NCBI GenBank assembly: GCA_027490575.1
Contig: JAIXXV010000032.1
Location: 13,211 to 77,210, forward strand
DNA from: a bacterium
GTDB lineage: Bacteria > Patescibacteriota > Minisyncoccia > Phycocordibacterales > CAIZLB01
Length of the DNA stretch: 64,000 nt
Direction of reading: 5' to 3'
In this document: piece by piece, positions 1 to 64,000 of the stretch
How the letters are laid out: every line of letters begins with the position of its first letter
Numbering within the stretch: the first letter of the stretch is position 1
Translations under genes and position numbers: made by a program
Notes under the pieces: generated by a model
Database searches by the model: none
The model's input: the letters and a program-made list of their open reading frames with translations, nothing else
Told to the model about the DNA's origin: nothing

Positions 1-189
1 TGGCACCTTATCTCCATAAGTGAAATCTTCACCGCCGTTCATATCCGGGTGCTCTAGAGTCTGAAGCACAATATCTGCACCAAACTTATTTATCTTAAAA
101 GGTGAATTTTTAGATGGAGGATTGATAGCTATAGTCAAATCTCCATATTGAATCTTAAAACATTCGTGTCCAAAGTATGTAACAATCAT
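1..189 (-). CDS. MBL-fold metal-dependent hydrolase, N-terminal fragment (runs off window)
   Basis: Minus-strand translation from ATG at 187-189 gives MIVTYFGHECFKIQYGDLTIAINPP..., typical of the UPF0173/beta-lactamase-fold hydrolase N-terminus; truncated by the window edge. Confidence 0.45.
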   Translation of the reverse strand, partial: MIVTYFGHECFKIQYGDLTIAINPPSKNSPFKINKFGADIVLQTLEHPDMNGGEDFTYGDKVP

Positions 190-290
190 ATGCCGACTAT
201 TTTACATTAGTTTTGAAAATGGTGCTAGTTGATGCGTATTTACGCATTCTAGATAAACATACTCAAACTGTAAATCAACTGTACATCAAC

Positions 291-318
291 TGTACATCCC
301 GCCATTTTTATGTATAAT
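291..318 (+). promoter_or_regulatory. putative sigma70-type promoter upstream of rpsA (-35 TGTACA, -10 TATAAT)
   Basis: TATAAT at 313-318 preceded by TG; TGTACA 16 bp upstream; about 95-nt leader to rpsA ATG; overlaps tandem 11-bp direct repeat ATCAACTGTAC x2 (274-295). Confidence 0.4.
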
Positions 319-413
319 ACTGGGACAATCTTTTATTAACCGAAAGTACGTGTAATCCCTGCTGTGCCATTCAGTCAATCCATGCAGAAGCTCGTATTTT
401 CAAAAACTAACAA

Positions 414-1541
414 ATGACAAATACAAAAGATTTGGAAAATGTGTCAGTTTCTAAAGAAGAAATGGCTCAGGCTCCCGTAAACCCAACGTACATGGGTAAA
501 CTATTAGCAGATACAGCCAATCCACCTAGTGTTGGAGACCTTGTAGAGGGTCCGGTTATCGCCATCGACAAAAAAGGTGTATTCATAGACCTGAAGCCGT
601 ATGGTACTGGTATTATCTTCGGAAGAGAGTACATCAACGCCAGAGATATCATCAGAAAGGTAAATGTTGGTGACAATATTGCCGCTAAGGTTGTAGAAAT
701 CAGTAATACTGATGGATACGTAGAACTTTCACTTAAAGAAGCTAAACAAGCCCTTATTTGGAATGAGGCTGAAGACGCTATCAAGTCAAAAGTCACATTT
801 GATATACCTGTACTTGAAGCAAACAAAGGAGGTCTACTACTATCATGGCAAGGTATTCACGGATTCCTTCCAGCATCTCAACTTAAAGCTGATCACTACC
901 CACGTGTAGAAGATGGTGATAAAGACAGAATCCTAGAAGAACTAAAAAAGCTTGTAGGCCAAAAGCTTTCAGTTACTATCATTGGTGCATCTCCAAAAGA
1001 AGGTAAACTTATCTTCTCTGAGAAAAACCCTGAGACTAAGGAGAAAGAACAAGCAGCTGGTAAGTACTCTGTAGGTGATGAAGTTGAAGGTACTGTTACA
1101 GGTGCAGTTGATTTCGGAGTCTTTATCAAGATAGAAGAAGGTCTAGAAGGACTTGTTCACATATCTGAGATAGACTGGGCACTTGTTGAGGACCCTAGAC
1201 TTCTATACAAAGTCGGAGACAAAGTTAAAGTTAAGGTTATAGAAATCAAAGACGGCAAGATATCTCTATCTATCAAGGCTCTAAAGGAAAATCCTTGGAA
1301 AGAAGCTGAGAAGAAATACAAGAAAGACGATATCGTTAAAGGTGTTGTTATCAAATTCAACAAGCACGGTGCACTTGCTAGTATCGAAGAAGGTGTTGCA
1401 GGACTTGTACACGTTTCAGAATTCGGTAGTGATATCAAACTTAGAGAAAAACTAGAGCTAGGAAAGATTTACACATTCAAGATCAATCTATTTGATGCAA
1501 AAGATCAAAAGATGGCGCTTGGGTTTGTCGACAAAAAATAA
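414..1541 (+). CDS. rpsA: 30S ribosomal protein S1 (four S1 domains, short form)
   Basis: 375 aa; repeated S1 OB-fold modules (GxV.G.V..i.dfGvFv.l..g.eGLvHiSEi); plausible promoter upstream. Confidence 0.9.
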   Translation: MTNTKDLENVSVSKEEMAQAPVNPTYMGKLLADTANPPSVGDLVEGPVIAIDKKGVFIDLKPYGTGIIFGREYINARDIIRKVNVGDNIAAKVVEISNTDGYVELSLKEAKQALIWNEAEDAIKSKVTFDIPVLEANKGGLLLSWQGIHGFLPASQLKADHYPRVEDGDKDRILEELKKLVGQKLSVTIIGASPKEGKLIFSEKNPETKEKEQAAGKYSVGDEVEGTVTGAVDFGVFIKIEEGLEGLVHISEIDWALVEDPRLLYKVGDKVKVKVIEIKDGKISLSIKALKENPWKEAEKKYKKDDIVKGVVIKFNKHGALASIEEGVAGLVHVSEFGSDIKLREKLELGKIYTFKINLFDAKDQKMALGFVDKK

Positions 1542-1567
1542 AAATCTTCGCAACTATTTTTAGAGAA

Positions 1568-1600
1568 CAAAACCTCGAAACAATCGGGGTTTTTGTTTTT
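1568..1600 (+). terminator. rho-independent terminator after rpsA
   Basis: Hairpin AAAACCTCG...CGGGGTTTT followed by TTTTGTTTTT. Confidence 0.5.
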
Positions 1601-1664
1601 CCTAATACTAGTAAATGCTATTTGATGGCCATATTTAAGCCCTATCTTGAGCCACATTTTGTAT

Positions 1665-1693
1665 TTGACAAGCCATATAGTGCTGGTATAATA
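1665..1693 (+). promoter_or_regulatory. near-consensus sigma70 promoter TTGACA-17-TATAAT
   Basis: TTGACA at 1665-1670, 17-bp spacer, TATAAT at 1688-1693; drives a roughly 340-nt unit ending at the terminator at 2001-2040. Confidence 0.55.
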
Positions 1694-2000
1694 CTATTCC
1701 AGTACAAGGCGCAAGTTTTGTACAACCTCAACAATTTAGAAGGTGTTCATGTGATCACCTTAGCACCCGAATTGAAAGGCGGGTTTGAACATTATGGCAG
1801 CCATGTTTAACGACGGAAGACCTATTCAAAACGTCTTCCAAGTAAGTCAGAGAGCATTGCTTTCGGAGGAAAGCCTACTTCTTGAAGAAATGAGAGAAGC
1901 ATCACTTGCTGATTTCCATCCAGTTCACGCTGGATTCGCTGGTGCCCTCGCACTAATTCTGGAGGTAGGTGCCGACGACAACGAACTCTGAGCCTCAAAA

Positions 2001-2040
2001 GCTCCCAATAGCCGACTCTCACCCTCGTGGTGGCAGTCGG
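2001..2040 (+). terminator. strong rho-independent terminator
   Basis: AGCCGACT...AGTCGGCT hairpin followed by TTTTTTTA. Confidence 0.65.
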
Positions 2041-2087
2041 CTTTTTTTATTTCCCAAAGATTGCTACTGGTCAGACTCACACTTAAA

Positions 2088-2699
2088 CTAACCCTGATTA
2101 AACTCACCCATTGCCTTTTCCCTACCTTCACTTATACACATGTAAATTGCTTCTGCGACTTTTTTTGATATTTTCTTTATCTCATCAAACTCAGCTGGCT
2201 TGAACTCACCTACTATAAAATCCATGATTTTATCTGAACCTGGCTTTTTGGGTTTACCAGAAGGAGTTGTTGGACATATGCCGACTTTTATTCTGGCAAA
2301 TGCTTCTGTCTTTATAGCTTTTTTTATTGACTCTATACCCCTGTGCCCACCTGATCCTCGATTGAAAAGTATTTTTATCTTTCCAATGGGCATATCTAGG
2401 TCGTCTTGCACGACTATCAGCTTTTCAGCTTTTTTTGCACTTGTCACCAAGGGTGCGACACTGGCACCAGACTTGTTCATATAGGTCTCAGGTAAAACGA
2501 GAGTGACTTTTTCTACACCTGTTTTTGCGTTTTCTGAATCAATCTCATCTTGAGAAATCATTGCCGAATACTTAGAACTTTTTACAAACTCAGGAAACTT
2601 ATACTTTTTTGCAAATTGTTCAACTCCAATACGACCAGCATTATGTCTGGTATTTTTGTACTCTTCACCTGGGTTTCCTAGTCCAACGACAATATACAT
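2088..2699 (-). CDS. pth: peptidyl-tRNA hydrolase
   Basis: N-terminal VVGLGNPG...NTRHNAG motif and overall Pth family length/profile. Confidence 0.9.
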   Translation of the reverse strand: MYIVVGLGNPGEEYKNTRHNAGRIGVEQFAKKYKFPEFVKSSKYSAMISQDEIDSENAKTGVEKVTLVLPETYMNKSGASVAPLVTSAKKAEKLIVVQDDLDMPIGKIKILFNRGSGGHRGIESIKKAIKTEAFARIKVGICPTTPSGKPKKPGSDKIMDFIVGEFKPAEFDEIKKISKKVAEAIYMCISEGREKAMGEFNQG

Positions 2700-2751
2700 A
2701 TTATTTTATTTATATTTTGATTATAACATAAAAGTGTAGTATCATGCTGAT

Positions 2752-3303
2752 ATGAGTTTTTTATCAAGACAATTTAAAGAGTGGCGTTATACGATTTTGC
2801 TTTTCATTGTATTGATATCTATCCGACTATTTGTTGCAGAGCCATTTCTAGTTTATGGAAGTTCTATGGATCCCACGTTTACATCCGGTGATTATCTGGT
2901 GGTTGATGAGATAAGTTACAAGCTAGAAAATCCAAAGAGAGGTGAAGTCATAGTTTTCATACCACCATATGACAACACCAGACATTTTATAAAAAGGATT
3001 ATAGGGCTTCCAGGTGAGACAGTTATAGTTGATGGTTCAGTTATAAAGATTATAAATGACCAGAATCCAAAAGGATTTATCTTGGATGAGCCATATGTAA
3101 AGTTCCAGAGCAATAGAAAATCCACAGTAAAACTCAGCGAAAATGAGTATTATGTGGCTGGTGACAACAGAAATGTCAGCTACGACTCTAGAAGCTGGGG
3201 TGCCTTGCCATCTGAGAATATTACTGGTAGAGCATTATTGAGATTGTATCCTTTCCAAAGTATAGGTATACTCCCTGGAAATGAGCACATTACGGCTGAA
3301 TAA
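2752..3303 (+). CDS. lepB: signal peptidase I
   Basis: N-terminal TM, GSSMDPT (catalytic Ser box), KRIIGLPGE (Lys box), GDNRNVSYDSRSWG box. Confidence 0.85.
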   Translation: MSFLSRQFKEWRYTILLFIVLISIRLFVAEPFLVYGSSMDPTFTSGDYLVVDEISYKLENPKRGEVIVFIPPYDNTRHFIKRIIGLPGETVIVDGSVIKIINDQNPKGFILDEPYVKFQSNRKSTVKLSENEYYVAGDNRNVSYDSRSWGALPSENITGRALLRLYPFQSIGILPGNEHITAE

Positions 3304-3432
3304 GGGCCAAATCCTGCATAATAGCCTTACATAGGCCGCAGACAGCTCAATGCAGGGCCAAGGGTCCAGATTTAGACGCAATATCGGACACAGCATATAG
3401 CTGGATTTAGCATAAATAAATCAAACAAAAAA

Positions 3433-4713
3433 ATGGCTGAGAAGAAAACAAAAAGCAAAACTGACCAAAAAAACATTTTGACTGATAAAAACCCAATTTT
3501 CAAAGGACATGAACATGCAAGCCACACTGCAAAACACTATGGCTTTCACCCATTTGCAGGACTACAGGTAGAAAAACAAGACCTGGTAAAAGCTAAAAAC
3601 TTCAAAGATAGTAAGAAAACCGCCTTCAACGACAAGGACTCTCTTTTGAGTTTTGATAAGTTACTTGAAGAGAAGATTGCCATCATGAGAATGTATGTCG
3701 AGAAACAAATGGCTGACATTCATCAACCACCGATGATTTCATACAGTGGTCCTCTTACTGGAAACCCTCATGCATCTGATAAAACTAAACTCAAGACATT
3801 TAACCTTGATATAGTTGCCAATCCAAAAAGTATTGCCGATGCACTAGTTATCGAAACAGCTTTTGTTATTTTGAAAGAGCAGATTGATGCTGATTCTGAG
3901 TTAATGATTGAGATAAACTCTATTGGAGATAAAGAATCATTCCAAAAATTCACTAAAGACTTGATAGTATTTTCAAAAAAGAGAGCGCCGGATATGCCGA
4001 CTAGCATCAGGCAAGCATTTAAGAAAGACCCTTTTACTTTGTACTCATGTAAAGACGAAGAGTGTCTAGCTATACAAGAAGAGGCTCCAAAGCCCATGAG
4101 CTACCTTTCAGAAGAAAGTCGTGATCATTTTAGAGAAGTACTTGAGTATATTGAGTCATTGTCTATCCCCTACACCATCAATCATTCACTTATAGGCAGT
4201 AGACACTATTCTTCTGGGACAATATTTCAAATCGTGAAAGTTCCGAAAGCAGGCAAAGGTCCAAAAGATGGCAAGATAAAAAGAGAGGTATTGGCTATTG
4301 GCGAAAGATACAACAATGTATCAAAGAAAGCTTGGAACAAAAAAGAAGTTCCTGCTGTTGGTGTAACAATGCTAATAGATGAAAAAGCTATAAAGAATCT
4401 ACCACCAAAAAAGATTATCATTGAAGAGGCAAAGTTTTACTTTATACAGCTTGGTTATGATGCAAAGCTAAAGAGTCTTTCTATTATAGAAATGCTTCGT
4501 GTTGCAAATATCCCTGTTCATCAATCTCTATCTAGAGATAAGATAACGAGCCAGCTTGCTGCCGCGGAGAAACTAAACGTACCGTATATCATCTTGCTTG
4601 GCCAAAAGGAGGCTATAGAAAACAGTGTAACTATTAGACATGTCCAGACTAGAGTACAGGAAACAGTAAAACTCCATGAACTAGTGGATTATATAAAGAA
4701 ATTATTAAAATAA
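3433..4713 (+). CDS. histidyl-tRNA synthetase-like protein (class II HisRS/HisZ family) with retained anticodon-binding domain; catalytic motifs appear degenerate
   Basis: Strong similarity to the HisRS core (IEINSIG, SEESRDHFREVLEYIESLSIPYTINHSLIGSRHYS vs E. coli [42 protein letters not shown]); C-terminal HisRS-type anticodon-binding domain; motif-2 region reads GPLTGNPHASDKTKLKTF instead of GPMFRHERPQKGRYRQF; no RPEGTA loop. Confidence 0.6.
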   Translation: MAEKKTKSKTDQKNILTDKNPIFKGHEHASHTAKHYGFHPFAGLQVEKQDLVKAKNFKDSKKTAFNDKDSLLSFDKLLEEKIAIMRMYVEKQMADIHQPPMISYSGPLTGNPHASDKTKLKTFNLDIVANPKSIADALVIETAFVILKEQIDADSELMIEINSIGDKESFQKFTKDLIVFSKKRAPDMPTSIRQAFKKDPFTLYSCKDEECLAIQEEAPKPMSYLSEESRDHFREVLEYIESLSIPYTINHSLIGSRHYSSGTIFQIVKVPKAGKGPKDGKIKREVLAIGERYNNVSKKAWNKKEVPAVGVTMLIDEKAIKNLPPKKIIIEEAKFYFIQLGYDAKLKSLSIIEMLRVANIPVHQSLSRDKITSQLAAAEKLNVPYIILLGQKEAIENSVTIRHVQTRVQETVKLHELVDYIKKLLK

Positions 4714-4833
4714 TATTAAGAAAGGCTCAAATATACCTAAATATATCTTTACGGCGCATTAGGATTGCTAGAATTGGTAATAATTCTATATGATTTGCAA
4801 GAATTAGCCATTCATGATATATTTTGAAACCAT

Positions 4834-5076
4834 ATGATAAACGTTAATATCCAGAAGAACCCAACAGAAAGTGCTGCTTCTATTTTGAGAAGATTTACTA
4901 AGAAAGTACAAGAGTCAGGTGTACTTAACAGAGTTAGATCTATCAAATACGCAGAGAGAAACCTTTCATACTACAAAAAGAAAAAAGGTGCTCTTGAAAA
5001 GCTTAAAAGACAACTTGAAAGAGAGAACTTGATCAAGCTTGGAAAACTCACAGTTGTTACAAGAAAAGGTAGATAG
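4834..5076 (+). CDS. rpsU: 30S ribosomal protein S21
   Basis: 80 aa basic protein; LRRFTKKVQESGVL...KYAER matches the S21 core (RRFKR..EK.G.L.E.RRR..YEKP). Confidence 0.85.
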   Translation: MINVNIQKNPTESAASILRRFTKKVQESGVLNRVRSIKYAERNLSYYKKKKGALEKLKRQLERENLIKLGKLTVVTRKGR

Positions 5077-5164
5077 TTGGTCACTAGATAACTAAGTTCA
5101 CTTATCTAGTATAAGTGTCTTCAAGCCTTAGTGCTGTCTAAAAGTCATAGTCAAAGTTACAATT

Positions 5165-5569
5165 ATGAATACTTTATACACACAAGACACATTCGAAATA
5201 TCTACAACCGTAAAAAAGGCGCCTAAGATTGATGGCGCTCTTTTTTATAAGTTAAAAAACCATGTTTTAGGTAAGAACTATGACCTGAGTTTTGTTTTTA
5301 TCGGACAAAAGCGTATGAGACACCTGAATAACACTCATAGACGAAAAGATTATGCGACTGATATTTTGAGTTTTACTATTGATAATGAGAACGGAGAAAT
5401 ATTTATTTATCCAAAAAAAGCAGAACAAAAATCAAAAGATTTTGATAAAACTTTTAAAGAATATTTACCTTTTTTATTTATCCACGGGTTAATGCATTTG
5501 AAAGGATTCGAACATGGTAGTATTATGGATAGTGAAGAAGCTCGAGTTAGAAGCTTGTTCAAAGTTTAA
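5165..5569 (+). CDS. ybeY: rRNA maturation endoribonuclease YbeY
   Basis: HGLMHLKGFEH zinc-binding HxxxHxxxxxH motif at the C-terminus; 134 aa. Confidence 0.85.
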   Translation: MNTLYTQDTFEISTTVKKAPKIDGALFYKLKNHVLGKNYDLSFVFIGQKRMRHLNNTHRRKDYATDILSFTIDNENGEIFIYPKKAEQKSKDFDKTFKEYLPFLFIHGLMHLKGFEHGSIMDSEEARVRSLFKV

Positions 5570-5593
5570 ATAATCTTTTCAAGAAATATACAA

Positions 5594-6781
5594 ATGGCAT
5601 TAGGTCGAAATACAGCTGTCGGCATTGACGTAGGAACTCATCAAGTAAAAGTGATCGTCGGTGAATCTGACCCTAAAAATGAAAAATCTATGCCTCGAAT
5701 CATTGGCTCTGGTATCGCAGAATCAAAAGGTATTCGTCATGGATTTGTAACAAACGTTGATGATATTGCAAAGAGTATCAGGACAGCGGTATCTATGGCC
5801 GAGAAATCATGTGGTTCCCCTATCAAAAAAGCCTATATATCAGTAGGTGGTGTAGGACTAGGTGCCATCATATCTTTTGGAAGTGTAGCAACCACCAAAG
5901 CAGACTCAGAGATCACAGAGCTAGATATCAAACGTGCCATAGAGGAGAGCGAAAAGGAGCTACCAAACACATACATACAAAACAGAAAGATTATACATAC
6001 AGTACCGCTCGAGTTTAGAGTAGACGGAAAAAGGATACTGGGCAGACCTGTTGGCCTAAAGGGCGTCAAACTAGAAGTGAAAGTTTTATATATCACATGT
6101 CTATCGCACCACCTCAACGACTTACTATCTGCATTTGACGAAGCAGACATAGAAGTTCTAGACGTCACAGCTTCACCTATAGCAGCAAGTCTTGTCACCC
6201 TAAGTAAAACTCAAAAGATTGCAGGTTGTATACTAGCTAACATTGGCGCTGAGACTACATCTATCATAGTATTTGAAAACAACACACCAGTTTCTATGGA
6301 GGTATTTCAGATAGGTTCAAATGATATAACCAACGACTTGGCATTAGGTCTCAAGATATCAATAGAAGAAGCCGAGGATATAAAGCGAGGTACAGGACGC
6401 ATTGGAGAATTTTCAAAAAGAAAGATTGAGGAAATCATCGTCGCTCGTCTATCAGACATATTTGACCTAATAGAAGATCACCTAAAACGTATAGATAGAA
6501 ACGGCCTACTTCCAGCAGGTATCATCATGACAGGTGGAGGATCAAATATCCACAGTATCGAAGAGTTAGCAAAAGTAACACTTAGACTACCTTCAAAACA
6601 ATCAAGGCTGCGCTTCGAAGGAAACATAAAAAACATGCAAAATGACACTGAATGGGCGGTTTGCTATGGTTTAGCCCTTTTGAACCTTACAGACACTCCA
6701 GGAGACGATTTTAAGCCTTTAAACGAGTTTAAAAAGGTCAGTAGATTCATGATTAGATTCTTTAAGAAGTTTCTACCTTAG
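5594..6781 (+). CDS. ftsA: cell division protein FtsA
   Basis: Actin-like ATPase fold (GIDVGT...; IMTGGGS) and the ftsA-ftsZ gene order. Confidence 0.85.
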   Translation: MALGRNTAVGIDVGTHQVKVIVGESDPKNEKSMPRIIGSGIAESKGIRHGFVTNVDDIAKSIRTAVSMAEKSCGSPIKKAYISVGGVGLGAIISFGSVATTKADSEITELDIKRAIEESEKELPNTYIQNRKIIHTVPLEFRVDGKRILGRPVGLKGVKLEVKVLYITCLSHHLNDLLSAFDEADIEVLDVTASPIAASLVTLSKTQKIAGCILANIGAETTSIIVFENNTPVSMEVFQIGSNDITNDLALGLKISIEEAEDIKRGTGRIGEFSKRKIEEIIVARLSDIFDLIEDHLKRIDRNGLLPAGIIMTGGGSNIHSIEELAKVTLRLPSKQSRLRFEGNIKNMQNDTEWAVCYGLALLNLTDTPGDDFKPLNEFKKVSRFMIRFFKKFLP

Positions 6782-7058
6782 TTACATAGGGCTACTTGTT
6801 GCACCTTGGCATATTTAGACGTCCTTTACATGTCTTTTAAAATACTTATATTTTAGGCAATACTTTGCCATTATTGTCGCCTTTTACATTTAAAATGGTA
6901 GTGGTATTATTGTCTCATATTAACCAGTGCGGTTGATTTGTCTGTTTGACTTTTACATGCTAGAAAAAACTTTATAAATAATTCATTATTTATAAGTATC
7001 ATTGTGTATGACAAGTTTAAGACATTGTCCGTAATTATTTCAGAATTTTATAAATACT

Positions 7059-8315
7059 ATGCCTCAAGTAAAACCAGAAATAGAAACATTCGCTAGAATC
7101 AAAGTCATCGGTATCGGTGGCTCAGGAAAAAACGCAACTAATCACATGATTAATGCGAAAGTTAAAAGTGTAGACTTCTTAGCTATCAATACTGATGCTC
7201 AAGATCTACACCACTCACTTGCAAAGAAAAAAATTCACATTGGAAAAAATCTAACACGAGGACTAGGTGCTGGTATGAATCCTGAAGTAGGTAAAAGAGC
7301 TGCTGAAGAAACAAAAGAAGAGATTCAAGAGGCTTTGAAAAACTCTGACATGGTGTTTGTTGCTGGAGGTCTAGGTGGTGGTACTTGTACTGGTGCTTCC
7401 CCTATCGTAGCAAAGATTGCTAGAGAGATGGGTGCTTTGACTATCGGTGTAGTTACAAAACCTTTCATGTTCGAAGGTCAATCTCGTATGAGACTTGCAG
7501 ACCAAGGCCTAGAAGAACTAAGTAAAGCCGTTGACGCTCTAGTAGTTATCCCTAACGACAAGCTTCTAGCCGCAGTTGGCAAAGACACTACTGCAAAGCA
7601 AGCTTTCAGTATGTGCGATGAGGTTCTTAGACAAGCAGTAGAGGGTATTTCAGACCTTATCACTATGCCTGGTACAGTCGGAAACATTGACTTTGCTGAC
7701 ATCAGAGCGGTCCTAGAGGACGCTGGATCAGCACTTATGGGTATTGGTAGTGCTAGTGGTGAAAAGAGAGCTGAGGAGGCCGCTAAAGCCGCTATCAGTT
7801 CCCCACTTATCGATATTTCTATCCATGGTGCCAAAGGAGTACTATTCTCTATCGCATCTGGAGACGACCTCACTATGTGGGAGATCCAGGAAGCTGCCAA
7901 GATCATTACTGACTCAGTTGATCCAAATGCCAAGATTATCTTCGGTACTGTAAAAGACGAAAAGCTCAAGAAAAATGAAATAAAGATCACTGTTATCGCC
8001 GCCAACTTCCCTGATTCATCAGCTTCTAGGAGATCATTTTCTATGAATCCAACTCAAGTAGTAGAGAGAGAAGAGATTGTTGAACCAAAAAGAGGTATAT
8101 TCAACTCATTTGGAGGAGGTTCATCTTCACAACCAGTACAGCAACAACCTCAGCCAGAACAAGCACCTGCTCCAGCTCCAGTGCACACACCTACTCAAGC
8201 AAGCCCTATAGTGGAGACAAAGCGCACTGAGGCTCCTACACCTATACAGACAGTACAAGATGATGACGACGAATGGGGTGCTGTGCCAGCGTTCCTAAGG
8301 AGAAGTAAGAAGTAG
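7059..8315 (+). CDS. ftsZ: cell division GTPase FtsZ
   Basis: IKVIGIGGSGKNA, GLGAGMNPEVG, GGLGGGTCTGASP tubulin signature; disordered tail ending in the conserved DDDEWGAVPAFLRR peptide. Confidence 0.95.
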   Translation: MPQVKPEIETFARIKVIGIGGSGKNATNHMINAKVKSVDFLAINTDAQDLHHSLAKKKIHIGKNLTRGLGAGMNPEVGKRAAEETKEEIQEALKNSDMVFVAGGLGGGTCTGASPIVAKIAREMGALTIGVVTKPFMFEGQSRMRLADQGLEELSKAVDALVVIPNDKLLAAVGKDTTAKQAFSMCDEVLRQAVEGISDLITMPGTVGNIDFADIRAVLEDAGSALMGIGSASGEKRAEEAAKAAISSPLIDISIHGAKGVLFSIASGDDLTMWEIQEAAKIITDSVDPNAKIIFGTVKDEKLKKNEIKITVIAANFPDSSASRRSFSMNPTQVVEREEIVEPKRGIFNSFGGGSSSQPVQQQPQPEQAPAPAPVHTPTQASPIVETKRTEAPTPIQTVQDDDDEWGAVPAFLRRSKK

Positions 8316-8321
8316 TATTAA

Positions 8322-8410
8322 TAATAACCTTTTTCAAGAGAACAGAGATTTTCTGCTGAAAATCTCTTCTGTTCGTTACAACTACCAAGTCTCTTGAAAA
8401 AGGTTATTAT
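8322..8410 (+). repeat. nested inverted repeat immediately after ftsZ (20-bp outer stem enclosing a 10-bp inner hairpin)
   Basis: Outer AATAACCTTTTTCAAGAG / CTCTTGAAAAAGGTTATT; inner CAGAGATTTTC / GAAAATCTCTTCTG. Confidence 0.45.
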
Positions 8411-8523
8411 TTTATATACAAAAGGAGACAACCGACACTTGCAACTCGCAAGCCTATCTAAAACACTTGTTTATCATTTAATGACAAGAACATTTGAAAC
8501 AACAATATTTACTGAATAAAAAA

Positions 8524-8570
8524 GAAGCTGGTGGGTTTGATTACCCTACCAGCTTTTTGATTTTGATTTT
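8524..8570. terminator. bidirectional rho-independent terminator
   Basis: AGCTGGTGGGT...ACCCTACCAGCT hairpin flanked by an A-run upstream and a T-run downstream; sits between convergent ftsZ and the 8574-8954 ORF. Confidence 0.5.
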
Positions 8571-8573
8571 TGG

Positions 8574-8954
8574 TCAAGTGAAAGAACTTGCTGAGGAGCG
8601 GGATCTTTTGATAAAAACCAGCCTGCTAACAACTTGACCCAAGTACATAGCAGAAAAGGCCAGCATCATCCCTACAAATGAAGATATTGTTCGACTAAAA
8701 GCTATAACAACATCAGAATACGTGTATCCTAACTTGTGATACAAATCAAAAATACCAAGGTCTTTTGTCACCCTCCCGCCTGTCTCCTGCATTATATACA
8801 TGTAGATATACGGGTATCCGATATAGCTTTGGAAAATCCTGTATCCATTGTACCAAAGGCACAAAAATACAAGACAAATAATCACCTTGGCCAAATTGAT
8901 TGTGGTTGCTGTGACAAGTGGTTTATCCTCCATCAGGAATCGATGCTTGCTCAT
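8574..8954 (-). CDS. hypothetical small membrane protein
   Basis: 126-aa ORF with hydrophobic segments; followed by a terminator; no recognisable family. Confidence 0.35.
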   Translation of the reverse strand: MSKHRFLMEDKPLVTATTINLAKVIICLVFLCLWYNGYRIFQSYIGYPYIYMYIMQETGGRVTKDLGIFDLYHKLGYTYSDVVIAFSRTISSFVGMMLAFSAMYLGQVVSRLVFIKRSRSSASSFT

Positions 8955-9162
8955 ATTATATTAATTTTGGTTTTAATTTTGGTTTTTGAATTAGCGTTGT
9001 TTTTTATATTATTGTTTTTATTATTTTACTTGTGCTTGTTTATAGTTGTCTTTGTATGAAAATGTGCATTTAAATATGCATAGGAACAAAGAACAAAACT
9101 GCAATGAGAGTACATCTGTTATGGTACAAAATCAAGTGACGTGGTGACGAAAAAATTATATA

Positions 9163-10143
9163 ATGTGCTTTATGAATTCTTCAGAAAATATTTATGATCT
9201 TATCATTATTGGTGGTGGTCCTGCAGGCGTTGCAGCAGGTGTTTATGCATCTCGTAAAAAGCTTCGCACGCTCTTTTTGACAACAGACTTTTTAGGACAG
9301 AGCTCTGTTTCAGAAGGCATTGAAAACTGGATTGGTACTATCAAGATTAGTGGCACAGATCTATCAAAAGACCTTGAGGCTCATTTGCGTGCCTATGCTG
9401 GCGATATTGTGGATATAAAGACAGGTATATGGGTTAAGGATATCAAAAATCTCTCAGAACCTTCGCCTGCATCTACCCTATTTGAAGTAACAACAAAAGA
9501 CTATTCAGAAAAAGAAAGCTCGTACAAAGGCAAGACGGTACTTATAACCACTGGTAGTACACGTCGAAAACTTCCAGCTAAAAATGCTGATGTATTTGAG
9601 CATAAAGGTCTTACTTATTGTGCAACTTGTGATGGGCCTATCTTCTCTGGACAAGATGTTGCAGTCATCGGTGGAGGTAACGCTGCTTTTGAAAGTGCGG
9701 CTCAACTCGCTGCTTACTGTAAATCAGTGACTATAGTTAACCGTACTGACAAGTTTAGAGCTGACCCTGTTACAGTTGAGAAAGTTTGTGCTATGCCAAA
9801 CATGAAGGTTGTGACAGGTGTAGTTGTCGAAGAAATACTTGGAGATAAGTTTGTCAGTGGTTTTACATACAAAAAAGACGGATCAGATGTACTCGAGACA
9901 CTAGCGGTTACCGGTATCTTTGTGGAGATAGGACTAATACCAAACACTAGTTTCGCAAAGGAGGTAGTAGAGATAGACGCATATGGAAAGATAGCCGTTG
10001 ACCCTCGAACACAACAGACCAAAACAGCTGGCATATGGGCAGCTGGTGACTGTACAGATGGACTTTACCACCAAAACAACATTGCAGCAGGTGATGCAGT
10101 GAAGGCTTTGGAAGATATATATGTGAATTTGTTTACGAGGTAA
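9163..10143 (+). CDS. trxB: thioredoxin-disulfide reductase
   Basis: FAD motif IIGGGPAG, redox CATC motif, NAD(P)H motif VIGGGNAA, C-terminal GIWAAGDC. Confidence 0.9.
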   Translation: MCFMNSSENIYDLIIIGGGPAGVAAGVYASRKKLRTLFLTTDFLGQSSVSEGIENWIGTIKISGTDLSKDLEAHLRAYAGDIVDIKTGIWVKDIKNLSEPSPASTLFEVTTKDYSEKESSYKGKTVLITTGSTRRKLPAKNADVFEHKGLTYCATCDGPIFSGQDVAVIGGGNAAFESAAQLAAYCKSVTIVNRTDKFRADPVTVEKVCAMPNMKVVTGVVVEEILGDKFVSGFTYKKDGSDVLETLAVTGIFVEIGLIPNTSFAKEVVEIDAYGKIAVDPRTQQTKTAGIWAAGDCTDGLYHQNNIAAGDAVKALEDIYVNLFTR

Positions 10144-10361
10144 TTTCAGCACTTCAGAAACTTTAAAAAACAATCTTTATTTTATTTGACACCCCTTTGT
10201 CAAAATGGTTTTATATATCACAGAAACGACTGTCGGGTCGCTAGCGATATGGTATAAAAAGTGGTCTGGCTTTCAGTCAGCTCTCTTAGGGTAGCAATTT
10301 CCCTACCTATCAGGATCATTCAAAAACATAGGGGCCGACAACCCTTAGGAGGATAATAATC

Positions 10362-11222
10362 ATGCAAAGCGAATTAGAAAAACAAGTAGAAGGAGCAGAA
10401 GATGGTGCAGAAAAAGACGAAATCGACTCGAGCATCTCGAGTGAGGTAGTTACCACGACAACAACAGCGCAAGGTGTCAAGCTTACCGAGCGAGAGCTCA
10501 GGATGCTGTTTGTCAGGACAAATCTGATTGACGACCTTGTCATGAGTATCGCAGGGAAAGTCCCTAAGAATGAAAAGGATGCCGGCCGGATCAAGAAACT
10601 CATTATTGCGACTCCTGCACAAATCTTGATCTTTGTTATCATTATGATACTGGCAATATTCACAATTTCGTCAGCGAAACATCTTGATCAACTATTCACA
10701 GGGACTGTGTCCAGTGCACTACTCAGTGTATCAGCAATCATGCTAGTTTTTTCCATCATCTTCACGTTGATTTCTGCGATTCGATGGTGGTATGACTACA
10801 AAAAAGAGCAGATTGACGGTTTGAAGAAGGTTGAACTCTTCATCGAGCACTTCCTCGATTCAATCATCCCAATAGAACGAGTCGATCAGGATAAAGTAAT
10901 CCATGAACTAGATGAGTTCGTCTTGGAAAGACTAACAAAAGTCTATCTTCATCTGCAAGCATATGTGGAATATTGCTCTATAAATCACATGATTTCTGTG
11001 TACGGTGTTCCGGAAAATTACGCTGAGTACGAAGAAGAGTGTGAAGTCATGTTTGATATTGCAATTAAAATTGGATGGAGCGTTGGAAATATTAGCCATT
11101 CAAGAGGTCGAATTGCAGGTGCTATCAAACGTCGAATCGATGAACTTGGAGGAGACGGTCTCTGGTCTAATACCTACTACCAGAGATGTGTTCATGGGCA
11201 CACTTGGATATTCCCAACATAA
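10362..11222 (+). CDS. hypothetical membrane protein (2 predicted TM helices), GC-richer than surroundings
   Basis: 286-aa ORF with a good AGGAGG RBS; two long hydrophobic helices; no family recognised. Confidence 0.5.
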   Translation: MQSELEKQVEGAEDGAEKDEIDSSISSEVVTTTTTAQGVKLTERELRMLFVRTNLIDDLVMSIAGKVPKNEKDAGRIKKLIIATPAQILIFVIIMILAIFTISSAKHLDQLFTGTVSSALLSVSAIMLVFSIIFTLISAIRWWYDYKKEQIDGLKKVELFIEHFLDSIIPIERVDQDKVIHELDEFVLERLTKVYLHLQAYVEYCSINHMISVYGVPENYAEYEEECEVMFDIAIKIGWSVGNISHSRGRIAGAIKRRIDELGGDGLWSNTYYQRCVHGHTWIFPT

Positions 11223-11260
11223 GTACATGGTATAACCCGGTTTGTTTGATGATCCAGTAT

Positions 11261-11291
11261 GCGCTCCGCCTGAAAATGGCGGAGCGTTTTA
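11261..11291 (+). terminator. rho-independent terminator
   Basis: GCGCTCCGCC-TGAAAAT-GGCGGAGCG followed by TTTT. Confidence 0.65.
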
Positions 11292-11448
11292 ATTATTTAC
11301 CTATTTACTTATAGTACAAAAATGCTTTAATCTACCTAGATTTTGGTTGTCGGACCATATCTCCAAACACGTAGCATGGAGTAACGGCCGAAAACCGTTG
11401 TTTCCTGGACCCGAAAAGTCCCGTTAATTTGGCACATTCAAAATACAA

Positions 11449-12249
11449 ATGAGGGGCCGACACTTCTCGCACTCAAATACAATGAAACTCAGTGAAATCA
11501 ACTACCGCTTTACAGTCGAACCTGTATTGAGACTAATCCAATCCATGATGAAAAATGGCAATTACATCACTCCACAGAGCTCAAGCAGAACTCTGTCGAT
11601 GATGTTTTGGCTAAATTCGTCCATACGAAACGAGCTGATGCAATGGACTTTCAAAATTGGTCCATCGTGGCCAGAAGATCCAAATCCTCTAAAATCAATT
11701 ACAGGCGCAATGATTGCATTCATCATTGCATTAGCAGCAGGAGTGGCGCAGTACTTATTTCCAAATTTAGTACCATTTTTGATCATTTTCTTGCCCTCAG
11801 CAGTACTGTGTATTTACTGGACCACACTGTCTTTAGCCGCTGTGGTAGTCAGAATCAAAAAAGCATGCTTTCTTACTGACTTTATCAACATAGTTGGTAC
11901 AATACCGCTAATAAGGAGGCAGCATCTCATAAACCCTGGACATCGTGAAAGTAGCTATGATTACCTTGTCGTGGTGATGCTTTTGCAACAACTCATGAGT
12001 GTTTCCAAAAAGGTCAAAGGTAATACTGAAGACCCGAAGCTAAAAGATGAAGAGAAAAGGCTATATGACTCAGCCTTCAAACTTGGTGTACTAGGAGATG
12101 ACATCTCGGCCGTATACACGTTGGTATATCGGTTGATTGAGGAAAAGGAGCAAGGTAAACCTATAGGATCGGGTCAAAATAGCGGCGGAGATGGAGACGG
12201 CTTTCCAGAACCTGACCCAGACGCACTCCCGACAAGCGTCCTTGGTTAA
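11449..12249 (+). CDS. hypothetical multi-pass membrane protein (alternative start at 11482)
   Basis: 266-aa ORF with several hydrophobic helices; shares a 5' leader motif GAGGGGCCGACA with the preceding gene; C-terminal Gly/Asp-rich tail. Confidence 0.45.
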   Translation: MRGRHFSHSNTMKLSEINYRFTVEPVLRLIQSMMKNGNYITPQSSSRTLSMMFWLNSSIRNELMQWTFKIGPSWPEDPNPLKSITGAMIAFIIALAAGVAQYLFPNLVPFLIIFLPSAVLCIYWTTLSLAAVVVRIKKACFLTDFINIVGTIPLIRRQHLINPGHRESSYDYLVVVMLLQQLMSVSKKVKGNTEDPKLKDEEKRLYDSAFKLGVLGDDISAVYTLVYRLIEEKEQGKPIGSGQNSGGDGDGFPEPDPDALPTSVLG

Positions 12250-12383
12250 AGAGACAACGGAAGAGCGCCTGAGAAATCTGAGTAATAGAACGAGATTCTA
12301 GGACTGTGACCACTGTACCTGATAGCAAAGGTATGGTGGTTTTTTATTTGTAAATTATTAGCACCACCCACCTTTTGCACCCA

Positions 12384-12468
12384 ATTCTTAATCCTTAATT
12401 CTTAATTTGCCGGTTCTGTTAATTCTGCGGGCAATTGTCAATTGCTAATTACTAATTACTAATTGCTC
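12384..12468. repeat. 7-nt periodic low-complexity array (TAATTNN/CAGNTAN family)
   Basis: aattcttaatccttaattcttaat...caattgtcaattgctaattactaattactaattgc; heptad phase CAA/TAA/CAG on the minus strand. Confidence 0.6.
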
Positions 12469-13832
12469 ACCTCCAACTTCCTCGCAACCCATTTAGTCAA
12501 AGGCGGTTGTATCACCAGAGTCATAATTATCACCCACATACCTATTGAGATAAGCATTTCAGGGTTACCAATATCGTATTTTGTCAAAAGACCACTGTAT
12601 GCAACTTGCACAAGAAGTACTGCTGGGATAACGCCAGTCTCTCGGACCCATGACATGAAGAGAAGCTCGCGAGTGTTAAGATCAATCTTCTTTGAAAAGA
12701 AACCGAGTGATAGAAATACTGAGGCAGGACGCACGATGAACATAAAGACAAGTCCGGCGAGTATTCCAAACCAAGCGTATTGTAGTAGCATTTGCACATT
12801 GACCAATGCTCCTAGGAGTATAAAGATACTTGGCTTTGCAATCCCCTCCACCAGCTGATTGAAAAATGTTTCTGTCTTGTGCACTTTTTCGTTCAATACA
12901 ACTAGAAGCCCTGCGATGAATGATGCTAAGTAACCACTTCCGCCAAACAGTACCGCAAATGCATATGCCATAATAGGGATAGCGATGAAGAAACCGATGT
13001 CGGCGTGGCACTCCGCACGCATTACCCTTTGTCTAACAAAAAATCGGATTGCAAAGAATCCGATAATACCAACTATTGACCCTACTACTAGCTCTTTTGA
13101 TAGGAAAATCATTGATTCCATAGAGACTAGTGCGCTAATACCTTGTGACATGTGCGTAAAAGCCCCTGCTCTTTCTACATACGTGATAAATGCCAATGTG
13201 ACCAAAGTACCAACCACGTCCGTCAATGCACTTTCTGAAACCAAGATGTCTTTGATACGGTCTTTCTTGAGCTTAAGCTCTTTGAACACAGGGATGATGG
13301 CTGCTGGATCAGTCGATGCAAGTATTGCCCCCAAAAGTAGTGCTAGCGACACGGACATTGTCATACCTGTCACTGTGCCGAGGACCGATAGACCTTGTGC
13401 CATAAAGAGAGTAGATGCCACAAGTCCGATGAAAGATAGTAGTACGGTAGGTAAAACTATTTTTCTAAATGATGAAAACGATATCTCCAAGCCTCCACCA
13501 AAAAGTATATATACCGCTGATATAGTAACTATCATGTTTAGAGCTGCGCTGTTTTCTATAAGTGGTTCCAACAAGTTGTGCATACTTAAACCTATAAACA
13601 AGGCAACTAGAAACGATGGAAATATTGTCCCCCTAGAGAGCGAGTGACAGATGGTACCCAGAAGAAACATTCCTCCTATCAAAAACAGTGGGGTTATACC
13701 CCCTACATGATCCACAGGAATCATTTCCGAATACTGTACAAACAATGCATTGAATATTGCAAAAACCGTAACACTGGTCAAAAGTATAAATGATGATGAA
13801 TGTCTCTTAAGCTTGCTTAGTTTGGCTATCAT
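12459..13832 (-). CDS. cation:proton antiporter (CPA1/NhaP-type Na+/H+ exchanger)
   Basis: 457 aa, 10-12 TM segments; ILASTDPAA motif (TDP signature of CPA1). Confidence 0.7.
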   Translation of the reverse strand: MIAKLSKLKRHSSSFILLTSVTVFAIFNALFVQYSEMIPVDHVGGITPLFLIGGMFLLGTICHSLSRGTIFPSFLVALFIGLSMHNLLEPLIENSAALNMIVTISAVYILFGGGLEISFSSFRKIVLPTVLLSFIGLVASTLFMAQGLSVLGTVTGMTMSVSLALLLGAILASTDPAAIIPVFKELKLKKDRIKDILVSESALTDVVGTLVTLAFITYVERAGAFTHMSQGISALVSMESMIFLSKELVVGSIVGIIGFFAIRFFVRQRVMRAECHADIGFFIAIPIMAYAFAVLFGGSGYLASFIAGLLVVLNEKVHKTETFFNQLVEGIAKPSIFILLGALVNVQMLLQYAWFGILAGLVFMFIVRPASVFLSLGFFSKKIDLNTRELLFMSWVRETGVIPAVLLVQVAYSGLLTKYDIGNPEMLISIGMWVIIMTLVIQPPLTKWVARKLEVSN

Positions 13833-14024
13833 ATTGGTGATTAATTTTTAATATATCTTTTCTAAAAAATCAAAAAACCACATGGCGCGCGGCTTTTGTA
13901 TCTGAGGAGAAAATGATCGATGAGCTGATTTGAGATCAGACCACCAACTTTCTCAAACTGAGTTCTAAACCTTTTAGTTACATCAGTACTCAAGTCGTGG
14001 AGGCTATAATTATATTGATTCTTG

Positions 14025-14042
14025 TGGGCGGTAGAGGATTCG
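14025..14042 (-). repeat. 18-nt duplicate of the tRNA-Val 3' end (tRNA fragment / att-like repeat)
   Basis: TGGGCGGTAGAGGATTCG is identical to 14181-14198 (the 3' end of tRNA-Val on the minus strand), then diverges. Confidence 0.55.
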
Positions 14043-14180
14043 GTCCTTACAGGACCAGTACAGGTTTCCTATTTTCTCAAAGCTCGACAAATCTCGCTTT
14101 TCAAAAATATAGGATAACCTTTTCGAATCCTCCAGAAGCGATGCTTCTGCCGCCTATAACCGTACTTCGTACGATCACTG

Positions 14181-14253
14181 TGGGCGGTAGAGGATTCGAA
14201 CCTCTGACATCAACAACGTCAATGTTGCGCTCTACCAACTGAGCTAACCGCCC
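14181..14253 (-). tRNA. tRNA-Val (anticodon GAC)
   Basis: Manual cloverleaf: GGGCGGT/ACCGCCC acceptor, GCTC/GAGC D-stem, CAACA-TTGACGT-TGTTG anticodon arm, AGAGG-TTCGAAT-CCTCT T-arm; 73 nt, no encoded CCA. Confidence 0.85.
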
Positions 14254-14361
14254 ATGCCCTGTTTTTGTCTAGTTTTACAGCTTTATATCTTACCTTTCAG
14301 TAAATATATCGACTAGTAATTTTTAACAAAACGCATTTTTTAGTGTAGCAAATACACGTAA

Positions 14362-15195
14362 TTATTTCAACATAAATTGACACATTATTGCCATATGATC
14401 TGAAACATTACCTACAACCTTTGCTTTGTCTAGGTAAAACCTATTTCCTGAGAACATACAGTCTACCACTAGCATTAACCCGCCTGCTCTATGCAAGGTT
14501 TTATCAATTGTGGTTTTACAATCTTTTGGAACATTGTCGTTAAGGATACTGGACAAGCTATCGTACAGACACTTCCCTCTTGGTGAATTCAGGTCACCGC
14601 AAAGTATCGTGTTTTCTAAATCTTTTTTTGATAAAAAGTTTATAAGATTTTCATAATGACGCATTTGTTCACCTGTAACCCCCCCTTTACCAGACCAAGT
14701 AAAGTGAATATTTGCTATTGAAAAAGACGTTTCCCTTTCCTTCCCATTTACTACAAAATTTGCCAAAGTTAAATTTCTTCGATAAGTTTCCGAGTGTTTA
14801 TTTTTGTCATGGTAAACAATCTCTTTATCTGGAAAATCTCCATAGGAAAAAATCTCACTTGAGCCTATTTTGTGTTTTGAAAGTATCAATGTCCCTGATT
14901 TTGAGAAATCATACTTTTCTAAAGCACCTTTTTCTTCATTTACTACTATTTCATAATGATTCATCAGCTTACTATAAAGAAAATCACCTGTAGGCGTCAT
15001 GGTCTTTTCCTTGTAAGGTAAAATGGTTGCCGGCGAAAATAAATGGTGATGCATATTCAAGGAATGAGAGAGGTAATCTATATCTTTCTCAAAGACCTCC
15101 TGTAGACAAGCAACGTCTGGGTTTTGCTCTTTTATGAAAGGTATAAATTTGTCAAAATGCTTATCCAGTTCAATGTTTAATGTTATAACTTTCAT
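14362..15195 (-). CDS. endonuclease/exonuclease/phosphatase (EEP) family protein
   Basis: DVACLQEV, GDLN and SDHMAI motifs characteristic of the EEP (DNase I-like) fold. Confidence 0.7.
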   Translation of the reverse strand: MKVITLNIELDKHFDKFIPFIKEQNPDVACLQEVFEKDIDYLSHSLNMHHHLFSPATILPYKEKTMTPTGDFLYSKLMNHYEIVVNEEKGALEKYDFSKSGTLILSKHKIGSSEIFSYGDFPDKEIVYHDKNKHSETYRRNLTLANFVVNGKERETSFSIANIHFTWSGKGGVTGEQMRHYENLINFLSKKDLENTILCGDLNSPRGKCLYDSLSSILNDNVPKDCKTTIDKTLHRAGGLMLVVDCMFSGNRFYLDKAKVVGNVSDHMAIMCQFMLK

Positions 15196-15322
15196 AGATT
15201 TATGATTACTAATATATCATAAGTCAGAAAATCACCTTACCTTTATATATTTTGCTTTTTTTAACAAAAATGTTATATTGTTGACCACGCAATGGCTGTA
15301 TAGTACAGCTTGAGCAAACCAT

Positions 15323-15371
15323 GGCCCTATCGTCTAACCTGTTTAGAATATAGCGGACACGGCCTTTTCAA
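15323..15371 (+). pseudogene. degenerate partial copy of the tRNA-Glu 5' half
   Basis: GGCCCTATCGTCTAAC...GGACACGGCCTTTTCAA matches the acceptor/D/anticodon arms of the downstream tRNA-Glu but has a 16-nt insertion in the D-loop and lacks the T-arm. Confidence 0.5.
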
Positions 15372-15403
15372 TGAAAAGGTAGGTTTGGTAAAAAACAATA
15401 TAT

Positions 15404-15475
15404 GGCCCTATCGTCTAACGGTTAGGACACGGCCTTTTCAAGGCTGTAATCGGAGTTCGATTCTCCGTAGGGTCA
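15404..15475 (+). tRNA. tRNA-Glu (anticodon UUC)
   Basis: Manual cloverleaf: GGCCCTA/TAGGGTC acceptor, CGGCC-TTTTCAA-GGCTG anticodon arm, CGGAG-TTCGATT-CTCCG T-arm; 72 nt. Confidence 0.85.
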
Positions 15476-15684
15476 CAGATTTTAACGAACAAAGTGAGTA
15501 TAAAATCGTGATGCAGGGGTACTTCATATTTTCGAGCTTGCAATGAAAATATGTTAGTACCAGCTGCGCACAGATTTTAACGAAACAGTTCTCAAGCATA
15601 TAAATCTTTTTTTGCTTACATAGCTATCACAATCATAAGTAAAAAGGGGTTGAAAATCAGATTATTTGATATACTTACTTCTAT

Positions 15685-16128
15685 ATGGAAACCAAAAAAG
15701 TAGGAGCTGGTTTTGGAATAATGATACTCCGAGACAATAAAGTATTACTCGGACAAAGACACATTGACCCCGAGAAAGCTGACAGTGAATTAAACGGCGA
15801 AGGCACGTGGACTATGCCCGGAGGAAAACTAGAGTTTGGAGAAAGCTTCGAGGAAGGAGCAGTGAGAGAAGTTCAAGAAGAGACGGGTATAGATTTAGAC
15901 ATAAAGGATGTAAAGGTTATTAGTCTTTCCAATGATATGGTTCCGACTGCTCATTTTGTAACTATCGGTCTTTTGTGTTTAAACTGCCCACAAGATCCGA
16001 AAGTAATGGAACCTGACGAAATAACCCAGTGGAACTGGTTTGACTTAGAAAATCTTCCTGAACCACTTTTCGAGCCAAGTAGAAAGATTATTCAAAATTA
16101 TTTGAGCGGTGTGTTTTATAATGGTTAA
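15685..16128 (+). CDS. NUDIX hydrolase
   Basis: Nudix box GGKLEFGESFEEGAVREVQEETGI (Gx5Ex7REUxEExGU). Confidence 0.8.
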   Translation: METKKVGAGFGIMILRDNKVLLGQRHIDPEKADSELNGEGTWTMPGGKLEFGESFEEGAVREVQEETGIDLDIKDVKVISLSNDMVPTAHFVTIGLLCLNCPQDPKVMEPDEITQWNWFDLENLPEPLFEPSRKIIQNYLSGVFYNG

Positions 16129-16218
16129 TGTTGACTACATCTTTTTATAATTGTAACATCTTCGGCAGAACCCAGAGTTCCAAATACAAACCTCAAAACA
16201 TGAAAGGAAACGACATAG

Positions 16219-16860
16219 ATGAACATTTCAGAAGAGATTTCAATTAGGGTCAACAGAAACTTGACAGATCGCCTTGGCGGCCTGGAAAGCCAACTGGTTG
16301 AAACAATGAGTAAGGAGAGGGTAAAAATGGCCAAAAGGCAAATGCTTTCAAAGTACACAGCTGCCATTGCAGTCAATTTCACCGATTGGATAGGAAAAAC
16401 CTACCCGTGGACAAGAAGCCTTGAAGCTCAGTTGGCGCTCATGGATCTTCTTAACCAAGAGCAGACTAATGATCGAATCGGGGCGCTGCACAGGCTTGCT
16501 AAACAATGCCAAGCAATGCCACAGGAAGAGCATTTTGCCGTCGTTGAAGAAAAAGTTTCTGCTGTTCGCCACCTACTCACGAACATCAAGACAGTAGGTA
16601 TTAGTGGTTTAGCCGTAATAGCAATACTTGAAAATGCATCTGAGGTTTTTATGCCCACACTTGAAAGTTGGGCTATATCACTTGGTTGCATCGACTTTGA
16701 GTATTTTGAAGTGAAGGAAAAGCCAAACGGCAAACATGCTAGTTCCCTGCTAAATGGTCTAGAAATCGAATTGTCTCGGAATTATCGCAACTTGGACCAA
16801 CTTCTCAGTACTGCAGAAGCTCACAGTCTCAAGCTATTATCCAGCATCTTCAGTATCTAG
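16219..16860 (+). CDS. hypothetical protein (GC-richer ORF)
   Basis: 213-aa ORF followed by a terminator at 16893-16927; no family recognised. Confidence 0.45.
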   Translation: MNISEEISIRVNRNLTDRLGGLESQLVETMSKERVKMAKRQMLSKYTAAIAVNFTDWIGKTYPWTRSLEAQLALMDLLNQEQTNDRIGALHRLAKQCQAMPQEEHFAVVEEKVSAVRHLLTNIKTVGISGLAVIAILENASEVFMPTLESWAISLGCIDFEYFEVKEKPNGKHASSLLNGLEIELSRNYRNLDQLLSTAEAHSLKLLSSIFSI

Positions 16861-16892
16861 ATTGTGGCCAAAGTCCTGTTTATCGTACCCCT

Positions 16893-16927
16893 ACCCTGCC
16901 ACTTCACGGTGCGCAGGGCTTTTATAT
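16893..16927 (+). terminator. rho-independent terminator
   Basis: CCCTGC...GCAGGG hairpin followed by CTTTTATAT. Confidence 0.5.
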
Positions 16928-16943
16928 AAAGAAGCAACATGCA

Positions 16944-17237
16944 TTAGGCCTTGGACATATACTCAGTATTAAATATTTCTAGCATTTCAGACTCAGTAAA
17001 ATCTTCTTGTTTGTAACAATCATCGTGGTTCTCATTTGCGAAAGCCAGAGTATATTTTCCATCATCTTGTTTTTTCACACCATACAAACTTATAGCACCG
17101 TACTCTATTGAGTGAATGATTTGAGACATAGTACCAATCAACTCTTCCTTATCCTCCTGATACTCATGATCATGAAAATGATACATAAGCAGCGCTTTGT
17201 CGATTGGTGGGTTTTCACCTTGGTGTGGATTTTCCAT
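16944..17237 (-). CDS. hypothetical small acidic protein
   Basis: 97-aa ORF; His/Asp/Glu-rich; no family recognised. Confidence 0.35.
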   Translation of the reverse strand: MENPHQGENPPIDKALLMYHFHDHEYQEDKEELIGTMSQIIHSIEYGAISLYGVKKQDDGKYTLAFANENHDDCYKQEDFTESEMLEIFNTEYMSKA

Positions 17238-17296
17238 TTGTTTTGATTATAACATTATCTGACAACTACTACACGTTAACATATATCTGCTACTTG

Positions 17297-17974
17297 CTAA
17301 CACCCTCCCCACAACCCAACTCCCGCACTCTTTGCAACTCCCTCAGCCGTCCTAAACACATTTTGCATCTTTGTATCTGGCTTATATGCCTTAGCACGAG
17401 CGTAACCACCCTCAACTAGTTTTAGGTTTACAAAACCGACATCAACGTACTCACCTGTCACATTATCTTTTTCGACTACATAAACATAACGAAGCAGTCT
17501 TCCAAAACGGTCCTTGTCGCTGACATCTTTTTCTAACCTAACTACTTTTCCAAAAACCAACTCTTCGTTTTTCAACTTCGCATTCAGACCATAGCACTGT
17601 ACCTCCTCAGTCGGATGCGCCGTCTCAGGTGCATCGATACCGATATATCGAACCTTCCACTCACCTTCTCTGTTTCGTACCTCTACAGTGTCACCATCGA
17701 CAATCCTAGTCACTAGATATTGCCCTGCTTGAAGTTGATTTAAAGTATTTTGAACAAATGATTCGTCCAAGACGCGCACATTTGGAGTATCTACTTCTGT
17801 GCCTTTATTATTCTCCGCTTCAGAATCATTAAGCTGTGTTGATTGATTTAGAGATTTATTTCCAATATTAAAATTTTCAGAAAGTATGTTGTTCGCAAGG
17901 ATGTCATAACCAAAAAACACCAAAAGTAAGGCGACTATCAAATACAGTATTTTTTTGGTGTTTTTAGAGCTCAT
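17297..17974 (-). CDS. thermonuclease (staphylococcal/micrococcal nuclease, SNase) homolog, membrane-anchored/secreted
   Basis: VTRIVDGDTVEV...VRYIGIDAPET...GRLLRYVYV SNase core motifs; N-terminal hydrophobic anchor MSSKNTKKILYLIVALLLVFF; start chosen at the internal ATG. Confidence 0.75.
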   Translation of the reverse strand: MSSKNTKKILYLIVALLLVFFGYDILANNILSENFNIGNKSLNQSTQLNDSEAENNKGTEVDTPNVRVLDESFVQNTLNQLQAGQYLVTRIVDGDTVEVRNREGEWKVRYIGIDAPETAHPTEEVQCYGLNAKLKNEELVFGKVVRLEKDVSDKDRFGRLLRYVYVVEKDNVTGEYVDVGFVNLKLVEGGYARAKAYKPDTKMQNVFRTAEGVAKSAGVGLWGGC

Positions 17975-18086
17975 TATGTTTAGTGAAGGTATTATATTAT
18001 AATCAGACCAGAACATGAAACTCGGTCAGGTAAAAAACAGTTAAAAAAACCGACATATTAGTACAAATCATTAACTACACAAAATC

Positions 18087-18443
18087 ATGCCACTACCTAT
18101 GCCAAATGCTGTTCCTGAACCAGGATACTACTATCACTACAAACATGACGCAGAGGGTTCTGTAGACAACTACGCCTACTATGTTGTTGGAGTCGGATTC
18201 CACACTGAGGATGATCCACGTGAAGGAGAGGCTCATTTCTTGATTTACCAACCTCTTTATCCTGCCGCTGTCTATACAGCATCTACAGAACTTGGACTAC
18301 CTTGCTTTGACGCTCGGCCACTGAGTATGTGGATGGAATCTGTTGAGTACAAAGGTCAAACATTGCCAAGATTTAGCAAAATCACTGACCCAGCAGTGCT
18401 GTCACAGTTGGAAGCAAAGCGTGCGGAGATGTATGGTGTTTAG
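18087..18443 (+). CDS. DUF1653 domain protein
   Basis: GYYYHYK...YYVVGVGFHTE...LIYQPLY...RPLSMWMESVE...LPRF matches the DUF1653 pattern. Confidence 0.6.
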   Translation: MPLPMPNAVPEPGYYYHYKHDAEGSVDNYAYYVVGVGFHTEDDPREGEAHFLIYQPLYPAAVYTASTELGLPCFDARPLSMWMESVEYKGQTLPRFSKITDPAVLSQLEAKRAEMYGV

Positions 18444-18487
18444 TTGTATTGAATGATTAAGAAGCTCTATTATTAAATATTGAAACG

Positions 18488-18976
18488 ATGACACCAGAAA
18501 TAAAAAGCAGGAAAGATTACCTCAAAAAGCTCAACTATTTAAACAAGGAAAAAATCTGCGGATTTTGTAATATTAAAAAAGAATTTATCATTAAAGAGTT
18601 CAAAAATTGGATATGGGTATTTAGTGAGTTTCCGTACTGGAAGTACAATACGATTATCATCTCAAAAAAGCATAAGACCAATTTTTCAGAACTAACATCT
18701 AGAGAAGTATCTGAATTAAAAGATATTTTTGTATTTGCTGAAAATAGTTACAAAAAAGCAGATATAGTAAAAGACGATTCTACTTGGGGAATGGATATAT
18801 TGTGGAGACAAAGAGCAAAGACCAATGGTTACGAGACAAGGTCACATATTCATATACATTTATGCCCACAACCCGAAGGCAGGTTTAATCCTATTCTAGA
18901 CAACAAATCACATAAAATAAAGCCAGAACTACTAATTAGCGCTGCAAAAACATTGAGAACAAAGCAGATAAAGTAG
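18488..18976 (+). CDS. HIT-family (histidine triad) hydrolase-like protein
   Basis: N-terminal C-x2-C (CGFC) and C-terminal histidine triad SHIHIHL; AT-rich codon usage. Confidence 0.55.
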   Translation: MTPEIKSRKDYLKKLNYLNKEKICGFCNIKKEFIIKEFKNWIWVFSEFPYWKYNTIIISKKHKTNFSELTSREVSELKDIFVFAENSYKKADIVKDDSTWGMDILWRQRAKTNGYETRSHIHIHLCPQPEGRFNPILDNKSHKIKPELLISAAKTLRTKQIK

Positions 18977-18978
18977 AC

Positions 18979-19509
18979 CTAAACCAAACTCCCCCACCTC
19001 TCCACATGACACGTATACCCACCTGGATTCTTCTGTAGGTAGTCTTGGTGATAATCCTCAGCTGACCAAAACTTTTTAAATGGTTCTAGTGTAGTGACGA
19101 CTGGATCTTTCCAAAGACCACTTTCATTTACAATCTTTATCATTTTTTCAGCATCTTGTTTTTCTTCTTCATCTTGATAGAAAATTGCGGATCTGTATGA
19201 AGAACCGATATCATTTCCCTGACGATTGACCGTAGTTGGATTATGAATTCTGAAGAAATAATCAAGTATTTTTAAATAACTCGTAACTGCTGGGTCGTAT
19301 GTTATTTCCATTGCCTCAGCGTGCGATTCTGCAGAATCGTGTCGCGCAATGTCCATTGAAGCGCGACCGTGACGCTCGTATGTAGGATTATCATTTTGTC
19401 CACCACTATAACCTACCTCAGAATCAATCACACCTTCTTGCTTTCTAAATAGCTCTTCCATTCCCCAGAAACATCCACCTGCAATATATGCTTTTTTATA
19501 GTTGTTCAT
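18979..19509 (-). CDS. msrA: peptide methionine sulfoxide reductase MsrA
   Basis: GGCFWG active-site motif at the N-terminus; family length. Confidence 0.9.
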
Positions 19510-19545
19510 AATTACTAATTGTTAACTACCAATTGATAATTGCTA
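19510..19545. repeat. 7-nt periodic array abutting the msrA start codon
   Basis: Minus strand reads CAATTAT CAATTGG TAGTTAA CAATTAG TAATT-ATG; fills the entire msrB-msrA intergenic spacer; no Shine-Dalgarno. Confidence 0.55.
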
Positions 19546-19947
19546 TTCCTCCTTTTTAAAATCCAAAGAAATACTATTGATACAGTACCTATCACACACT
19601 CCGCCACTTGCTTTCACGGGACCATCTGGAAAAACATGACCTAGGTGTGCTCCGCATTTTTTACACAAAACCTCAGTCCTTCTCATACCATGCGTATCAT
19701 CTGGCACCAAAGTCACAGCTTCTACATCAGCAGGGTCTGTAAATGATGGCCATCCCGAACCACTGTCAAACTTTGTATTCGAAGAAAAAAGCTCAGTACC
19801 GCATACGGCACAGTGATACATACCGTTACCTTTCTCATTTACATGTTTCCCTACAAAAGGCGCCTCGGTTCCTTTTTCAAATGCGACTTTGTATAGTTCC
19901 GGATTTTTTTCTTTTAATTCCTCATGATTAGTGTTGGTGTTATTCAT
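19543..19947 (-). CDS. msrB: peptide methionine sulfoxide reductase MsrB
   Basis: Two CxxC zinc motifs (CAVCGTELF; [12 protein letters not shown]) and the SelR core. Confidence 0.9.
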
Positions 19948-20050
19948 GTACTAATTATACTCCTATTGATCGAAATTGTTATTAAGTAATAAATATGGCA
20001 TTATGTTTTATCTAAATAAATTGGCTTTTGCCGTAGCCTGTAAGCACCAA

Positions 20051-21379
20051 ATGACTAAAAACAAGGATAAATTGAGAATATTATCAATAGAAACCAGCTG
20101 TGACGAGACAGCAGTTTCAATAATAGACGCTGAAGGAGGTGTTGATACACCTGTTTTCAAAGTTCTTGGAAATGCACTCTACTCACAAATAGACTTACAT
20201 GCCGAATACGGTGGTGTATTCCCGATGCTTGCCAAAAGAGAGCATGGTAAAAATCTGGTTCCACTACTTGATCAAGCAGTTGATATTGCTTTAAAATCAG
20301 CTGACATAACTGACAGTACTGCACAATCCACAGAATCACAAAACTCATTCACAAACCTCACCGAGCAAACTACTCTCATCACAAGCATCCTAGAGAAAGA
20401 GCAAGGTCTATCAGAGACTCTACTAAAATACCTTGAAGAAAATATAAATAAATTATCAAGTTTAAATATAGATTATATTGCGGTAACAAAAGGACCAGGG
20501 CTTGAACCCGCTCTTTGGGTAGGTATTAGTTTTGCAAAAGCACTTTCTATAGCTGTGCAAAAACCATTGATACCTATAAATCACATGGAAGGTCATATTG
20601 TTTCTGTTTTGACTGACGATACTCTGAACGGAGCCCCTAGCGACTCGGTAGAGCACAGAGTAAACTTCCCCGCTCTCGCATTACTAATCTCTGGTGGCCA
20701 CACCGAGCTAGTAGAATGCAAAAACTGGAATGAATACAAGATAATCGGACACACTGTGGATGATGCTATAGGTGAAGCCTTCGACAAAGTAGCTAGACTC
20801 ATCGGTATACCATATCCCGGTGGACCAGTCATATCAAAGCTTGCAAAGGAAAGTCGAGATCAAGACACAACTGCTGAATACGAAAGAACTCATGGAAACA
20901 GACCATGGTCACTCCCTCGACCAATGATACATAGTAAGGATTTAAACTTTTCGTTTTCAGGTATCAAGACCGCTGTTCTATACGCTGTTAGGGAAAAAAC
21001 AGCACAATCAAAGGGTGCAGAACTATCGGACACTGACAAAAAAACATTAGCAGAAGAATTTGAAAATGCTGTAACTGAAGTTATTATCAAAAAAACTGAA
21101 AGGGCCATTGAACAAACTCACTCCGAAACACTCATAGTGGGTGGCGGTGTTATTGCAAATACATACATACGAAATGAACTGAAAAAAATGATTTCAGAAA
21201 AGTTCTCACATGTATCACTTTTGATACCGACCCTTGATATGACAACAGATAACTCAGTCATGATTGGAGTTGCTGGGTATTTGAAAGCTATTTCTAAACC
21301 TGAAAACATCATCCTGCCTGGTGATATAGAAAAACTCACTGCACTTGGTGCCAAAGGTAGTCTTGGACTAGAAGAATAA
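20051..21379 (+). CDS. tsaD: tRNA N6-adenosine threonylcarbamoyltransferase TsaD (Kae1/YgjD family) with insertions
   Basis: LRILSIETSCDETAVSI N-terminus, metal-binding His pair region; start taken at MTKNKDKL (the ORF track begins 25 codons earlier at 19976). Confidence 0.8.
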   Translation: MTKNKDKLRILSIETSCDETAVSIIDAEGGVDTPVFKVLGNALYSQIDLHAEYGGVFPMLAKREHGKNLVPLLDQAVDIALKSADITDSTAQSTESQNSFTNLTEQTTLITSILEKEQGLSETLLKYLEENINKLSSLNIDYIAVTKGPGLEPALWVGISFAKALSIAVQKPLIPINHMEGHIVSVLTDDTLNGAPSDSVEHRVNFPALALLISGGHTELVECKNWNEYKIIGHTVDDAIGEAFDKVARLIGIPYPGGPVISKLAKESRDQDTTAEYERTHGNRPWSLPRPMIHSKDLNFSFSGIKTAVLYAVREKTAQSKGAELSDTDKKTLAEEFENAVTEVIIKKTERAIEQTHSETLIVGGGVIANTYIRNELKKMISEKFSHVSLLIPTLDMTTDNSVMIGVAGYLKAISKPENIILPGDIEKLTALGAKGSLGLEE

Positions 21380-21429
21380 TCCGACTTGCGTTCAATCACA
21401 CCGTGAGTTTTCAGGTGGGATTTTCTAAT

Positions 21430-21771
21430 CTACATCACAAACTCAATACTCAAAGTACAAGTATCTCCTTGTTGCAAACCTTCAGCTCTCCGTATTTTCG
21501 CATTTATAGGTAAAATGTATTCTGTGACACCTTTAGTATTTAAAGTCTTAGTCGGAAATACTGATGATGACCATGTCGACTTTCCCACCAAAACATTTAC
21601 CTTTACAGTACCAAAATCTCTACCAACTTTCTTTATCTCTTTTCTACGATTGTTAATGATCTCCGAATACCCGCTCGGCAAAGTCACAAAATGCCAACTC
21701 GCCGATTCACTCGGATATATCCATATTTGAGCTGTGAATGGTTTTAACTTCACTTTCACATATTTTGCCAC
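21430..21771 (-). CDS. DUF1905-like small protein
   Basis: 113 aa; W.FV.LP...VKVNVLVGKSTW.SSVFP....GVTEYILPIN...GD pattern. Confidence 0.45.
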   Translation of the reverse strand: MAKYVKVKLKPFTAQIWIYPSESASWHFVTLPSGYSEIINNRRKEIKKVGRDFGTVKVNVLVGKSTWSSSVFPTKTLNTKGVTEYILPINAKIRRAEGLQQGDTCTLSIEFVM

Positions 21772-22009
21772 ATATTCTATTAATTATGTAATAAATCTAT
21801 CTATTTACAAATATATGTATTAATGATATAATATAGGCACTTTTGGTTTAGTTAAAAGCTTCCCTTTTGTCTAAAGGTGAGCTCATAAGCCCAAGGTATT
21901 GTTCATTGAAAAGTATAAGGTGGCGCATTAGTCATCTTTACCAAAAAACAAAAAAGAAAGGATTAGAAAAGTGAAATCATTAAGGCAACTAAGTGTTGAG
22001 GTGAAAAAA

Positions 22010-23038
22010 ATGGGCCGTGAACTCAGAGTGGTCACCCACGACGGCATGAGCCATCCAGATGAAGCATTTGTACTCGCCATGATCAAGTGGCTCTGTATCA
22101 ATGTTTTGAATGTCAAATACAAATTCAAACGCACACGGGATCCAGGCCTCATAAATGCTGCGGACATTGCAATCGATGTCGGCAACGTTTATGACCCTGA
22201 GCATTTCCGGTACGATCATCACGGTCCAGAAGGTGCTGGAAGGCGTCCTGAAAAGGCAGGTCACCAAGGAATCAGCTACTCTTCTTTCGGGATCTTTTGG
22301 AAAGATCATGGTCTAGAATTCGTATCAGGTGTCGTAAAAAAGCTTACTGATTACGAAATTCCAACATGGATACTTGAAAAAGCCGTTGGAGAAGTCGACA
22401 GAAATCTGGTTGAAGGGACATGCGCCTTAGATACCGGAGAAGCGAAGGTCAGGTCAAACAACATCAGAGTACCTTCGTTGCATTCAGCTTTTTCAGTAAT
22501 AAACCCGACGTGGATTGAGGCTTCCGGAAAAGATGCACGTGACAACGCGCTCTGGAACTCTCTTCCTATGATGGGTGACATACTGATTGGCTACATCATG
22601 AGGTCGGTCGAACATCACTACTCCGAAAGCTACGTGATGCAAGGAATCAATTCATGTCGTGACGGGATCTTGGTACTCAAAACACCGACCCAGGCATGGA
22701 GAAGACTTGTCAACAAATCAAGACGAGGGAATGAAATCCTTACTGTGGTTCAGCCACAGATGGATGACGCTCAAACTTGGTGTGTTCATGCGGTAGAGGA
22801 TGGAGAAGGTACTCTGAGGATTCGCTTTCCTGAAGAGTGGGGTGGTCTGGAGCAAGATAGCTTGCGTAGTGTCACTGGTAACGAAAAAGTAACCTTTGTA
22901 CACACAGCGGGTTTTATCGCTGCAGCTGAAGACAAACAAAGCGCGATTATGTTAGCAAAGCTGGGTATCGCCAAGTATCAAAAAGAAGACGAATACGAAG
23001 GGGCAGGTTTGGATTCAGAAACTGCTACCGTAAACTAA
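22010..23038 (+). CDS. MYG1-family (UPF0160) metal-dependent hydrolase/exonuclease
   Basis: VVTHDGMSHPDEAFV...IDVGNVYDPEHFRYDHHG matches the MYG1 signature (THxGxFHADEA...DVGG.YDP...RYDHHQ); start at MGRELRV with a GAGGTG RBS. Confidence 0.7.
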   Translation: MGRELRVVTHDGMSHPDEAFVLAMIKWLCINVLNVKYKFKRTRDPGLINAADIAIDVGNVYDPEHFRYDHHGPEGAGRRPEKAGHQGISYSSFGIFWKDHGLEFVSGVVKKLTDYEIPTWILEKAVGEVDRNLVEGTCALDTGEAKVRSNNIRVPSLHSAFSVINPTWIEASGKDARDNALWNSLPMMGDILIGYIMRSVEHHYSESYVMQGINSCRDGILVLKTPTQAWRRLVNKSRRGNEILTVVQPQMDDAQTWCVHAVEDGEGTLRIRFPEEWGGLEQDSLRSVTGNEKVTFVHTAGFIAAAEDKQSAIMLAKLGIAKYQKEDEYEGAGLDSETATVN

Positions 23039-23070
23039 CAATCTCACTGACATAAGTCAGTCGAGGTCGT

Positions 23071-23105
23071 AGGGCTCCCCCAGTGGGAGCCCTATATTTT
23101 TTTAT
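23071..23105 (+). terminator. rho-independent terminator
   Basis: AGGGCTCCC-CCAGT-GGGAGCCCT followed by ATATTTTTTT. Confidence 0.65.
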
Positions 23106-23134
23106 ATAAAACTTGCTTAAATAGATAGATGCAT

Positions 23135-23172
23135 AAATAAAAACCCACCGGCGAAACAAGTCGCTCGGTGGG
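23135..23172 (-). terminator. rho-independent terminator (minus strand) for the 23252-23878 ORF
   Basis: Minus strand CCCACCGAGCGACTTGTTTCGCCGGTGGG followed by TTTTTATTT. Confidence 0.6.
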
Positions 23173-23251
23173 CACACTAACTTGTTGATACACTTGTGGA
23201 CAGACAAATGCATGCAAGCAGGTAGCAAAGCTAACGAGACTGGCCAACTCT

Positions 23252-23878
23252 TCAAGGTACAGGATTCGCAAGTACAGTTAAGAGCCAAATTAGACCCACA
23301 ACACTAGCGAGGACAGAACCTACTGTAAGTACGAGTACCCATCTGAACCTTGAAGATTTGCTTTCCTTCATCTCCAATATCAAGGATTTTCTTTTCACCA
23401 GTCTTTCAGCAAGAAGCTTGCAAAAAGTATCCATCAGCTTTGTTCCACTGCCTGCCAATCTCAACTCTTCAGATGTTGGCTTAGGTACCTTGATTGAATC
23501 ATTGAAAAATGTCCAATCTTTTGAGAAGAGATGAGAATGAGAGTAAAGCCTGATCAAACTCGACAACCTCGGCACATCCCCCCAAGTAAGATTGTTCCAA
23601 AAAGAAGCAATGTGACTTGAATGCATGCTTCCTGGACCGAAAGGATCGGTGACCATATCAACAATCTTCTCGTAGACATAGTCAAAACTCGAATTCATCG
23701 TGCGAGGGATTTCCTGATCTGGATTGAATGGTCTTTTCTTACCCCTACGACCCAGTACTCTTCTTATCGCATTGTTACGACGACGTAACTTTTCCCTTCG
23801 TCTCGCTTCCTCTTTCTTTGCCAGTTTTCTTTGTTCCGACACCGCCTTTTCACTGTGCTTAATTCCACTAAGATTCAT
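23252..23878 (-). CDS. hypothetical protein with a highly basic N-terminus and a C-terminal TM helix
   Basis: 208-aa ORF; RRREKLRRRNNAIRR basic stretch; C-terminal hydrophobic helix. Confidence 0.45.
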   Translation of the reverse strand: MNLSGIKHSEKAVSEQRKLAKKEEARRREKLRRRNNAIRRVLGRRGKKRPFNPDQEIPRTMNSSFDYVYEKIVDMVTDPFGPGSMHSSHIASFWNNLTWGDVPRLSSLIRLYSHSHLFSKDWTFFNDSIKVPKPTSEELRLAGSGTKLMDTFCKLLAERLVKRKSLILEMKESKSSRFRWVLVLTVGSVLASVVGLIWLLTVLANPVP

Positions 23879-24082
23879 AAACAGCCTCCTTTTTTATTGG
23901 TTTAGTTTTGACTTGAGAATGAGCTATACCGACGGACATGTGTAGCCGAGGTAACTGTATTTTCCTGACTACATATTACATAATATCTAGACATTATCAA
24001 TGTGTCCGCTATCTACTAACGGCACCCCTACTCCTACTATCTGCAAACTGACAACCCCTTAAAAATCTGATAATATCTACCT

Positions 24083-26560
24083 ATGACCAATAATACAAAT
24101 AGTGGTGGTCCTGGTTTTGAACATAACCAAGAGCCTGCCACTCAAAACAATCCTAAAAACAATATCCGAGACACAGACAAGCCTATTTACAAAGAGCCTA
24201 ATATCCCTGCGCCACTACTCTCACCTTACAACCCTGCATTATCAGAACCTGTTGCCATATCTATCAACGAGAAAAGTGGACTTGCTAATCCTGATAAATG
24301 CATAGAGCTTGGACTGACATCAACAGACGCACCGCACTACTCCATAGTACTTCCCCCACCAAATGTTACAGGCACACTTCACTTAGGACATGGTCTGATG
24401 GCGACTCTACAAGATATCAGTATTCGTTTTGAGCGTATGCGTGGCAAGCAGGCACTTTGGATACCAGGTACCGACCACGCTGCCATTGCTACTCAATCAA
24501 AAGTAGAAAAAGATATTTCAAAGAAAGAAGGTAAAAGCCGTTATGACCTTGGTCGCGATGAGATGCTTAAGCGCATAGACGCATTTGCAACTGAAAGTCA
24601 TGACACTATAGTCACTCAGATAAAGAGAATGGGTGCATCTTTGGATTGGTCACGAGAAGCATTTACACTCGATGAAGCTCGTAACAAAGCAGTGAGAACA
24701 GTTTTCAAAAAAATGTACGACGATGGTTTGATATATCAAGGATCGCGCATAGTAAACTGGGACCCAAAAGGACAGACTACGATTTCTGATGATGAGATTG
24801 TGCATGAAGAGAGGAAAGCAAAGCTATACACATTTAAATACAGCAAAGATTTCCCTATCTCTATCTCAACGACTAGACCTGAGACAAAGGTTGGAGATAC
24901 AGCAGTAGCAGTACACCCAGAAGATGAAAGATATGCAGAGTATGTTGGTAAAACATATGACCTAGATTTTTGTGGGTCAAAGATTTCTGTAAAGATTATT
25001 GCTGATCATGCAGTTGAAAAAGACTTCGGTACAGGTGCTCTCGGAGTAACACCTGCCCACAGTATGGTTGACTGGGAAATGTCTCGTAGACATGACTTGC
25101 CAGTTGTACAGGTCATAGATGAAAAGGCTCGAATGATTGTTTCTCAAGACTCCCCTCTCTATGACAAAGAAAAAAATATCGGTATGAAGACTACTGATGC
25201 ACGCGAAAAGGTCGTCGAGTGGTTACGTGAGCAAGGTCTTCTAGAAAAAGAAGAAGATATTATACAAAGAATCGGTACAGCAGAGAGAACAGGTGGTATC
25301 ATCGAGCCTCTTCCGAAGAAACAATGGTGGGTAGCTGTTACAAAACCATTTACAATCAAACACTCAAATATCAGTGGTGTACAAAGCGGTCAACAAACAA
25401 CTCTAAAAGAGATAATGCAAAAAGCTGTTTCAGAAGGACAGATTGCTATTATGCCCGAGCATTACAATAAGACTTATTTCCACTGGATAGATAACCTCAA
25501 CGACTGGTGTATTTCTAGACAGATTTGGTATGGGCATAGGATACCTGTTTGGTACAAGATGGGTTCAAGCGACCAAAGTTCAGGTGCGATTTCTAGCTCA
25601 GCAAAAAGCGAAGTGTACTGCGATGTTCTATCACCTACCGAAGCTGGTCTACCTGATGCTGACATGTATGTACAAGATGAAGACACCCTAGACACTTGGT
25701 TCTCATCTGGTCTTTGGACTTTCTCGACGCTTGGATGGCCAGACAACATTGACGCTAAAACTGGAGAAACAATGGCTGGCTCTGACCTTTCTCGTTTTCA
25801 CCCTACAAACCTGCTTATCACTGGACCTGACATACTTTTCTTCTGGGTTGCACGAATGATCTTGATGACAGGATACGCACTTGGTGAAATACCATTTTCA
25901 AAAGTATACCTAAACGGTATCGTTCGAGATATCAAGGGTCAAAAGATGAGTAAGTCACTTGGAAACGGTGGAGACCCGGTAGAGATATCTGAAAAGTACG
26001 GCGCGGATGCACTTCGTATGTTCTACGCTATGAGTACAGCGCCAGGAACTGATTCTAGGCTAGATGAAAACAAGATAAAGGGCTTTAAGCATTTTGCAAA
26101 TAAGATTTGGAATATCGTAAGGTTCGTGCTGACTGCAACAGAAAACCATACATATGATAAAAGCTTCAGTGGATGGACAGAAAAAGACTCAGTACTGCGC
26201 GCAGAGAGAGATGATATTTTCAAAGCTGTAACCAGAGAGATAGAAGAGAGCAAATACCACCTAGCATCTGAAAAAGTTTATCAATATACATGGAGTACCC
26301 TTGCTGATGTAATACTTGAGGATAGCAAGTTCGTATTCGCAGGTAATGACGAGGAGGCAAAATTATCTCGAGCAAAGTTTCTACTTGAGACAATCAGACT
26401 TATCACGATAGTCGCGCACCCTTTCATGCCACATGTCACTGAAGAAGTTTGGTCATTGTTAACCACAGGTAAAAGTCTAATAGAGCGAGTACAAAACGAT
26501 ACTTCACATGCTACAATAAATCCAAGCGATCTATTGATGGCACAAAAATGGCCTTTTTAA
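24083..26560 (+). CDS. valS: valyl-tRNA synthetase (compact form with an about 80-aa N-terminal extension)
   Basis: PPPNVTGTLHLGHGL (HIGH), KMSKSLGN (KMSKS), ValRS-type editing and anticodon regions. Confidence 0.9.
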   Translation: MTNNTNSGGPGFEHNQEPATQNNPKNNIRDTDKPIYKEPNIPAPLLSPYNPALSEPVAISINEKSGLANPDKCIELGLTSTDAPHYSIVLPPPNVTGTLHLGHGLMATLQDISIRFERMRGKQALWIPGTDHAAIATQSKVEKDISKKEGKSRYDLGRDEMLKRIDAFATESHDTIVTQIKRMGASLDWSREAFTLDEARNKAVRTVFKKMYDDGLIYQGSRIVNWDPKGQTTISDDEIVHEERKAKLYTFKYSKDFPISISTTRPETKVGDTAVAVHPEDERYAEYVGKTYDLDFCGSKISVKIIADHAVEKDFGTGALGVTPAHSMVDWEMSRRHDLPVVQVIDEKARMIVSQDSPLYDKEKNIGMKTTDAREKVVEWLREQGLLEKEEDIIQRIGTAERTGGIIEPLPKKQWWVAVTKPFTIKHSNISGVQSGQQTTLKEIMQKAVSEGQIAIMPEHYNKTYFHWIDNLNDWCISRQIWYGHRIPVWYKMGSSDQSSGAISSSAKSEVYCDVLSPTEAGLPDADMYVQDEDTLDTWFSSGLWTFSTLGWPDNIDAKTGETMAGSDLSRFHPTNLLITGPDILFFWVARMILMTGYALGEIPFSKVYLNGIVRDIKGQKMSKSLGNGGDPVEISEKYGADALRMFYAMSTAPGTDSRLDENKIKGFKHFANKIWNIVRFVLTATENHTYDKSFSGWTEKDSVLRAERDDIFKAVTREIEESKYHLASEKVYQYTWSTLADVILEDSKFVFAGNDEEAKLSRAKFLLETIRLITIVAHPFMPHVTEEVWSLLTTGKSLIERVQNDTSHATINPSDLLMAQKWPF

Positions 26561-27333
26561 GCACACTAAATAATCTAGCATCGACACCGGTTGAGAGTCT
26601 GATAAGTACTCCTAGTATTTTTAGCCTGGAAGTTTTCGGTATTGCACTTATAGGAGGACTCCTACCCGCACTGGTATGGCTTTGGTTCTGGATGCATGAA
26701 AGTCATGACCACCATGAGCCAAAAAGCGTGCTTTGGAGTGTATTCATACTTGGCATGGCCAGTGTTTTTTTAGTACTACCAATACAAGCACTTTTGTCTA
26801 GGTATATGGACTTACCAATGGTGCCCGATAACTCATTCAGCATTATACTTTGGGCTGGTATTGAAGAAATTATAAAATACTCAGTTGCATTTGCTGCAGC
26901 ACTTAGATTTAAACCTGATGTATTTGATGAGCCTATAGACGCATTTGTCTATTTGATGACGGCGGCACTTGGCTTTGCTGCTATGGAAAATATACTTTTC
27001 TTGATTGGGCCACTACTACAAGGCGAGACAATCCTGACTATCATGACAGGTAATATGCGCTTTATGGGTGCCAACTTATTGCATGTTGCTTCATCAGGTG
27101 CACTGTCTATATTTATAGCCTATGGATATTACAAATCAAAAACTGCTCAACTTGGATACTTGATATCAGGACTTGCTGCGGCTACTCTATTGCATGCATT
27201 GTTTAATTTTCTTATAATACTATTAACAGAAATACAAAAGGAAATGATCTTTGTTGCATTCTCATACGTTTGGGTCACTCTGATCATTCTGATTCTGGCA
27301 CTTGAAAAGGTGAAAAAGATAAAACAATTTTAG
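26548..27333 (+). CDS. PrsW-family intramembrane metalloprotease
   Basis: Multi-TM protein; EExxK (GIEEIIKY) and FxxxH (LHALFNF) motifs; 13-nt overlap with valS. Confidence 0.65.
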   Translation: MAFLSTLNNLASTPVESLISTPSIFSLEVFGIALIGGLLPALVWLWFWMHESHDHHEPKSVLWSVFILGMASVFLVLPIQALLSRYMDLPMVPDNSFSIILWAGIEEIIKYSVAFAAALRFKPDVFDEPIDAFVYLMTAALGFAAMENILFLIGPLLQGETILTIMTGNMRFMGANLLHVASSGALSIFIAYGYYKSKTAQLGYLISGLAAATLLHALFNFLIILLTEIQKEMIFVAFSYVWVTLIILILALEKVKKIKQF

Positions 27334-27334
27334 T

Positions 27335-27391
27335 CAGTTAGCAGGTATCAGATGACAGATATCAGTTGTCAGATAGCAGGTATCAGTTAGG
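27335..27391 (+). repeat. 7-nt periodic CAGNNNN array (8 units)
   Basis: CAGTTAG CAGGTAT CAGATGA CAGATAT CAGTTGT CAGATAG CAGGTAT CAGTTAG directly after the prsW stop, about 55 nt upstream of the hsp20 ATG. Confidence 0.65.
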
Positions 27392-27447
27392 GGCAAAAAA
27401 AGGCGGGCAAATTAATAATTAGTAACTTCAAGCATTAAGCAAAAACC

Positions 27448-27933
27448 ATGAAAAAAAGATCATTTTTTGAAAGACTGACAGGTAGTGTAAATCTCGATGA
27501 TGACGATTTCATCTTGGACGAAGATGCAGAGGCTAGCGAACCAAAAGAGATCCGTCGAACAATACAACCAGGCGCGTCTTCATGGATGGATGAGCAGGCT
27601 GGTGAAGGTGAGCTTTCTGTAGATGTGTACCAAACTCCTGATGAAATAATTGTAAAAGCCCTTATACCTGGTGTTAGAAAAGATGATGTTGATATATCTA
27701 TATCTCGAGACTCTATAACTATTCGCGGTAGCAGAAAAGAAGAAAAAACTATCTCAGACGATAACTACATTGTTCAAGAGCTATATTGGGGAGCATTTTC
27801 AAGAACTGTTAGACTTCCCCATGAAGTAGACATCGAGCACTCAGATGCTACTGAAAGCCAAGGGGTGCTTACGATAAAACTTCCTCGAGTAGACAAGGAC
27901 AGACAAGCGAAGCTTAGGGTGAAGTCTGTTTAG
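27448..27933 (+). CDS. Hsp20/alpha-crystallin family small heat-shock protein
   Basis: Alpha-crystallin domain (DVYQTPDEIIVKALIPGV...AFSRTVRLP...GVLTIKLPR). Confidence 0.85.
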   Translation: MKKRSFFERLTGSVNLDDDDFILDEDAEASEPKEIRRTIQPGASSWMDEQAGEGELSVDVYQTPDEIIVKALIPGVRKDDVDISISRDSITIRGSRKEEKTISDDNYIVQELYWGAFSRTVRLPHEVDIEHSDATESQGVLTIKLPRVDKDRQAKLRVKSV

Positions 27934-27980
27934 GTTTAGGGTTGATGTTGAGCTCTTTGGATAAGTTAAATATATACACA

Positions 27981-28010
27981 AGAAAAAAGACCCTAAACGG
28001 GTCTTTTTTA
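27981..28010. terminator. bidirectional rho-independent terminator
   Basis: AAAAAAGACCC-TAAAC-GGGTCTTTTTT between convergent hsp20 and rpsP. Confidence 0.7.
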
Positions 28011-28029
28011 CATCTCTTTATATCTTTGA

Positions 28030-28332
28030 CTATGCAGCTACCGCTTCTTCTTTCTTTGCAACAGTCTTCTTTGGAAGTACGTTTTTCTTTTTAGCATCTA
28101 GAACCTTGCTAGTAACTAGTAGGTTGTGAGCAGTATCAGAAACTTGGGCTCCTTTTGAAATCCAATGCTTAATCCTATCAGCTTTTATAATAGTACCATC
28201 CTTTCTAAAGTTGTGAGAACCTAGGATCTCAAGAAACTTACCGCTTTTTGTAGAGTTTTGAGATTCAGTCAAAACAAGTCTAAAAGACGGCTCGTTTTTC
28301 TTCCCTACTCTTTGTAGTCGTATTTTTAACAT
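28030..28332 (-). CDS. rpsP: 30S ribosomal protein S16
   Basis: MLKIRLQRVGKKNEPSFRLVLTESQ...IKHWISKGAQVSDT matches S16; start at the ATG (the ORF track extends to an upstream TTG). Confidence 0.85.
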   Translation of the reverse strand: MLKIRLQRVGKKNEPSFRLVLTESQNSTKSGKFLEILGSHNFRKDGTIIKADRIKHWISKGAQVSDTAHNLLVTSKVLDAKKKNVLPKKTVAKKEEAVAA

Positions 28333-28448
28333 AAGTGGCTTAGATAGTATCAAAAAAGCCCCTAAGCGTCAATGACCATTATGAAATTGGCCTGTTTTCT
28401 GGTAGCATATACACAATAAACGCCCGATAAACATAAAATCAATACAAT

Positions 28449-30569
28449 ATGAACAATAAAAGAATAGGTACAATATCCCTAAACTCCAAGGGAAAAGGCT
28501 TCGTCGAGATAGAGGGTCAGGAGCTAGATATACCGGTAGAGCCTAGGGACATATCTACAGCGCTTCCAAGCGACACAGTTGAGATAGAGCTATACAGCGG
28601 TTTTAGAGGCGCTGAATACGGCAAAGTACTTCGGGTGATAGAGCGCAAGAAAACCCAGTACGTAGGGACGATCATAAAGGGTGAAAATACGTCTTGGTAC
28701 AACCAGGACCCTGAAAGCTATGCCGACCTAAAAGATGTTTTGGTTTTGGCACCAGATGACAAGAGGGCTAATATAATCATTAAGATAGATCAAGATGGTT
28801 TCGAAGACGAATCTCATGACAAAGACATCGCGCTTACGGGTGCTGGCGCAGTCATAAACAATGTCACCAAGCACGAGATACGTGAGAGCTTTAAAGCTAT
28901 AGCAAAAATAGACCTTGAGACATGGTCAGATAGAGATGGTCGAGTTCCTCATGGATACATCACTAGGGTTATTGGAGAAAAAGGCGAAAACAATGCCGAA
29001 ATGGAGTCTATAGTACTAGAAAGAGGTTTTGATACGACTTTCTCATCAGAGGTTATCAGAGAGGCCGAGGAAGCTGCCAAGGACTATAGTTCTCTATCCC
29101 CTTCTGCAGAAGAGCTGTCTTCGAGAAGAGACATGCGAGGAGTATTCACATGTACTATCGACCCATTTGATGCAAAAGACTTCGACGATGCTCTTTCCAT
29201 AAGAGTTCTTTCTGACTCAGAGAAAAAGGCTTGGTCTGACGAGACGAAGAGTTATAGTGGTACGGACTTACCTGAGGCTCATTTTGAAATAGGTATACAC
29301 ATCGCTGACGTTGCACACTATGTACGTCCCGGGACTGCACTTGATATGGAAGCAAGACGTAGAGCTTTTTCTGTGTACTTAGTAGATAGAACTATCCCTA
29401 TGCTTCCATCAGTACTTTCAAATGGTATGTGTAGTCTAAACCCGCATGAGGATAGATTCGCATTTTCTACTATTTTCCTGATGACAAAAGACGGGCGTAT
29501 TTTGGACAAATGGTTTGGGCGGACAATCATTTACTCAGATAGACGTTTTTCATACGAAGAGGCCCAAGATGTTTTAAATGGCAAACTAGAAAGTGAATAT
29601 GCACAGCAGATAAAAGATTTTGACCATATTGCAAAGATAATGCAAAAGCAAAGAAAAGATAAAGGTTCTATCGACTTTGAGACAACTGAGATAAAGTTCA
29701 AACTAGACGAGCAAGGTCGCCCTATAGCTGTATACAAAAAAGAAAGACTTGATGCTCACAGACTTGTAGAAGAATACATGCTCTTGGCCAACAGAGAAGT
29801 TGCCGAGTATATCTCAAAGAAAAATAAAGAAATAAAAACTGAAAAAGCTGGAGTATACCGTGTCCACAATTCACCAGACTTTGAAAGACTTACTGACCTT
29901 GGTATCTTTGTGAGAGCACTAGGATTTGAATTTCATCCAACCAAAAACATTACCCCTAAGGACGTACAGAAGCTTCTCAGTGACGTTGAAGGTTCGCCTG
30001 CCGAAGCCGTCATCAAAGTAGCAACTCTACGCTCTATGGCAAAGGCCACTTATGCTACTTCCAACACTGGTCACTTTGGACTAGCTTTTGATTTCTACAC
30101 CCAGTTCACTTCACCTATCAGACGTTACCCTGACTTGATGGTTCACCGTATTCTTGCCCTGCTACTAGAAGGTAAAGTTGTACCGCACCAGATGGCTATA
30201 ACACTTGAAAAGATATGTCTCGACTCATCAAAACGTGAAGTAGAGGCCGCCGATGCAGAACGCGCATCTGTAAAGTACAAACAAGTAGAGTTTATGATGA
30301 ATAAGATTGGTCAGACTTTCGAAGCAACAGTTTCTGGTATCTCTGATTGGGGTATGTATGTTGAGGAGCCTGAGTCAAAAGCAGAAGGTCTCATAAGACT
30401 TAAGGACCTAAAACCTGACGACTTCTACAGCGTAGATCAAAAGAACTACAAGATCATTGGTCAAAATACTAAAAAGGAATTCAATATTGGTGACAAGATA
30501 ACTGTAAAATTAGTTAGTGCTGACTTGGATGCGAAGATGTTGGATTTTCAGGTTGTGACTCAAAGCTAA
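28449..30569 (+). CDS. rnr: ribonuclease R (RNB-family 3'-5' exoribonuclease)
   Basis: N-terminal OB folds, RNB catalytic domain (TIDPFDAKDFDDALS), C-terminal S1 domain. Confidence 0.9.
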   Translation: MNNKRIGTISLNSKGKGFVEIEGQELDIPVEPRDISTALPSDTVEIELYSGFRGAEYGKVLRVIERKKTQYVGTIIKGENTSWYNQDPESYADLKDVLVLAPDDKRANIIIKIDQDGFEDESHDKDIALTGAGAVINNVTKHEIRESFKAIAKIDLETWSDRDGRVPHGYITRVIGEKGENNAEMESIVLERGFDTTFSSEVIREAEEAAKDYSSLSPSAEELSSRRDMRGVFTCTIDPFDAKDFDDALSIRVLSDSEKKAWSDETKSYSGTDLPEAHFEIGIHIADVAHYVRPGTALDMEARRRAFSVYLVDRTIPMLPSVLSNGMCSLNPHEDRFAFSTIFLMTKDGRILDKWFGRTIIYSDRRFSYEEAQDVLNGKLESEYAQQIKDFDHIAKIMQKQRKDKGSIDFETTEIKFKLDEQGRPIAVYKKERLDAHRLVEEYMLLANREVAEYISKKNKEIKTEKAGVYRVHNSPDFERLTDLGIFVRALGFEFHPTKNITPKDVQKLLSDVEGSPAEAVIKVATLRSMAKATYATSNTGHFGLAFDFYTQFTSPIRRYPDLMVHRILALLLEGKVVPHQMAITLEKICLDSSKREVEAADAERASVKYKQVEFMMNKIGQTFEATVSGISDWGMYVEEPESKAEGLIRLKDLKPDDFYSVDQKNYKIIGQNTKKEFNIGDKITVKLVSADLDAKMLDFQVVTQS

Positions 30570-30730
30570 TATTTTCCAAGAAGAGATACTAGCTTGACGA
30601 TTTTATGCCGTTGAGTATTATGTAGGTGTAAAGCTAGTATATTTTGATTGGGGCGAAGAGCAGAAAATCGGCTCGGCTGCCAGCGACTCATTCATGAGTT
30701 ATGCGATGGAGGAATTGCCGACCTCCCACC

Positions 30731-31015
30731 TCAATCAATCTGTATTAGCTTTTTGAATTTCCTACGTGTATATTTTATATCGACAATCATTGCAGTTACA
30801 GCGCTGTTTATTCCATTTACTTCGATTACCACACCTACGTACCTGTCATTCACTCTAGACACCAGTATAAACCTTCTTTTGGCTAGGTCTTTTAAACTTT
30901 TTTTATCACTTATATATATTTCACTACAATTGTTTAATGTGTTTTGAATATTGTTAATTAAATATTCATGTACAACATGTTTACACATAATATGATTCAG
31001 TGTTCTACCAGACAT
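30731..31015 (-). CDS. hypothetical small ORF in an AT-rich spacer (weak RelE/ParE-like C-terminal pattern)
   Basis: 94-aa ORF; ...RFILVSRVNDRYVGVVIEVNGINSAVTAMIVDIKYTRRKF; no RBS; overlapped by an antisense ORF of similar size. Confidence 0.2.
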   Translation of the reverse strand: MSGRTLNHIMCKHVVHEYLINNIQNTLNNCSEIYISDKKSLKDLAKRRFILVSRVNDRYVGVVIEVNGINSAVTAMIVDIKYTRRKFKKLIQID

Positions 31016-31252
31016 GTATAAACTATGCCTTTTAATTTTAAACTTTAATTACACTGGTTGACAACTCAAACTCACTATCATTTTCTTTACACATCAAAAA
31101 ATACTACCGCCATGTGTATTAAGAAAACTTGAAGGAAATATAAATAAAAAAGCAGATACTAGAGGATCCAACAGACTGGAGCCTATTGTTTCTTAGTATC
31201 CGCCTTGGGCGAGGGTTGTTAGTGTTGGGATGACTGCTCCACCTATGTGGAT

Positions 31253-31666
31253 TTAGATCCGTTGCAGAACTGACTTGGATGTTACTTTACCAGCTAATCC
31301 GAGAGAGAACCAGCGGTCAATTTTCAACGCCGCCTCGTGAGTGTCGCATTTTTCCATCACGGCAACGAAATCAAGTTGGTTACCACGGCACCTACATGCA
31401 TGGTTGTGACAGACCCAGCGATTCCTGGAGAGAGTCACTTTAAATACGTTTCCGCTATCGCCTGGGTGAATAGGACAAGGACCAACCAGACTACTGCCAT
31501 TGCGAGTTGGCTGCATTTTTGATTTGAAGCCGTAGTATCCCAACAACCTCTCTAGGGATACAGCGGCCTTAACCGCTTTAAGATCAATAGATATTCTCTT
31601 CATATACAGAACGAACAATTTGAGTTTATTGGGTATCTGCACTTTACAGACACTTCCACTACTCAT
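31253..31666 (-). CDS. standalone CHC2-type zinc-finger protein (DnaG-primase-like zinc-binding domain only)
   Basis: GPCPIHPGDSGNVFKV...WVCHNHACRCRGNQLDFV matches zf-CHC2 (CPFH...C.GCg..Gd.i.Fv); ATGA overlap with the upstream NUDIX gene; GC about 50%. Confidence 0.65.
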   Translation of the reverse strand: MSSGSVCKVQIPNKLKLFVLYMKRISIDLKAVKAAVSLERLLGYYGFKSKMQPTRNGSSLVGPCPIHPGDSGNVFKVTLSRNRWVCHNHACRCRGNQLDFVAVMEKCDTHEAALKIDRWFSLGLAGKVTSKSVLQRI

Positions 31667-32151
31667 ATTACCAGACCGTTGGCTTTATGTAAATTTGACA
31701 CCGGAGAAATGGATTGAAGGATTAACTCTTTATGTGATGGAATTAATCCGTCAGGAAGGTTGTTTAAGTTGAAAAATTCCGCTTCGATTATTTCCTTAGG
31801 ATCAAGCAATTGTGTTCCACCGGTGAGCCGTGCAACGAATGTAATCTCCAGACGCAATTTAAAGCCACTTTTAATTCGTAGTAATCGCTCCACATGAACC
31901 TCGTACCCAGTTTCTTCCTTTAACTCTCGTTGGACAGTCTGTTCTATTGTTTCGCCGGAAATTGCATACCCACTCGGTAACCCCCAAGAACCGGATTTCC
32001 AAAAACGGTGCCTTAAAAGTAAAATCCGACCATCATTATCAAACACCACTGCCGATGTACCTAAAATAAATTTTGAATGGAAAATCCAAAGTATTCTCCA
32101 CTGAAGATATCCTCCCATTTTTCTCCAAAAAGTTGCTAGTGTTGAATACAT
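31663..32151 (-). CDS. NUDIX hydrolase
   Basis: Nudix box GLPSGYAISGETIEQTVQRELKEETGY. Confidence 0.75.
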   Translation of the reverse strand: MYSTLATFWRKMGGYLQWRILWIFHSKFILGTSAVVFDNDGRILLLRHRFWKSGSWGLPSGYAISGETIEQTVQRELKEETGYEVHVERLLRIKSGFKLRLEITFVARLTGGTQLLDPKEIIEAEFFNLNNLPDGLIPSHKELILQSISPVSNLHKANGLVI

Positions 32152-32160
32152 GGTGGTAAT

Positions 32161-34515
32161 TTATTTAGCAACCGCCACCGCCTCATCAAAAGCTATAGAC
32201 AACAACTTAGAGTATCCCTCACCTCCCATCGTCACTCCGTATATAACACCAGCACGTGACATTGTCTCTCTATTGTGAGTTATAAGTATAAGCTGTGAAT
32301 GTTTAGACAAAGCCTCAATCATATCTCCATACTTTCTAGAGTTAGCCTCGTCGAGCGCTGCGTCTGTTTCATCTAGTATTACAAATGGTGGTGGATTTAC
32401 CTGTGACATTGCAAAGAGTAGTGCAATAGATGTTAGCGCTCGTTCACCTCCTGAGAGCATTGTAAGTCCCTTTATGCGTTTATGTGGCAAAGAAACATTG
32501 ATCTCAATACCTTCTTCGGCCGGTTCGTCACCATCTAGCTCTTCAGCAAGAGCAACTGACAAGTCACCACTGTCATCCTCCAGGTCACCCTTCTTTTTCT
32601 TTCGCTTTATTTCTTTTATGAGTTTAAGCTCGGCTGTACCACCTCCAAACATTAGTCCAAAAAACTTTCCAAACTCTTTATTGATTTTAGAAATACCATC
32701 CTTGAAAAGTTCACTGAGTTTTTGATTTAACTCATCTATCAGAAGTTTCAATGATTCTGAAGAAGTTATCAAATCTTGTAGCTCTTTCGCCAAGAAAATA
32801 TCCCTTTCCTCCGCATCTTTGTATTCTCGAACTATATCGTCGCCTCCACCGCCACCCATTTCCTCAAGTCTGATCTTTGATTTTTCCACAGCACGTCTTC
32901 TATCCACTTGGGCATGTCTATCTTCGACAACAGAGAAGTCAACTTCGGCGTTTTCATAATCCACAGCGTCTCTACCAACAAGCATGTGCGCCTCTTGTAT
33001 TTCACTTTTAAATTCTTCCTCCTCAACTCGAAGTCTTTCTTCTTTGGCCTTTACGGTCTCTATATGAGAATGTAACTCATTTTGCTTGGACATTATCACA
33101 AGTACAGCCTTTTCACTTTCAACATTCTTATCACGTTCTTTGTCTATATCCACTTTTATCTGTGTATATCTTTCTGATTGCTTTAATTCTTCTTCAGAAA
33201 ATGTTCTGAGTTTTTCCTCAAGAGTTTTCATTTCCTCGGATATGCGCTTTATCTCAGCTTCCTCTGTCTCAGTGCTGTTTTGCGGCTTCTCAACGTGATC
33301 TGATTCTTTGTGATAATTTACAAAACTACTAATACGCTCATGAATATCTTGGATAGATTGTTTTACGTAAGCCAATCTTTGTTCTGGAGATGCATTTGCA
33401 TGATCACCAATGCCGTCTATGGCTTCCAGAGCAACAGTTGCTTTGACGTCTATATCTTTTTGAATGAGCTCCACATCTTTCAAGTAGACTTGCTTAGTAC
33501 TTTGCACATCAATGTGGTTTTCTGACTCCTTTATCTTTTTATCTATAACTCTTTTTAGATATGAAATCTCACCTTCTAGTCGCCCTATCTCCCTGGTGCA
33601 AGAGTCTTTCTTGGCTCTAGTATCTCGCATCTCTTGCTCAAGTGACAAGAGTCCAGACATACTACTGCTTTGCCCTAGGTTGGCCTTTGCTTCATCCAGT
33701 ATAGACTTGTGGTGAACTAGCTCTTGGTGCAACTTTTCTAGCTCTTCTTGCGGAGCTTTCTTTTCATTTGACAGTCTAGCTTTCTCCATTTTTATATAAT
33801 GATTTTCACGAGCAAAATACTCTTTGTACATACCAACCAACTCTTGGCGCAAAACCACAGCCTTTTCAATCTTCTCCACCTGCTTCTTCAAAAATTTTAT
33901 ATGTGGTGCGATCTCACGCCTAAGTGACTCAATCTCTTTGATGTGATTACCCGTTTTCTCTAGCTTCTTTTCACTTTCTTGTTTTTTGTATTGATACACC
34001 TTTAGACCTAGTGCATCCTCTATCATCTCTCGCCTATCTTTTGGTTGAGCTGACAAAAGTCTATCAGCTTCACCTTGCGAAATGATATGGTGACCAGACG
34101 AGCCTATATTGGCATAAGCCAAAAGCTCCACGACATCTTTTAGTCGCACAAGCGTGCCGTTTATAAAATACTCATTAACACCATCTCTATGGACCACACG
34201 CTCTATAGAAATCTCATCGAAGTCCATGTTGAACATCCGGTTCGTATTATCGAAAACAACTTTCACTGACGCCCTGTTTGCACGCGCACTGTCCTTACCT
34301 CCGTTGAAGATAAGATCCTCGCCTTTTTTCCCTCTCATAGACTTGAGTGATTGCTCACCAAGCACAAAACGAAAAGACTCCGCCACATTTGACTTACCCG
34401 AGCCGTTTGGACCAACAATAGATGTTATAGGAGAAGTGAAGGTCAAAGATCCCTTTTTTGAAAATGATTTGAATCCGTTTATTTCTAGGGATTTTAGACG
34501 TGAGACGAAGGACAT
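32161..34515 (-). CDS. smc: SMC-family chromosome partition ATPase (short form, about 785 aa)
   Basis: N-terminal Walker A (GPNGSGKSN) after MSFVSRLKSLEINGFKSF; long coiled coils; C-terminal signature LSGGERALTSIALLFA and Walker B ILDETDAALD. Confidence 0.8.
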   Translation of the reverse strand: MSFVSRLKSLEINGFKSFSKKGSLTFTSPITSIVGPNGSGKSNVAESFRFVLGEQSLKSMRGKKGEDLIFNGGKDSARANRASVKVVFDNTNRMFNMDFDEISIERVVHRDGVNEYFINGTLVRLKDVVELLAYANIGSSGHHIISQGEADRLLSAQPKDRREMIEDALGLKVYQYKKQESEKKLEKTGNHIKEIESLRREIAPHIKFLKKQVEKIEKAVVLRQELVGMYKEYFARENHYIKMEKARLSNEKKAPQEELEKLHQELVHHKSILDEAKANLGQSSSMSGLLSLEQEMRDTRAKKDSCTREIGRLEGEISYLKRVIDKKIKESENHIDVQSTKQVYLKDVELIQKDIDVKATVALEAIDGIGDHANASPEQRLAYVKQSIQDIHERISSFVNYHKESDHVEKPQNSTETEEAEIKRISEEMKTLEEKLRTFSEEELKQSERYTQIKVDIDKERDKNVESEKAVLVIMSKQNELHSHIETVKAKEERLRVEEEEFKSEIQEAHMLVGRDAVDYENAEVDFSVVEDRHAQVDRRRAVEKSKIRLEEMGGGGGDDIVREYKDAEERDIFLAKELQDLITSSESLKLLIDELNQKLSELFKDGISKINKEFGKFFGLMFGGGTAELKLIKEIKRKKKKGDLEDDSGDLSVALAEELDGDEPAEEGIEINVSLPHKRIKGLTMLSGGERALTSIALLFAMSQVNPPPFVILDETDAALDEANSRKYGDMIEALSKHSQLILITHNRETMSRAGVIYGVTMGGEGYSKLLSIAFDEAVAVAK

Positions 34516-34520
34516 GGTTT

Positions 34521-34575
34521 TACAGTTATCAGTTAGCAATTAACAGTTAAAGAATTAAGAAATCAATAGTTAATC
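34521..34575. repeat. 7-nt periodic CAGNTAN-family array in the smc 5' leader
   Basis: CAGTTAT CAGTTAG CAATTAA CAGTTAA AGAATTA AGAAATC on the plus strand, adjoining the smc start codon region. Confidence 0.6.
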
Positions 34576-34655
34576 CAATGTTGATTGTTGGCTATATTTT
34601 AGCATCTTTGAAGGAGGATACAAAGGAGGGTTTGCGCTAATTTAAAAGTTAATGA

Positions 34656-35348
34656 CTACACCTCCCATCCCTTCAACTGTATAGCCTTCTGCGCCGCATC
34701 TTGTTCAGCCTCTTGTTTAGATTTACCCTCACCTGTTGTCACTAAGTCATCTTTCAAGTAAACACCAACTGTAAAAACTTTGTTGTGGTCTGGACCGATT
34801 TCTTTGATGATTTTATAAGATGGTGTTATAGCTGTTTTTTCTTGAGCTAATTCTTGGAAAAAACTTTTTGAGTCTATGAACTTTCTCTCAGCAATCATAT
34901 CGTCTGTAAGATCAAATAGCTGGCTGGCAACGAAGTCACGAGCTTTGTCATAACCACTGTCTATATATATGGCACCAATGATAGCCTCGAAAGCATTTGC
35001 AAGTATAAACTGCCTAGCGCGTCCCGTATCTTTTGCCTCACCTTTTGAAAGCATCATGAAAGAGTTCACGCCAAGCTTTTCAGCTGCAGTTGCCAATGTA
35101 TTTGAGTTAACCAGAGCCGATCTGTACGCAGTCAAATCACCTTCTGGCTTATCAGGGTACTTGTTGTATAGATAATCAGTGATGACGAGTTCGAGTACAG
35201 CATCACCCAAAAACTCCAGACGCTCATTGTGCTCCAGCTTTGTGTTTTTATTTTCGTTTAGATATGAACGATGGATAAATGCTTGCCTAAGCAAGTCTTT
35301 ATTGTTGAATTCTATAGCTATACTTTTTTCGAATATATTGAAATCCAT
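34656..35348 (-). CDS. rnc: ribonuclease III
   Basis: ERLEFLGDAVLELVITDYLY RNase III signature plus a C-terminal dsRBD. Confidence 0.9.
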   Translation of the reverse strand: MDFNIFEKSIAIEFNNKDLLRQAFIHRSYLNENKNTKLEHNERLEFLGDAVLELVITDYLYNKYPDKPEGDLTAYRSALVNSNTLATAAEKLGVNSFMMLSKGEAKDTGRARQFILANAFEAIIGAIYIDSGYDKARDFVASQLFDLTDDMIAERKFIDSKSFFQELAQEKTAITPSYKIIKEIGPDHNKVFTVGVYLKDDLVTTGEGKSKQEAEQDAAQKAIQLKGWEV

Positions 35349-35398
35349 TTTGTTAATTCGTATTTATATTTTTGTTTGTTTTTGTCTTTTGTCGGGCC

Positions 35399-35446
35399 AA
35401 CTGTTAACTGCTATCTGATATCTGTCATCTGACACCTGTTAAGCTA
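35399..35446. repeat. 7-nt periodic array (CAG phase on the minus strand)
   Basis: Plus strand CTGTTAA CTGCTAT CTGATAT CTGTCAT CTGACAC CTGTTAA between the nusB-nudix stop and rnc. Confidence 0.6.
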
Positions 35447-36362
35447 CCACGTTCTGTTTTTTAAGCAATATCTGTACCGCCTTCGTAACTATTGGCAAAA
35501 TGTCATTATAAAAATTGAGCGTTAGTAGATCTTTTGCATTAAACCACCTTGCATCTGTTAGTCCTCCACTGGTTCCAAGTGTAAGCGGTATAAAGTCGGA
35601 CTTTGCCAGGTAGTAACAAACTTGCTTTCGAATCTTGCCATCTTCTGGATGAGATGCAATGTACTCATTGTTAGCCAACTCTTCCTCTATCTCAATATCT
35701 ATACCCATCTCCTCCTTAATCTCACGCATGATGCCATCTTTCATATCTTCGTCACCTTCTAATTTACCTTTTGATAGAGTCCAGTGCCCAAAAACATCAT
35801 GAACTAGAGCGAACTGCATCTCACCATCGTGCATGGCATATACCACAGCACCTCCTAGTTTTTGTATTGGCATTTCTTCATAAGGAACTTCCTTTTTCTC
35901 CTTTTTTTGCTTTTTTGTAGAAACCTCCTCCTTTCCTGGCTCGCCCATCTCTTTGTAGACAGCACCGAGTACTCCGTTTACGAACTTGCCGGATGTTTCC
36001 CCTCCGAAAGACTTCGCCAGCTCAATAGCCTCGTTGATGGCCACTTTAGCTGGTACCTCCTTCCTATCGCCAAAAATTAGCTCAAAAAGGCCTATTCTGA
36101 GCACATTTCGATCAACTATCGCAATCTTGGGTATTGGCCACTCAGGAGCTGCTTTTTCAATGATTAGGTCTATTTCAGGGTTCTTTTTAACCACACCATC
36201 TACAATGTTTTTAATAAACGAAAAATCGCCCATACCAGGAGCGAATTCTTCAACATTTCTTTGAACAATTTCACCAACAACAGCAGAGTCTGAAATACCT
36301 CGAAAGTCTCTTTCGAAAAGTGATTGTAGTGCTATTGATCGTGAAAGGTGCCTATTTGCCAT
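35439..36362 (-). CDS. nusB: NusB (transcription antitermination factor) fused to a C-terminal NUDIX hydrolase domain
   Basis: N-terminal about 140 aa NusB (KVAINEAIELAKSFGGETSGKFVNGVLGAV, near-identical to the E. coli NusB core), a Lys/Glu-rich linker, then Nudix box GHWTLSKGKLEGDEDMKDGIMREIKEEMGI. Confidence 0.8.
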   Translation of the reverse strand: MANRHLSRSIALQSLFERDFRGISDSAVVGEIVQRNVEEFAPGMGDFSFIKNIVDGVVKKNPEIDLIIEKAAPEWPIPKIAIVDRNVLRIGLFELIFGDRKEVPAKVAINEAIELAKSFGGETSGKFVNGVLGAVYKEMGEPGKEEVSTKKQKKEKKEVPYEEMPIQKLGGAVVYAMHDGEMQFALVHDVFGHWTLSKGKLEGDEDMKDGIMREIKEEMGIDIEIEEELANNEYIASHPEDGKIRKQVCYYLAKSDFIPLTLGTSGGLTDARWFNAKDLLTLNFYNDILPIVTKAVQILLKKQNVVA

Positions 36363-36447
36363 ATCAAAGATATATTTTTGTAACCAACCGAATATACTTT
36401 TAGTATATATTAAGTCGTATTGTTTATCAACCGTCTATATCAACCGC

Positions 36448-36678
36448 TTACTTTGTCTTTGTAGTCTTTTTAGCTTTACTTGTGACTTCTGCTTTGTCAG
36501 CTTTAGCTTGAATACCTAGAATATCTTTCCCTTTGTAAAAACCACAATGAGAACATGCGAGGTGTTTCTTCTTCGGCTGACCACATTTTTCACATAGGAT
36601 AAAGCCTACTCCAGAAAGGGCGTGGTGACTTCTTCGGTTCCGAGTGTGACCTCGGGTATGTCGCATTTGATTTACCAT
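36448..36678 (-). CDS. rpmF: 50S ribosomal protein L32
   Basis: TRGHTRNRRSHHAL...CEKCGQPKKKHLACSHCGFY zinc-ribbon L32 pattern. Confidence 0.85.
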   Translation of the reverse strand: MVNQMRHTRGHTRNRRSHHALSGVGFILCEKCGQPKKKHLACSHCGFYKGKDILGIQAKADKAEVTSKAKKTTKTK

Positions 36679-36783
36679 AGATGACTATTATACTGATTTT
36701 AAGAAGGTTTGCAACAGGGCCAATGCGCTTGGTATTACGCGCGCATTTCCACGAGTTTTTCAGCGTACTTAGGAGTATTTGCA

Positions 36784-36817
36784 TAAAAAAAGGCTCTCCG
36801 GTACTGGACCGGGAGCC
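36784..36817 (-). terminator. rho-independent terminator (minus strand)
   Basis: Minus strand GGCTCCCGG-TCCAGTA-CCGGAGAGCC followed by TTTTTTTAT. Confidence 0.6.
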
Positions 36818-36898
36818 TAGGGGTTGATTAGGGCGAAATTCAATCATTATTTGTGAGACTTGGCTCAATGATTGGTTTCTATGTTCTTAGAAAAACTA

Positions 36899-37087
36899 TC
36901 AGCTTGCTCGGCCAGGCCTGCGACGAATGTGCCCGCCTGGGTTATCACGTTCGTCCAGGTAGTGAACCACCCTGTCGTGCTCGTTTCTTGGTGTACGCGG
37001 CCGCTTGTGGCCGTTTCTTGGATTCCGCTTTAACTGACGTCCTTGTGCCATACGATTTCCTTTTTTTTCGATTTTATGTGTGACCAT
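36899..37087 (-). CDS. hypothetical small Arg-rich basic protein (62 aa) in a GC-rich (about 58%) segment; alternatively part of a structured RNA
   Basis: AGGAG RBS 6 nt upstream of the ATG at 37087, 27 nt after the rnhB stop; MVTHKIEKKGNRMAQGRQLKRNPRNGHKRPRTPRNEHDR...; codon usage atypical for this genome. Confidence 0.3.
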   Translation of the reverse strand: MVTHKIEKKGNRMAQGRQLKRNPRNGHKRPRTPRNEHDRVVHYLDERDNPGGHIRRRPGRAS

Positions 37088-37114
37088 TGTCGACTCCTGC
37101 TACCAAGCAGAAAT

Positions 37115-37888
37115 TTAGATGGATTTACGTATATTACGACAATAACTCTCTCTATGCAAGTCAGATAATCCATGTTGTGATATAAGGCGCCGGTGAGACT
37201 CCGTACCGTACCCTTTGTGCTTTTCAAAGCCATATTTTCCGTATTCTGGATTATTCGCACATTTGGCCATATTTAGATCCCTTTTCACCTTTGCATAGAT
37301 AGAAGCAAATGATATGACCATCTCTTTTTCATCACCTTTTGTAAATGTTTCCTGGTTTTCGAAATCCGCCGGAGCTTTCAGTCCACCGTCGAGTAAAATG
37401 CAATATTCAGATTCAGTTGATCCAGTATCTCTCATGTGTTTTTGAAGACCGTCACCGATGCAACTTTTTATACACATACTTATACCTTGGTTATCAATTT
37501 GCCTAGCTGTTTTTGATAGGTAAATGAAACTTGCAGAGGAGCCTAGCTCTGCGTCCTTAAAAAATCTTGACCAAGATTCCCTCAGCGCTGATGAAAGTTT
37601 TTTTGAATCTTTTTCATACACATATGAGAGTTTATGCTTTTTAAGATTCTCTTTGTTTTTCTTTAAAAATTCTTTATATGAATTTGAGACATTCTTCACA
37701 AAGGGCATGAAGCAGATACCTACACCTACTGGACCTGCCAGAGGCCCTCTTCCTACCTCATCTATACCTACGAGCCACTTTGGTTTATGACTTTTCAGTG
37801 TGTTTTTTGGTGTACTTTTTCTCGCCCGTATTTGCACAGGTTTTTGCGCAGGTCTTTTCACGATCATTTGTTTAGCCATTAGTGTCAT
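37115..37888 (-). CDS. rnhB: ribonuclease HII
   Basis: GIDEVGRGPLAGPV catalytic N-terminus and the RNase HII fold pattern. Confidence 0.85.
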   Translation of the reverse strand: MTLMAKQMIVKRPAQKPVQIRARKSTPKNTLKSHKPKWLVGIDEVGRGPLAGPVGVGICFMPFVKNVSNSYKEFLKKNKENLKKHKLSYVYEKDSKKLSSALRESWSRFFKDAELGSSASFIYLSKTARQIDNQGISMCIKSCIGDGLQKHMRDTGSTESEYCILLDGGLKAPADFENQETFTKGDEKEMVISFASIYAKVKRDLNMAKCANNPEYGKYGFEKHKGYGTESHRRLISQHGLSDLHRESYCRNIRKSI

Positions 37889-37962
37889 TATTTACCCATT
37901 ATACAACACACAAACCTTATCCACTTCTTTATGTTTCTTAATAAAAATTTTATAATAGCTTC

Positions 37963-40900
37963 ATGACTTCTAAGGACCCTATCGTTCCCGACAATGAAAC
38001 AGCAAAAAAGAGATTTGTGCACTTGCACACTCACACTCACTATAGTCTACTCCAAGCACTACCAAAGATCCCGGATTTGATAAAAAAAGCAAAAGAGTCA
38101 GGTATGGACGCATTGGCAATCACTGACAATGGAAACATGTATGCAACTATCGAGTTCGTAAAAGAAGTTGATGGGAAAGATATCAAACCAATCATCGGTG
38201 TAGACTTTTTCGTGGCAGTCAGAACAAGACATGACAAAGAGCCTCGCATAGACAATCGTAGTAAAAAACTTTTATTGTTGGCAAAAGATTCTGTTGGTTA
38301 TCAAAGTCTAAAGATGCTTGTGACTCGTTCAAACTTTGAAGGTTTCTATTATCGTCCACGTATTGATAAGGAACTTATAGAAGAGTACAAAGATGGTGTG
38401 ATTGCTATCATGCCGTCTTTCGGTGGTGAAGTCGCGTCTTTAGCTAGCACAGGTAACATAGATGAAGCCAAGAAAGTATTAGAATATTATAAAGAAGTAT
38501 ATGGTTCATCAAAAGACCCTAAAGAGAGTAACCTATTCATAGAAATCACAAAACATGATGATGTGGAAGATCATAAAGTGACTATGGAACGCATGATAGA
38601 GATTGCGAGAGACTGTGATGTACCTATAGTTGCTGCTCATAACATTTTCTATACAAATCCTGACGATAAAAAAGCACGTACGACCCTACTCTCAGTTCAG
38701 AAAAGCTTTTCAAGTGGCCCGGTTGAAGATGCTGAGGGAGATTTTTCATTTCAAAGTACAGATCAAATGCTTGAGCATTTCAAAGACTTACCTGAAGCTA
38801 TAGAAAACACTGGTATCATAGCTGACAGATGCAACCTTGAGATACCACTTGGAAACTGGGTTTTTCCAAAACTAGAAGTAAGTGATCATCATAAAAATTC
38901 TGAAAAACCATATGATGAGGAGTTGCGCGAAGTTGTATATAAAGGATTCGCCAGAAGAAAAGTAGAAAAAACTGAAGAAGTTATAAAGAGAGTTGAATAC
39001 GAATTGGAAGTTATACGAAATAAAGGTTATGCACCTTACTTCTTGGTGGTAGCCGACCTTCTAAGGTATGCAAAAGAAAATGGCATACTCTCAAATATTA
39101 GAGGATCTGTATCTGGTTCGATGGTGACTTACCTTTCTGGTATTACAAATATTGACCCTATTGAGTACGAAATACCATTTGAAAGATTCCTAAACCCCGA
39201 TCGTCCATCAGCTCCCGATATCGATATGGACTATGCCGATAACCGTAGAGATGAGATGGTGGAATACACAAGACAAAAATACGGTAGAGACAAAGTGGCA
39301 CAGATTGGAACTTTCGGTACGATGGCAGCCCGCGGATCAGTTAGAGATGTGACACGTGCACTTGGCTTTCCTATCTCACTTGGAGATCAAGTCGCCAAAC
39401 TTATACCTATGGGTAAGCAAGGTTTTCCTATGACTATAGAGTTAGCGCTTGCGACAGTTCCAGAGCTAGCTGACTTGTACAAAGAAAATGCTGATGTAAA
39501 GCAAGTGATAGACATGGCAAAAAAGATTGAAGGTTGTGCAAGACATATCTCTATCCACGCAGCAGGTGTAGTTATTTCCCCAACTGATATCACTGACTAT
39601 ACACCTTTGCAATACGACCCTAAAGGTGAGATGAAAATCATTACTCAATACGATATGTACTCTATCGAGGATGCAGGTCTTTTGAAGTTTGACTTCCTCG
39701 GCTTGAAAAACCTCTCTATCATCGCCGATGCCATAGAGATTGCCGAGGCTCGTAACAAAGATAAAAACTTGCACATTGATATAGACACGATACCTCTCGA
39801 TGATGTTAAGACTTTTGAAATGCTTCAGCGTGGTGAGACGGAAGACTTGTTCCAATTAAACGGCGATGGTATGACACGTTTCCTAAAAGAGCTAAAACCC
39901 AACTCTATCCACGACATCAATGCGATGGTGGCACTATATCGTCCCGGACCACTTCAGTTCATCCCAGACTATATCGAGAGAAAGCATGATCCGAAAAAGA
40001 TTCCTGACATGGACCCTGATGTTTATGAAATCTTGAAGAAAACTTTTGGTGTACTAGTGTATCAAGATGACCTTTTGATGATGGCGCACAAGCTAGCTGG
40101 ATATAGTTGGGGCGAAGTAGATAAGTTCCGTAAAGCTGTAGGAAAGAAGATTCCAGAGGAAATGGCAAAGCAGAGAGAGAAGTTTATCCAGGGCTGTATA
40201 GAACACAGTGGTTGGGACAAAAAGCGTGCAGAGGAAGTGTGGGTAAAGATAGAACCATTTGCATCATACGGTTTCAACAAAGCTCACTCTGTATCATACG
40301 GACGAGTTGCGTATATCACGGCATATCTAAAAGCCAACTATCCCGCTGAGTATATGAGTGCTGTACTTACTCATGAATCAGGTGACGTTGAAAAGATTGC
40401 AGTATCTGTACAGGATTGTAAAAGAATGAAGATAGAGGTATTGCCTCCAAATGTAAATGAGAGTTATGGAAACTTTGGTGTGGTCGAAGATAAGATAATA
40501 CGTTTTGGACTATACAGTGTGAAAAACTCTGGTGAAGGCATAGCGGATGCGATTATCGCTGAGCGTAAGAAAAATGGAAAATATAAAACTCTTGAAGATT
40601 TTCTAAAGAGAGTTAAGGACCGAAACCTCAACAAGAAGTCTATGGAATCTTTGATCAAGGCTGGTGCTTTTGATGAGTTTGGAGACAGAGGAATCCTACT
40701 TGCCAACCTCCCTGACCTTCTCGAATACAACAAGGAACTTGCAAAGATGCCAGAAAACCAAGATTCACTCTTTGGCGCATTTGGCATGGATGACTCCGAC
40801 GGCTTGAGTACAGATGCAAATCATCTAAAACTTCAAGATGCACAGCCCGCCGATCCTACAGAAAAACTTCTTTGGGAAAAAGAGCTTCTCGGTTTGTACA

Positions 40901-41517
40901 TCTCAGGTCACCCTCTCGACAAACATCGCGCAACTTTGGACCAGCGTGAGCACAACATCGCTCGAGTAAAGCGAATGATTATGGAAGACGCTGAAGCCTT
41001 TGAGGCAAAGCAACAACGCGATGCTGAAAAAGCAGCTTTCCGACTGGCTCAAATGATACAGTATCGAAAAGAGCGAGGTCTACCTATAGAAGACATGGAC
41101 ATTGATGCAAGTGATGATGGAAAGTTGGCAGCGAGCGCTGGTAACAACGGTGTTGCGGAGGCAAACGGATCGGCGGAAAAAGGTAATGAACCAAAACCAA
41201 CAAAACCTGCTAAAAAAATGACACGTGAAGAAATACGAAAACAACAAGAAGCATCTCGTCCGAAAGAAAGAGTCTTGGTTATTGCAGGTATCATTGAATC
41301 AGTAAAAGAAATCCCTACCAAAAAAGATCCTACTCAAAAAATGATGTTCCTAAACGTCGCCGACTTCACTGGTTCTATAGAAGTAGTGGTCTTTCCAAAA
41401 TCATATGAACTCCATAAAGCCATGTTAAAACCTGATGCATGTGTAGCCATAAAAGGCAGGACTTCTAGTAGAAATGGTACACCGAGTTTGATGTTGGAGA
41501 ATATTAAGGTTTTGTAA
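37963..41517 (+). CDS. dnaE: DNA polymerase III alpha subunit (DnaE-type)
   Basis: N-terminal PHP domain (FVHLHTHTHYSLL), Pol3 alpha core, C-terminal OB domain; about 1184 aa with a low-complexity insertion near the C-terminus. Confidence 0.9.
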   Translation: MTSKDPIVPDNETAKKRFVHLHTHTHYSLLQALPKIPDLIKKAKESGMDALAITDNGNMYATIEFVKEVDGKDIKPIIGVDFFVAVRTRHDKEPRIDNRSKKLLLLAKDSVGYQSLKMLVTRSNFEGFYYRPRIDKELIEEYKDGVIAIMPSFGGEVASLASTGNIDEAKKVLEYYKEVYGSSKDPKESNLFIEITKHDDVEDHKVTMERMIEIARDCDVPIVAAHNIFYTNPDDKKARTTLLSVQKSFSSGPVEDAEGDFSFQSTDQMLEHFKDLPEAIENTGIIADRCNLEIPLGNWVFPKLEVSDHHKNSEKPYDEELREVVYKGFARRKVEKTEEVIKRVEYELEVIRNKGYAPYFLVVADLLRYAKENGILSNIRGSVSGSMVTYLSGITNIDPIEYEIPFERFLNPDRPSAPDIDMDYADNRRDEMVEYTRQKYGRDKVAQIGTFGTMAARGSVRDVTRALGFPISLGDQVAKLIPMGKQGFPMTIELALATVPELADLYKENADVKQVIDMAKKIEGCARHISIHAAGVVISPTDITDYTPLQYDPKGEMKIITQYDMYSIEDAGLLKFDFLGLKNLSIIADAIEIAEARNKDKNLHIDIDTIPLDDVKTFEMLQRGETEDLFQLNGDGMTRFLKELKPNSIHDINAMVALYRPGPLQFIPDYIERKHDPKKIPDMDPDVYEILKKTFGVLVYQDDLLMMAHKLAGYSWGEVDKFRKAVGKKIPEEMAKQREKFIQGCIEHSGWDKKRAEEVWVKIEPFASYGFNKAHSVSYGRVAYITAYLKANYPAEYMSAVLTHESGDVEKIAVSVQDCKRMKIEVLPPNVNESYGNFGVVEDKIIRFGLYSVKNSGEGIADAIIAERKKNGKYKTLEDFLKRVKDRNLNKKSMESLIKAGAFDEFGDRGILLANLPDLLEYNKELAKMPENQDSLFGAFGMDDSDGLSTDANHLKLQDAQPADPTEKLLWEKELLGLYISGHPLDKHRATLDQREHNIARVKRMIMEDAEAFEAKQQRDAEKAAFRLAQMIQYRKERGLPIEDMDIDASDDGKLAASAGNNGVAEANGSAEKGNEPKPTKPAKKMTREEIRKQQEASRPKERVLVIAGIIESVKEIPTKKDPTQKMMFLNVADFTGSIEVVVFPKSYELHKAMLKPDACVAIKGRTSSRNGTPSLMLENIKVL

Positions 41518-41563
41518 TGAAAACACCCTCCCAAAACCCCAAAAATCTGCTATCATAGACACC

Positions 41564-43405
41564 ATGAATAAAGATAACCAAGAAGCGCAAAGCGCTCAAA
41601 ACATAGAACATATTCGCCATTCCCTAGCCCACCTATTGGCGACGGCGACCTTGGAAATCTTTCCTGACACTCTTTTGACTATAGGCCCTGCCGTGGACGA
41701 TGGATTCTACTATGATATGGATTTTCAAAAACCTCTTGTTGAGAGTGACCTAAAAAGTATAGAGGAAAAGATGGGGGATATTTTGAAACAATGGTCTAAA
41801 CTACCCGATGGAGAAAGAGGTTTCAGACACAAGGAGGTTTCAGTCGATGAGGCTCGAGCACTTTTTGCCAACAACCATTACAAGCTAGAGCTTATAGAAG
41901 ACATCGCCAAAAAAGGTGAAGCTATCACTTTATATACATGTGGTCACAGTATAGATACTTCTGCGCAACCAACGCATCCTAAAAATCACATTCCCGAATT
42001 TACAGACTTATGCCGTGGAGGACATGTTGAAGACTTGTCAGAGATTGATCCAAAATCATTTAAGCTAACTCGTATTGCAGGAGCATACTGGCGAGGTGAT
42101 GAAAAGAACAAGATGTTAACTAGAGTTTACGGTATTGCTTTTGGAAGTAAAGACGAACTTCAAGCGTATATAACTCAACAAGAAGAAGCTAAAAAGAGAG
42201 ATCATAGAAAACTCGGACGCGAACTAAAACTTTTCACTATATCTGATCTTGTAGGATCTGGCCTTCCCCTTTTCCAACCAAAAGGTACAGTGCTCAGAAA
42301 AGCACTTGAGGATTATCTATGGGAACTACATGAACCTAGAGGCTACAGCAGAGTATGGACACCTCACCTTGCAAAAGCTGACCTATATATGACATCAGGT
42401 CACGGTATGCACTATCTTGCGGATATGTTCTCAGTACATGGTGGTACTAGTAAAGAAGACTTCTATGTAAAACCTATGAACTGTCCTCACCACATGCAGT
42501 TGTTTGCTGACAATCAGTTTTCATACAGAGATATGCCTGTAAGATACTTCGAACCTGCTACAGTATATAGAGACGAAAAAACGGGACAACTAGGAGGTCT
42601 TACTCGTGTGCGTTCAATCACCCAAGACGATGGCCACCTTTTCTGCAGAGTATCTCAACTTCACGAAGAAGCGTCTAGTATAGTTGATATCATTAAAACT
42701 TTTTATGGGACTATGGGAATGCTCGATGGTTACAAAGTCCGTCTATCACTACGAGGCGACGACAAAGAAAACTATTTAGGGAGCGATGCGGTTTGGGAAA
42801 CAGCTGAAAACGCACTGACTGAAGTATGTAAAAGCAAAGACCTTCCTTATTTCGAAGGTAAAGGTGAGGCGGCTTTCTACGGACCAAAGCTAGACTTCAT
42901 GTTCAAAGATGCTATCGGCCGTGAGCACCAACTGGCAACTGTACAGTGTGATTTCAACTTACCTGAGAGGTTCGATTTGTCATTTGTTAACGAGAAAGGC
43001 GAAAAAGAAAGACCTGTCGTTATCCACCGAGCAATATCAGGTTCACTAGAGAGATTCTTAGGAGTAATGATAGAGCACTTTGCAGGAGCATTCCCACTTT
43101 GGATGTCACCCGTTCAAACAAAAGTCGTACCTATTGGCGAAAGACAATTTGAGTATGCACAAGAAGTTCAACAGCAACTGCGTGCGAAAGGTATCAGATC
43201 AGAAGTAGATCTGTCTGGAGACTCATTAGGTAAAAAAATCCGTAATGCAAAAACTGAAAAAATTCCATATGTACTCGTACTAGGAGACAAAGAGGTTGAA
43301 ACAAAAACTGTGACTATCGAAAGTAGAACTGGCAATGAAGGTGCTGTTTCTGTTGAAGACTTTTTGGTGAGATTGAAGAGTGAGATTGATGGCAGGGAGT
43401 TATAA
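41564..43405 (+). CDS. thrS: threonyl-tRNA synthetase (lacks the N-terminal TGS domain)
   Basis: Editing-domain HxxxH (HSLAHLL), class II motifs (FRDE..., TRVRSITQDDGHLF, GGLGRE-like) and a C-terminal anticodon-binding domain. Confidence 0.9.
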   Translation: MNKDNQEAQSAQNIEHIRHSLAHLLATATLEIFPDTLLTIGPAVDDGFYYDMDFQKPLVESDLKSIEEKMGDILKQWSKLPDGERGFRHKEVSVDEARALFANNHYKLELIEDIAKKGEAITLYTCGHSIDTSAQPTHPKNHIPEFTDLCRGGHVEDLSEIDPKSFKLTRIAGAYWRGDEKNKMLTRVYGIAFGSKDELQAYITQQEEAKKRDHRKLGRELKLFTISDLVGSGLPLFQPKGTVLRKALEDYLWELHEPRGYSRVWTPHLAKADLYMTSGHGMHYLADMFSVHGGTSKEDFYVKPMNCPHHMQLFADNQFSYRDMPVRYFEPATVYRDEKTGQLGGLTRVRSITQDDGHLFCRVSQLHEEASSIVDIIKTFYGTMGMLDGYKVRLSLRGDDKENYLGSDAVWETAENALTEVCKSKDLPYFEGKGEAAFYGPKLDFMFKDAIGREHQLATVQCDFNLPERFDLSFVNEKGEKERPVVIHRAISGSLERFLGVMIEHFAGAFPLWMSPVQTKVVPIGERQFEYAQEVQQQLRAKGIRSEVDLSGDSLGKKIRNAKTEKIPYVLVLGDKEVETKTVTIESRTGNEGAVSVEDFLVRLKSEIDGREL

Positions 43406-43488
43406 TTAGGAACTAACAATTGAAAATTGTCGATTGACACAAAGTCTGTCCGTGATAAAATACAATCACAATGGACTACAAAATGTAG

Positions 43489-43926
43489 TCAGTCGAGGAA
43501 GCCATCTCTAGTAAATAGAGATGGCTTTCGATCTTTTAGGGCTGCTATTATAAGGTTCTTGATATTTTTAAAGTCTAGGTTTGAAATCCTACTTATATTA
43601 TTAACTTGCCTAAGAAATCTCTTTGAGCTCATCATCTTAATCTGTGATATCAGAACAGTATAAGGTTTATTATCAATGTGAATCCTGTAATCAAATATTC
43701 CGAGATTAGTTTTTGAGGACAAAGGTAAAACCCAAGCCATATTTTTGCTAAACTTCCTAAGGATTAATATCGGCCACTCAAAGTTTTGATTTTTTCCATC
43801 TTGTTCATGGCCAACATTCAAACCAATGGAAGACCACCAAATTTCTCTTTCTCTAAAAAAAATCAGGGAGTCATCTCTCTGATTAATTACTGACTTTAAA
43901 TCACCCCAATCTGAAAAATCCTTCAT
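43489..43926 (-). CDS. MazF/PemK-family type II toxin (mRNA interferase), no adjacent antitoxin
   Basis: REREIWWSSIGLNVGHEQDGKNQNF...AWVLPLSSK matches the PemK/MazF core (GDIWxVDFDPxxGxEQxGxRP...VVxPxTS); 24-aa N-terminal extension. Confidence 0.65.
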   Translation of the reverse strand: MKDFSDWGDLKSVINQRDDSLIFFREREIWWSSIGLNVGHEQDGKNQNFEWPILILRKFSKNMAWVLPLSSKTNLGIFDYRIHIDNKPYTVLISQIKMMSSKRFLRQVNNISRISNLDFKNIKNLIIAALKDRKPSLFTRDGFLD

Positions 43927-43983
43927 GTATACAATTTAGCACTTAAACACTTAAGAAATATTAAATTTTTTATAAATTAAACA

Positions 43984-44727
43984 TTGATGTATAGTTACAG
44001 GACCAAAGCAATGACACCCTTAAACCTCGACATATCATGGAAAAACCCTCTCTCTGCCGAACTACAAAAGCCCTATTTCATAGATCTTATGAAAGTTGTA
44101 GATGACCTGTACGAACAAAACCCAGACAGTGTATTCCCCTCCCACCAAAACCTATTTAAGGCTTTTGAGGAGTGCTCATTTGATAATGTGAAAGTGGTAA
44201 TACTTGGCCAAGACCCATATCACCGCACTGACAGCAAAGGAGCGCCTCAGGCAACAGGTCTAGCATTTGCTGTGCCCTGCGACCAAAAGCTACCGCCATC
44301 TCTTAAGAATATCTTTAAGGAAATTTCATCTGACTTGTGCATAGACACTAGCGACAACACCAAAAACCAGACTAATGGTGACCTAACTCGCTGGGCAAAG
44401 CAAGGGGTGCTTTTGCTAAACTCCACACTGGCTGTCGAGCATGCGAAGCCTGGTTCACATTATGGATATGGTTGGGAAACATTTACAGACTCAGTCATAA
44501 AAGTACTTTCAGACCAAAGAGAAAACTTAGTCTTTATGCTTTGGGGAAATTATGCAAGGGAAAAGTCACAGCTTATAGACAAAACAAAGCACCTAGTCCT
44601 AGAGTCATCTCATCCATCTCCTTTCTCGGCACATAACAAGATAGATGGATTTATCGGATGCAAGCATTTCAGTAAAGCAAATGATTATCTGGTACAGCAC
44701 GGCAAGCGAATTATAGACTGGCGCTAG
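43984..44727 (+). CDS. ung: uracil-DNA glycosylase (family 1)
   Basis: VVILGQDPYH motif, LLLN, HPSP(F) C-terminal motif. Confidence 0.9.
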   Translation: MMYSYRTKAMTPLNLDISWKNPLSAELQKPYFIDLMKVVDDLYEQNPDSVFPSHQNLFKAFEECSFDNVKVVILGQDPYHRTDSKGAPQATGLAFAVPCDQKLPPSLKNIFKEISSDLCIDTSDNTKNQTNGDLTRWAKQGVLLLNSTLAVEHAKPGSHYGYGWETFTDSVIKVLSDQRENLVFMLWGNYAREKSQLIDKTKHLVLESSHPSPFSAHNKIDGFIGCKHFSKANDYLVQHGKRIIDWR

Positions 44728-44764
44728 AACAAAACACGAATCACTACACGCACAAAAAGACCGC

Positions 44765-44798
44765 ACACAAGGCGCGGTCTTTTGTTTGAAAATTGTAG
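44765..44798. terminator. bidirectional rho-independent terminator
   Basis: AAAAAGACCGC-ACACAAGGC-GCGGTCTTTTGTTTG between convergent ung and the surface-protein gene. Confidence 0.6.
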
Positions 44799-44817
44799 AT
44801 ATTTTCTCAGCAGATTA

Positions 44818-46161
44818 TTAACCGATAATCCCCTTTTTCAACATGTTTTGTCTTTTGAATTCAGCAATTCTATTGTCGATACTTGGTTTGTTGTATTTGT
44901 AGAATGCATAACCAGCGATCGAACTCCACAGTATCATTGCCAATGTTATAACTATCATCTTTGGACCAAAGTCTATACCTGTTGCAGGTACTTGGTTTAG
45001 GAATACTCCAGATACAGGTACACCAGTTACAGGTGTTTGATCTCTGATAACTGTTACGTTAGAAGCTACAGTGTTTGCAAAGATGGTTGTAGCACAAGTA
45101 GCGCTTACACTTTGACCATTTACAAATGCAGTAACACTCGCTGTCTTGTATCCAGGTATGTTGTAAGATCTAGTTAACTGAGCAGAATTTCCGAAAAGTC
45201 CATCAGTTCCTGACCAGTTGTATGAAGTTGCACCCCAGATATTTCCATTTACATACATAGTCCATGTAACGTTTTGGTTTATGAATGCAGTTGCAGGTGT
45301 AGCTACACAGTAAGCTCCGATAGGATTTACAGGTGGTACATAAGTGTCTTGTATAAGAACATTACATGATCTAGTGATTGATTGATTACCAGATGTGATA
45401 GTTACATAAGCTGTCTTGTATCCAAGTGATGCAAATCTTCCCGTAAATGATTGACCTGATGCACTTATACCATCACTTCCTGACCATACGTATGTGTAGT
45501 TTCCAGAACCTCCAGAAGCAGTTGCCATGAAAGTTAGGTTTTGATTAACAAATGCAGTTGAAGGACTAATGATACAGTTACCATTTAGAGTAGGTTCGGA
45601 AGGAGTGTTTGTATTTGAACCACCGCCACCTAGTACAACTAGACTGATGTTGTTGTTGTTTACAGGGTTAAATGTGTTTGAGTTGTTGTTTGTTGCACTA
45701 GCTGTACTGTTGTTTGTGTTAGTGTTTGTATTTCTGTTGGTATTTGTGTTTGTATTAGTATTTGAAGTATATACATACGAAAGCTGAGGGGCAGGTGTAA
45801 ATCCAAAACCTCCTCCACCACCTACATTGTTGTAGACATATCTTTGAGCTGGGGCCGCAACGAATCCTCCACCTACACGGTTTTGAACAGGTTGTACGTA
45901 TCTTTGCGTAGGGGCTGAAAATACAGGGTTTGAATATGTTGTATTCAATCTATATCCTGAAGAAGGACTTGAGTATACAGGGTTAGAGTAAGTTGTATTC
46001 AATCTATACCCAGAACCCGTTGTTCCAACACCTGACAAGCCAGAGCTTGTTTTAGATGCAAAAGTAACTCCTGGAAACAGCGTCACAGAAGAGACCAAAA
46101 TGGCTAGAAATATGAATTTCCCCGCTTTTTGTAGACTTTTTATATTTGTAATTGTTTTCAT
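44818..46161 (-). CDS. secreted repetitive surface protein with a C-terminal VPATG-type sorting-like signal
   Basis: Signal peptide; SGYRLNTTYSNPV x2; (TN)n run; two repeated beta-rich modules (SGGSGNYTYVWSGSDG/GYKTA); C-terminal PVSGVFLNQVPATG + TM + basic tail. Confidence 0.6.
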   Translation of the reverse strand: MKTITNIKSLQKAGKFIFLAILVSSVTLFPGVTFASKTSSGLSGVGTTGSGYRLNTTYSNPVYSSPSSGYRLNTTYSNPVFSAPTQRYVQPVQNRVGGGFVAAPAQRYVYNNVGGGGGFGFTPAPQLSYVYTSNTNTNTNTNRNTNTNTNNSTASATNNNSNTFNPVNNNNISLVVLGGGGSNTNTPSEPTLNGNCIISPSTAFVNQNLTFMATASGGSGNYTYVWSGSDGISASGQSFTGRFASLGYKTAYVTITSGNQSITRSCNVLIQDTYVPPVNPIGAYCVATPATAFINQNVTWTMYVNGNIWGATSYNWSGTDGLFGNSAQLTRSYNIPGYKTASVTAFVNGQSVSATCATTIFANTVASNVTVIRDQTPVTGVPVSGVFLNQVPATGIDFGPKMIVITLAMILWSSIAGYAFYKYNKPSIDNRIAEFKRQNMLKKGIIG

Positions 46162-46250
46162 AATGTCAAAACTATATATTATATTTAAATAAAGTCAAGT
46201 AAAAAGGCCGACGTCCTGGGACGCCGACCTTGTTGCTCTTTTTGTTTTTT

Positions 46251-46781
46251 TCACCTTCGTGCATCGGGAGGTGGTTGGTAGAGCGAACCAACCGTCCTGC
46301 CTGCCTGTGGAATCATCTGCGGAGGTCCATTTTGACCCTGAAGGTCACCGGGTGCGTAGATCATGCCAGTGGCATGATCCATGAACCATGGTTTGGAATC
46401 GTCCAGTGTCACCTTACTTTCGCGAGGAGCTCCGTGGGTCCTTTGGAACTCACGGAGTTGCTCGTCGTTGAAGTGATGGACGGTGCCGTCGTCCATAGTG
46501 ACGGTGTGTGTACGCGTAGCATAGCCGAGCAGACGTCTACCGTCTGGCATAGCCTGGCCGACATGATTGTCGGCTGAGCCTTGGACCACTTGTCCATGGC
46601 CCCACTGGTGATTTGGAGGTTGACCTCCGTTTTCTACAGTTTGACCATTGAATGCCATGGGCGCTTGACCCATAACCACCCCAGGTTGTTGGACAACTTG
46701 GCGCCGCTGTGGAACAGCAATGCAAGAGACGAAGCTGATCATGGTGACCAGTGCCAATACTAACAATTTCACTTTTTTCAT
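46251..46781 (-). CDS. hypothetical secreted/lipoprotein, GC-rich
   Basis: Signal peptide MKKVKLLVLALVTMISFVSC; Gly/Gln/Pro-rich mature part; start taken at the internal ATG. Confidence 0.45.
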   Translation of the reverse strand: MKKVKLLVLALVTMISFVSCIAVPQRRQVVQQPGVVMGQAPMAFNGQTVENGGQPPNHQWGHGQVVQGSADNHVGQAMPDGRRLLGYATRTHTVTMDDGTVHHFNDEQLREFQRTHGAPRESKVTLDDSKPWFMDHATGMIYAPGDLQGQNGPPQMIPQAGRTVGSLYQPPPDARR

Positions 46782-46975
46782 GATAATGAACGATTTTAGG
46801 GTTTGCTGAATGTACACTTTCGGTGCTTTACCGTGTGTAGTTGACTAGTATAATAGTATATTATGTCATATTTGTCAATAGTAATAATTGACTTTTATTA
46901 AAAATAGTGATATTAATATAAGCAGACAGATTCATTCTGAAATACCCTCAACCCAAAAATCCAAGACAAAACGAG

Positions 46976-47728
46976 ATGTCAGAAAACATGAAAAGCGCGT
47001 TCCTTACATACATCATGCTAGGTTTTACCAGCTTGATGGCCCAATACAACATCATAGTAGACGCAAGTCTGCAGATGGCCACCCTCTTCCAGGATGGCAA
47101 AATAGTTCAAGGTTTTGCCGAAATACCCATTGCCACCGGCATGCTAGGGCACGAGACCCCGGAGGGTACATGGAGTGTGCTGTCAGCTAAAGCCAGCGAC
47201 CGATCCAACAAATTTGGAGTGAATATGCCTTACTGCTTCAGAACCAACGCGATTGGTGGTGGTATCTGCATGCATGAAGGGCCGGTTTATCCAGGAGCAG
47301 CATCACACGGGTGCATTCGTATTCGTCACGACTTCGCCAAAAATCTTTTTGATAAAGTTGGCGATAACTGGAAATCTATGAAGATTGTAGTGGTTGGGTC
47401 AATTAAGGATTACATCAAGACAAGACTTGGTGGACTGGTGAGCTTTGACAAAGACGGTAGACCTGTAAAGTTTATCAGGGATTCGTCAGGTAGGCTTCCA
47501 GATGAGTTCCTAAAAGCTCTACATGACGGAAGAGTTACGCTCTTCTGCGAGAATAAAAGTGGTACGATTTCATTTGACCAAAATCAATGGTTCATATCGC
47601 TTGAATTTTGGCAAGACAAGAGGTTAAAAGGAGTGACTCTATCAGAGCTACAATCAAGATTTGGCCAAAGGGTTAACCTCACTGAGAACCAAATCAAAGA
47701 ACTTCACAGGAGAGTTGAAAGGTATTAG
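46976..47728 (+). CDS. L,D-transpeptidase (YkuD domain) family protein
   Basis: GHETPEGTW...GGGICMHEGPVYPGAASHGCIRIRHD matches the L,D-TPase catalytic H...SHGC(I/V)R motif. Confidence 0.75.
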   Translation: MSENMKSAFLTYIMLGFTSLMAQYNIIVDASLQMATLFQDGKIVQGFAEIPIATGMLGHETPEGTWSVLSAKASDRSNKFGVNMPYCFRTNAIGGGICMHEGPVYPGAASHGCIRIRHDFAKNLFDKVGDNWKSMKIVVVGSIKDYIKTRLGGLVSFDKDGRPVKFIRDSSGRLPDEFLKALHDGRVTLFCENKSGTISFDQNQWFISLEFWQDKRLKGVTLSELQSRFGQRVNLTENQIKELHRRVERY

Positions 47729-47748
47729 TTACCAAATCAACCCTCAGA

Positions 47749-47778
47749 GGCGCCGCCCAAAAGGTGGCGCTTTTTTTA
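47749..47778 (+). terminator. rho-independent terminator
   Basis: GGCGCCGCC-CAAAA-GGTGGCGC followed by TTTTTTTAAT. Confidence 0.6.
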
Positions 47779-47903
47779 ATGCACTGATTTTTATCTCGTA
47801 CGATTTATATAAAAAACCTATTGATAAATATAAAAAACCGCCCACTCCACGAATGGAGCAGACGGGCTTTGAGGGTATCTAAAGTCCTCACACCTAGAGA
47901 CAA

Positions 47904-48356
47904 CTACCAGAACCCTGGCTGGCACCCGCCACCAATACCACTACGGTCTGGATTCTGGTTGTAGATGTACTGCAGCTGGCCATAAGGATTCTGTGACCCG
48001 ATATGCGGTATAGGTCCACCACCGTGTAGATAGATAGGGTGACCAGATCTGGAGAATCCTCCGAATACCTGACCGCCTCCCCATCCACCAAAGCCTTGGT
48101 TGAAACCTTGGTTGATCCAAGGGTCAGCACAAGCACCGACAGGTGCAAGGCCTACACCGTCAAAGACAGGAAACCCGTCATCACAGATGACTGCACCTCC
48201 TCCGAAGCCATCGTCTAGAACGAGACAACTCGGCAAAGCCAAGCTACACACCAAAGCCATCAAGACAAGCTTGATTGCCTTTAGGAAGCGCACTGACCGC
48301 GAGACCAAGGGTAGCCGAGCTCCAGTGACAACACAACTGACTGATTTGTTTTTCAT
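47904..48356 (-). CDS. hypothetical Gly-rich lipoprotein, GC-rich
   Basis: Signal peptide ending LALPSC (lipobox-like); GFGGGA/GGWGGG repeats; own minus-strand terminator at 47831-47867. Confidence 0.4.
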   Translation of the reverse strand: MKNKSVSCVVTGARLPLVSRSVRFLKAIKLVLMALVCSLALPSCLVLDDGFGGGAVICDDGFPVFDGVGLAPVGACADPWINQGFNQGFGGWGGGQVFGGFSRSGHPIYLHGGGPIPHIGSQNPYGQLQYIYNQNPDRSGIGGGCQPGFW

Positions 48357-48581
48357 ACTGACAACCCGCCTTTCAACCGGGTTCGAGCAAGGTTTTTTAG
48401 ACCCACTCTTTTGGTTTGGTTTTTGATTTCGATTTGATACCAATGTCTGACATTTTCACGCCAAATAAAGTTGGTATATTTCAAGCGAACACTGCCCCTA
48501 AAGAAGAATGCTCGTAACTAACCTGTAAAAATATTGCATTAGTTGAGACTAACTGTCAACCCCAACTTAGCCTGACACCGA

Positions 48582-48863
48582 TTATTTAAAACCGCCCATC
48601 ACAGCACCCTCCTCTTTCAATATCTCAATCTTCTTTTCCTTTCCCCTATTGTACCCGCCCGCCTTACCATCCGACCTGACAACTCTATGACACGGTACAG
48701 CAGTATTGTAGTTTTTGTTTAATATATTTCCCACAGCACGAAAAGCATTTGGACTTCCAGCACGAAGAGCCACCTCTTTATAAGTCAAAGTCTTGCCTTT
48801 TGGTATGGACCTGACAGCATCGTATACGCTTTCAGAAAAAGTTTTTATTGTTTGAGACTTCAT
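48582..48863 (-). CDS. MGMT-family DNA-binding domain protein (O6-alkylguanine-DNA alkyltransferase C-terminal domain only, PCHR motif)
   Basis: 93 aa; SIPKGKTLTYKEVA...PCHRVV canonical active-site motif. Confidence 0.75.
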   Translation of the reverse strand: MKSQTIKTFSESVYDAVRSIPKGKTLTYKEVALRAGSPNAFRAVGNILNKNYNTAVPCHRVVRSDGKAGGYNRGKEKKIEILKEEGAVMGGFK

Positions 48864-48979
48864 CGTTATTATTTTTTATAAAATTATCTCATTGTTTCGC
48901 GAGGGTTTGGCACAGCCCGCCCTTTTTTCTCTCACATACAGTCATCCTTTTTTTCTTTCGCCTTTTTTCTTTCGCTCAT

Positions 48980-49726
48980 TTACCCCCTAGTCCCAACATA
49001 ATCCGCCTCCACCACATATCTATCATTCTTTGTTCCAAAACTATCACATGTCGATATGGTTAGCATATTTCTTGTTGTATCAAACTTTATCAAAGCTTCG
49101 TTTTTGTCTACCTTATTAACACTTTTTACTTTGTATACAAAAGTAGTACTACCTGATTGCAAAAGTATCTCGTCGCCAGCTCTCACTTTGTGGAGCTCAT
49201 TGAAAACCCTATATGCTTGGTTTTGCACAACTCTAAAACCAGTACTATGCCCGAAGATAAACATATTACCTTTTCCTATAGACCCTGATCCAGGATATCG
49301 CACAGCTCCCTTTTTAAGCTCATTATCAAGTACGGTAATACTAGTTGAGCTAGGATTTTTTACTATAGTGTTTATATCAAGTGAAGGTACTATCAATCTA
49401 TCTGGCACAATGATTTTTCCGTCACCAATACCTGGGCCACTTGTTCCACCAGAACTATTGGCGTCTGAAGATTGAGCAGATGGATTTGTTGAGTTTAGTA
49501 TTCCCAAGGCTGAATGACCCGGTCTATCACCCGCCAAAGGCTCCTGTCCTGAAGTAGGATTATTGAAAAGAGTGTCTACGATGCCGCCATCGGAGCTTTG
49601 TCTAAGTTCACTCGGCAATAAGCCTGTGACAGCCAATAACAAAGCCGATCCTAAAAATACCATGGCAAAAAAACCGATAAATCGGACCTCATTAGTTGAA
49701 AATATATTTTTGAACCATTTTTCCAT
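48980..49726 (-). CDS. sortase (class A/E-like transpeptidase)
   Basis: N-terminal TM anchor; GAVRYPGSGSIGKGNMFIFGHST (His region), LTISTCD (TLxTC catalytic Cys), C-terminal Arg; start at MEKWFKN. Confidence 0.75.
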   Translation of the reverse strand: MEKWFKNIFSTNEVRFIGFFAMVFLGSALLLAVTGLLPSELRQSSDGGIVDTLFNNPTSGQEPLAGDRPGHSALGILNSTNPSAQSSDANSSGGTSGPGIGDGKIIVPDRLIVPSLDINTIVKNPSSTSITVLDNELKKGAVRYPGSGSIGKGNMFIFGHSTGFRVVQNQAYRVFNELHKVRAGDEILLQSGSTTFVYKVKSVNKVDKNEALIKFDTTRNMLTISTCDSFGTKNDRYVVEADYVGTRG

Positions 49727-49873
49727 ATTATTTATATGTATTTTATATGAGCTATGTTTATACAAGTATTTTAAACAAGCGTTTATAAGAGTATTATAGC
49801 CCAACCTTTACCTGTATTATAGCCCGAATCCCAAAGATTGACAATATATCTATATATGATATAATTTATTTAT

Positions 49874-51127
49874 ATGAAAAACTTTATTAAAATCATTATC
49901 ATAGTAGCAATACTGGTTATACTGGTATTTCTAAGTGTTGGTATAGTGCGTATTGTACCTAGAGTAGTGTCTTCCCTAGCCTCAGCTACGGTGTCACTTG
50001 GCTCATTTTTTACTGGTGGTTCAGACAGCAATGCCACTTCAACTTCAAGTAGTGGTAACAGTACTAACAATAATGGTACTCAAACATCTACATCTACAAG
50101 TGGAAATGGTTTTGTAGTGATTAATGGAACATCAACAAATTCTAGCAATGAAGATGATAGATCATTGGTCAATATACTTAGACCAAACAATACTTCAGGG
50201 CAACCTACTCAAGGTTCAAACAATTCAAACACTTCGAATGTAAAGAACTCTGTAAACAATTCTGCAAACGCAGGTACAGGCAACGTCTCTTATGTTGCAA
50301 ATACATGTACTAACGGTCGTGTATCTGATCTTGCCGTGAGAGTGCTTTCTCGTGGTGTTATGAACAAGGCTACAGGTCAATACATAGAGACCAACTCATT
50401 TACATCAGCTGACACTGTCATCGTAAAGTTTATAGCTGAAAACAGAGGAAGCTGTCCTACGGGCACATGGAGTCTAAGAGTAGACATGCCATCACAAAAC
50501 ACAGCTGATAGAGTTAGAAATATAGTAAACGTAGCTAGTCTTCCTGCTGGTTCTACAGTAACAGGTGAAGTTAACTTCACTACACCTGTAGTTGGAAATT
50601 CAAATGTAACTCTAACAGTAACTGATAACTCAGGTAGAGATTCAAATCTTTCAAACAATACAGTACCGACTTCGATTACGACTATTGCTACTAACACAGG
50701 TACAAATCCTGGAACACCTATCACAGGTGATGGAAGACCTGACCTGGCAGTGCGAATACTTAGAATGGGTACACTTGGATTCAATAACCAATTCGTCCCT
50801 ATCGCAAATACTTCATCTAACTTCGGCGGTAACTTCAGAGTTGGTGAAAGAGTTGCAGTACAATTTGAAGTCATTAACCAAGGACAAACACCTACTGGTG
50901 CATGGACATGGAGAGCTGACTCTGTAGCATTTCAAAATGGAAGCTATACAAACAATCAGTATGAAAATTCAATCCCTGCAGGAGGCAGACTTGTATACAC
51001 TATTGGATTTGATAGTCAGACTATAGGTACAAACAATATCTCTGTCACAGCAGATCATTTGAACCAAGTAAATGAGTTCAATGAATCAAACAATATCGCT
51101 GGTGTTAGTTTCAATGTTGGATACTAA
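49874..51127 (+). CDS. membrane-anchored surface protein with two CARDB-like domains
   Basis: N-terminal TM; Ser/Thr/Asn-rich linker; two modules starting (R)PDLAVR and ending E.NE.NN, the CARDB hallmark. Confidence 0.55.
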   Translation: MKNFIKIIIIVAILVILVFLSVGIVRIVPRVVSSLASATVSLGSFFTGGSDSNATSTSSSGNSTNNNGTQTSTSTSGNGFVVINGTSTNSSNEDDRSLVNILRPNNTSGQPTQGSNNSNTSNVKNSVNNSANAGTGNVSYVANTCTNGRVSDLAVRVLSRGVMNKATGQYIETNSFTSADTVIVKFIAENRGSCPTGTWSLRVDMPSQNTADRVRNIVNVASLPAGSTVTGEVNFTTPVVGNSNVTLTVTDNSGRDSNLSNNTVPTSITTIATNTGTNPGTPITGDGRPDLAVRILRMGTLGFNNQFVPIANTSSNFGGNFRVGERVAVQFEVINQGQTPTGAWTWRADSVAFQNGSYTNNQYENSIPAGGRLVYTIGFDSQTIGTNNISVTADHLNQVNEFNESNNIAGVSFNVGY

Positions 51128-51193
51128 TTTACAGGTAAACATCTTCTCCATAAGTACGGCGCTATAAAAATCCAATATCTTACATAAAAAATA

Positions 51194-51232
51194 AGTAAAC
51201 CTCAGTAGAAATACTGGGGGTTTACTTTTTTG
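51194..51232 (+). terminator. rho-independent terminator
   Basis: GTAAACC...GGGGGTTTAC followed by TTTTTTG. Confidence 0.5.
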
Positions 51233-51416
51233 TATCTGTATGACAACATTATGTTCAGAAAGCGACTGAAAAGTTGCAATCTCTGAGCATAGCCTTATGG
51301 GCCGTATCCTCAGGGGTATAGCTTAAATGGTCAAATGTTCTGTTAAAAGTTCAACAAATTCAACAAAAATCAAACCGAGCGAAAGCTCACGGCCTTTAGA
51401 AAGGGGCCTTTAGTAT

Positions 51417-52052
51417 ATGAGCAATGACAATGTTACTGGTATTGATTGTACAAATTGTGCTAAGGCCAAGCTAGCCGCTTGGTTTATGCAACAGTGGATA
51501 AACGAACATGTAGGTCACTACATCTCGTGTGATCCAATGCAACTTGAAGGCAGGGTTTGGTGGCAACAACTGTCATCGAAGACAGCAATCATTTCGTTTA
51601 TAATTCTTGTGGCATTTTGTTTAGTGACCGCATTTATTGGACCCGAGGAGACTGAAAAGCTGCGCTTTTTGGTAACTTACGGATTGTTCGTATTGTGCTT
51701 GCTAGCAGTGTCATTCATCGGCAACCTTGCCTTCATGACCTCTCAAGAACACATTGCAATGACATTGGCTTGGATGAAACACTTCAAGCACCTGTCTAAG
51801 ACCAGGGCATACTTGTTCTTGGTCCAACAAATGAAAGTACCGAAAGCGAATAGGCAACCGGGTTTCTGCAGGGAAACTCAGAACAAGTTCGAAGAACGGT
51901 TGCGTGCTGAGTTAGCCGATCTTGCAGGCAGATCCAGAAAAGGTAAACCAGGTTCAGCTGGACCATGCCACAAAACAAGCAAAGAGTTCAGGCACAAGCG
52001 AGAGGCCGCTGAAGCATTCGGTATTGTGGCGCGCTCTACTGGTACACCCTGA
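51417..52052 (+). CDS. hypothetical membrane protein (2 TM), GC-richer
   Basis: 211-aa ORF; CxxC at the N-terminus, two hydrophobic helices, basic C-terminal tail; own terminator. Confidence 0.4.
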   Translation: MSNDNVTGIDCTNCAKAKLAAWFMQQWINEHVGHYISCDPMQLEGRVWWQQLSSKTAIISFIILVAFCLVTAFIGPEETEKLRFLVTYGLFVLCLLAVSFIGNLAFMTSQEHIAMTLAWMKHFKHLSKTRAYLFLVQQMKVPKANRQPGFCRETQNKFEERLRAELADLAGRSRKGKPGSAGPCHKTSKEFRHKREAAEAFGIVARSTGTP

Positions 52053-52068
52053 GTAAGTAATGGTACGA

Positions 52069-52101
52069 CATGCCGTGTGGAAAACCCACACGGCATTTTT
52101 A
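52069..52101 (+). terminator. rho-independent terminator
   Basis: CATGCCGTGTGG-AAAA-CCCACACGGCAT followed by TTTTT. Confidence 0.65.
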
Positions 52102-52179
52102 TGTATTTAAAACTTGTGTATAAATAGTATTTTTAGTGGTGCAACATTATTACACAACTATGCCAGTCTATGGATCAAA

Positions 52180-54363
52180 CTAGAAATCAATATTAGCCAT
52201 CTTGGCATTTGTTTGGATGAATGTTTTTCTTGAAGGAACGTCATTACCCATCAACACTTCGATGATTTTGTCAGCATCAACCGCATCTTCAACAGTAACC
52301 TGCTTCAATACTCTCTGTTTGATGTCCATAGTAGTTTCTCCAAGCTCTTCGGCATTCATTTCTCCAAGACCCTTGTAACGTTGGATATGAATCTTTGATG
52401 ATTTTACCTTTTCCTTATCACCTTTACCTTTTTTCTTTGCAGAAGTTTCTCCTTCCTCACCCTCTTCTTCTGATTCTTCTTCGTCACCTTCATTTTCACC
52501 AGACCCATCCTCCACTTCTTGGACCTCACTGATATCTACTCCCTCCTTTTTCAAGAAAGTATTTTTTTCATCATCGTTGTAGAAATAGTGAACCTCTTTA
52601 CCTTTCTTAACCTTGTACAAAGGTGGTTGAGCAATATATACAAAACCTCCGTCGATAAGTGGTCTGAAATATCTGTACATCAAAGTAAGGATAAGTGTAC
52701 GAATGTGTGCACCGTCAACGTCGGCATCGGTTGCTATGATGATCTTGTGGTATCGAAGTCTCGATATATCAAATGTGTCACCAATAGCAGTACCAAGTGC
52801 GATGACTAAGTTTCGGATCTGCTCTGAAGCAAGCATCTTGTCGAGTCTGGCTCTCTCGATGTTTAGGATCTTACCTCGCAAAGGCAAGACCGCTTGAGTA
52901 CGTCTGTCACGTCCCATCTTTGCTGTACCACCCGCTGAGTCTCCCTCCACTATGAAGAGCTCTGACTCCTCTGCTCGTTTACTTTGGCAGTCTGCGAGCT
53001 TACCAGGGAGTGTCATGCCTTCTAGTGCACCCTTTCTAAGAACTGAGTCCTTTGCAGCTTTAGCAGCCTTTCTAGCTCTTAGGGCAAGAAGTCCTTTGTT
53101 AATGATAGCCTTAGCATCGTCTGGATTCTCCTCCATGAACTCACTAAATGCTTCTGCGAATACAGACGCTGTAGCAGCTTGTGCCTCAGTCGATCCAAGC
53201 TTGGCTTTTGTCTGACCTTCGAATTGGATTTCAGGTAGTTTTACAGAAACAACAGCAACCAAGCCTTCCAGTACGTCTTCACCCGCTAGGTTATCTTCTG
53301 ACTCTTTTATCAGATTATTTTTCTTTGCGTACTGGTTGATAGTACGAGTAAGTGCTGTACGAAAACCTGCTATATGAGTACCCCCCTCTGAGTTGTATGT
53401 ATTGTTGGCGAATGCAACTATCTTTGTATTGATATCGTCTACATACTGAAGTGCTACCTCTACAAACACACTAGCGTTTCGAGCTTGATTGGCATCAGCA
53501 GAACCTTTCTCAAGTACGTACTCTTTGTCTGTATGGAAAATGTTTTTATGGACCGCCTTTTGAGTTCGGTTATAAAAAGCCACAAGCGATCGTAGTCCTC
53601 CTTCAAAGAAGAATGTCATAGACGGAACATCAAGACCTGCTTCTTTTACAAAATATGCATCGTCTTCTTTTGGATCCAAAATCTTTTCTATAGCTTTTGC
53701 ATCATATCCACGTGCATCAACGACGTTTATCTCAACACCTCTCACAAGGTACGCTTGCTGTCGCAGGTGGTTAACAATCTTACTCCAGTCAAAGTTTATA
53801 CCTTCTTTGAAAATCTCAACGTCTGGCTTAAACATCACAACTGTTCCATGTCTCTTTGATGTACCAATCTTCTTAGTAGGAGCTTTAGGCTTACCTATAT
53901 TGTACTCTTGCATGTGAAGACCTCCGTCTTGGTGAACTACAACTTTTGTATGCACTGACAAAGCATTTACAACCGATGCACCTACACCGTGAAGACCTCC
54001 AGAAACCTTGTATGCATTGTTATCGAACTTACCTCCGGCGTGAAGAACGGTCATGATTGTCTCCAGTGCAGAAACTTTTGTCTTTGGGTGAATACCTACG
54101 GGAATACCGTTACCATTGTCAGCAACACGAACATAACCATCCGGCAAAAGCGCTACCTCTATATGACTACATCTACCTGCCATAGCCTCATCTCTGGCAT
54201 TGTCAAAAATCTCCCAGATCAAGTGGTGAAGACCCTCAGGACCTGTTGTACCAATGTACATACCAGGACGCTTTCGTACGGGTTCTAGGCCCTCTAGGAC
54301 CGTGATCGACGATGCGTCATATACGTCCTCTTTCTTTGTTTTTTTGGTTTCTTCTTTTGCCAT
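52180..54363 (-). CDS. gyrB: DNA gyrase subunit B
   Basis: GHKL ATPase N-terminus (LEGLEPVRKRPGMYIGTT...LHHLIWEIFDNARDE), TOPRIM (EGDSAGG), PLRGKILN; acidic insertion near the C-terminus. Confidence 0.95.
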   Translation of the reverse strand: MAKEETKKTKKEDVYDASSITVLEGLEPVRKRPGMYIGTTGPEGLHHLIWEIFDNARDEAMAGRCSHIEVALLPDGYVRVADNGNGIPVGIHPKTKVSALETIMTVLHAGGKFDNNAYKVSGGLHGVGASVVNALSVHTKVVVHQDGGLHMQEYNIGKPKAPTKKIGTSKRHGTVVMFKPDVEIFKEGINFDWSKIVNHLRQQAYLVRGVEINVVDARGYDAKAIEKILDPKEDDAYFVKEAGLDVPSMTFFFEGGLRSLVAFYNRTQKAVHKNIFHTDKEYVLEKGSADANQARNASVFVEVALQYVDDINTKIVAFANNTYNSEGGTHIAGFRTALTRTINQYAKKNNLIKESEDNLAGEDVLEGLVAVVSVKLPEIQFEGQTKAKLGSTEAQAATASVFAEAFSEFMEENPDDAKAIINKGLLALRARKAAKAAKDSVLRKGALEGMTLPGKLADCQSKRAEESELFIVEGDSAGGTAKMGRDRRTQAVLPLRGKILNIERARLDKMLASEQIRNLVIALGTAIGDTFDISRLRYHKIIIATDADVDGAHIRTLILTLMYRYFRPLIDGGFVYIAQPPLYKVKKGKEVHYFYNDDEKNTFLKKEGVDISEVQEVEDGSGENEGDEEESEEEGEEGETSAKKKGKGDKEKVKSSKIHIQRYKGLGEMNAEELGETTMDIKQRVLKQVTVEDAVDADKIIEVLMGNDVPSRKTFIQTNAKMANIDF

Positions 54364-54516
54364 TGATTTGAAAGTTTTCTTGAAAGTGTTGATAATTTAT
54401 ACCGTTATATTATAACAGATTGCGGACATTTGGTGGTTATTGACATGATGGTGGTTTGTTGTACTATGTCGTAGGTTCTCAATAATGTTCCTAAAAATCT
54501 AACCCGGGAGGTATTT

Positions 54517-55074
54517 ATGCCGATTAATACGAATTATAGAGTTTATGACAGTTTTTCTCAAGGTGACAGGAGGTTGTTCTCAATGATATTAAGGTTTTGT
54601 CTGGAAATACAAAACAATCTGATTGAAAAGTCTAAGTCTGGTAAGGAAATTCCTAGCTGGGAGTGTCACACAATGGCAAGATTGGTCCACCTAGCCTATC
54701 CTTCTACAATTGTTACCGATGGAAGAATGGTCGGCTTCAAAAGGATTGAAATGTTTTCAAAGCCTGGCGAACCTGAGGGTGAACTTGTACCGAGTATGTC
54801 AGCTGAATTCTCTGTACCAAGAACGACATTGAGAATGTTTACATGTGCTCACTCTTGGTTAAAAACACCGGATGGGAACATTATTGATGTCTATCCATGC
54901 GGTATCTATGCAATAGGACCTATAATGGTTACCGCCGACGATACTTACGGACATTTTGGTGCAAACCAGTACCAAGAGCTTGCTGAAGCAAAAGGCCAGT
55001 TCGATGAAGAGGGATCCCTTAGCACAGCAAAGAAATTGCTAGAAATTGCAGGGATTACTTATCCAGTCGTCTGA
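54517..55074 (+). CDS. hypothetical protein (possible Cys/His/Asp transglutaminase-like fold)
   Basis: 185 aa; CHTMARLVH ... CAHSWLKTPDGNIIDV arrangement loosely resembles transglutaminase-like Cys...HxW...D; own promoter and terminator. Confidence 0.35.
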   Translation: MPINTNYRVYDSFSQGDRRLFSMILRFCLEIQNNLIEKSKSGKEIPSWECHTMARLVHLAYPSTIVTDGRMVGFKRIEMFSKPGEPEGELVPSMSAEFSVPRTTLRMFTCAHSWLKTPDGNIIDVYPCGIYAIGPIMVTADDTYGHFGANQYQELAEAKGQFDEEGSLSTAKKLLEIAGITYPVV

Positions 55075-55110
55075 TAGCATTCCTAAGTATACAGCCCCGA
55101 TGAGCAAATC

Positions 55111-55141
55111 GGCCGCACTCCACCCGGAGTGCGGTTTTTTA
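55111..55141 (+). terminator. rho-independent terminator
   Basis: CCGCACTCC-ACCC-GGAGTGCGG followed by TTTTTT. Confidence 0.7.
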
Positions 55142-55329
55142 ATTCAGTATTTTTAAAATTGTTACTGGTATCGGGACTCAAGATGATGCAAAAGACCTTT
55201 GGTTCACAGGTCAATACAAAACATACCTCTTTTAGAAAATCATGCTAAAATAACAATTGCTAGATCTTTTCACTAAAACATTCTCAGTAGAATACAAAAT
55301 AAACATCGAAACAAAAGGAGGACTAAATA

Positions 55330-55992
55330 ATGAAATCAAAAAAGTACCCTTATTTGATCACACAGGCACAACAATGCATTGTATTCATGGCAATCCCGAA
55401 AAGCCGTGAAGGTGGCAGTCTAACTGAAATCGATCAAAATAGATTGCAGGCTGTTACCAGAAGGGTTGTTGCAGACATCCTAATTCGGACAGTTTTAGGG
55501 ACTGACAGCTACGCATTGCGCAAAAATCTGCTCATGAGGCAATCACGGATAGTCGATACCTGCGGCGGACCGGATATCAGCACCACCTGCGGCATCGTTT
55601 GCATGGAGGTTGCAAAATCAGAATCCCAAATATTTCAATTTGAACCTTGCGGTGAAGGTCTGAGTGATAACCCTGAACATTTTGCTGCACTTGAAGAGTT
55701 TATCAAAGGCTGCTTTTCAACCGGGTCGATTGCTGAAGGGTCACTAGCTATGTTTACATGGATCCCCGTCAAAATGCGAACAGAAGAGCGAGGTACACTG
55801 ACAGATGGTATCTACAGCTATCCAGTACACAGCTTTCTCAAGGAAGTCTTCCCTGACGCAAGCAAAGGCATGGATTTCATTAAGCTGATGAGGCTCTGTT
55901 ACGCTGATGACCCGCATGCGATAGTCGTCTACCCAGACACAGAGCGAGTAGCATTGATGACAGAGTTTACCACCGAAAGGCTTTCATACTGA
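55330..55992 (+). CDS. hypothetical protein, GC-richer
   Basis: 220-aa ORF with an AAGGAGG RBS; Cys-rich; no family recognised. Confidence 0.45.
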   Translation: MKSKKYPYLITQAQQCIVFMAIPKSREGGSLTEIDQNRLQAVTRRVVADILIRTVLGTDSYALRKNLLMRQSRIVDTCGGPDISTTCGIVCMEVAKSESQIFQFEPCGEGLSDNPEHFAALEEFIKGCFSTGSIAEGSLAMFTWIPVKMRTEERGTLTDGIYSYPVHSFLKEVFPDASKGMDFIKLMRLCYADDPHAIVVYPDTERVALMTEFTTERLSY

Positions 55993-56008
55993 TTTCAATC
56001 TACCCCTT

Positions 56009-56042
56009 GCCGGTCACCAATCACACGGTGACCGGCTTTTTA
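56009..56042 (+). terminator. rho-independent terminator
   Basis: GCCGGTCACC-AATCACAC-GGTGACCGGC followed by TTTTTA. Confidence 0.7.
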
Positions 56043-56119
56043 TTTTATTTTTATTTTATCTAGAACATGTAGTCCTGCATATAGACGGGTGCATTCTGCG
56101 CACATTTATAAGAATAAGA

Positions 56120-56920
56120 CTAGGCCTTAGTCGCCTCAATACACATAAACAATGGGATCTCCTTTCTTGCCAAATCTTCTATCTTTGCCTTTGGGCCACT
56201 TTGACTCTTTTTATGTGATGACCATTCTTCAAGCTTTGTTATTGAAAAGCCGTTCTTTGTAAGCCATTTTACAAAAACCTGTAGAGGTCTGTGATATGAC
56301 ACTGTGTATTGTTTTAAGTCTTTCTTGTGAGAAGGCACGCTTGGATTCATATCTATCTTTATCATTCCTTCACTTAGATATCTGTATACTACCCTGCCTT
56401 GTTTGCCGATATTTGGATCATCGCCCACTCTTTTGCTTTCATTGAAATACCAATCAGAACTTTGGGGTATGCGAAACGATGGATGGTTTAGAACCAAAAC
56501 AAGTCTTCCACCTTTAGCTAATACACGTGAAGTTTCTTTAAAAACAATATCAAGCTCTTGGATATTTTGAGCAGCTAGTATGCAAATTGCCACATCCATT
56601 GAGCCTGTTGCGATCTTTGATAGATCATGAGCTGGAGAAACTAAAAATCTAGCGTTCTTGTGATTCATCTTTATGGACTGCTCTTTTGCCATAGATACCA
56701 ACTCAGATGATATATCTAACCCTACCAGACTTTTAACCTCAGGTGCGAATTGCATACTAAAAAAACCTTGTCCACAGGCAATATCTAACAATGACTGATT
56801 CTTGTTCAGAGAAAGTATCCTCTTTAGATTCGGAAGGATTACCTTGTTTTGATAAGAGTCCTCATCTTTTAAATACTGATCGTACCAATTCGCTACACCA
56901 CCCCATGAAGTTTTTGACAT
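56120..56920 (-). CDS. class I SAM-dependent methyltransferase
   Basis: Motif I LLDIACGQGFF, motif post-II/III (AICILA; LAKGGRLVLV). Confidence 0.7.
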   Translation of the reverse strand: MSKTSWGGVANWYDQYLKDEDSYQNKVILPNLKRILSLNKNQSLLDIACGQGFFSMQFAPEVKSLVGLDISSELVSMAKEQSIKMNHKNARFLVSPAHDLSKIATGSMDVAICILAAQNIQELDIVFKETSRVLAKGGRLVLVLNHPSFRIPQSSDWYFNESKRVGDDPNIGKQGRVVYRYLSEGMIKIDMNPSVPSHKKDLKQYTVSYHRPLQVFVKWLTKNGFSITKLEEWSSHKKSQSGPKAKIEDLARKEIPLFMCIEATKA

Positions 56921-56966
56921 TAATTCTTAATTGCTATCTGATAACTGTTATCTGCTACCTGTAACC
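56921..56966. repeat. 7-nt periodic array abutting the methyltransferase start codon
   Basis: Minus strand ACAGGTA GCAGATA ACAGTTA TCAGATA GCAATTA AGAATTA-ATG; no Shine-Dalgarno. Confidence 0.6.
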
Positions 56967-56972
56967 GTTTTG

Positions 56973-57422
56973 TTATTTTACTGCGTTGACTGCTTTGTTT
57001 GCTACTTTCTTGGCAACCTTAGTAGCCTTTTTTACTGTCTTCTTGGCAACTTTAGAACCTACAGAAAGTTCTTTTTTAATATTTTTCCAGTGACTCTTAA
57101 GCTCATTTGCAATAGACTGAACCTCAGTTGTATCAATGTTTTTAACATTTTGATAACGAGTCATAACGGCATCTACAGCTTTGTTGTACAAGTCTTCATT
57201 CACCTCCTTTAGAGATTCTACTTTTTGAAGAACCTCGCCCTTAGCTTTTAGGGCCCATCCTTTTACTTGTTTTATCTTCTTTTGAGCTGGTTTGTTGCCG
57301 TGTATAAAGTAAGCACCTGCAATAGCTGCAGCGGCAAGTCCCCCTAGTATTGCTAGACCGTGACCAGAACCATTATCTGAAGCTTTTGCTGTCTTGTTTG
57401 TTTTTGAATTATTTTTTGGCAT
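56973..57422 (-). CDS. YtxH-like membrane-anchored coiled-coil protein
   Basis: GLAILGGLAAAAIAGAYF TM followed by a Lys-rich coiled coil; resembles the YtxH/general stress family. Confidence 0.4.
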   Translation of the reverse strand: MPKNNSKTNKTAKASDNGSGHGLAILGGLAAAAIAGAYFIHGNKPAQKKIKQVKGWALKAKGEVLQKVESLKEVNEDLYNKAVDAVMTRYQNVKNIDTTEVQSIANELKSHWKNIKKELSVGSKVAKKTVKKATKVAKKVANKAVNAVK

Positions 57423-57499
57423 ATGTTTATTTGTTTATGAGTTTATTATATCACATATAAAAAGCATACACCGCAAACTCCCACTATCAGACCGACACA

Positions 57500-57799
57500 T
57501 TAATCCTCCTTCTTTTTCCGAGCCTTCTTGTAAACTGCTTGTCCGAAAAGAAATGCTGATATCCATTTACCAAGACCTGAAACCTTTTGACCTTCCTCCT
57601 TTATACGCGTCCTGAGGTTTTCGATATCGTCTGCCACTTTTTCACTTTCTAACTCTATTCTTTTTACAATACGACTCATTGATCTGGCAACTTTAGCTAC
57701 GTAAAACAAGACTATTGCTAAAATAATAGCCATTACCACAAATCCAATCGATGCAATGAAGAAAAATATGTCTGCTTGTATAATATTTGATGTATTCAT
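57500..57799 (-). CDS. DUF948-like small membrane protein
   Basis: 99 aa; N-terminal TM then coiled coil, basic tail. Confidence 0.4.
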   Translation of the reverse strand: MNTSNIIQADIFFFIASIGFVVMAIILAIVLFYVAKVARSMSRIVKRIELESEKVADDIENLRTRIKEEGQKVSGLGKWISAFLFGQAVYKKARKKKED

Positions 57800-57841
57800 T
57801 TTATAATTTTAAATGATGTTTATAGATACTAACTATCTGTA

Positions 57842-58609
57842 CTATAGGTTGAATATACGTCTGAAAAAAGATCCTTTACTCTCCGGATGAGCGCCGTGTA
57901 AGTTGGGTTCTGGATGACCTTTTTTTGTTATCATAAGTACAAATAAAACCACCATAGCCAAGTAAAGCGCAAGTATCAATGGATCAGCTACCACAAAAGA
58001 TGTAGGTAAGAAAAATACTAGAAATAGCCAACTAAGATTGCCTGGTAGCTCAAGGTTGTGTAGCCTCCTAGTAATCATTGACATCATCATAAGCGTAACT
58101 GGCGCAAGTATAAATGGGATGGTTGTGATAAAGAGCCCTTCTTGGTCTGACTCAATAGCCGTAGTGATTGCTTCCCAAAGATTTGGAGAAAGTACAGATA
58201 TAGCAACAGCTCCTATGACGAGCGATAGATAGCCGACACTAAAGAAAAACAGAAAACCTAATATGAAGTCCTTTCTGCGAAGTCTACCGGCAAAAAGACC
58301 TTCGTGCTTTGCCACATGAGCGATTTTGCTCTTAGATACGCCTTCGATATGCCTAGTATCAACACGCCCTGATTCACTTGGTACACTGGATGCACTAGGT
58401 GTACCAGGCATACTTAGCGGTGGCAAGAAATCATTTTGAGCAACTAGGTCTTGATGGATATTTTTGTGCTGTCTCCTAACCTCATTGAATCCGTCCGTAA
58501 TATCTGCTTCTGAAAAACCAGCTCTTAGAAGCATCTGCTTTATATGCTCAGGAGATGTTGAATGCTCTAACTTTAGTCTTATAAAAGAAACTATTCCTTG
58601 TTCAGTCAT
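57842..58609 (-). CDS. DUF805-family membrane protein with an N-terminal soluble domain
   Basis: RRLHNLELPGNLSWLFLVFF...TM helices match the DUF805 (RRLHD.g.sgww) pattern. Confidence 0.5.
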   Translation of the reverse strand: MTEQGIVSFIRLKLEHSTSPEHIKQMLLRAGFSEADITDGFNEVRRQHKNIHQDLVAQNDFLPPLSMPGTPSASSVPSESGRVDTRHIEGVSKSKIAHVAKHEGLFAGRLRRKDFILGFLFFFSVGYLSLVIGAVAISVLSPNLWEAITTAIESDQEGLFITTIPFILAPVTLMMMSMITRRLHNLELPGNLSWLFLVFFLPTSFVVADPLILALYLAMVVLFVLMITKKGHPEPNLHGAHPESKGSFFRRIFNL

Positions 58610-58645
58610 GTAAAAATTATATCACAGAAAAATTATTCAACTACA

Positions 58646-59173
58646 CTAAACAATACTTAGGATGTGATTAAAGTGCTTTTCTGAAACTGGTTGTATGGAA
58701 AGTCTGCTACCTTTTTGACAAACAATCATATCTTTCAACACAGGATCCATTTTTAAATGTTTTAAACTTATCGGCTTGTTAAACTTTTTGACGAACTTAA
58801 AATCAACCAGTACCCAAATTGGCACAAAATTATTTCCATCTTTTTCTGCTTGCTTTTTAAGCTTAAGTGACCTGGGATCAAAGTGCTCATCTTTTGCATC
58901 AAGAGCACTTGGGTCACCGTACGGTGAAGATGCAACCTTTGCCAAGCCATATATACCGGTGGGGTTATCTATATATTTTGAGTTTGAATGATAAAACAAA
59001 GCCAAATCACCAATCTTCATGCTATCCCTCATAAAGTTTCTTGCTTGAAAATTTCTAACACCTGTCCACGGAGAAACACTTTCTCTTTTTAGGTCGTCTA
59101 TTGAAAAGCAATCTGCCTCTGACTTTATCAGCCAAAATGATTTTGCAGGGGTTTTACTCATCTTTTCTACCAT
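58646..59173 (-). CDS. EVE (PUA-like) domain protein
   Basis: FWLIKSEADCFSIDDL...WTGVRNFQARNFMRDSMKIGDLALFYHS matches the EVE domain. Confidence 0.7.
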   Translation of the reverse strand: MVEKMSKTPAKSFWLIKSEADCFSIDDLKRESVSPWTGVRNFQARNFMRDSMKIGDLALFYHSNSKYIDNPTGIYGLAKVASSPYGDPSALDAKDEHFDPRSLKLKKQAEKDGNNFVPIWVLVDFKFVKKFNKPISLKHLKMDPVLKDMIVCQKGSRLSIQPVSEKHFNHILSIV

Positions 59174-59188
59174 TCTTTATCGTCCTTA

Positions 59189-60058
59189 TTATTTAGTTAA
59201 TAGGGTAAATTCAGTAACTGAGATGTTTGATCCGCTTACCGCATAGCTTACCGCTGCATTATAAGTAGAACGTCCGTCCGTGTATGTAACCACAGCTCTG
59301 TTTGTACCATCGAATCTAATACTTGCTATTGTGAATGGAGAAGCAGATTTTACTGGAGACAAAGAATTAATGTTTTGCTTTATAAATGCATTAAACAACT
59401 CTCTTGCTGTAGGCGCTCTTGATGGTTGATTTGTAGTAGTGTCAACCGGTCTGTTCTGAATAGGATTAGCAGTTACAGCACTAGGGAAAGCTGATCTGTT
59501 ATTTTCATCAACAACAACTTCAGCTTCAGGTATAGTACTCATTGAATAAAAATAATATCCTACTCCAGCTAATGCAAGAATGACGAATATAGAAATAATA
59601 GTCCACCATACCTTGGCCATACTGTGAGGAGTGGTACTAACATGGGTATTAGTATGAGTAACTGGAGTGAATGCAGAAACTGAAGGCGTGGAATTTGAAA
59701 AAGTAGTACTTGTTACTGAAGGCTGTGGCTTGAGAGCCGAATAGCTAGATGCAGGTTTTGGTGAGTCTTGAACAGGTGTTTGAACTGGTGATTGAACAGA
59801 TGTAACTGGTATATGTTGAGGTGCAACACGAGAAGAAGATGTATTCATACCGATAAATGCAGGTGTTGTTTCTACAGTCGCTTTGTCATTGTGATCTGCC
59901 ACAGGCATAGCACCTGGTAAAACCACATCGCTCTTAGTAACTGGTTCGTGAGAAAACCCAGTAGATTGCCCTTGGTTCTGTATAGTATTAATTTGACCCA
60001 GACCAGTTGTATTACCAGCTAAATTTCCGTCTTGTTTAGGTATTAAATTATCATTCAT
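59189..60058 (-). CDS. hypothetical single-pass membrane protein, Ser/Thr/Pro/Val-rich
   Basis: 289-aa ORF; central TM helix WWTIISIFVILALAGVGYYF; low-complexity N-terminus. Confidence 0.4.
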   Translation of the reverse strand: MNDNLIPKQDGNLAGNTTGLGQINTIQNQGQSTGFSHEPVTKSDVVLPGAMPVADHNDKATVETTPAFIGMNTSSSRVAPQHIPVTSVQSPVQTPVQDSPKPASSYSALKPQPSVTSTTFSNSTPSVSAFTPVTHTNTHVSTTPHSMAKVWWTIISIFVILALAGVGYYFYSMSTIPEAEVVVDENNRSAFPSAVTANPIQNRPVDTTTNQPSRAPTARELFNAFIKQNINSLSPVKSASPFTIASIRFDGTNRAVVTYTDGRSTYNAAVSYAVSGSNISVTEFTLLTK

Positions 60059-60080
60059 GATACGACAATTGTAACATAAA

Positions 60081-60656
60081 CTATAATTTACGTATAACCG
60101 CTTTAACTACAGCAGCAATTTTGAGGTCATACTCAGGGTATATATTTTTAAATTTTTTATTTGCCGGTTCAAGGTATATCTGACCTTTTTTATCTCTCCT
60201 AAAATACTTCATCGTCCAACCTCCGTCGACTTCTGCGATTACAATATCTCCCACCTTTGCATTTTCAGTTCTCTCAACAAGAACAAGGTCACCTTCAGCT
60301 ATGTGAGCTTCTATCATTGATTCCCCTTTCACTTCGAGCATATACGTTGAGCCTTTTGTACCTTCCAAAAGGAGCTCGTCTATAGAAGTAGAATCAAGTA
60401 CATCTTCTTCTGCCACTGTTGGCATACCAGCTTCTACTAGTCCAAGTAAAGGAATCTCATTTGAAAGCTTTTGGGGTGTAAGCTTGCCCCTCGAGTCCTT
60501 GTTGAATACACCTTCCTCTACAAGTTTGTTAATGAGTTTATAGACAGCATTTTTGGACTTGAATCCAAGCATATCCATAATCTCATTATACCCAGGCACA
60601 CGCCTATTGGTCTTATAGAAATTAAGTATTTTTTGTTTGTAATCTTGGTAAGTCAT
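60081..60656 (-). CDS. lexA: LexA repressor
   Basis: N-terminal winged HTH; S24 peptidase domain with an Ala-Gly-like cleavage region (VEAGMPT), GESM catalytic Ser and a downstream Lys. Confidence 0.85.
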   Translation of the reverse strand: MTYQDYKQKILNFYKTNRRVPGYNEIMDMLGFKSKNAVYKLINKLVEEGVFNKDSRGKLTPQKLSNEIPLLGLVEAGMPTVAEEDVLDSTSIDELLLEGTKGSTYMLEVKGESMIEAHIAEGDLVLVERTENAKVGDIVIAEVDGGWTMKYFRRDKKGQIYLEPANKKFKNIYPEYDLKIAAVVKAVIRKL

Positions 60657-60662
60657 TTTTTG

Positions 60663-60755
60663 CAGTTATCAGGTGGTGGTTAGCAGATATCAGGTATCAG
60701 ATGACAGATATCAGGTATCAGGTATCAGGTATCAGATGACAGATATCAGGTATCC
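60663..60755 (+). repeat. 7-nt periodic CAGNNNN array (13 units) in the lexA leader
   Basis: CAGTTAT CAGGTGG TGGTTAG CAGATAT CAGGTAT CAGATGA CAGATAT CAGGTAT CAGGTAT CAGGTAT CAGATGA CAGATAT CAGGTAT, beginning 7 nt upstream of the lexA ATG. Confidence 0.7.
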
Positions 60756-61037
60756 ATTAAATGCTAATGCTTAGATGCTGGAGTCTATTAAAACATGAAT
60801 GAGGCGAGTGAGAATGTTCTAGCTAATGAAGCCTCACTTTCAAGTCTTCTCAATTGTAGCATGAGGTTCTTATGCTTTCGAGATTCCTTTTCATATGATT
60901 CTCCTTTTATGATTTTAAAATCTATTCTTTTGTTGATTGAGTTAAGCTCTCTTCTTATTGCAAACATAATTGTCATTTTTCTCATGGTATTTATTTTGTT
61001 ATTTTTTAATGTTCTTTGTCTTTCCTTGTATGTTTAT

Positions 61038-61066
61038 ATAATAGGTGAACTATAGTTCACTGTCAA
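61038..61066 (-). promoter_or_regulatory. consensus promoter TTGACA-17-TATTAT (minus strand) with a GAAC-N4-GTTC LexA/Cheo-type box in the spacer
   Basis: Minus strand TTTGACA-GTGAACTATAGTTCACC-TATTAT; the 16-bp perfect palindrome GTGAACTATAGTTCAC (61045-61060) fits the Gram-positive SOS box GAAC-N4-GTTC. Confidence 0.55.
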
Positions 61067-61100
61067 ACATTTAGTATAAAAATACTGTGGATAAGTCTTA

Positions 61101-61147
61101 AACAGATAACAGTTGGTAATTATCAGGTGACAGTTAGCAGTTAGGTG
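61101..61147 (+). repeat. 7-nt periodic CAGNNNN array
   Basis: CAGATAA CAGTTGG TAATTAT CAGGTGA CAGTTAG CAGTTAG overlapping the helicase stop codon region. Confidence 0.55.
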
Positions 61148-62610
61148 CTTATCAAAAAATCAACAACTCTCTGGTCTACTTGTATATCTCTTCTCGTTAT
61201 AGGTTTGGTGAGCTGAATCCCCTCGAGACTTCTAACGCGACTTAGCGCCACATAAGCTTGTCCATGTGCAAAAGTCCCCTTTCCAAAATCTATGATTGCA
61301 TTATCGAACGTTTTACCTTGACTCTTGTGTATAGTAACTGCCCAAGCAAGTTTTACCGGTATTTGTATGTACTTTCCAACAACCTCAGAAGAAACTCTGT
61401 TTTGCTTTGAGTCAAATTCATATCTAACTGATTCCCAACTTTCACTTTCAACTTCCTCGGTCTTGCCATTACGAAGTTGTACATTGATGGAAGTTGAGTT
61501 TAGCTTTTTTACAATACCAAGATCTCCATTGACCCATCTGCCCATAGGATCATTTCTAAGCATCATGACTTGTGCGCCAACTTTCAGCACCAGAGCTTCA
61601 GGCGCTGGTGTAGTTTTTCTATCAAAAGCTCCTTGTACATGACCTTTGTATGTTTTAGCGGCACCATATATTTCAGTTAGCTTTTTGTTATTGATTACCT
61701 CAGCTGATGCATTGGTAGAAACTAGATATATGGCATCACTTGGCATTTTTTTCTTTTTATTTAAACTGCTTTTGCCTGCATTTTTTGAATGAGCGCCAGA
61801 CTTAGTTTTTCCACCAATCCCCTCACTACTATCATTGTCCATATCAATCACTAGCTCATAATCACCTCCGAATTGATAGTCAGACTCTGATTGAAATCCA
61901 CCTGAATCTGACACGGAGTCTTGATTGAAATTTTGTGAAAAATCTAGACAGCACACTGAATTGATTTTATAAAGATCATTTTCATCCATACGACCTGTAC
62001 GAATCCTATCAAGGATAGAGACGAACTCAGTATCACTTTGTCTATAAACTTCTGTAAGCTCAGCTATCTGGAAATTGCCCTTGGGATATGACTTTGAATC
62101 AAAAAAGTATGGGCTCTGATAATGATCTATGAAGACGTACTGTTCATGTGGAGCAACTACCGGAGGCAACTGAAACATGTCTCCAATAGCCACCATTTGT
62201 ACACCACCAAAAAACTCACCAGGCTTTGGACCGTTGAGTCTAAGGAATCTCTCAACACAATCAAAAAGATCTGCACGGACCATAGATATTTCATCTATTA
62301 CAAGTGTGTCTAGCTTTTTGTAAAGCTTAGATAAGGTCTCATCTGAGATAATGCTTATATCTCTATCTATCACACCTATCTTAAACTTAAAGAAGCTGTG
62401 TATGGTCTGACCTTTGATATTTAGTGCTGCTATGCCTGTGGGTGCAACTACGGCTATGTTTTTCTTGGTGGTATCTCGAAAATGTTGCAGCAAAGTAGAT
62501 TTACCAGTACCAGCTCTACCAGTAATGAATATGTTTTGGCTAGAATTTTCAAGCAAATCTAATATATCTTTTGACTCGTCAGATAATTTCATATCTGAAT
62601 AATACTCCAA
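61141..62610 (-). CDS. PIF1/RecD-like superfamily 1 DNA helicase
   Basis: Walker A ITGRAGTGKSTLL, Walker B LVIDEISMV, C-terminal AVTIHKSQG...AYVALSRV (motifs V/VI of the Pif1/RecD/TraA clade); Asp/Ser-rich insertion. Confidence 0.8.
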   Translation of the reverse strand: MEYYSDMKLSDESKDILDLLENSSQNIFITGRAGTGKSTLLQHFRDTTKKNIAVVAPTGIAALNIKGQTIHSFFKFKIGVIDRDISIISDETLSKLYKKLDTLVIDEISMVRADLFDCVERFLRLNGPKPGEFFGGVQMVAIGDMFQLPPVVAPHEQYVFIDHYQSPYFFDSKSYPKGNFQIAELTEVYRQSDTEFVSILDRIRTGRMDENDLYKINSVCCLDFSQNFNQDSVSDSGGFQSESDYQFGGDYELVIDMDNDSSEGIGGKTKSGAHSKNAGKSSLNKKKKMPSDAIYLVSTNASAEVINNKKLTEIYGAAKTYKGHVQGAFDRKTTPAPEALVLKVGAQVMMLRNDPMGRWVNGDLGIVKKLNSTSINVQLRNGKTEEVESESWESVRYEFDSKQNRVSSEVVGKYIQIPVKLAWAVTIHKSQGKTFDNAIIDFGKGTFAHGQAYVALSRVRSLEGIQLTKPITRRDIQVDQRVVDFLIST

Positions 62611-62615
62611 TCAAT

Positions 62616-63764
62616 CTAACCCTGCATCTTCTTTTTTGTCTTTTGTTGTTGCATTAGTTTAAATGCAGTAGCTATGTCTGAAACAGAGGCTTGTGCATTG
62701 GCACTAGATGATACAGTTGACGCATCAGACGCATTTGAGAAAGACACGAGTCTCTGATTTCCAAATGAGTAATATTTATGGAATACAAGTGCACCCAGTA
62801 AACTACTTAGCATTAAGCCCGTAAGCAAGATTGCGCTTTTTACGCCAGGAGTTACTCCTGTTGCAGGAACTTGGTTTAGGAATACACCCGAGACCGGCTG
62901 TCCAGAAACACCAGAAGTGTACTGGTACGTAGGTTGAACATAAGTATAAGTAGTCGGTTGTGTATATACAGGTTGTGTATATGTTTGTTGGTAGTTGTAG
63001 TCGTAAGGATAATAGTATTGATTTGGATTTTGATATTGCCAATTCCAAGTTTGATTTTGCCAAGTATTGTTCCAACTACTATTATTCCAGCCATTATTCC
63101 ATGTATTGTTCCAATTATTATTCCAGTTGTTATTTGTTCCATAACCAACTTGTACAAATAAACTTGCACAAGAAGTATTATTAAATGATGAGCAAATTGT
63201 GTAAGACATTGTACCTAATTGATTACCTGTAACTGTTATCTGGCTACCACTTATATAAGCACTAGCAATACTTGAGTTATTGTTATTTGAAATAAAATAT
63301 CCTCCGCCAGTACCTGAGATATTTACAGATTGAGTTTGCCCCACATTCAGAGTAAGACTTGTCTGACTTAAGCTTATGGTTTGATTATTCCATGTTCCAC
63401 CTGTCACATTGACCTGAAGCGTTGCACAAGGAGCCATAGACGCTTGCGAACATATAGTTAGACTTGATGTTCCTTGAGATAGACCTTGAACTTGCACTAG
63501 TCCACTTGATGATCCTGCACTTACCACGGTACTGTTTGAGTTTGCTGATACGTAGTAGTTACCTGATCCACCTGACACATTTACAGTAACTGTTTGACCT
63601 GAGTTTATATTTATAAATGACTGACTAAGATATATTGGTCCGTAGTAAGGGGTTGACTGTGCACTAGCAAAACCACCTGGCACCAAAAAAGATAGTGCAG
63701 ATAGGCATACTGAAACTGCGAAAATGGTGCTTTTTATAGCTATTTTTTTAGATATATTTGTCAT
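62616..63764 (-). CDS. secreted surface protein with Ig-like repeats, an Asn/Trp-rich repeat region and a C-terminal VPATG-type signal
   Basis: Signal peptide; two homologous beta-rich modules; (WNN)n tract; C-terminal GVSGQPVSGVFLNQVPATG + TM helix + about 50-aa tail. Confidence 0.6.
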   Translation of the reverse strand: MTNISKKIAIKSTIFAVSVCLSALSFLVPGGFASAQSTPYYGPIYLSQSFININSGQTVTVNVSGGSGNYYVSANSNSTVVSAGSSSGLVQVQGLSQGTSSLTICSQASMAPCATLQVNVTGGTWNNQTISLSQTSLTLNVGQTQSVNISGTGGGYFISNNNNSSIASAYISGSQITVTGNQLGTMSYTICSSFNNTSCASLFVQVGYGTNNNWNNNWNNTWNNGWNNSSWNNTWQNQTWNWQYQNPNQYYYPYDYNYQQTYTQPVYTQPTTYTYVQPTYQYTSGVSGQPVSGVFLNQVPATGVTPGVKSAILLTGLMLSSLLGALVFHKYYSFGNQRLVSFSNASDASTVSSSANAQASVSDIATAFKLMQQQKTKKKMQG

Positions 63765-63891
63765 AATGAGCCTATAGTACGCTTATTATTTATAATTTCA
63801 AGTAAAAAACACCGTATTTAATCGGTGCTTTTTACTTAATTTAGACCCAATAAACCATTTACACGGAGATCTGTGGAGGAAATGATTGAGC

Positions 63892-64000
63892 TTATATCTC
63901 AAATACTACTTGCTCTTTTGGATATCTAACTTTTGCATACTTTGCTGATTCATCACTTTCGTCTCTATAACCTAAAGCAATAACTACTTTAGACTTTAGA
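63892..64000 (-). CDS. C-terminal fragment of a nitroreductase-like protein (runs off window)
   Basis: Minus-strand frame ends ...LGYRDESDESAKYAKVRYPKEQVVFEI*, resembling nitroreductase-family C-termini (LGYP.E...R...eevv); terminator-like hairpin at 63807-63835. Confidence 0.35.
   Translation of the reverse strand, partial: LKSKVVIALGYRDESDESAKYAKVRYPKEQVVFEI

Follow-up and report, generated by a model that had tools for sequence, protein, structure and literature searches.

Dual-function sRNAs, in which the transcript carries a small-protein gene as well, include SgrS/SgrT, RNAIII/hld and SR1/SR1P, and among small acidic mimic proteins are the anti-restriction/DNA-mimic proteins Ocr and ArdA. 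Taxonomically restricted orphan genes are described as a general phenomenon in prokaryotes in a published account (PMC11293555). In this study, we report the analysis of a small transcription unit located between rpsA and pth in a 64,000-nt stretch of DNA (the window) belonging to a CPR (Paceibacteria/Parcubacteria) genome assembled from a metagenome; the identical sequence is also present in GCA_027484805.1 and in several Logan assemblies, and the contig occurs in assemblies of SRR30952586-SRR30952593. The unit is probably (at about 0.68, as judged from sequence) a monocistronic mRNA for a species-restricted, acidic orphan protein of 65 residues, a reading favoured by the codon usage, codon-position composition, synonymous bias and intact frame of its open reading frame (ORF) and by the protein genes found at the same promoter in relatives.

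The species-level genomes nearest to the window carry the labels Paceibacterota, Taylorbacteria or Parcubacteria. The genes rpsA (414-1541, + strand; four S1 domains in Pfam) and pth (2088-2699, - strand; peptidyl-tRNA hydrolase, Pfam Pept_tRNA_hydro) are convergent, and the 546-bp gap between them holds the promoter-terminator unit. An intrinsic terminator of rpsA, consisting of a 10-pair stem and a T run (dG -13.5, z = -4.1), was located at 1565-1598 (+) and separates rpsA from the unit, which is thus not a read-through 3' UTR of rpsA. In the same region, a 426-aa gene at 3433-4713 (+) has HGTP_anticodon (residues 348-423) as its sole Pfam domain; the class-II aminoacyl-tRNA synthetase core was not matched in it at E up to 1, and the gene may encode a synthetase, HisRS-like or related, that has diverged strongly, or else a paralogue. 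The GC-richer 130-nt spacer upstream of this gene (3304-3432) gave no Rfam match.

The promoter of the unit consists of the -35 hexamer TTGACA at 1665-1670 (+), unchanged in the second copy described below, and an extended -10 element, TGgTATAAT, at 1684-1692 (+; TG at 1684-1685, TATAAT at 1687-1692), and matches the consensus at 12/12 positions. It had been described in the first-pass annotation as TTGACA-17-TATAAT, and it is indeed perfect and real, but its spacer is 16 nt and not 17; in the second copy the spacer is 18 nt. Among the 16 promoter-like sites detected in 1-6000 it was the best and the sole 12/12 site, and the 64 kb contain two instances of the perfect arrangement TTGACA-N15-19-TATAAT, where 0.2 would be expected. 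The other perfect site (TTGACA-N16-TATAAT, 49838-49865) lies 8-9 nt upstream of the ATG of a gene at 49874, and its position directly before this ATG indicates that real promoters in this organism use this consensus. The -10 form (T)AGTGnTAnAAT is also present at the equivalent promoter of five relatives (L006-L010).

The unit is closed by an intrinsic terminator at 2010-2048 (+), an interrupted 13-bp hairpin with an outer stem of 8 bp (2010-2017/2035-2042), an inner 5-bp helix and T7 at 2042-2048 (dG -20.2 kcal/mol, z = -5.2), which was missed by a simple terminator scanner because of its long interrupted stem. Promoter and terminator enclose about 350 nt. The strong terminator claimed at the first pass was thereby borne out and placed, as was the GC-richer 3' half of the unit, with a GC content of 0.475-0.495 in 1801-2100 vs approximately 0.37 nearby; the latter is accounted for by the first-position G/C of a protein rich in Ala, Glu, Asp, Gly, Val and Leu, together with the terminator. 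Judged by these signals, the unit is real and, by design, independently expressed.

A 5' UTR of about 95 nt, an unusual leader length for this genome, is predicted at 1699-1793 (+), the transcription start at approximately 1699-1701 being placed from the -10 element. Three hairpins were predicted in it, H1 at 1702-1723 with the GNRA loop GCAA, H2 at 1740-1761 and H3 at 1765-1784 (dG -25.6, z = -2.3). The segment 1785-1793 is able to pair with 1803-1811 across both AUGs (1794 and 1803) in the predicted fold. The whole transcript folds better than its shuffles (z = -3.96), the minimum free energy structure being a string of separate domains, with no helix in the unit fold joining the 5' and 3' ends.

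Conservation of the unit was assessed in 80 loci of related species (L005-L084; rpsA 64-88% identical). The convergent rpsA/pth pair is kept in 66/80 of these loci, with a gap ranging from 12 to 3140 bp, and the contents of this gap are mostly unrelated among the 66 genomes. Searches of the 80 loci with 1640-2060, using blastn (word size 7) and nhmmer, returned self matches only.

Rfam 15 (4227 models) was searched at the gathering score over the whole window and, under permissive filtering with an E cut-off of 10, over 1500-2150 (651 nt). At the gathering score only two tRNAs were found in the window, and ARAGORN identified only tRNA-Val and tRNA-Glu there, with no tmRNA. The permissive search of 1500-2150 gave only noise matches on the rpsA terminator and no RNase P, tmRNA, 6S or SRP RNA. 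The first-pass annotation had suggested RNase P RNA or tmRNA from the size of the unit, together with an Rfam scan for RNase P, tmRNA, 6S and SRP RNA; as no family was found in the unit by that scan and no tmRNA by ARAGORN, this identity was not upheld.

It is extremely improbable that the unit is a divergent housekeeping RNA of like size (RNase P RNA, tmRNA, 6S RNA or SRP RNA), an idea that draws on the length of about 350 nt, on the unit having its own promoter and terminator, and on the string GGAGGAAAGCC, said to resemble the 5' strand of the RNase P P4 helix. This string is present, but at 1865-1875, one base off the position first given, and it supplies the 3' side of a hairpin of 6 bp within the ORF (GCUUUC/GAAAGC; 5' arm at 1859-1864). 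RNase P RNA (RF00010/RF00011) was rejected, there being no covariance-model match, no P1 closing helix and no P4 3' strand; the pairing expected of P4, in which a 5' strand of the GGAAAGUCC type meets a conserved partner close to the 3' end, was not found in the unit. tmRNA was rejected since neither ARAGORN nor Rfam detected one and the unit has no tRNA-like end, and 6S RNA and SRP RNA were rejected since they gave no Rfam match and the fold consists of separate domains, not of a closed rod. Moreover, a housekeeping RNA would be conserved, and the absence of the element from this site in the 66 related genomes, and from all 80 related loci, counts against it.

An ORF of 65 codons plus stop, MAAMFNDGRPIQNVFQVSQRALLSEESLLLEEMREASLADFHPVHAGFAGALALILEVGADDNEL, begins with ATG at 1794 and ends at 1991 (+), and is called as a gene in all assemblies. 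The first-pass annotation had offered, beside a non-coding RNA, a 68-aa acidic protein read from TTG (1785-1991); of the two, the protein has the stronger support, but its start is more likely ATG 1794, which is used by the gene callers in every assembly and gives 65 aa. Shuffling of the transcript produced an ATG ORF of 65 codons or more in 4.7% of cases. A further ORF of 61 aa (1625-1810), called by gene finders, was rejected as a gene since it spans the promoter and is not called in the second copy, where its start region (1600-1660) is diverged and carries a 1-nt deletion.

Codon usage was scored with a table for which the 38 window ORFs with a length of 200 aa or more served as training set. 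The log-likelihood ratio (LLR) of the ORF was 0.394 bits/codon, compared with 0.267±0.114 for 65-codon windows of real genes and -0.75±0.32 for off-frame windows of real genes, none of which scored as high, while the other five frames of the ORF itself scored from -0.29 to -0.86. Under an iid no-stop null (-0.14±0.10), 0/5000 sequences reached the score of the ORF, which lies 5 sd out. When the 190 stretches without a stop that span 65 codons or more and lie outside the training genes are ordered by LLR, the ORF ranks second, and its high-scoring neighbours in this ranking are evident small genes, such as an S21-like ORF at 4834; an antisense ORF in the window scores 0.343, so that the test has false positives. 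The GC content by codon position is 0.68/0.35/0.39 in the ORF vs 0.50/0.375/0.349 in genes.

No Shine-Dalgarno sequence was found 5-15 nt upstream of ATG 1794, and an SD-like motif precedes only 7/38 of the long genes in the window. Many of these long genes have a TATAAT-like box a few bases upstream of the ATG, indicating leaderless or very short-leader mRNAs. A published survey detected the anti-SD motif in only 48% of Parcubacteria (PMC9297842). As a Shine-Dalgarno sequence is absent from most genes here, small ORFs are not to be dismissed for its absence.

The sole other copy of the unit in all collections searched was located on a 1.1-kb metagenome contig (L088, the same as L089; JACCDR011446196.1). 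Together with the absence of a match in the 80 related loci, this agrees with the unit being lineage-specific, as first proposed; the second half of that proposal, an sRNA, is retained as a minority possibility. The L088 protein is a 97% variant carrying S37A and N63S. The two ORFs differ by six substitutions, of which four are synonymous at third positions and two are conservative replacements. With 43.3 synonymous and 148.7 non-synonymous sites (Nei-Gojobori), this corresponds to a one-sided Fisher p of 0.023 and a dN/dS of about 0.15, a value limited by its origin in six substitutions of one pair and in a protein that has no homologue for deeper comparison. In the other two frames the synonymous/non-synonymous counts are 0/6 and 1/5. 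The frame is intact in L088, and the sole indel near the ORF is one base, just 3' of the stop. The synonymous excess lends weak to moderate support to coding.

Between the -35 hexamer and the terminator the unit is 96-100% identical in the two copies, and the spacers on either side are 56-76% identical. Fewer positions have changed in the 5' UTR (1/95) than in the ORF (6/198), and the one substitution in the 5' UTR converts the loop GCAA to GUAA, so that the GNRA loop is kept. Conservation from promoter to terminator was considered as proof of constraint and rejected, as rpsA 1317-1516 is equally similar. Aligned with window 1017-2111, L088 presents a mosaic of identities, with 74-88% in rpsA 1067-1316, 96-100% in rpsA 1317-1516, 56-76% in 1517-1666, 96-100% in the unit and approximately 70% beyond 2055, which suggests strain recombination or a chimeric metagenome contig. 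Given this mosaic, the near-identity of the unit in two copies is no proof of constraint.

The same comparison bears on the possibility, which we consider unlikely, that the unit is a lineage-specific sRNA, approximately 350 nt long, or serves as a dual-function RNA with a secondary ORF, its domains being the three 5' hairpins and a multi-branched domain of 145 nt at 1847-1991. The folding of the whole unit, the almost invariant 5' region with its kept GNRA tetraloop and the lack of a homologue of the ORF are all compatible with such an RNA, as is the folding of the ORF segment (z -2.75 to -3.1), although ordinary coding segments reach such values in the tail of their distribution: 198-nt gene segments have a mean z of -0.38 (sd 1.22), and 6/70 of them reach -2.5 or lower. 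Placed on the predicted RNA fold, the 12 differences from L088 (11 substitutions and a 1-nt deletion) comprise eight at unpaired positions, two that keep a pair and two that break one, whereas the 11 substitutions alone comprise seven unpaired, two one-sided pair-preserving and two pair-breaking changes. No compensatory change was present among the 12 differences, and two of the four changes in predicted helices break pairs; the L088 substitutions thus give no support to the predicted fold. Of the conservation and covariation by which the first-pass annotation had proposed to judge the unit, the former gave no match in the 80 related loci and the latter no compensatory change in L088. Further against an RNA as the main product, no Rfam family was matched, and it is the frame of the ORF that codon usage, GC by codon position and synonymous bias single out.

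The encoded protein of 65 residues has a pI of 4.24 and a net charge of -8, and lacks Lys, Cys, Thr, Trp and Tyr; among 65-residue windows of the genome's proteins, 6.6% are without Lys and 3% are this acidic. With three Arg and no Lys, its predicted tryptic peptides include PIQNVFQVSQR, ALLSEESLLLEEMR and a C-terminal one of 31 residues. AlphaFold, run on the single sequence, gave one long generic helix (pLDDT 72), which carries little information. No Pfam family matched, the best being UPF0758_N at E = 0.15, under the cut-off, and PHROGs, NCBIfam and PDB gave zero matches. A k-mer/HMMER search of 5.8 billion clustered proteins recovered only the protein itself and its 97% variant, an exhaustive HMMER search of 1.84 billion representatives only itself, and a scan of metagenome contigs only the already known 97% copy. 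Viral contigs and phage and plasmid DNA gave no match, and no paralogue was found within the window. A type I toxin-antitoxin system did not fit either, the protein being acidic with a longest hydrophobic stretch of about 14 residues, and no minus-strand promoter-like site for an antisense RNA being present in 1700-2100.

In the five closest relatives (L006-L010), the same site holds a promoter of the form TTGACA ... AGTGnTAnAAT, a long leader, an ORF and a terminator. Their leader contains a 21-bp hairpin, in which nine pairs show compensatory changes among the five genomes, followed by an A/C-rich stretch; the hairpin lies at 5361-5432 in L006, 5415-5482 in L007, 5403-5470 in L008, 5866-5946 in L009 and 5202-5266 in L010, and may act in the leader to stabilise the mRNA or to regulate it. 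Rfam contains no match to this hairpin, and a covariance model built from it (R1) finds it at this locus in L006-L010 only. As an element common to these genomes and the window it was rejected, the best cmsearch hit in the window being at 29335 (E = 5.4), with none in 1699-1793. L007 and L008 share 70% similarity over 214 nt, ending at the ORF start.

The ORFs behind the hairpin are 60, 47, 69, 238 and 231 aa long in L006-L010, respectively. The 60-aa ORF of L006 matches the N-terminal part of the 231-aa ORF of L010 (PIADSRQKQGTLRGCPDEE vs PIIIARARRGFPQHCPDEE, E = 4e-4), and homology between the ORFs of L009 and L010 is weak (E = 0.003), that of L010 being itself an orphan. In L012 the site (5126-5744) carries a type IV pilin-like ORF and in L011 a miniprotein with two transmembrane segments (2-TM) together with a 175-aa ORF. 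Leaders followed by protein genes are found at the same promoter in relatives, pilin-like in L012, 2-TM in L011 and of 212-238 aa in L009/L010. The cargo ORFs of the relatives exceed their hosts in GC3 and have codon scores close to zero, suggesting that this DNA is foreign or evolves very fast, whereas the ORF in the window is fully host-like.

Only L006 (gap at 5126-5859) aligned significantly with the window (local z = 5.0). Promoter, last codons, stop and terminator are all included in this alignment, as is TTTTTTTATTTCC beyond the terminator; the last codons read ..DDNEL* in the window and ..PDEEL* in L006, with an in-frame 3-nt gap. No protein-level similarity of the window ORF to those of L006, L009 and L010 was found by BLASTP or MAFFT. 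A likeness between the N-termini in the window (MAAMF...NV) and L010 (MANPF...NNV) was rejected, since L010 probably starts downstream of this stretch and neither MAFFT nor BLASTP supported the likeness.

The alignment with L006 raises the possibility that the unit is a functionless transcribed relic, in which a longer fast-evolving gene of the kind seen in L009/L010 has been truncated after '...D-x-E-L' behind a strong promoter. The shared 3' end, the match of the short L006 ORF to part of the longer one in L010, the weak L009/L010 homology and the rapid turnover of contents at the site speak for this reading. We nevertheless regard a relic as quite improbable, since the window ORF has host-like codon usage, above that of the average gene, where the cargo of the relatives looks foreign, since it has no protein similarity to the ORFs of L006, L009 or L010, since both copies show synonymous bias and an intact frame, and since the consensus promoter and the terminator are kept.

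At the same site, L013 carries (5180-5512) a promoter-terminator unit of 329 nt in which no ORF is credible (z = -4.9) and a helix closes the 5' and 3' ends; an Rfam search with an E cut-off of 10 gave no match, and the unit is a candidate structured sRNA. The unit of L006 also folds strongly (z = -5.6), and the codon score of its ORF is about zero. These two RNA-like units are the main reason for keeping a non-coding or dual-function reading of the window unit, although the window unit shows neither sequence nor shared-fold relation to the L013 unit.

Taken more widely, the rpsA-pth gap in this Paceibacteria clade may serve as an 'expression slot', in which the strong promoter is orthologous and is kept, in several genomes together with a structured leader, while the cargo turns over, the cargo of the window being a protein born or remodelled in the species lineage or a new structured or dual-function RNA of 350 nt; this model is put forward tentatively, with low confidence.

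For the unit read as an mRNA, the following course of expression can be proposed. Transcription would start near 1699-1701 from the sigma-70 extended -10 promoter, and the 95-nt, three-hairpin 5' UTR would precede an AUG that, like most genes here, is without a Shine-Dalgarno sequence. The partial occlusion of this AUG by local pairing may limit or regulate initiation. The product would be a cytoplasmic, Lys-free, strongly acidic and largely helical protein. Its position in a hypervariable slot, alongside pilin-like, small membrane and fast-evolving orphan cargo in relatives, would fit a strain-specific accessory role, and its most likely action may be not catalysis but the binding of a basic partner, for which it would serve as a helical, acidic mimic or as a modulator. 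Both points are speculative; a partner-binding modulator or mimic is taken as a working guess from the composition of the protein and its hypervariable accessory locus.

The main value of this analysis is in annotation, as a CPR unit of the size of RNase P RNA or tmRNA is most likely a strongly expressed small-protein gene, by prediction, and not a missing housekeeping RNA. The most reusable by-product is the rpsA-pth site itself, a hot spot at which the promoter is kept and the contents differ among close relatives, and which could hold host-interaction or defence-related accessory genes.

Compared with known systems, the unit resembles bacterial RNase P RNA and tmRNA in transcript length only, and differs from them in having no tRNA-like domain, no P1/P4 architecture and no conservation in relatives. 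With the dual-function sRNAs it shares a stand-alone arrangement, a length of a few hundred nucleotides, structure and a small ORF that takes up part of the transcript, but it has no Rfam or sequence relation to SgrS/SgrT, RNAIII/hld or SR1/SR1P. The small size, net charge of -8, pI of 4.2, predicted helical nature and fast-evolving accessory locus of its protein recall mimics of the Ocr/ArdA type, a likeness that serves as a lead only, the 65-aa protein being, unlike these, unmatched in PHROGs, Pfam, NCBIfam, PDB, phage and plasmid collections. The closest resemblance is to species-specific orphan small-protein genes, with which it has in common a short ORF, no homologue outside one species, a variable position and its own expression signals. 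It departs from typical members of this group in the unusual clarity of its signals, with a 12/12 promoter and a strong terminator, and in its fully host-adapted codon usage, which argue against a recent foreign or spurious origin of the ORF. As a species-restricted small-protein gene, the unit is thus an ordinary kind of object with tidy signals.

What the first reader, a model, noticed from the sequence alone, without database searches (positions are those of the whole stretch)
3433..4713. HisRS paralog with intact anticodon-binding domain but apparently inactivated catalytic core
The 426-aa protein aligns clearly with histidyl-tRNA synthetase. The alignment covers the insertion domain, a motif-3-like GERYN...PAVGV segment and a complete C-terminal anticodon-binding domain. 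However, the motif-2 arginines and the histidine-binding RPEGTA loop are replaced (GPLTGNPHASDKTKLKTF). Classical HisZ paralogs lack the anticodon-binding domain and act in histidine biosynthesis, which small-genome symbionts usually lack. A catalytically dead HisRS that retains tRNA-His recognition would be an unusual tRNA-binding or regulatory factor, located in a cell-division/ribosome operon (lepB-hisS-like-rpsU-ybeY-ftsA-ftsZ). Alternatively it is the organism's only HisRS with a highly divergent active site.
Basis: partly seen in the sequence, partly recalled or inferred. Interest (0 to 1): 0.65.

Follow-up and report, generated by a model that had tools for sequence, protein, structure and literature searches.

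The report
Catalytically dead HisRS ortholog reading tRNA-His
In a large clade of ultra-small CPR bacteria, the gene in the ancestral histidyl-tRNA synthetase position has lost its catalytic and tRNA acceptor-end residues but keeps the residues that read the tRNA-His anticodon, so it is probably a non-enzymatic tRNA-His-binding protein, and it is unknown what charges tRNA-His in these organisms.

Summary
The 426-aa ORF at 3433-4713 is real, has a HisRS fold and is under very strong purifying selection (dN/dS 0.012). It is not an extra paralog. Canonical hisS of related Parcubacteria sits in the identical lepB-[hisS]-rpsU-ybeY-ftsA-ftsZ slot, so this is the positional ortholog of hisS. It belongs to a probably monophyletic clade (about 380 clusters at 50% identity; Paceibacteria/Taylorbacteria/Nomurabacteria). 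Clade members keep 0-8 of 14 active-site residues, against 13-14 in canonical enzymes. R113, R259 and R311 are gone, and so are the acceptor-end contacts that are essential for aminoacylation. No family-wide new polar residue replaces them. The anticodon-binding domain evolves as slowly as in real HisRS, and its G34/U35/G36 readers are invariant. Many members add lysine-rich N-terminal tails. Best reading: a stand-alone bacterial pseudo-HisRS that still binds tRNA-His specifically. It resembles the Gcn2 HisRS-like domain but is anticodon-specific. Histidine usage is normal, so a working HisRS activity must exist. None was found in the 64-kb window or in about 1.1 Mb of flanks from 74 related genomes. 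Whole genomes could not be scanned, and that is the decisive open test.

The parts
3433..4713 (+). Degenerate hisS ortholog (pseudo-HisRS), 426 aa plus stop codon
   Evidence: ORF. HisRS homology far below the equivalog cutoff. dN/dS 0.012 against the 98%-identical ortholog in L001.
3433..3498 (+). Disordered basic N-terminal tail (aa 1-22) in place of the conserved canonical N-terminal P-x-G-M-x-D motif
   Evidence: pLDDT below 50. None of the 7 canonical-conserved columns is retained. In about a third of close relatives it is expanded to Lys-rich (24% K) low-complexity tails of up to about 95 aa.
3499..3822 (+). N-terminal half of the class II core (aa 23-130: motif 1, His-binding loop, motif 2), the ex-active site
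   Evidence: Mean pairwise identity 0.52 in the family against 0.84 in canonical CPR HisRS. Only 21% of canonical-conserved columns are kept. No column in aa 1-124 is conserved at 85% or more across the broad family.
3652..3675 (+). Remnant of the histidine-binding loop L-R-P-E-G-T, here F74-DKLLEEK-81
   Evidence: E83 is kept as E79, G84 becomes E80 (invariant in the close family), and T85 becomes K81.
3739..3816 (+). Motif-2 remnant (aa 103-128, YSGPLTGNPHASDKTKLKTFNLDIVA)
   Evidence: R113 and F112 are absent. E115 is Gly/Pro, Q118 is His, and R121/R123 are lost. The loop has indels and large basic insertions in other members.
3925..4167 (+). Insertion domain (aa 165-245), moderately conserved
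   Evidence: Family identity 0.58 against 0.69 in canonical. N162, G165, D166, P219, L225, R230, H232, E235, E238 and E241 are conserved family-wide and identical to canonical. The canonical Cys cluster is largely lost.
4189..4212 (+). HisA remnant (aa 253-260, LIGSRHYS, in place of LVRGLDYY)
   Evidence: Catalytic R259 is Gly in 121/121 close members. Y264 is Ser/Cys/Ala.
4300..4314 (+). HisB motif G-E-R-Y-N (canonical GGRYD)
   Evidence: Invariant in the close family, with G286 to Glu and D289 to Asn. G and R are conserved family-wide. Gcn2 also retains HisB without any catalysis (PMC11363354).
4351..4383 (+). Motif-3 remnant (aa 307-317, PAVGVTMLIDE)
   Evidence: G304 is kept. Motif-3 R311 is Glu/Asp/Ala, with no Arg in the close family.
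4432..4710 (+). Anticodon-binding domain (aa 334-426), under full canonical constraint
   Evidence: Pfam HGTP_anticodon, 2e-14. Identity 0.74 in the family against 0.76 in canonical. 62% of canonical-conserved columns are kept. dN/dS 0.003. Equal root-to-tip length in the ABD-only tree.
4603..4611 (+). Q391-K392-E393, equivalent to T. thermophilus E386-D387-E388, the G34 reader
   Evidence: Q-K-E in 121/120/121 of 121 canonical and 119/119 degenerate sequences. E is present in 151/152 of the broad set. Contacts are from PMC4357726.
4636..4638 (+). R402, equivalent to Tt K397, the G36 reader
   Evidence: Arg in 121/121 canonical, 119/119 degenerate and 149/152 of the broad set.
4657..4659 (+). 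Q409, equivalent to Tt Q404, the U35 reader
   Evidence: Gln in 121/121 canonical, 119/119 degenerate and 151/152 of the broad set.
414..3303 (.). Upstream syntenic block: S1-domain protein (414-1541 +), pth (2088-2699 -), lepB (2752-3303 +)
   Evidence: The same order is found upstream of canonical hisS in L005, L007 and L014, and upstream of degenerate genes in L001, L004 and L011.
4834..10143 (+). Downstream syntenic block: rpsU (4834-5076), ybeY (5165-5569), ftsA (5594-6781), ftsZ (7059-8315), trxB-like (9163-10143)
   Evidence: The same order is found downstream of canonical hisS. 68 of 74 degenerate GTDB loci have recognisable slot neighbours on both sides or reach a contig end.
41564..43405 (+). 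Control: ThrRS (class IIa) whose catalytic core is detected normally
   Evidence: Pfam tRNA-synt_2b 143 bits, HGTP_anticodon and tRNA_SAD. LeuRS at 24083-26560 is also normal. aaRS erosion is therefore not genome-wide.

Best explanation
The gene is the positional ortholog of hisS. In the ancestor of a large Paceibacteria subclade it lost aminoacylation chemistry and was kept as a non-catalytic, tRNA-His-specific RNA-binding protein (a stand-alone pseudo-HisRS). SHOWN: it occupies the ancestral hisS slot. The three catalytic arginines, the ATP and histidine ligands and the residues that dock A76/C74 are gone. No new conserved polar constellation replaces them across the family. The ABD, including all side chains that read G34, U35 and G36, is as constrained as in real HisRS. 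The whole protein is under strong purifying selection. INFERRED: the ABD captures the GUG anticodon of tRNA-His, while the class II scaffold, the insertion domain and, in many members, an added polylysine tail hold the rest of the tRNA non-specifically. The remodelled pocket cannot make His-AMP or transfer histidine. The protein therefore acts stoichiometrically on tRNA-His, as a sensor, buffer or adaptor. This is analogous to the Gcn2 HisRS-like domain but specific for one tRNA. The downstream output is unknown. COROLLARY (inferred, not observed): histidine is used at a normal frequency, so a functional tRNA-His-charging activity must be encoded elsewhere in these genomes, most simply a laterally acquired or relocated HisRS.
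For: Positional orthology: canonical hisS (TIGR00442 366-433 bits) lies between lepB and rpsU-ybeY-ftsA-ftsZ in L005, L007, L009, L014 and L016. Degenerate genes lie in the same place in the window, L001, L004, L011, L013 and 68/74 GTDB loci. There is never more than one HisRS homologue per locus. Gene-specific burst: hisS identity between the window and canonical lineages is 37-38% against 41-65% for its 8 neighbours, yet hisS is near the top of the cluster between two canonical lineages (81%). Within the degenerate clade it is 77%. Loss of catalysis: the 14-residue active-site score is bimodal, 13-14 in canonical and 0-8 in 152 degenerate sequences. 104 of 152 keep none of R113/R259/R311, as do 56/74 GTDB loci. 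Inverted constraint: the motif1-motif2 half has identity 0.52 against 0.84, while the ABD has 0.74 against 0.76. Catalytic-part branches are about 60% longer and ABD branches are equal. No new active site: all 38 columns conserved at 85% or more across the broad family carry the canonical residue (one I to L), and none lies in aa 1-124. tRNA contacts: the anticodon readers are invariant, while the acceptor-end contacts Tt E64, E114, Q117, R120 and R122 are lost. Selection: dN/dS 0.012 overall, 0.003 in the ABD and 0.026 in the N-terminal half. Lys-rich tails and motif-2-loop insertions occur. Precedent: Gcn2 keeps HisB, loses the HisA Arg and Tyr-Tyr, and binds no ATP or histidine. CPR lineages have replaced native TyrRS/TrpRS by lateral transfer. 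Normal His usage, 1.83% against 1.85%.
Against: No second HisRS was found. There is none in the 64-kb window, none in 10 kb beyond its end, and none in 1.08 Mb of flanks around 74 degenerate loci (about 1.5 genome-equivalents, though synteny makes these samples non-independent). Every canonical CPR-type hisS I examined was in the slot, so there is no sign of a relocated CPR-type copy. Keeping a 426-aa non-enzyme in a genome of about 0.7 Mb demands an important function that I cannot name. tRNA binding, lack of catalysis and oligomeric state are all inferred from sequence. Monophyly rests on NJ trees that are prone to long-branch attraction. Residue-level alignment in the motif-2 loop is uncertain because of indels.
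Confidence: 0.6

Rival explanations
1. It is still the organism's only HisRS and charges tRNA-His through a non-canonical active site, or with very low efficiency that is tolerated in slow-growing symbionts.
For: It sits in the hisS slot. It is the only HisRS homologue in all the DNA I could reach. It is under very strong purifying selection, including the core (dN/dS 0.026 in the N-terminal half). The close subfamily has invariant pocket residues (E79, E80, G110-N111, G255, GERYN). The anticodon readers are intact. Genome economy in 0.7-Mb genomes favours one gene over two.
Against: It lacks the motif-2 and motif-3 arginines that are universal in class II aaRS, and the HisRS-specific R259. 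E64 and E114, reported as absolutely essential for aminoacylation, are lost. The pocket residues conserved in the close subfamily are not conserved across the broad family. No family-specific polar residue is conserved at 85% or more, and the motif-2 loop carries indels. The former active-site half is the least constrained structured region. His usage is normal, which argues against a crippled enzyme.
Confidence: 0.12
2. The clade has no homologous HisRS at all. tRNA-His is charged by a non-homologous or repurposed enzyme, or by an imported activity, and the pseudo-HisRS survives as the tRNA-His-specific recognition subunit or adaptor for that activity.
For: The absence of a second HisRS as above. 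Retained anticodon specificity together with a dismantled catalytic site is what an adaptor would look like. The dead gene is retained throughout the sampled clade under strong selection. His decoding is normal.
Against: No candidate partner was identified. Only about 10% of any single genome was examined. Non-homologous displacement of HisRS is unprecedented. Lateral replacement by an ordinary HisRS is the simpler route and has CPR precedents for other aaRS.
Confidence: 0.15
3. It is a HisZ-like regulatory subunit of ATP phosphoribosyltransferase.
Against: There is no TIGR00443 hit, and the HisZ-type NCBIfam models score 12-19 bits against cutoffs of 450-643. It has an intact, constrained, anticodon-reading ABD. 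It is the positional ortholog of hisS. No hisG or other his-biosynthesis gene appears in any neighbourhood listed.
Confidence: 0.02
4. It is a decaying pseudogene or an assembly or annotation artefact.
For: Catalytic motifs are lost, and NCBI names members 'hypothetical' or 'domain-containing'.
Against: The ORF is intact in more than 2000 clusters. There are 149 synonymous against 13 nonsynonymous differences from the L001 ortholog. The AF2 fold is confident. The exact protein was recovered on 7 independent contigs.
Confidence: 0.01

Closest known systems
Bacterial histidyl-tRNA synthetase (HisRS, class IIa; TIGR00442 / PF13393+PF03129), specifically the CPR/Parcubacteria type (e.g. P0191, P0322, P0351)
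   Same: Same genomic slot. Same three-part architecture (class II core, insertion domain, HGTP ABD). 37-39% identity. ABD constraint and G34/U35/G36 readers are identical. The HisB G-x-R-Y core is kept.
   Different: It scores 123 bits against a cutoff of 286.75. It lacks R113, E115, R121, Q127, R259, Y264 and R311, the acceptor-end contacts (Tt E64, E114, Q117, R120, R122) and the N-terminal P-x-G-M-x-D motif. The active-site half is the least rather than the most conserved region. Many members have Lys-rich tails.
HisRS-like pseudoenzyme domain of eIF2-alpha kinase Gcn2 (PDB 8T7T, 9C9Q; PMC11363354)
   Different: Gcn2 is eukaryotic and is a domain of a multidomain kinase. Its ABD has lost the anticodon-decoding side chains and binds tRNAs generically. 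The protein here is bacterial, stand-alone, has no effector domain and keeps every tRNA-His anticodon reader. It also arose in situ from the organism's own hisS.
HisZ, regulatory subunit of short-form ATP phosphoribosyltransferase (TIGR00443; PDB 1USY, 1Z7M, 3OD1)
   Different: HisZ is a true paralog that coexists with hisS, works with HisG in histidine biosynthesis and has no anticodon-reading ABD role. Here there is no significant HisZ model hit, no hisG context, and the ABD is intact.
Other class II aaRS-derived non-synthetases that keep an HGTP ABD (e.g. the DNA polymerase gamma accessory subunit, derived from GlyRS)
   Different: Different parent synthetase, eukaryotic and mitochondrial, binds DNA and polymerase rather than a specific tRNA.

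Membership tests
Histidyl-tRNA synthetase (functional HisRS) | Equivalog HMM score above the curated cutoff (TIGR00442, 286.75 bits) and a Pfam tRNA-synt_His core | tested here: not met
   123.4 bits. No PF13393 or PF00587 hit. Canonical CPR relatives score 366-433 bits.
Histidyl-tRNA synthetase (functional HisRS) | Class II motif-2 and motif-3 arginines (Ec R113, R311) | tested here: not met
   R113 is Gly or deleted. R311 is Glu/Asp/Ala.
Histidyl-tRNA synthetase (functional HisRS) | HisRS-specific HisA catalytic Arg (R259) and histidine ligands (E83, T85, Q127, E131, Y264) | tested here: not met
   R259 is Gly in 121/121. T85 is Lys, Q127 is Thr/Ile/Val, and Y264 is Ser/Cys/Ala. Only E83 and an acidic residue at position 131 remain.
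Histidyl-tRNA synthetase (functional HisRS) | Acceptor-end docking residues essential for aminoacylation (Tt E64, E114; R120 for C74) | tested here: not met
   Conserved in 114-121 of 121 canonical CPR HisRS and lost in the family. Roles are from PMC4357726.
Histidyl-tRNA synthetase (functional HisRS) | HisRS fold: class II core, insertion domain and C-terminal HGTP ABD | tested here: met
Histidyl-tRNA synthetase (functional HisRS) | Anticodon (GUG) reading side chains in the ABD | tested here: met
   Q391-K392-E393, R402 and Q409 are invariant and identical to canonical CPR HisRS.
Histidyl-tRNA synthetase (functional HisRS) | Orthology with hisS (conserved genomic position) | tested here: met
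   Same lepB-[x]-rpsU-ybeY-ftsA-ftsZ slot as canonical hisS.
Histidyl-tRNA synthetase (functional HisRS) | His-dependent ATP-PPi exchange and tRNA-His aminoacylation | not testable with these tools
   Requires biochemistry.
HisZ (ATP-PRT regulatory subunit) | Match to HisZ equivalog models (TIGR00443, NF0089xx) | tested here: not met
   No TIGR00443 hit. NF008940 scores 18.6 bits against a cutoff of 450.
HisZ (ATP-PRT regulatory subunit) | Coexists with a separate functional hisS and partners with short-form HisG | tested here: inconclusive
   No hisG and no second hisS in the window or the flanks. Whole genomes were not searchable.
Gcn2-type HisRS-like pseudoenzyme | HisRS fold with loss of ATP and histidine ligands, HisB retained | tested here: met
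Gcn2-type HisRS-like pseudoenzyme | Embedded in an eIF2-alpha kinase, with an ABD stripped of anticodon-decoding residues (generic tRNA sensing) | tested here: not met
   Stand-alone 426-aa protein with no other domain. The anticodon readers are fully retained.

The most novel reading that the evidence does not exclude
An entire, species-rich clade of Paceibacteria has no homologous histidyl-tRNA synthetase. Its only hisS descendant is a dead enzyme that survives as the tRNA-His recognition module, and histidylation is done by an undiscovered, non-homologous or repurposed activity, or is obtained from a host. That would be the first non-orthologous displacement or outsourcing of HisRS in free-standing bacterial cells.
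Probability: 0.15. Interest if true: 0.95.

Novelty: new variant of a known kind. Interest (0 to 1): 0.72.

Why it matters
Three reasons.

1. It would be a bacterial, stand-alone counterpart of the Gcn2 HisRS-like pseudoenzyme, but one that keeps specificity for a single tRNA. That offers a minimal natural system for studying how a synthetase scaffold is repurposed for tRNA sensing or handling.

2. It exposes an unanswered question that can be tested directly: what charges tRNA-His in hundreds of Paceibacteria species whose only recognisable hisS ortholog lacks the universal class II catalytic residues? The answer is either a lateral replacement, which would add to the known archaeal TyrRS/TrpRS cases in CPR, or something unprecedented.

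3. It has practical consequences. JGI-style annotation calls these proteins 'histidyl-tRNA synthetase', while NCBI calls them 'His/Gly/Thr/Pro-type tRNA ligase C-terminal domain-containing protein'. Metabolic reconstructions, completeness marker sets and phylogenies that use HisRS as a marker will therefore be misled for this clade.

Tried and rejected
- **Matching 'longest_contig' lengths.** I compared the 120 listed degenerate clusters with the 120 listed canonical CPR HisRS to detect both genes on one contig. There were no matches, but both lists are small samples of families with thousands of clusters, so this is uninformative.
- **Looking for a tandem or nearby canonical copy.** I checked distant and half-degenerate members (P0202, P0237) and 80 GTDB loci. 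None was found.
- **Checking whether the canonical enzymes closest to the family might be second copies.** P0191, P0242 and P0254 are all in the slot, so they are orthologs from other lineages.
- **tRNA-His identity elements.** There is no tRNA-His gene among the 99 tRNAs in 1.5 Mb of fetched DNA.
- **Known RNA elements near the gene.** Rfam finds only two tRNAs in the window.
- **AFDB fold search** for strain-level co-occurrence: the library was not available.
- **Basic charge of the first 25 residues.** It does not differ between the groups (0.24 against 0.24). The signal lies in the length and composition of the extensions.
- **Alignment correction.** An hmmalign run with --trim shifted the numbering and was discarded (redone).
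- **Third large protein search.** Without a seed close to a hypothetical replacement HisRS, the top-120 listing could not have reached it.
- **Hypotheses rejected.** The HisZ and pseudogene hypotheses are rejected (see rivals).
- **Literature.** Searches found no prior description.
Full report
**Observation.** The ORF at 3433-4713 (+) encodes 426 aa exactly as described. It is clearly a HisRS homologue but fails every test for a functional one.
- NCBIfam hisS (TIGR00442) gives 123 bits against a cutoff of 286.75.
- Pfam finds only the C-terminal HGTP anticodon-binding domain and no catalytic-core model.
- The best solved relative is S. aureus HisRS (E 1e-25).

Alignment with E. coli HisRS confirms that the catalytic residues are replaced. 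My reference sequence reproduces the published residue numbering.
- R113 is Gly or deleted, E115 is Pro or Gly, R259 is Gly, Y264 is Ser, R311 is Glu or a gap, and T85 is Lys.
- Two labels in the finding need correction. GERYN is the HisB motif, not motif 3. The quoted peptide is the motif-2 region; the RPEGTA counterpart is DKLLEEK.

**It is a large family, and it is the ortholog of hisS.**
- More than 2000 clusters at 90% identity match the protein. All named ones come from Patescibacteria/CPR (Taylorbacteria, Pacebacteria, Parcubacteria). NCBI does not call them hisS, while JGI does.
- An exhaustive search of 1.84 billion representatives gives 380 clusters at E<=1e-30.
- Among the top 150, only P0191, P0254 and the N-terminally truncated P0242 are canonical. 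P0191 scores 366 bits and P0254 433 bits on the hisS model.
- The decisive result is synteny. Canonical hisS of related Parcubacteria lies in Lactamase_B-S1-pth-lepB-hisS-rpsU-ybeY-ftsA-ftsZ-trxB (L005, L007, L009, L014, L016). That is the position the degenerate gene occupies in the window and in L001, L004, L011 and L013.
- In a scan of one genome per GTDB species, 365 genomes encode a relative. The best 80 loci comprise 74 degenerate and 6 canonical genes. There is exactly one HisRS homologue per locus, and 68 of 74 degenerate genes have recognisable slot neighbours on both sides or reach a contig end.
It carries no information about a new role.

**Evolutionary signature.**
- Between two canonical lineages, hisS is near the top of the nine syntenic genes in conservation (81% identity; neighbours 63-82%). 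Between the window and those lineages it is the least conserved (37-38% against 41-65%). Within the degenerate clade it is again ordinary (77% against 64-88%).
- A 14-residue active-site score, read from an alignment to a canonical CPR HisRS HMM, is bimodal. Canonical sequences score 13-14. The 152 degenerate sequences score 0-8, with a mode of 2-4, and different residues survive in different sublineages. 104 of the 152 keep none of the three catalytic arginines.
- NJ trees recover the degenerate group as monophyletic (28/30 bootstraps) and nested inside CPR canonical HisRS. Root-to-tip lengths are equal for the ABD (3.15 against 3.23), and the catalytic part is about 60% longer (1.37 against 2.21). 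Long-branch attraction is a caveat.
- Constraint is inverted by domain. The motif1-motif2 half has mean pairwise identity 0.84 in canonical enzymes, their most conserved part, but 0.52 in the family. The ABD is 0.76 against 0.74.
- At the codon level the gene is far from a pseudogene. Against L001 there are 149 synonymous and 13 nonsynonymous differences, dN/dS 0.012. By region this is 0.026 in the N-terminal half, 0.009 in the middle and 0.003 in the ABD. Essential neighbours give 0.013-0.055.

**What is kept and what is lost for tRNA.** I used the T. thermophilus HisRS-tRNA-His contacts from PMC4357726.
- The anticodon readers are kept. Tt E386/D387/E388 (G34) correspond to Q391-K392-E393, K397 (G36) to R402, and Q404 (U35) to Q409. 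They are Q/K/E, R and Q in 121/120/121, 121 and 121 of 121 canonical CPR HisRS, and invariant in all 119 close degenerate members. In the broad set, E is present in 151/152, R in 149/152 and Q in 151/152.
- The acceptor-end contacts are lost. Tt E64 and E114 (reported as absolutely essential for aminoacylation), Q117, R120 (which reads C74) and R122 are conserved in 114-121 of 121 canonical sequences and lost in the family.
- Across the broad family, all 38 columns conserved at 85% or more carry the canonical residue (one I to L), and none lies in aa 1-124. No family-wide new polar constellation exists that could form an alternative active site.
- About a third of close members replace the conserved canonical N-terminus with Lys-rich (24% K) low-complexity tails of up to about 95 aa. 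Some carry large basic insertions in the former motif-2 loop.

**Interpretation.** The simplest reading is a pseudo-synthetase. The ABD still captures the GUG anticodon of tRNA-His. The scaffold, the insertion domain and the basic tails hold the tRNA. The remodelled pocket can neither activate histidine nor position A76. This is the logic of the Gcn2 HisRS-like domain, which also keeps HisB, loses the HisA Arg and Tyr-Tyr, and binds neither ATP nor histidine (PMC11363354). There are three differences: the protein here is bacterial, it stands alone, and it remains specific for one tRNA. It is not HisZ. It has no significant HisZ model hit, an intact ABD, no hisG context, and it is an ortholog rather than a paralog. 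What it does downstream of binding (sensor, buffer or adaptor) is not established.

**The open problem.** Histidine is used at a normal frequency in the clade: 1.83% of 353k residues against 1.85% in canonical-clade loci, p=0.49. A competent charging activity must therefore exist. Other aaRS genes in the window (ThrRS, LeuRS) are normal. I found no second HisRS in any of these:
- the 64-kb window, by tblastn and by a CPR-specific HMM;
- 10 kb beyond the window's end;
- 1.08 Mb of flanks around 74 degenerate loci.

If a replacement lay at a random distance from the slot, about 1.5 captures would have been expected. The null result is therefore only mildly informative, and less so given the conserved synteny. 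Lateral replacement of native aaRS is documented in CPR for TyrRS and TrpRS (PMC5370408). I therefore rate 'dead ortholog plus an unseen replacement HisRS' at about 0.6, 'still the only HisRS, via an unorthodox site' at about 0.12, and 'no homologous HisRS at all, with the pseudo-HisRS as adaptor' at about 0.15. Scanning the complete contigs named under next steps would settle this in minutes, but it was not possible with the tools provided.

**Novelty.** I found no description of this family in the held literature. I class it as a new variant of a known kind, an aaRS-derived pseudoenzyme. Two features are unusual: it arose in situ from the organism's own essential synthetase gene, and it retained single-tRNA specificity.

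Noticed in passing
L005, L007, L014 and other canonical loci; family columns at query aa 169, 189, 192, 206, 211, 226, 229: Canonical CPR-type HisRS carry seven Cys conserved at 90% or more in the insertion domain (E. coli numbering 173, 193, 196, 210, 215, 230, 233). This suggests a metal-binding cluster that E. coli HisRS lacks. In the degenerate family most are replaced (C to S or P), and the query keeps only C206 and C211.
   Followed up: no
window 35439-36362 (-): A 307-aa protein that fuses an N-terminal NusB domain (aa 7-137) to a C-terminal NUDIX hydrolase domain (aa 172-285). This domain combination looks unusual.
   Followed up: no
window 19976-21379 (+): A TsaD (t6A synthesis) homologue whose TsaD domain starts only at residue 146, so it has an N-terminal extension of about 145 aa of unknown nature. 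The ORF uses a TTG start, so the true start may be further downstream.
   Followed up: no
window 21971-23038 (+): A MYG1/UPF0160-family exonuclease homologue (155 bits).
   Followed up: no
window 61141-63764 (-); L100, L101: A PIF1-like helicase (489 aa) is paired with an upstream 382-aa protein that has only sub-threshold Pfam matches. The pair is conserved in a Logan contig and in NCBI MAG GCA_027484805.1, which appears to represent the window's own organism.
   Followed up: partly
L011 / L012 (protein P0202): A half-degenerate slot gene. It still gets a Pfam tRNA-synt_His hit and keeps R113, Q127, E131, Y264 and GGRFD. It has RPEGT changed to HPDGR, E115 to Thr, R259 to Lys and R311 to Thr, for a score of 6/14. 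It may be a snapshot of early decay, or a separate inactivation.
   Followed up: partly
L080, L084, L085, L086, L089: Five canonical hisS loci keep the upstream slot neighbours (pth in all five; S1 and lepB as well in L085, L086 and L089). BLAST with the window proteins finds no rpsU-ybeY-ftsA-ftsZ downstream. In L080, L086 and L089 about 10 kb of downstream DNA is held, so the operon appears broken downstream in those lineages.
   Followed up: no
L020, L022, L025 and many other GTDB loci: Many MAG records that carry this Paceibacteria-type locus are titled 'uncultured Candidatus Saccharibacteria bacterium' (TPA_asm records). Their gene order and sequences match Paceibacterota/Taylorbacteria records, so the labels look generic or wrong.
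   Followed up: no
protein family as a whole: Annotation conflict: JGI names these proteins 'histidyl-tRNA synthetase', while NCBI names them 'His/Gly/Thr/Pro-type tRNA ligase C-terminal domain-containing protein' or 'hypothetical'. Pipelines that count HisRS presence, or use it as a marker, will treat this clade inconsistently.
   Followed up: partly
window 10362-11222 (+) and 11449-12249 (+): Two adjacent ORFs (286 and 266 aa) with no significant family match lie downstream of the trxB-like gene. ORFs of similar size (286 and 264 aa) with no Pfam hit on record lie at the same place in L001.
   Followed up: no
proteins P0153 (576 aa) and P0231 (471 aa): Family members with large, basic, low-complexity insertions inside the former motif-2 loop. 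In a working HisRS that loop binds ATP and the acceptor end.
   Followed up: partly

Follow-up and report, generated by a model that had tools for sequence, protein, structure and literature searches.

The window, by which the whole stretch of 64,000 nucleotides is meant, carries an intact tRNA-Val(GAC) gene on its reverse strand, and a partial copy of the 3' end of this gene lies downstream of it in the same orientation. The 18-mer TGGGCGGTAGAGGATTCG, recognized in the preliminary description as a direct repeat of the tRNA-Val 3' end, occurs exactly twice on the forward strand, at 14025-14042 and 14181-14198. Further copies with up to three mismatches are absent from the whole 64 kb, and none is expected from 100 shuffles. 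The exact repeat extends to 20 nt (TGTGGGCGGTAGAGGATTCG, 14023-14042 and 14179-14198), and the starts of its two copies are 156 nt apart. Its second copy is the 3' end of tRNA-Val(GAC) according to both ARAGORN and Rfam. Read on the tRNA strand, the repeat is CGAATCCTCTACCGCCCA followed by CA, and it runs from C56 of the T-loop to the discriminator A73 plus two bases. The 136-bp insert enclosed by the repeats contains no credible ORF, and its fold z-scores are -5.2 on the forward strand and -7.0 on the tRNA-sense strand. The features of the locus are given below, where A1 and R1 denote an alignment and a covariance model built from 19 copies of the element.

14181-14253, reverse strand: intact tRNA-Val(GAC) (ARAGORN; Rfam RF00005, 71.1 bits), identical in the relative L006.
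14179-14198, reverse strand: proximal repeat, tRNA-Val C56 to A73 plus CA (CGAATCCTCTACCGCCCACA), from the repeat search and the alignment with L006.
14156-14178, reverse strand: spacer hairpin GTGATCGTACGAAGTACGGTTAT, from folds; most other copies have an A-tract/T-tract terminator hairpin here, which is often bidirectional.
14150-14155, reverse strand: anti-acceptor segment AGGCGG, complement of the tRNA-Val acceptor 3' strand CCGCC; 6 of 8 positions fit the local tRNA.
14133-14149, reverse strand: hairpin A, CAGAAGC ATC GCTTCTG, from the fold; all 6 pairs covary in the family.
14124-14132, reverse strand: anti-T segment GAGGATTCG, complement of the T-loop/T-stem 3' strand, positions 56-64; 9 of 10 positions fit the local tRNA.
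Between the anti-T segment and hairpin B, reverse strand: junction AAAA.
14063-14119, reverse strand: hairpin B, with conserved arms GGTTnTCCnATATTTT and AAAATnGGAAACC, two conserved bulges and a variable loop (A1).
14057-14062, reverse strand: conserved linker TGTACT (A1).
14042-14056, reverse strand: hairpin C, GGTCC TGTAA GGACC, whose last C is C56 of the distal repeat (A1); among other copies the stem covaries and the loop is constant.
14023-14042, reverse strand: distal repeat, the partial tRNA-Val 3' end (exact repeat); the sequence next to it is the one directly after tRNA-Val in L006.
14023-14159, reverse strand: whole element as matched by R1, 106.7 bits, E = 1.4e-26.
14043-14198 (equivalently 14023-14178), reverse strand: the 156-bp stretch missing in L006 (global alignment).
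15477-15568, forward strand: tentative second copy, in a decayed state, located 3' of tRNA-Glu(TTC), with a 16-nt repeat CACAGATTTTAACGAA (15474-15489 and 15569-15584) and a resemblance to the consensus by eye (GGGTACTTCATATTTTCGAGC).

Judged by its NhaP homologues, the source of the window is a Patescibacteria (CPR) bacterium of the Paceibacteria/Parcubacteria type. The sequence of the window is identical to contigs of the MAG GCA_027484805.1 and of the Logan run SRR30952586. A scan of species genomes yielded no relatives of the EEP-family protein; NhaP relatives were therefore used as anchors, and the contigs of the relatives were retrieved via their NhaP proteins. These proteins share 91% identity with that of the window in L006, 76% in L007, 70% in L008/L009, and 69% in L010/L011, and the order tRNA-Glu, tRNA-Val, NhaP is conserved across all these relatives. 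In L006, the closest one, the tRNA-Val is the same as in the window and is directly followed by CAAGAATCAATATAAC..., which in the window succeeds the partial copy. In a global alignment, the two differ by one clean indel of 156 bp, in which 136 bp are unique and the remainder is one copy of the repeat; the flanks, compared over the next 190 nt, share about 93% identity. The comparison with related genomes proposed in the preliminary description has thereby provided an empty-site allele in L006, and tRNA-Val is also without insert in L007, L008, and L010. The insertion of 136 bp at tRNA-Val is precise and polymorphic, and the empty-site allele of the relatives excludes an origin from an ancient duplication by decay in place. 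In L007 and L010, a homologous element is situated 3' of tRNA-Glu, not of tRNA-Val.

Among the 54 ORFs of the window, no integrase, transposase, or reverse transcriptase is detected with Pfam, and the earlier statement that the window lacks an integrase holds at this level. The ORFs serve core functions, e.g., FtsA/Z, aminoacyl-tRNA synthetases, DnaE, GyrB, and RNase III. Several neighbouring genes had been proposed as remnant cargo of an integrated element. NhaP is not enclosed by the repeats and keeps its synteny in relatives that lack the insert, and is therefore not cargo; the EEP nuclease, on the 5' side of tRNA-Val, is not enclosed by them either and represents an indel of its own. Beyond tRNA-Glu, the genes do constitute a variable islet, which, however, is not bounded by a second copy of the tRNA-Glu 3' end. 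A blastn search of 13800-15700 against phage records matched the tRNAs alone.

The core of the element is found at many other tRNA genes. A pattern of 20 bases from this core (GGAAACCNNNACTGGTCCNNNNNGGACC), for which about one chance match is expected by our own arithmetic, was searched in 185,579 species genomes and retrieved 19 loci, exclusively in MAGs of Patescibacteria, several of which carry two or three copies. The same pattern has no match in 2.9 million viral contigs. Among the loci retrieved, R1 recognizes 24 copies at 68-136 bits, and three more in groundwater metagenomes bring the number to 27. The element measures 135-217 nt, and the MAGs carry two to four copies each in the loci retrieved. 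Every copy lies directly 3' of its target gene and in the orientation of that gene. The targets comprise 12 tRNA species (Val-GAC, Glu-TTC, Glu-CTC, Arg-GCG, Arg-CCG, Leu-TAG, Lys-CTT, Pro-TGG, Trp-CCA, Ile-GAT, Ser-GGA, and Tyr-GTA), to which tmRNA is added. The copies thus constitute a structured, multi-copy family that is restricted to the CPR and tied to the 3' ends of tRNA and tmRNA genes. Six intact copies (L014, L021, L023, L028, L032, and the tRNA-Trp copy of L034) are bounded by an exact 19-nt repeat; since the duplicated segment consists of these 19 nt, from C56 to N73 plus C, the tRNA is left intact. In one subfamily (L015, L018, and L025), the distal "repeat" contains an extra small hairpin that is missing from the tRNA.

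Conservation is limited to the right-hand core, the left ends vary among copies, and terminal inverted repeats are absent across them. The layout is nevertheless common to every copy, with a first hairpin, the anti-acceptor segment, hairpin A, the anti-T segment, the bulged hairpin B, and hairpin C with its TGTAA loop. A type 2 core, ending in ...GTGAC|CGA, is present in L034 (tRNA-Trp) and L012 (tmRNA), and a third type in L022 (tRNA-Ser); both have the common layout. The cores of types 2 and 3 are unrelated in sequence, and the recurrent feature is this layout beyond any one sequence. Some loci have several units in a stack at a single tRNA or tmRNA, separated by small genes of the same orientation, namely a PEMT/ICMT-like methyltransferase (L015), a pterin dehydratase (L022), and a 99-aa ORF (L012). 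Two tandem units are found in L025. The 90 ORFs flanking other copies did not reveal a recurrent recombinase, transposase, or reverse transcriptase family among the 25 most frequent of their 102 families. Within the viral contigs and the copy flanks (the latter again for the 25 most frequent of 102 families), no related autonomous element that shares the att-proximal sequences was found.

A metagenome scan with GGAGGATTCGAAARGGTTNTCC, aimed at the donor lineage of the Val copy of the window, gave copies at tRNA-Tyr and tRNA-Trp and none at tRNA-Val; two of its four matches are chance ones in GC-rich coding DNA. The second copy listed above for the window, at tRNA-Glu, was undetected by nhmmer and by the covariance model, and is therefore tentative. 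In the same region, at 15321-15385, a pseudo 5' half of tRNA-Glu is common to the window and L006. Known RNA families do not account for the element. With Rfam 15 at the gathering threshold, two tRNAs of the window pass and nothing else, and a search of 13800-14400 down to E = 10 returned nothing relevant. Resemblances seen by eye to tmRNA, split or permuted tRNA, the hammerhead or another small ribozyme, and a T-box were rejected; the conserved junctions do not fit, and ARAGORN and Rfam found nothing.

The alignment A1 supports a structure of five helices, in which 85.6% of the cells are paired, compared with 74.3 ± 0.9% in shuffled alignments; none of 500 shuffles scored as high. The covariation score is 0.367, against 0.154 for the shuffles, and in a control with slid partners 33-52% of the cells are paired. 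In hairpin A, all six pairs present double-sided changes. Hairpin B is paired in 96.6% of its cells, seven of its pairs have changed on both sides, and its two bulges are conserved. Hairpin C was fixed by the search pattern, and the stems of divergent copies read GGTTC/GAACC, GCTCC/GGAGC, GACCA/TGGTC, and CGAAGC/GCTTCG around a constant TGTAA loop. Wobble pairs are rare, 407 of 430 cells being Watson-Crick; the wobble cells of hairpins A and B (11 G-T versus 6 A-C) do not identify the transcribed strand. The tRNA-sense strand folds better in 17 of the 19 copies and is thus weakly favoured by fold energy.

The anti-T and anti-acceptor segments correspond to the tRNA beside which each copy resides. 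The first matches its own tRNA at 9.5 of 10 positions on average and other tRNAs at 6.8; for the second, the values are 6.2 and 2.8 of 8. The total match to the own tRNA was not reached in any of 20,000 permutations, in a test whose acceptor and T segments were delimited by eye. These segments also explain the degenerate T-arm-like stretch (GGAGGATTCGAAAAGG) reported between the repeats by the preliminary description. The stretch is real (14133-14118, reverse strand), but it is an inverted complement of the T-loop/T-stem 3' strand and not a third direct copy. In the window copy the repeats are perfect (20/20) and the complements imperfect (9/10 and 6/8); the exact complement of its internal segments is CGAATCCTCC..GCCGCCT-A. 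The mismatches concern the pairs 49:65, 7:66, and 1:72, at which tRNA-Val orthologues or isoacceptors are often different. The combination of perfect repeats and imperfect complements indicates that the complements were inherited from a donor copy. Both repeats of the window correspond to the local type, which is the outcome expected of a fill-in duplication. Copying of the complements from the target during insertion was discarded as an explanation, since mismatches are present in the youngest copy, that of the window.

Older copies have a different aspect. In L013, L024, L026, and L027 the distal repeat has decayed and the complements still match the live tRNA at 10 of 10 positions; between L014 and L024, the complements track compensatory changes in the T-stem of their own tRNA-Glu. 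Several copies form a near-perfect palindrome of tRNA tail, terminator, and complement, which attains 27+27 nt in L026 and 26+26 nt in L034. Either selection or template-switch correction of quasi-palindromes, a known mutational process, would keep the complements matched. Intactness of the distal repeat and perfection of the anti-acceptor segment also seem to be inversely related, in small numbers and with L034 as an exception.

Regarding expression, a promoter-like site is found upstream of tRNA-Val (14370-14342), and the sole terminator-like site, at 13897-13873, lies beyond the element. This placement makes co-transcription likely, and the element of the window is probably transcribed together with tRNA-Val. 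The predicted fold of tRNA-Val plus the element is very stable (RNAfold, -100.9 kcal/mol, z = -7.5). RNAfold prefers a form in which the distal repeat closes the tRNA body, the element becomes an insertion in the T-loop, and the proximal repeat pairs with the complements. The tRNA would fold first during transcription, and this T-loop-insertion fold should therefore be seen as a thermodynamic curiosity and not as an argument for splicing.

The 136-bp insert of the window is best explained as a non-autonomous insertion element that targets tRNA 3' ends and belongs to a Patescibacteria-specific family, a reading to which we assign a probability of about two in three. The preliminary description had taken the direct repeat as a signature of integration or excision. 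An insertion at a tRNA gene is indeed delimited by the repeat, but this insertion is no scar or remnant of a lost island, being 136 bp of non-coding DNA in a layout that recurs elsewhere. A classical att scar would imply that an island or prophage with a tyrosine integrase, once inserted in tRNA-Val, lost its interior and left attL and attR 136 bp apart, as in a CIME. Such an origin would agree with a direct repeat that extends from the T-loop as far as the end of the tRNA, as the identity block of integrases directed at tRNA genes classically does, with the 136-190 bp between repeats, which approximate the size of an attP, with the tandem units and small cargo genes at L012, L015, L022, and L025, and with the variable islet in the 3' flank of tRNA-Glu. 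It is nonetheless improbable. Classical integrases are specific for one tRNA, whereas here one core resides at 12 tRNA species and tmRNA, 13 targets in all. No integrase is encoded in the window or beside any of about 25 copies (25 most frequent of 102 flank families), and the core is unmatched in the 2.9 million viral contigs. Independent deletions would not yield an identical architecture some 25 times; the recurrence of an architecture of 135-190 nt at 12 tRNA species and tmRNA argues that the insert of the window is not what remained after deletion of an island. Moreover, attP sites are not known to contain an internal inverted complement of their att core. Far more remote is an ancient local duplication of tRNA-Val, or of its 3' half, that decayed to a pseudo-tRNA. 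Partial tRNA copies do occur nearby, such as the pseudo 5' half of tRNA-Glu at 15321-15385. Against this origin, the repeat is identical at 20 of 20 positions while the intervening DNA is unrelated to tRNA-Val, with just 20 nt derived from the tRNA in direct orientation; the closest relative, L006, has a clean empty site, and the interior belongs to a family present at unrelated tRNAs.

The main alternative, a host non-coding RNA module linked to tRNA genes, co-transcribed with them, and duplicated to many tRNA loci, is possible although unlikely, and it would be compatible with the element reading. In such a module, the complements might pair with the tRNA-type 3' end to form a tRNA-like closed structure processed by RNase P, RNase Z, or RNase III; alternatively, they might regulate the maturation or termination of the tRNA 3' end. 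The compensatory changes in hairpins A, B, and C would suit an RNA, as would the better folding of the tRNA-sense strand in 17 of 19 copies, the placement of promoter and terminator in the window, which makes co-transcription likely, and the stability of the whole-transcript fold (-100.9 kcal/mol, z = -7.5). Hairpins B and C and a perfect anti-T segment are retained in old copies (L024, L013, L026, and L027) even after decay of the distal repeat, which counts against mobile DNA and looks like purifying selection on an RNA or DNA structure useful to the host rather than a purely selfish element. Two further observations go against mobility: the left end lacks a conserved sequence and terminal inverted repeats are absent, which is unusual for a transposon, and the copies at tRNA-Glu(TTC) in diverged genomes look orthologous, with a common hairpin A and different loops in hairpin B. 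A host RNA, however, has to face the variable presence of the module among close relatives and the decayed copy at tRNA-Glu in the window, from which the module appears dispensable. Its spread to 12 tRNA species and tmRNA, each with a 19-nt duplication, would still require an insertion mechanism. A terminator hairpin separates tRNA and element in most copies, wobble pairs are very few (407 of 430 cells are Watson-Crick), and there is no match in Rfam.

If the insert is a non-autonomous element, as favoured here, an enzyme encoded elsewhere would insert it. The internal complements might serve to recognize the targeted strand, or might fold so as to mimic the target, and the repeat would then arise by strand exchange or staggered cleavage at the two limits of the 19-nt segment. 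After insertion, the distal repeat would decay, and the complement would be kept matched to the live tRNA through selection or template-switch correction. The extra hairpin in the distal repeat of L015, L018, and L025 is not explained by a simple fill-in duplication of the target. As no enzyme was identified, mobility is deduced from presence/absence variation and from the multi-copy, multi-target spread alone. The chemistry might be that of a recombinase, an HUH-type enzyme, a Cas1-like enzyme, or something new.

A bolder and rather doubtful proposal is that the elements are the recombination sites of an undescribed CPR insertion system, guide-directed and integron-like or bridge-like, that acts at the 3' ends of tRNA and tmRNA genes. 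The split internal complement of 18 nt would read the target strand, either as RNA or as folded single-stranded DNA, and if the paired segment were cut at both its ends, the constant length of the duplication, 19 nt, would be accounted for. Small co-oriented genes downstream of the tRNA, such as those of L012, L015, and L022, might be cassettes carried by the units, and the specificity could be reprogrammed by altering two short segments.

Patescibacteria have very small genomes and are thought to be poor in mobile DNA. In these bacteria, a compact element has settled at the 3' end of tmRNA and of no fewer than 12 tRNA genes, and it leaves the genes undamaged. Its design has no earlier description in the literature searched and combines a conserved core of three hairpins with an internal complement matched to the target. 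If this complement directs insertion, it would represent a naturally reprogrammable rule for target choice; if the module is instead a host RNA, it would define a new class of structured RNAs linked to tRNAs. In addition, the partial tRNA copies and long inverted repeats of these elements can mislead tRNA annotation, callers of att sites and islands, and the assembly of CPR MAGs.

Several known systems share part of these features. Group I introns of Patescibacteria tRNA genes are inserted at position 35/36 and possess a catalytic core (PMC13011429); a tmRNA T-loop intron is cited in the same paper. They have in common with the element the phylum, the class of host gene, and the T-loop insertion topology found by RNAfold. 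The element, however, is too small for such an intron, has no intron match in Rfam, and follows a tRNA that is complete without splicing. MITEs and REPINs, non-autonomous repeats whose mobilization occurs in trans, are also short, non-coding, multi-copy, and hairpin-forming, without an encoded enzyme, and the conserved arms and variable loop of hairpin B are reminiscent of a REPIN. The element differs from them in the absence of terminal inverted repeats, the variable left end, the strict tie to tRNA 3' ends in a single orientation, and a repeat of 19 nt defined by the target, where theirs is of 2-10 bp or absent.

Casposons and CRISPR spacer integration, which rely on integrases of the Cas1 family, produce target duplications of 14-37 bp, and casposons prefer the 3' ends of tRNA genes. 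The long target duplication and the preference for tRNA 3' ends are thus shared with casposons, but the element is 100 times smaller and has no Cas1, polymerase, or terminal inverted repeats. In IS200/IS605 elements, in the EBS/IBS pairing of group II introns, and in the bridge RNA of IS110, the target just upstream of the insertion point is complementary to an internal segment that varies with the target, as observed here. Unlike in these systems, the 18-nt complement is split by a hairpin and pairs with one strand alone, TnpA, reverse transcriptase, or IS110 recombinase is not linked to the element, and a 19-nt duplication is not known from them.

As in the element, the attP(+) of the CTX phage and the attC sites of integrons carry the target core a second time, inverted and imperfect, within some 40-90 nt of the junction, which lets one strand adopt a duplex form that mimics the target; conserved bulges in the stem are common to them as well. 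The attC-type palindrome is loosely matched by hairpin B and by the pairing between tRNA end and complement, and there is no sequence relation to attC. The arrays of units with small co-oriented genes at some loci are similar to integron cassettes. In contrast with CTX attP(+) and attC, the target is the T-loop/acceptor region of a tRNA rather than dif or attI, and most units are geneless; the arrays begin at a tRNA or tmRNA, no link to Xer or IntI was found, and no integrase family recurs in the flanks (25 most frequent of 102 families). Integrative elements that target tRNA or tmRNA genes, with their CIMEs and satellites, share insertion at the 3' end, a direct repeat from the T-loop to the end, an intact tRNA, an empty site in relatives, and stackable units. 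The element departs from them in containing no gene, in its size of 136-190 bp, in the use of at least 12 tRNA species and tmRNA by one core, in the absence of a linked integrase and of copies on viral contigs, and in the presence of the att segment as an internal inverted complement. As a kind, mobile DNA that is non-autonomous and resides at tRNA genes is known; no earlier description of elements such as these was found in full-text searches of the literature, and their architecture and target breadth are to this extent new.

The 3' flank of the window's tRNA-Glu(TTC) carries a sequence, GGGTACTTCATATTTTCGAGC...GTACCAG, that resembles a decayed version of the tRNA-Val element. A 16-nt exact repeat, CACAGATTTTAACGAA, bounds this putative copy; it takes in the tRNA's final two bases, where it starts. 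Neither nhmmer nor the covariance model matched the segment at 15474-15584. Upstream of the genuine tRNA-Glu gene, at a distance of 81 nt, is a pseudo 5' half of that tRNA with a replaced D-loop; it stops at the anticodon loop, after which follows its own inverted complement, TGAAAAGG. Only the window and its closest relative, L006, have this half.

15321-15385, + strand: tRNA-Glu pseudo 5' half, matching exactly in two blocks (18 and 17 nt)
15474-15584, + strand: putative decayed element copy with its bounding repeats, 3' of tRNA-Glu(TTC)

The tRNA-Glu 3' flank is a flexible islet. The interval from tRNA-Glu to TsaD differs in gene content in each of the relatives compared (L006, L008, and L010), and in the window it comprises NUDIX, a 213-aa ORF, SNase, DUF1653, a HIT-like gene, and MsrA. 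No bounding repeat was found around it in the window. The TsaD domain begins only at residue 146 of the 467-aa ORF, so either the protein is extended at its N terminus or its TTG start is mis-set; TsaD in the relatives measures 466-489 aa. The EEP-family gene between the two tRNAs is missing from this position in L006 and L007 and is replaced by a UPF0259 gene in L008 and L010. No close relatives of it were found in the species-genome scan.

14362-15195, - strand: EEP-family (Exo_endo_phos) gene
15600-19950: variable gene islet, tRNA-Glu 3' flank to TsaD
19976-21379, + strand: TsaD ORF, 467 aa

The spacer separating the insertion site from the antiporter gene NhaP is about 93% identical to that of L006, partially conserved in L007, and ends in a hairpin resembling a terminator (13897-13873). 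This spacer, which has no Rfam match, is a candidate leader or cis-regulator for NhaP. Elsewhere in the window, a cluster may represent a small accessory or defence-type module.

13833-14022, - strand: 190-nt spacer upstream of NhaP
58646-62610, - strand: EVE-domain protein, 289-aa ORF without assigned identity, LexA-like S24 peptidase, PIF1-like helicase

Beyond the window, one subfamily (L015, L018, and L025) has an extra small hairpin (AAGCG...) inserted after CGAT within the T-loop part of the distal 'repeat'; this hairpin is absent from the adjoining tRNA. Two additional core types share the layout of the element family, namely tRNA or tmRNA, palindromic terminator, tRNA-tail complement, core, and repeat from T-loop position C56. 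The type 2 core ends in ...GTGAC and lacks hairpin A.

L015 77-100, L018 4490-4513, and L025: distal repeats with the extra hairpin
L034 3230-3392, - strand: further core-type unit
L012 7080-7213, - strand: further core-type unit
L022 594-725, + strand: further core-type unit
L012 6470-7213, L015 1-982, L022 491-1910, and L025 5553-5853: units stacked at a single tRNA or tmRNA

Small co-oriented genes (PEMT/ICMT-like, pterin-4a-carbinolamine dehydratase, and a 99-aa membrane ORF) lie between some of the stacked units, an arrangement at one tRNA or tmRNA that resembles a cassette array.

Follow-up and report, generated by a model that had tools for sequence, protein, structure and literature searches.

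A C-terminal cassette with an extended V/I-P-x-T-G motif, probably a sortase sorting signal of Paceibacterota

Two surface proteins and a sortase at the locus

The window, that is, the whole stretch of 64,000 nucleotides that was analysed, stems from an uncultivated ultra-small bacterium (CPR/Paceibacterota). It contains two genes for predicted surface proteins, referred to as substrate 1 and substrate 2, and between them a gene encoding a sortase. The features of the two surface proteins are:

44818..46161, minus strand: gene of substrate 1, 447 aa, with signal peptide, low-complexity region, two PKD-like repeats and C-terminal cassette
46057..46161, minus strand: predicted Sec signal peptide of substrate 1, aa 1-35, ending ...PGVTFA before SK, by inspection of the translation
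44977..45018, minus strand: extended motif PVSGVFLNQVPATG of substrate 1, aa 382-395
44977-44991, minus strand: pentapeptide VPATG of substrate 1, with the putative scissile T-G bond at its end
44899..44958, minus strand: membrane helix MIVITLAMILWSSIAGYAFY of substrate 1, after the spacer IDFGPK
44821..44898, minus strand: cytoplasmic tail KYNKPSIDNRIAEFKRQNMLKKGIIG of substrate 1, carrying the conserved terminal element A-F-K-x-x-N-M-x-K-K-G
62616..63764, minus strand: gene of substrate 2, 382 aa, with signal peptide, Ig-like/T2SS-T3SS_pil_N-like repeats, linker and C-terminal cassette
62856..62897, minus strand: extended motif PVSGVFLNQVPATG of substrate 2, aa 290-303, with VPATG at 62856-62870
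62781..62837, minus strand: membrane helix SAILLTGLMLSSLLGALVF of substrate 2, after the spacer VTPGVK
62619..62780, minus strand: cytoplasmic tail of substrate 2, 54 aa, with IATAFKLMQQQKTKKKMQG as its last residues; the layout of the orthologue P0265 is identical

The gene of substrate 1 is called identically in public assemblies. Its product matches PKD_4 of Pfam (E = 1.5e-4), and 78 homologues were found, most of which carry the same cassette. The linker of substrate 2 is W/N-rich and Y/Q/T-rich, and the cassette is also borne by P0265 and by 19 further passengers of the substrate 2 type. By inspection, a predicted Sec signal peptide is present on both proteins (MKTITNIKSLQKAGKFIFLAILVSSVTLFPGVTFA followed by SK, and MTNISKKIAIKSTIFAVSVCLSALSFLVPGGFASA followed by QS); that of substrate 1 displays, by eye, an n-region with basic residues, a core of hydrophobic ones and a small-x-small site.

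The initial annotation had described two surface proteins of different repeat architecture sharing an identical stretch of 14 amino acids, and both statements hold. The shared stretch is PVSGVFLNQVPATG, and in a BLASTP comparison of the two proteins the sole significant region (23/46 identical, E = 9e-11) comprised the motif and the helix. The passenger parts outside the cassette are unrelated, with PKD-like repeats in one protein and T2SS-T3SS_pil_N/Ig-like repeats in the other. The two copies of the 42-nt motif DNA display six third-position differences, all of them synonymous, and no non-synonymous difference, indicating purifying selection on the peptide rather than a recent DNA copy. In both substrates, the motif G is followed by six residues, the last of which is K, by a hydrophobic helix of 19–20 residues and by basic residues (K-Y-N-K or H-K in the window proteins, R/K across the family). 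The extreme C-terminus is conserved in the cytoplasmic tails (RIAEFKRQNMLKKGIIG and IATAFKLMQQQKTKKKMQG). According to the initial annotation, both proteins end with motif, helix and charged tail in the layout of a sorting signal with VPATG as pentapeptide. The motif, the helix and the positively charged residues of the basic tail are indeed present; however, the two window proteins continue for 52 and 79 residues past the G, and this long tail is conserved, as is the helix. Candidate sortase peptides around the substrate motif are SGVFLNQVPATGIDFG and SGVFLNQVPATGIDFGPK.

The sortase is laid out as follows:

48980..49726, minus strand: sortase gene, 248 aa according to public assemblies; the open reading frame reaches back as far as a TTG at 49804
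49625-49696, minus strand: N-terminal membrane helix of the sortase, aa 11-34, followed by a disordered Ser/Gly-rich linker
aa ~110-248 of the same product, minus strand: catalytic barrel according to the AF2 model
49247-49249, 49046-49048 and 49019-49021, minus strand: catalytic residues His160, Cys227 and Arg236, from alignment with 2kw8

The sortase call of the initial annotation was corroborated by several lines of analysis. The protein matches PF04203 of Pfam (E = 2e-21, 76.4 bits compared to a cut-off of 26.6) and TIGR01076 (41.6 compared to 39.35). In the AF2 model, aa 110-248 form the eight-stranded sortase beta-barrel with pLDDT mostly above 90, and a Foldseek search against the PDB gave 134 matches at E ≤ 1e-3, with sortases making up all 50 listed. 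The His/Cys/Arg triad aligns with that of Bacillus anthracis SrtA (2kw8) and is invariant in 103 homologues. The catalytic motif, L-T-[IL]-S-T-C in the family, is L-T-I-S-T-C in the window enzyme and corresponds to TLxTC with I for L. By its fold and triad the protein is a genuine sortase with predicted transpeptidase activity, and a sortase-family HMM run over the window detected no second one. Neither HMMs nor structure comparison supports assignment of the enzyme to any sortase class. The models for class D (41.8/165), SrtD (40.7/140), class E (35.7/160), class C (32.2/160), class GN (22.5/158) and class F (19.1/166) all scored below their cut-offs, the NCBIfam models for classes A and B gave no match to the sortase, and structures of classes A, C, D and E were equally distant in Foldseek (E about 1e-10 to 1e-9).

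The cassette across the family

The initial annotation had proposed a wider search for the motif together with a sequence logo. A cassette profile searched against 1.84 billion proteins (E ≤ 1e-3) matched 540 clusters at 50% identity, demonstrating that the motif occurs in proteins other than the two of the window. These sequences identify the cassette as a family-wide module of Paceibacterota. Its consensus consists of L-x-x-V-P-x-T-G, a conserved membrane helix and a cytoplasmic tail; the fuller family motif is [VI]-[FY]-L-[SN]-Q-[VI]-P-x-T-G, followed by K-x3-F-x6-W-S. The logo of 187 tails shows no variation at L(-7), P, T and G. The regular expression used to collect the tails permitted T or S at the penultimate and G, A or S at the final motif position and left the upstream Leu unconstrained; nevertheless, Leu was found three residues before V/I in 187/187 tails, where it sits within a conserved S-G-V-[FY]-L-[SN]-Q strand. 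In MAFFT alignments of whole proteins, the same L, P, T and G were the sole invariant columns. The first motif position is V in 139 tails (74%), I in 37 (20%) and L in 11 (6%).

Conservation extends beyond the motif to spacer and helix, with K(+6), F(+10) and W-S(+17/18) as well as G-L and A-Y. The tail following the G has a median length of 57 residues with a range of 29–393. All of 23 short tails share F and K of the terminal element, and N is retained in at least 90% of them. In about 10% of the family members, the cytoplasmic tail is predicted to be a folded domain; in relatives this domain comprises 70–190 residues with a fold like clamp-loader domains II-III (AAA+ lid plus collar), and a Pfam search of the cytoplasmic extensions matched no family. 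A derivation of the short A-F-K tail from the first helix of the larger domain, as what is left of it, was dismissed (hhalign probability 0.15%, E 0.39).

The passengers are mostly PKD/Ig-like adhesin domains. Domains found together with the cassette are PKD, SprB, Ig_3, SpaA_2, Big_2/13, dockerin, fn3 and also Cna_B. Substrate 2 and P0056 carry the cassette while the sortase gene is distant, and the cassette is modular and predicted to act in trans. That just two window proteins carry it, and that most passengers of the family belong to two related groups, would be in line with a paralogous remnant of domain shuffling in one genome, devoid of any sorting function. We consider this extremely improbable, as it is already contradicted by the spread over 540 clusters and by the linkage of the cassette to the sortase gene across species. 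It is further disfavoured by the exclusively synonymous divergence of the motif and by a conservation of the cassette that exceeds that of the passengers.

The conserved helix and terminal A-F-K-x-x-N-M-x-K-K-G element, the occurrence of very long tails and the clamp-loader-like fold of some of them would all be compatible with a different role, in which the cassette is the uncleaved anchor of type I membrane proteins, mediating oligomerisation or binding of a cytoplasmic partner, while the sortase acts on some other target. We regard this as unlikely. Across at least 187 diverged sequences, P, T and G show no variation whatsoever, and they stand precisely where a sortase motif has them; moreover, PKD, SpaA_2, Cna_B and Big passengers are typical of sortase substrates. 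In addition, when all six frames of the window were searched for [LVIAFMSNQ]-P-x-[TSA]-[GASN] plus helix, no protein beyond substrates 1 and 2 was identified, and the window therefore offers the sortase no other protein with P-x-T-G and helix.

Gene neighbourhood of the sortase and correlated loss

Two further genes of the window adjoin this system:

49874..51127, plus strand: CARDB-domain protein (Pfam CARDB) with N-terminal membrane anchor, divergent from the sortase gene
46976..47728, plus strand: YkuD-type L,D-transpeptidase (Pfam YkuD, 5e-14), between the sortase gene and substrate 1

The sortase loci of 80 species-representative genomes were surveyed. A cassette gene on the same strand lies just downstream of the sortase gene in 47 of the 63 loci with at least 3 kb of downstream sequence, and two more downstream cassette genes beyond these 47 occur at loci L066 and L067; upstream of the sortase, a cassette gene was found in one of 71 loci. 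Expressed as open reading frames, 44 cassette ORFs occur within 4 kb downstream (267 kb scanned) compared to a single one in 619 kb upstream (binomial p about 1e-21), and none was found on the opposite strand near the sortase. In distant relatives, the substrate gene begins 43–127 bp past the sortase gene. The arrangement gyrB-CARDB-sortase-substrate-thrS-dnaE is syntenic through the lineage (thrS at 49/80 loci, gyrB at 39/80 loci), indicating that the adjacency of sortase and substrate is partly inherited gene order and not independent evidence at each locus. Inherited order of the entire gyrB...dnaE block would likewise place a sortase gene near an uncleaved membrane anchor. However, the T-G of the motif and the sortase gene are lost together. 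In relatives, orthologous PKD proteins end with ...SLQN[VI]PWGW-helix-NKxKI and have lost T-G, and in all four of the T-G-less relatives looked up, both the sortase and the CARDB gene are missing from the gyrB...thrS slot (at this locus only). The initial annotation had suggested a dedicated, possibly lineage-specific pair of sortase and substrate with an extended signal. This suggestion gains support from the 540-cluster cassette, the gene adjacency and the correlated loss.

Several substrates exist per sortase, with at least two in the window and at least three on a 772-kb contig of a close relative. The sortase residues S229, D235 and Y237, located beside the catalytic Cys and Arg, covary with the x residue of the substrate motif (A/D/E vs Y), a pattern that is confounded by phylogeny. 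The YkuD gene was seen in just 3/80 sortase loci; it belongs to the envelope context and does not count among the conserved components of the system.

No neighbour of the sortase is more conserved than the CARDB gene, which divergently adjoins it at 45 of the 73 loci where 2 kb or more of upstream sequence is available. Together with its loss alongside the sortase, this would suit an enzyme acting as polymerase or protein ligase that joins V-P-x-T-G proteins into a pilus-like fibre or to the CARDB protein. SpaA_2 or T2SS-T3SS_pil_N domains in some passengers point in the same direction, and V-P-D-T-G and other non-Leu motifs are known from pilin subunits of class C sortases (PMC11231552). A ligase of this kind nevertheless appears very unlikely. 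The AF2 model lacks the class C lid segment ahead of the barrel, and the match to class C, by structure as well as by HMM, is no better than that to classes A, D and E. A single sortase with dispersed substrates rather suits a housekeeping role. The CARDB protein as Lys acceptor is unsupported, as no Lys is conserved at ≥80% in an alignment of 46 homologues.

Proposed function and comparison with known systems

[quoted passage not shown] Since the tripartite layout, the invariant motif, the intact enzyme, the gene arrangement and the correlated loss agree, we favour sortase anchoring: the cassette is likely the cell-wall sorting signal of a lineage-specific housekeeping sortase, based on an extended V/I-P-x-T-G motif. 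By analogy with sortase A, each precursor would be exported by Sec via its N-terminal signal peptide and retained in the membrane through its C-terminal helix together with the cytoplasmic tail, which is basic or amphipathic. The membrane-anchored sortase (48980-49726) would then recognise [VI]-[FY]-L-[SN]-Q-[VI]-P-x-T-G, cut between T and G and transfer the Ig-like/PKD ectodomain to the amine of a peptidoglycan precursor, resulting in a protein displayed on the cell surface. One sortase would thus serve several dispersed substrates. Cleavage, the cleavage site and the acceptor are what we infer from this analogy.

Some properties of the cassette count against its being a sorting signal. Spacer, helix and tail, which would be discarded after cleavage, are more conserved than in canonical signals. 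The folded cytoplasmic domain in about 10% of the members is unexpected for a throw-away signal, and the curated LPXTG-anchor model misses the cassette. As a guess, the conservation of helix and tail might result from helix-to-helix recognition by the equally conserved membrane anchor of the sortase and, in addition, from a stronger retention signal. It is also conceivable, albeit quite unlikely, that the cassette is a 'split-here' junction at which cleavage frees a wall-anchored adhesin while the membrane remnant works on its own. Such a remnant, consisting of spacer, W-S helix and cytoplasmic part, could report surface display to, or couple it with, a cytoplasmic process; its cytoplasmic part would be the terminal A-F-K-x-x-N-M-x-K-K-G helix in the window proteins and the clamp-loader-like domain in some relatives. 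In a variant of this split, the CARDB protein, which is co-conserved, may replace peptidoglycan as the partner to which the sortase ligates the adhesins.

CPR/Patescibacteria represent a large share of bacterial diversity and live attached to other cells; to our knowledge, their envelope biology is almost unknown. A literature search on sortases of CPR, Patescibacteria and Parcubacteria and on the motif strings returned no sorting motif tied to a CPR sortase, and the cassette is undescribed in the searched papers, the Pfam models and the NCBIfam models. If the cassette is a sorting signal, its definition would allow sequence-based prediction of covalently displayed surface proteins of Paceibacterota, which are candidate host-attachment adhesins and which standard LPXTG models overlook. 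Sortase and motif peptide constitute a small, testable enzyme-peptide pair, and the sortase is possibly of orthogonal specificity and thus of use in protein-ligation work. The conserved helix and tail raise the question of a function for the fragment that remains after sortase cleavage.

The proposed system resembles the canonical LPXTG/class A systems of Staphylococcus aureus and B. anthracis SrtA, which likewise feature a membrane-anchored sortase with His/Cys/Arg triad and TLxTC-like motif and in which a single enzyme handles several dispersed substrates. Of the proteins with a solved structure, B. anthracis SrtA (2kw8, E 3e-8) matches the window sortase best in sequence. In contrast to the canonical L-P-x-T-G, the pentapeptide of the window proteins is V-P-A-T-G, and the cassette adds an invariant upstream Leu, a conserved strand, a six-residue spacer ending in K and a conserved helix. 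Whereas the canonical signal has a short Arg/Lys tail and occupies roughly the last 35–40 residues, the cassette tail is of considerable length with a conserved terminal element, and the residues following the G in both window proteins exceed the canonical span. Neither window protein matched TIGR01167 (LPXTG_anchor), and the best family tail scored 13.0 bits compared to a cut-off of 15.9, a result that an uncleaved membrane anchor would also account for. The NCBIfam/TIGRFAM signal models gave no match to five representative tails at E up to 10 or to the full window proteins at E up to 0.1. Identity with the PEP-CTERM/exosortase, PGF-CTERM/archaeosortase, GlyGly-CTERM/rhombosortase or QVPTGV SrtB systems was discarded for lack of a match to a curated model.

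Signals that deviate from Leu at the first position occur in streptococcal pilins, namely VPDTG in RrgC of S. pneumoniae (SrtC-3) and QVPTGV in S. pyogenes (SrtC2/SrtB) (PMC11231552). They share with the cassette the Val before Pro, the sequence Q-V-P and a dedicated sortase beside the substrate (PMC11231552). However, these systems are pilus islands of Firmicutes with class B or C sortases, whereas the enzyme described here shows no lid and no class B/C affinity and is not part of a pilus island; moreover, QVPTGV, unlike the cassette, has no x residue between P and T. The resemblance is restricted to a few residues and probably convergent. A second parallel is the class E sortase of Actinobacteria, a lineage-wide housekeeping enzyme for LAXTG in which a one-position deviation of the signal is accompanied by adapted loops (PMC11231552). 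Two class E structures, 5go6 and 9m6n, are among the best fold matches of the window sortase. The class E signal deviates at P3 (Ala) and the cassette at P4 (Val/Ile). The class E HMM stays far below its cut-off with the window enzyme, and the extended strand and the conserved tail are undescribed for class E.

Within CPR, the sortase family fam000526 is present in more than half of the genomes (Meheust et al. 2019, PMC6744442); the paper gives the presence of the family, without a substrate signal. The window sortase presumably belongs to this broad family. Taken together, the cassette is very probably Paceibacterota's own version of the Gram-positive sortase anchoring signal, served by the nearby sortase gene.

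Anatomy of the cassette and integrity of the sortase

Two ORFs of the window, encoding substrates 1 and 2, end in a cassette comprising an L-x-x-[VI]-P-x-T-G motif, a membrane helix, and a cytoplasmic tail. Several public metagenome assemblies and one NCBI MAG contain the same DNA.

Cassette proteins, sortase and CARDB-domain protein of the window
44818-46161, minus strand: substrate 1, 447 aa, contains PVSGVFLNQVPATG, PKD-like repeats
62616-63764, minus strand: substrate 2, 382 aa, contains PVSGVFLNQVPATG, T2SS-T3SS_pil_N/Ig-like repeats
48980-49726, minus strand: sortase, 248 aa as called in public assemblies
49874-51127, plus strand: CARDB-domain protein, conserved N-terminal anchor (...IVPKALSSLASATVS...), divergent from the sortase gene

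The initial annotation had noted an identical PVSGVFLNQVPATG in two otherwise dissimilar proteins. BLASTP bore this out: both substrates have a 46-residue segment in common (23 identical residues, E 9e-11) that spans the motif and the following helix, and no significant similarity was obtained outside this segment. The DNA of the two motif copies displayed six differences at third codon positions and none at replacement sites, indicating that the motif peptide is under selection and not merely a recent copy. By inspection, a typical Sec signal peptide is predicted at both N-termini. Past the motif G lie six residues, the last of which is Lys, then a 19–20-residue helix, basic residues, and 20–50 further residues. 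Thus, the helix and the basic residues of the sorting-signal layout proposed earlier were recovered, but neither protein ends in a short charged tail, since the chains continue for another 52 and 79 residues beyond the G. The tail ends have an element in common (RIAEFKRQNMLKKGIIG and IATAFKLMQQQKTKKKMQG). No further x-P-x-T-G-plus-helix endings were detected within the 64 kb by a permissive six-frame scan.

SGYRLNTTYSNPV[YF]S occurs twice close to the N-terminus of substrate 1, which also has a low-complexity (T-N)n linker, e.g. SNTNTNTNTNRNTNTNTNNSTASATNNNSN (window positions 45650-45760); in substrate 2, low-complexity W/N repeats (NNNWNNNWNNTWNNGWNNSSWNNTWQNQTWNW) lead into a stretch rich in Y, Q, T, and P (62990-63130). 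The start of a PIF1/AAA_30-type helicase gene (61141-62610, minus strand) lies 5 bp past the substrate 2 stop on the same strand, a pairing preserved in three independent assemblies.

The annotation of 48980-49726 as a sortase was confirmed by matches to Pfam Sortase (2e-21) and TIGR01076, by alignment of His160, Cys227 (in L-T-I-S-T-C), and Arg236 with the B. anthracis SrtA triad, and by an AlphaFold2 model in which a sortase barrel, predicted with confidence, comes after a membrane helix at the N-terminus and a disordered linker. The triad is intact and invariant across 103 homologues. The protein scored far below the cut-off of every class model, and its structural neighbours, sortases of classes A, C, D, and E, are similarly distant (E 1e-10 to 1e-9, 18–26% identity). 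A profile of the sortase family revealed no second sortase in the window. A function as ligase or polymerase, perhaps acting on the co-conserved CARDB protein, is quite improbable: the sortase has neither a lid nor class C affinity, and the CARDB protein has no conserved Lys in an alignment of 46 homologues.

Conservation of the cassette

Judging by the source names of the homologues, the window belongs to Candidatus Paceibacterota (Parcubacteria) within the CPR/Patescibacteria. The three-part cassette terminates 57 of the 78 substrate 1 homologues. The initial annotation had proposed to look for the motif in relatives and to build a logo. A profile built from 32 tails and searched against 1.84 billion representative proteins matched 540 clusters at E ≤1e-3 (178 at E ≤1e-10), and the motif was followed by a helix in 133/133 newly listed profile-matched proteins. 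The logo of 187 tails reads G-T-P-V-S-G-V-[FY]-L-[SN]-Q-[VI]-P-[YADSE]-T-G-[IV]-x4-K-x3-F-x2-G-L-x2-W-S-x-F-x-A-Y...[RK][RK]; although left free by the search pattern, L, T, and G never vary, and the pentapeptide begins with V in 139 tails, I in 37, and L in 11. Independently of the logo, L, P, T, and G were the sole invariant columns of a whole-protein MAFFT alignment. The cassette is not represented by any Pfam or NCBIfam model.

The passengers, i.e. the ectodomain parts ahead of the cassette, contain PKD/SprB domains in 42 of 90 scanned proteins and Ig_3, SpaA_2, T2SS-T3SS_pil_N, Big_2/13, dockerin, or fn3 in others; two large cassette proteins carry DUF11 and Cna_B passengers. BLAST placed 137 of the passengers in one large group and 20 in another, leaving four singletons. 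The tag is modular, yet found on a limited set of adhesin-like proteins.

Across the family, 29–393 residues (median 57) follow the G, and most tails finish with [KR]-I-x-A-F-K-x-x-N-[ML]-x-K-K-G. The terminal A-F-K element resembles a basic amphipathic helix and could reinforce membrane retention. Mutual recognition of the sortase anchor helix and the cassette helix is a reasonable idea, since the sortase anchor is also conserved (F16, F24, L31, G35, and P38 at ≥90%). The length of the tails and the conservation of a part that would be discarded speak for the cassette being an uncleaved anchor, which we consider rather unlikely. About 10% of the family carry a cytoplasmic domain of 100–390 residues after the helix, with the conserved core L-E-x-R-A-R-x4-L-I-S-x-D-G-L...[DE]-W-x2-L-N and no Pfam match. 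Its AF2 model (pLDDT 86) resembles clamp-loader domains II-III, corresponding to AAA+ lid and collar without the ATPase core. This domain fuels the notion that the fragment remaining after sortase cleavage is itself functional, which is unlikely; the short tails of the window have no detectable relationship to it, and it has no direct bearing on the window.

Genetic linkage of cassette and sortase

In three relatives (40–55% identity), the sortase gene lies upstream of the substrate 1 orthologue on the same strand, directly adjacent in two. Scanning 185,579 species-representative genomes with the sortase alignment yielded 80 loci, all in Patescibacteria. A same-strand downstream ORF with L-x-x-[VIL]-P-x-T-G and helix occurred in 47 of the 63 loci with ≥3 kb of downstream sequence, 41 of these within 4 kb; two additional loci (L066 and L067) have a cassette with a long cytoplasmic domain behind it. 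Upstream, a cassette ORF was found in 1/71 loci, and none occurred on the opposite strand. Proximal downstream regions contain 44 cassette ORFs in 267 kb, compared with a single one in the 619 kb scanned upstream (binomial p ~1e-21, the loci not being independent because the gyrB-CARDB-sortase-substrate-thrS-dnaE block is syntenic throughout the lineage). These counts and the 540-cluster profile result exclude that the shared C-terminus is a meaningless paralogous remnant, a reading that we regard as hardly credible.

Substrate 2 is encoded far from the sortase gene. The same holds for P0056, a third cassette protein in a close relative, whose 772-kb contig also carries the sortase and substrate 1 orthologues. 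Dispersed substrates would be expected for a single housekeeping enzyme working in trans. In some Paceibacterota, a subgroup of substrate 1 orthologues (P0060-P0075; loci L088, L093) ends in ...A-L-F-S-L-Q-N-[VI]-P-W-G-W, helix, and N-[KR]-x-K-I: L-x-N-V-P is retained, T-G is absent, and the helix directly follows W-G-W, then a short tail. The sortase and CARDB genes are missing from the same slot in 4/4 relatives looked up, most clearly at L093, where the PKD gene directly follows gyrB. The P-W-G-W variant may represent a second, sortase-independent anchoring form. Both the dispersed substrates and this subgroup without T-G are observations independent of adjacency.

Sortase residues 174, 208, 229, 235, and 237 separate sortases with a V-P-[ADES]-T-G substrate as neighbour from those next to a V-P-Y-T-G substrate (p 1e-4 to 2e-9 by Fisher tests without phylogenetic correction). 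S229, D235, and Y237, which flank the catalytic Cys227 and Arg236, differ systematically between A/D/E and Y loci. This apparent covariation with the substrate residue between P and T is only suggestive, since it is confounded by phylogeny.

The CARDB gene is divergent from the sortase gene in 45/73 informative loci. Two small ORFs (46251-46817 and 47904-48443, minus strand) between sortase and substrate 1 encode proteins whose N-termini resemble those of lipoproteins (...FVSC..., ...LPSC...) and whose bodies are rich in Gly, Pro, and Gln. They reside in GC islands (0.50–0.56 versus 0.40 for the window) with many overlapping ORFs on both strands, and homologues occur in at most 1/80 sortase loci. 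Another small ORF (43489-43926, minus strand), between thrS and the UDG gene, has a weak Pfam match to PemK toxin.

A candidate sortase-signal pair and known sorting signals

The model best supported by the observed anatomy and conservation of the cassette, the intact enzyme, and the genetic linkage is a lineage-specific pair of sortase and sorting signal that probably displays Ig-like/PKD adhesins covalently. As parts of this model, we infer T-G cleavage, an acceptor, and a role for the conserved helix and tail.

Sorting motifs that do not start with Leu include VPDTG, IPQTG, and YPRTG of pneumococcal pilins and QVPTGV of S. pyogenes, and LAXTG is a variant signal of class E sortases (PMC11231552); a sortase family is known to be frequent in CPR (PMC6744442). 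In the literature and curated models searched, we found no description of the CPR sorting signal itself, the invariant upstream Leu with extended strand, the conserved spacer and helix, or the long conserved cytoplasmic tail. Thus, non-Leu motifs and CPR sortases were already known, and new relative to the sources searched is a CPR signal with its Leu/strand, spacer/helix, and tail features.
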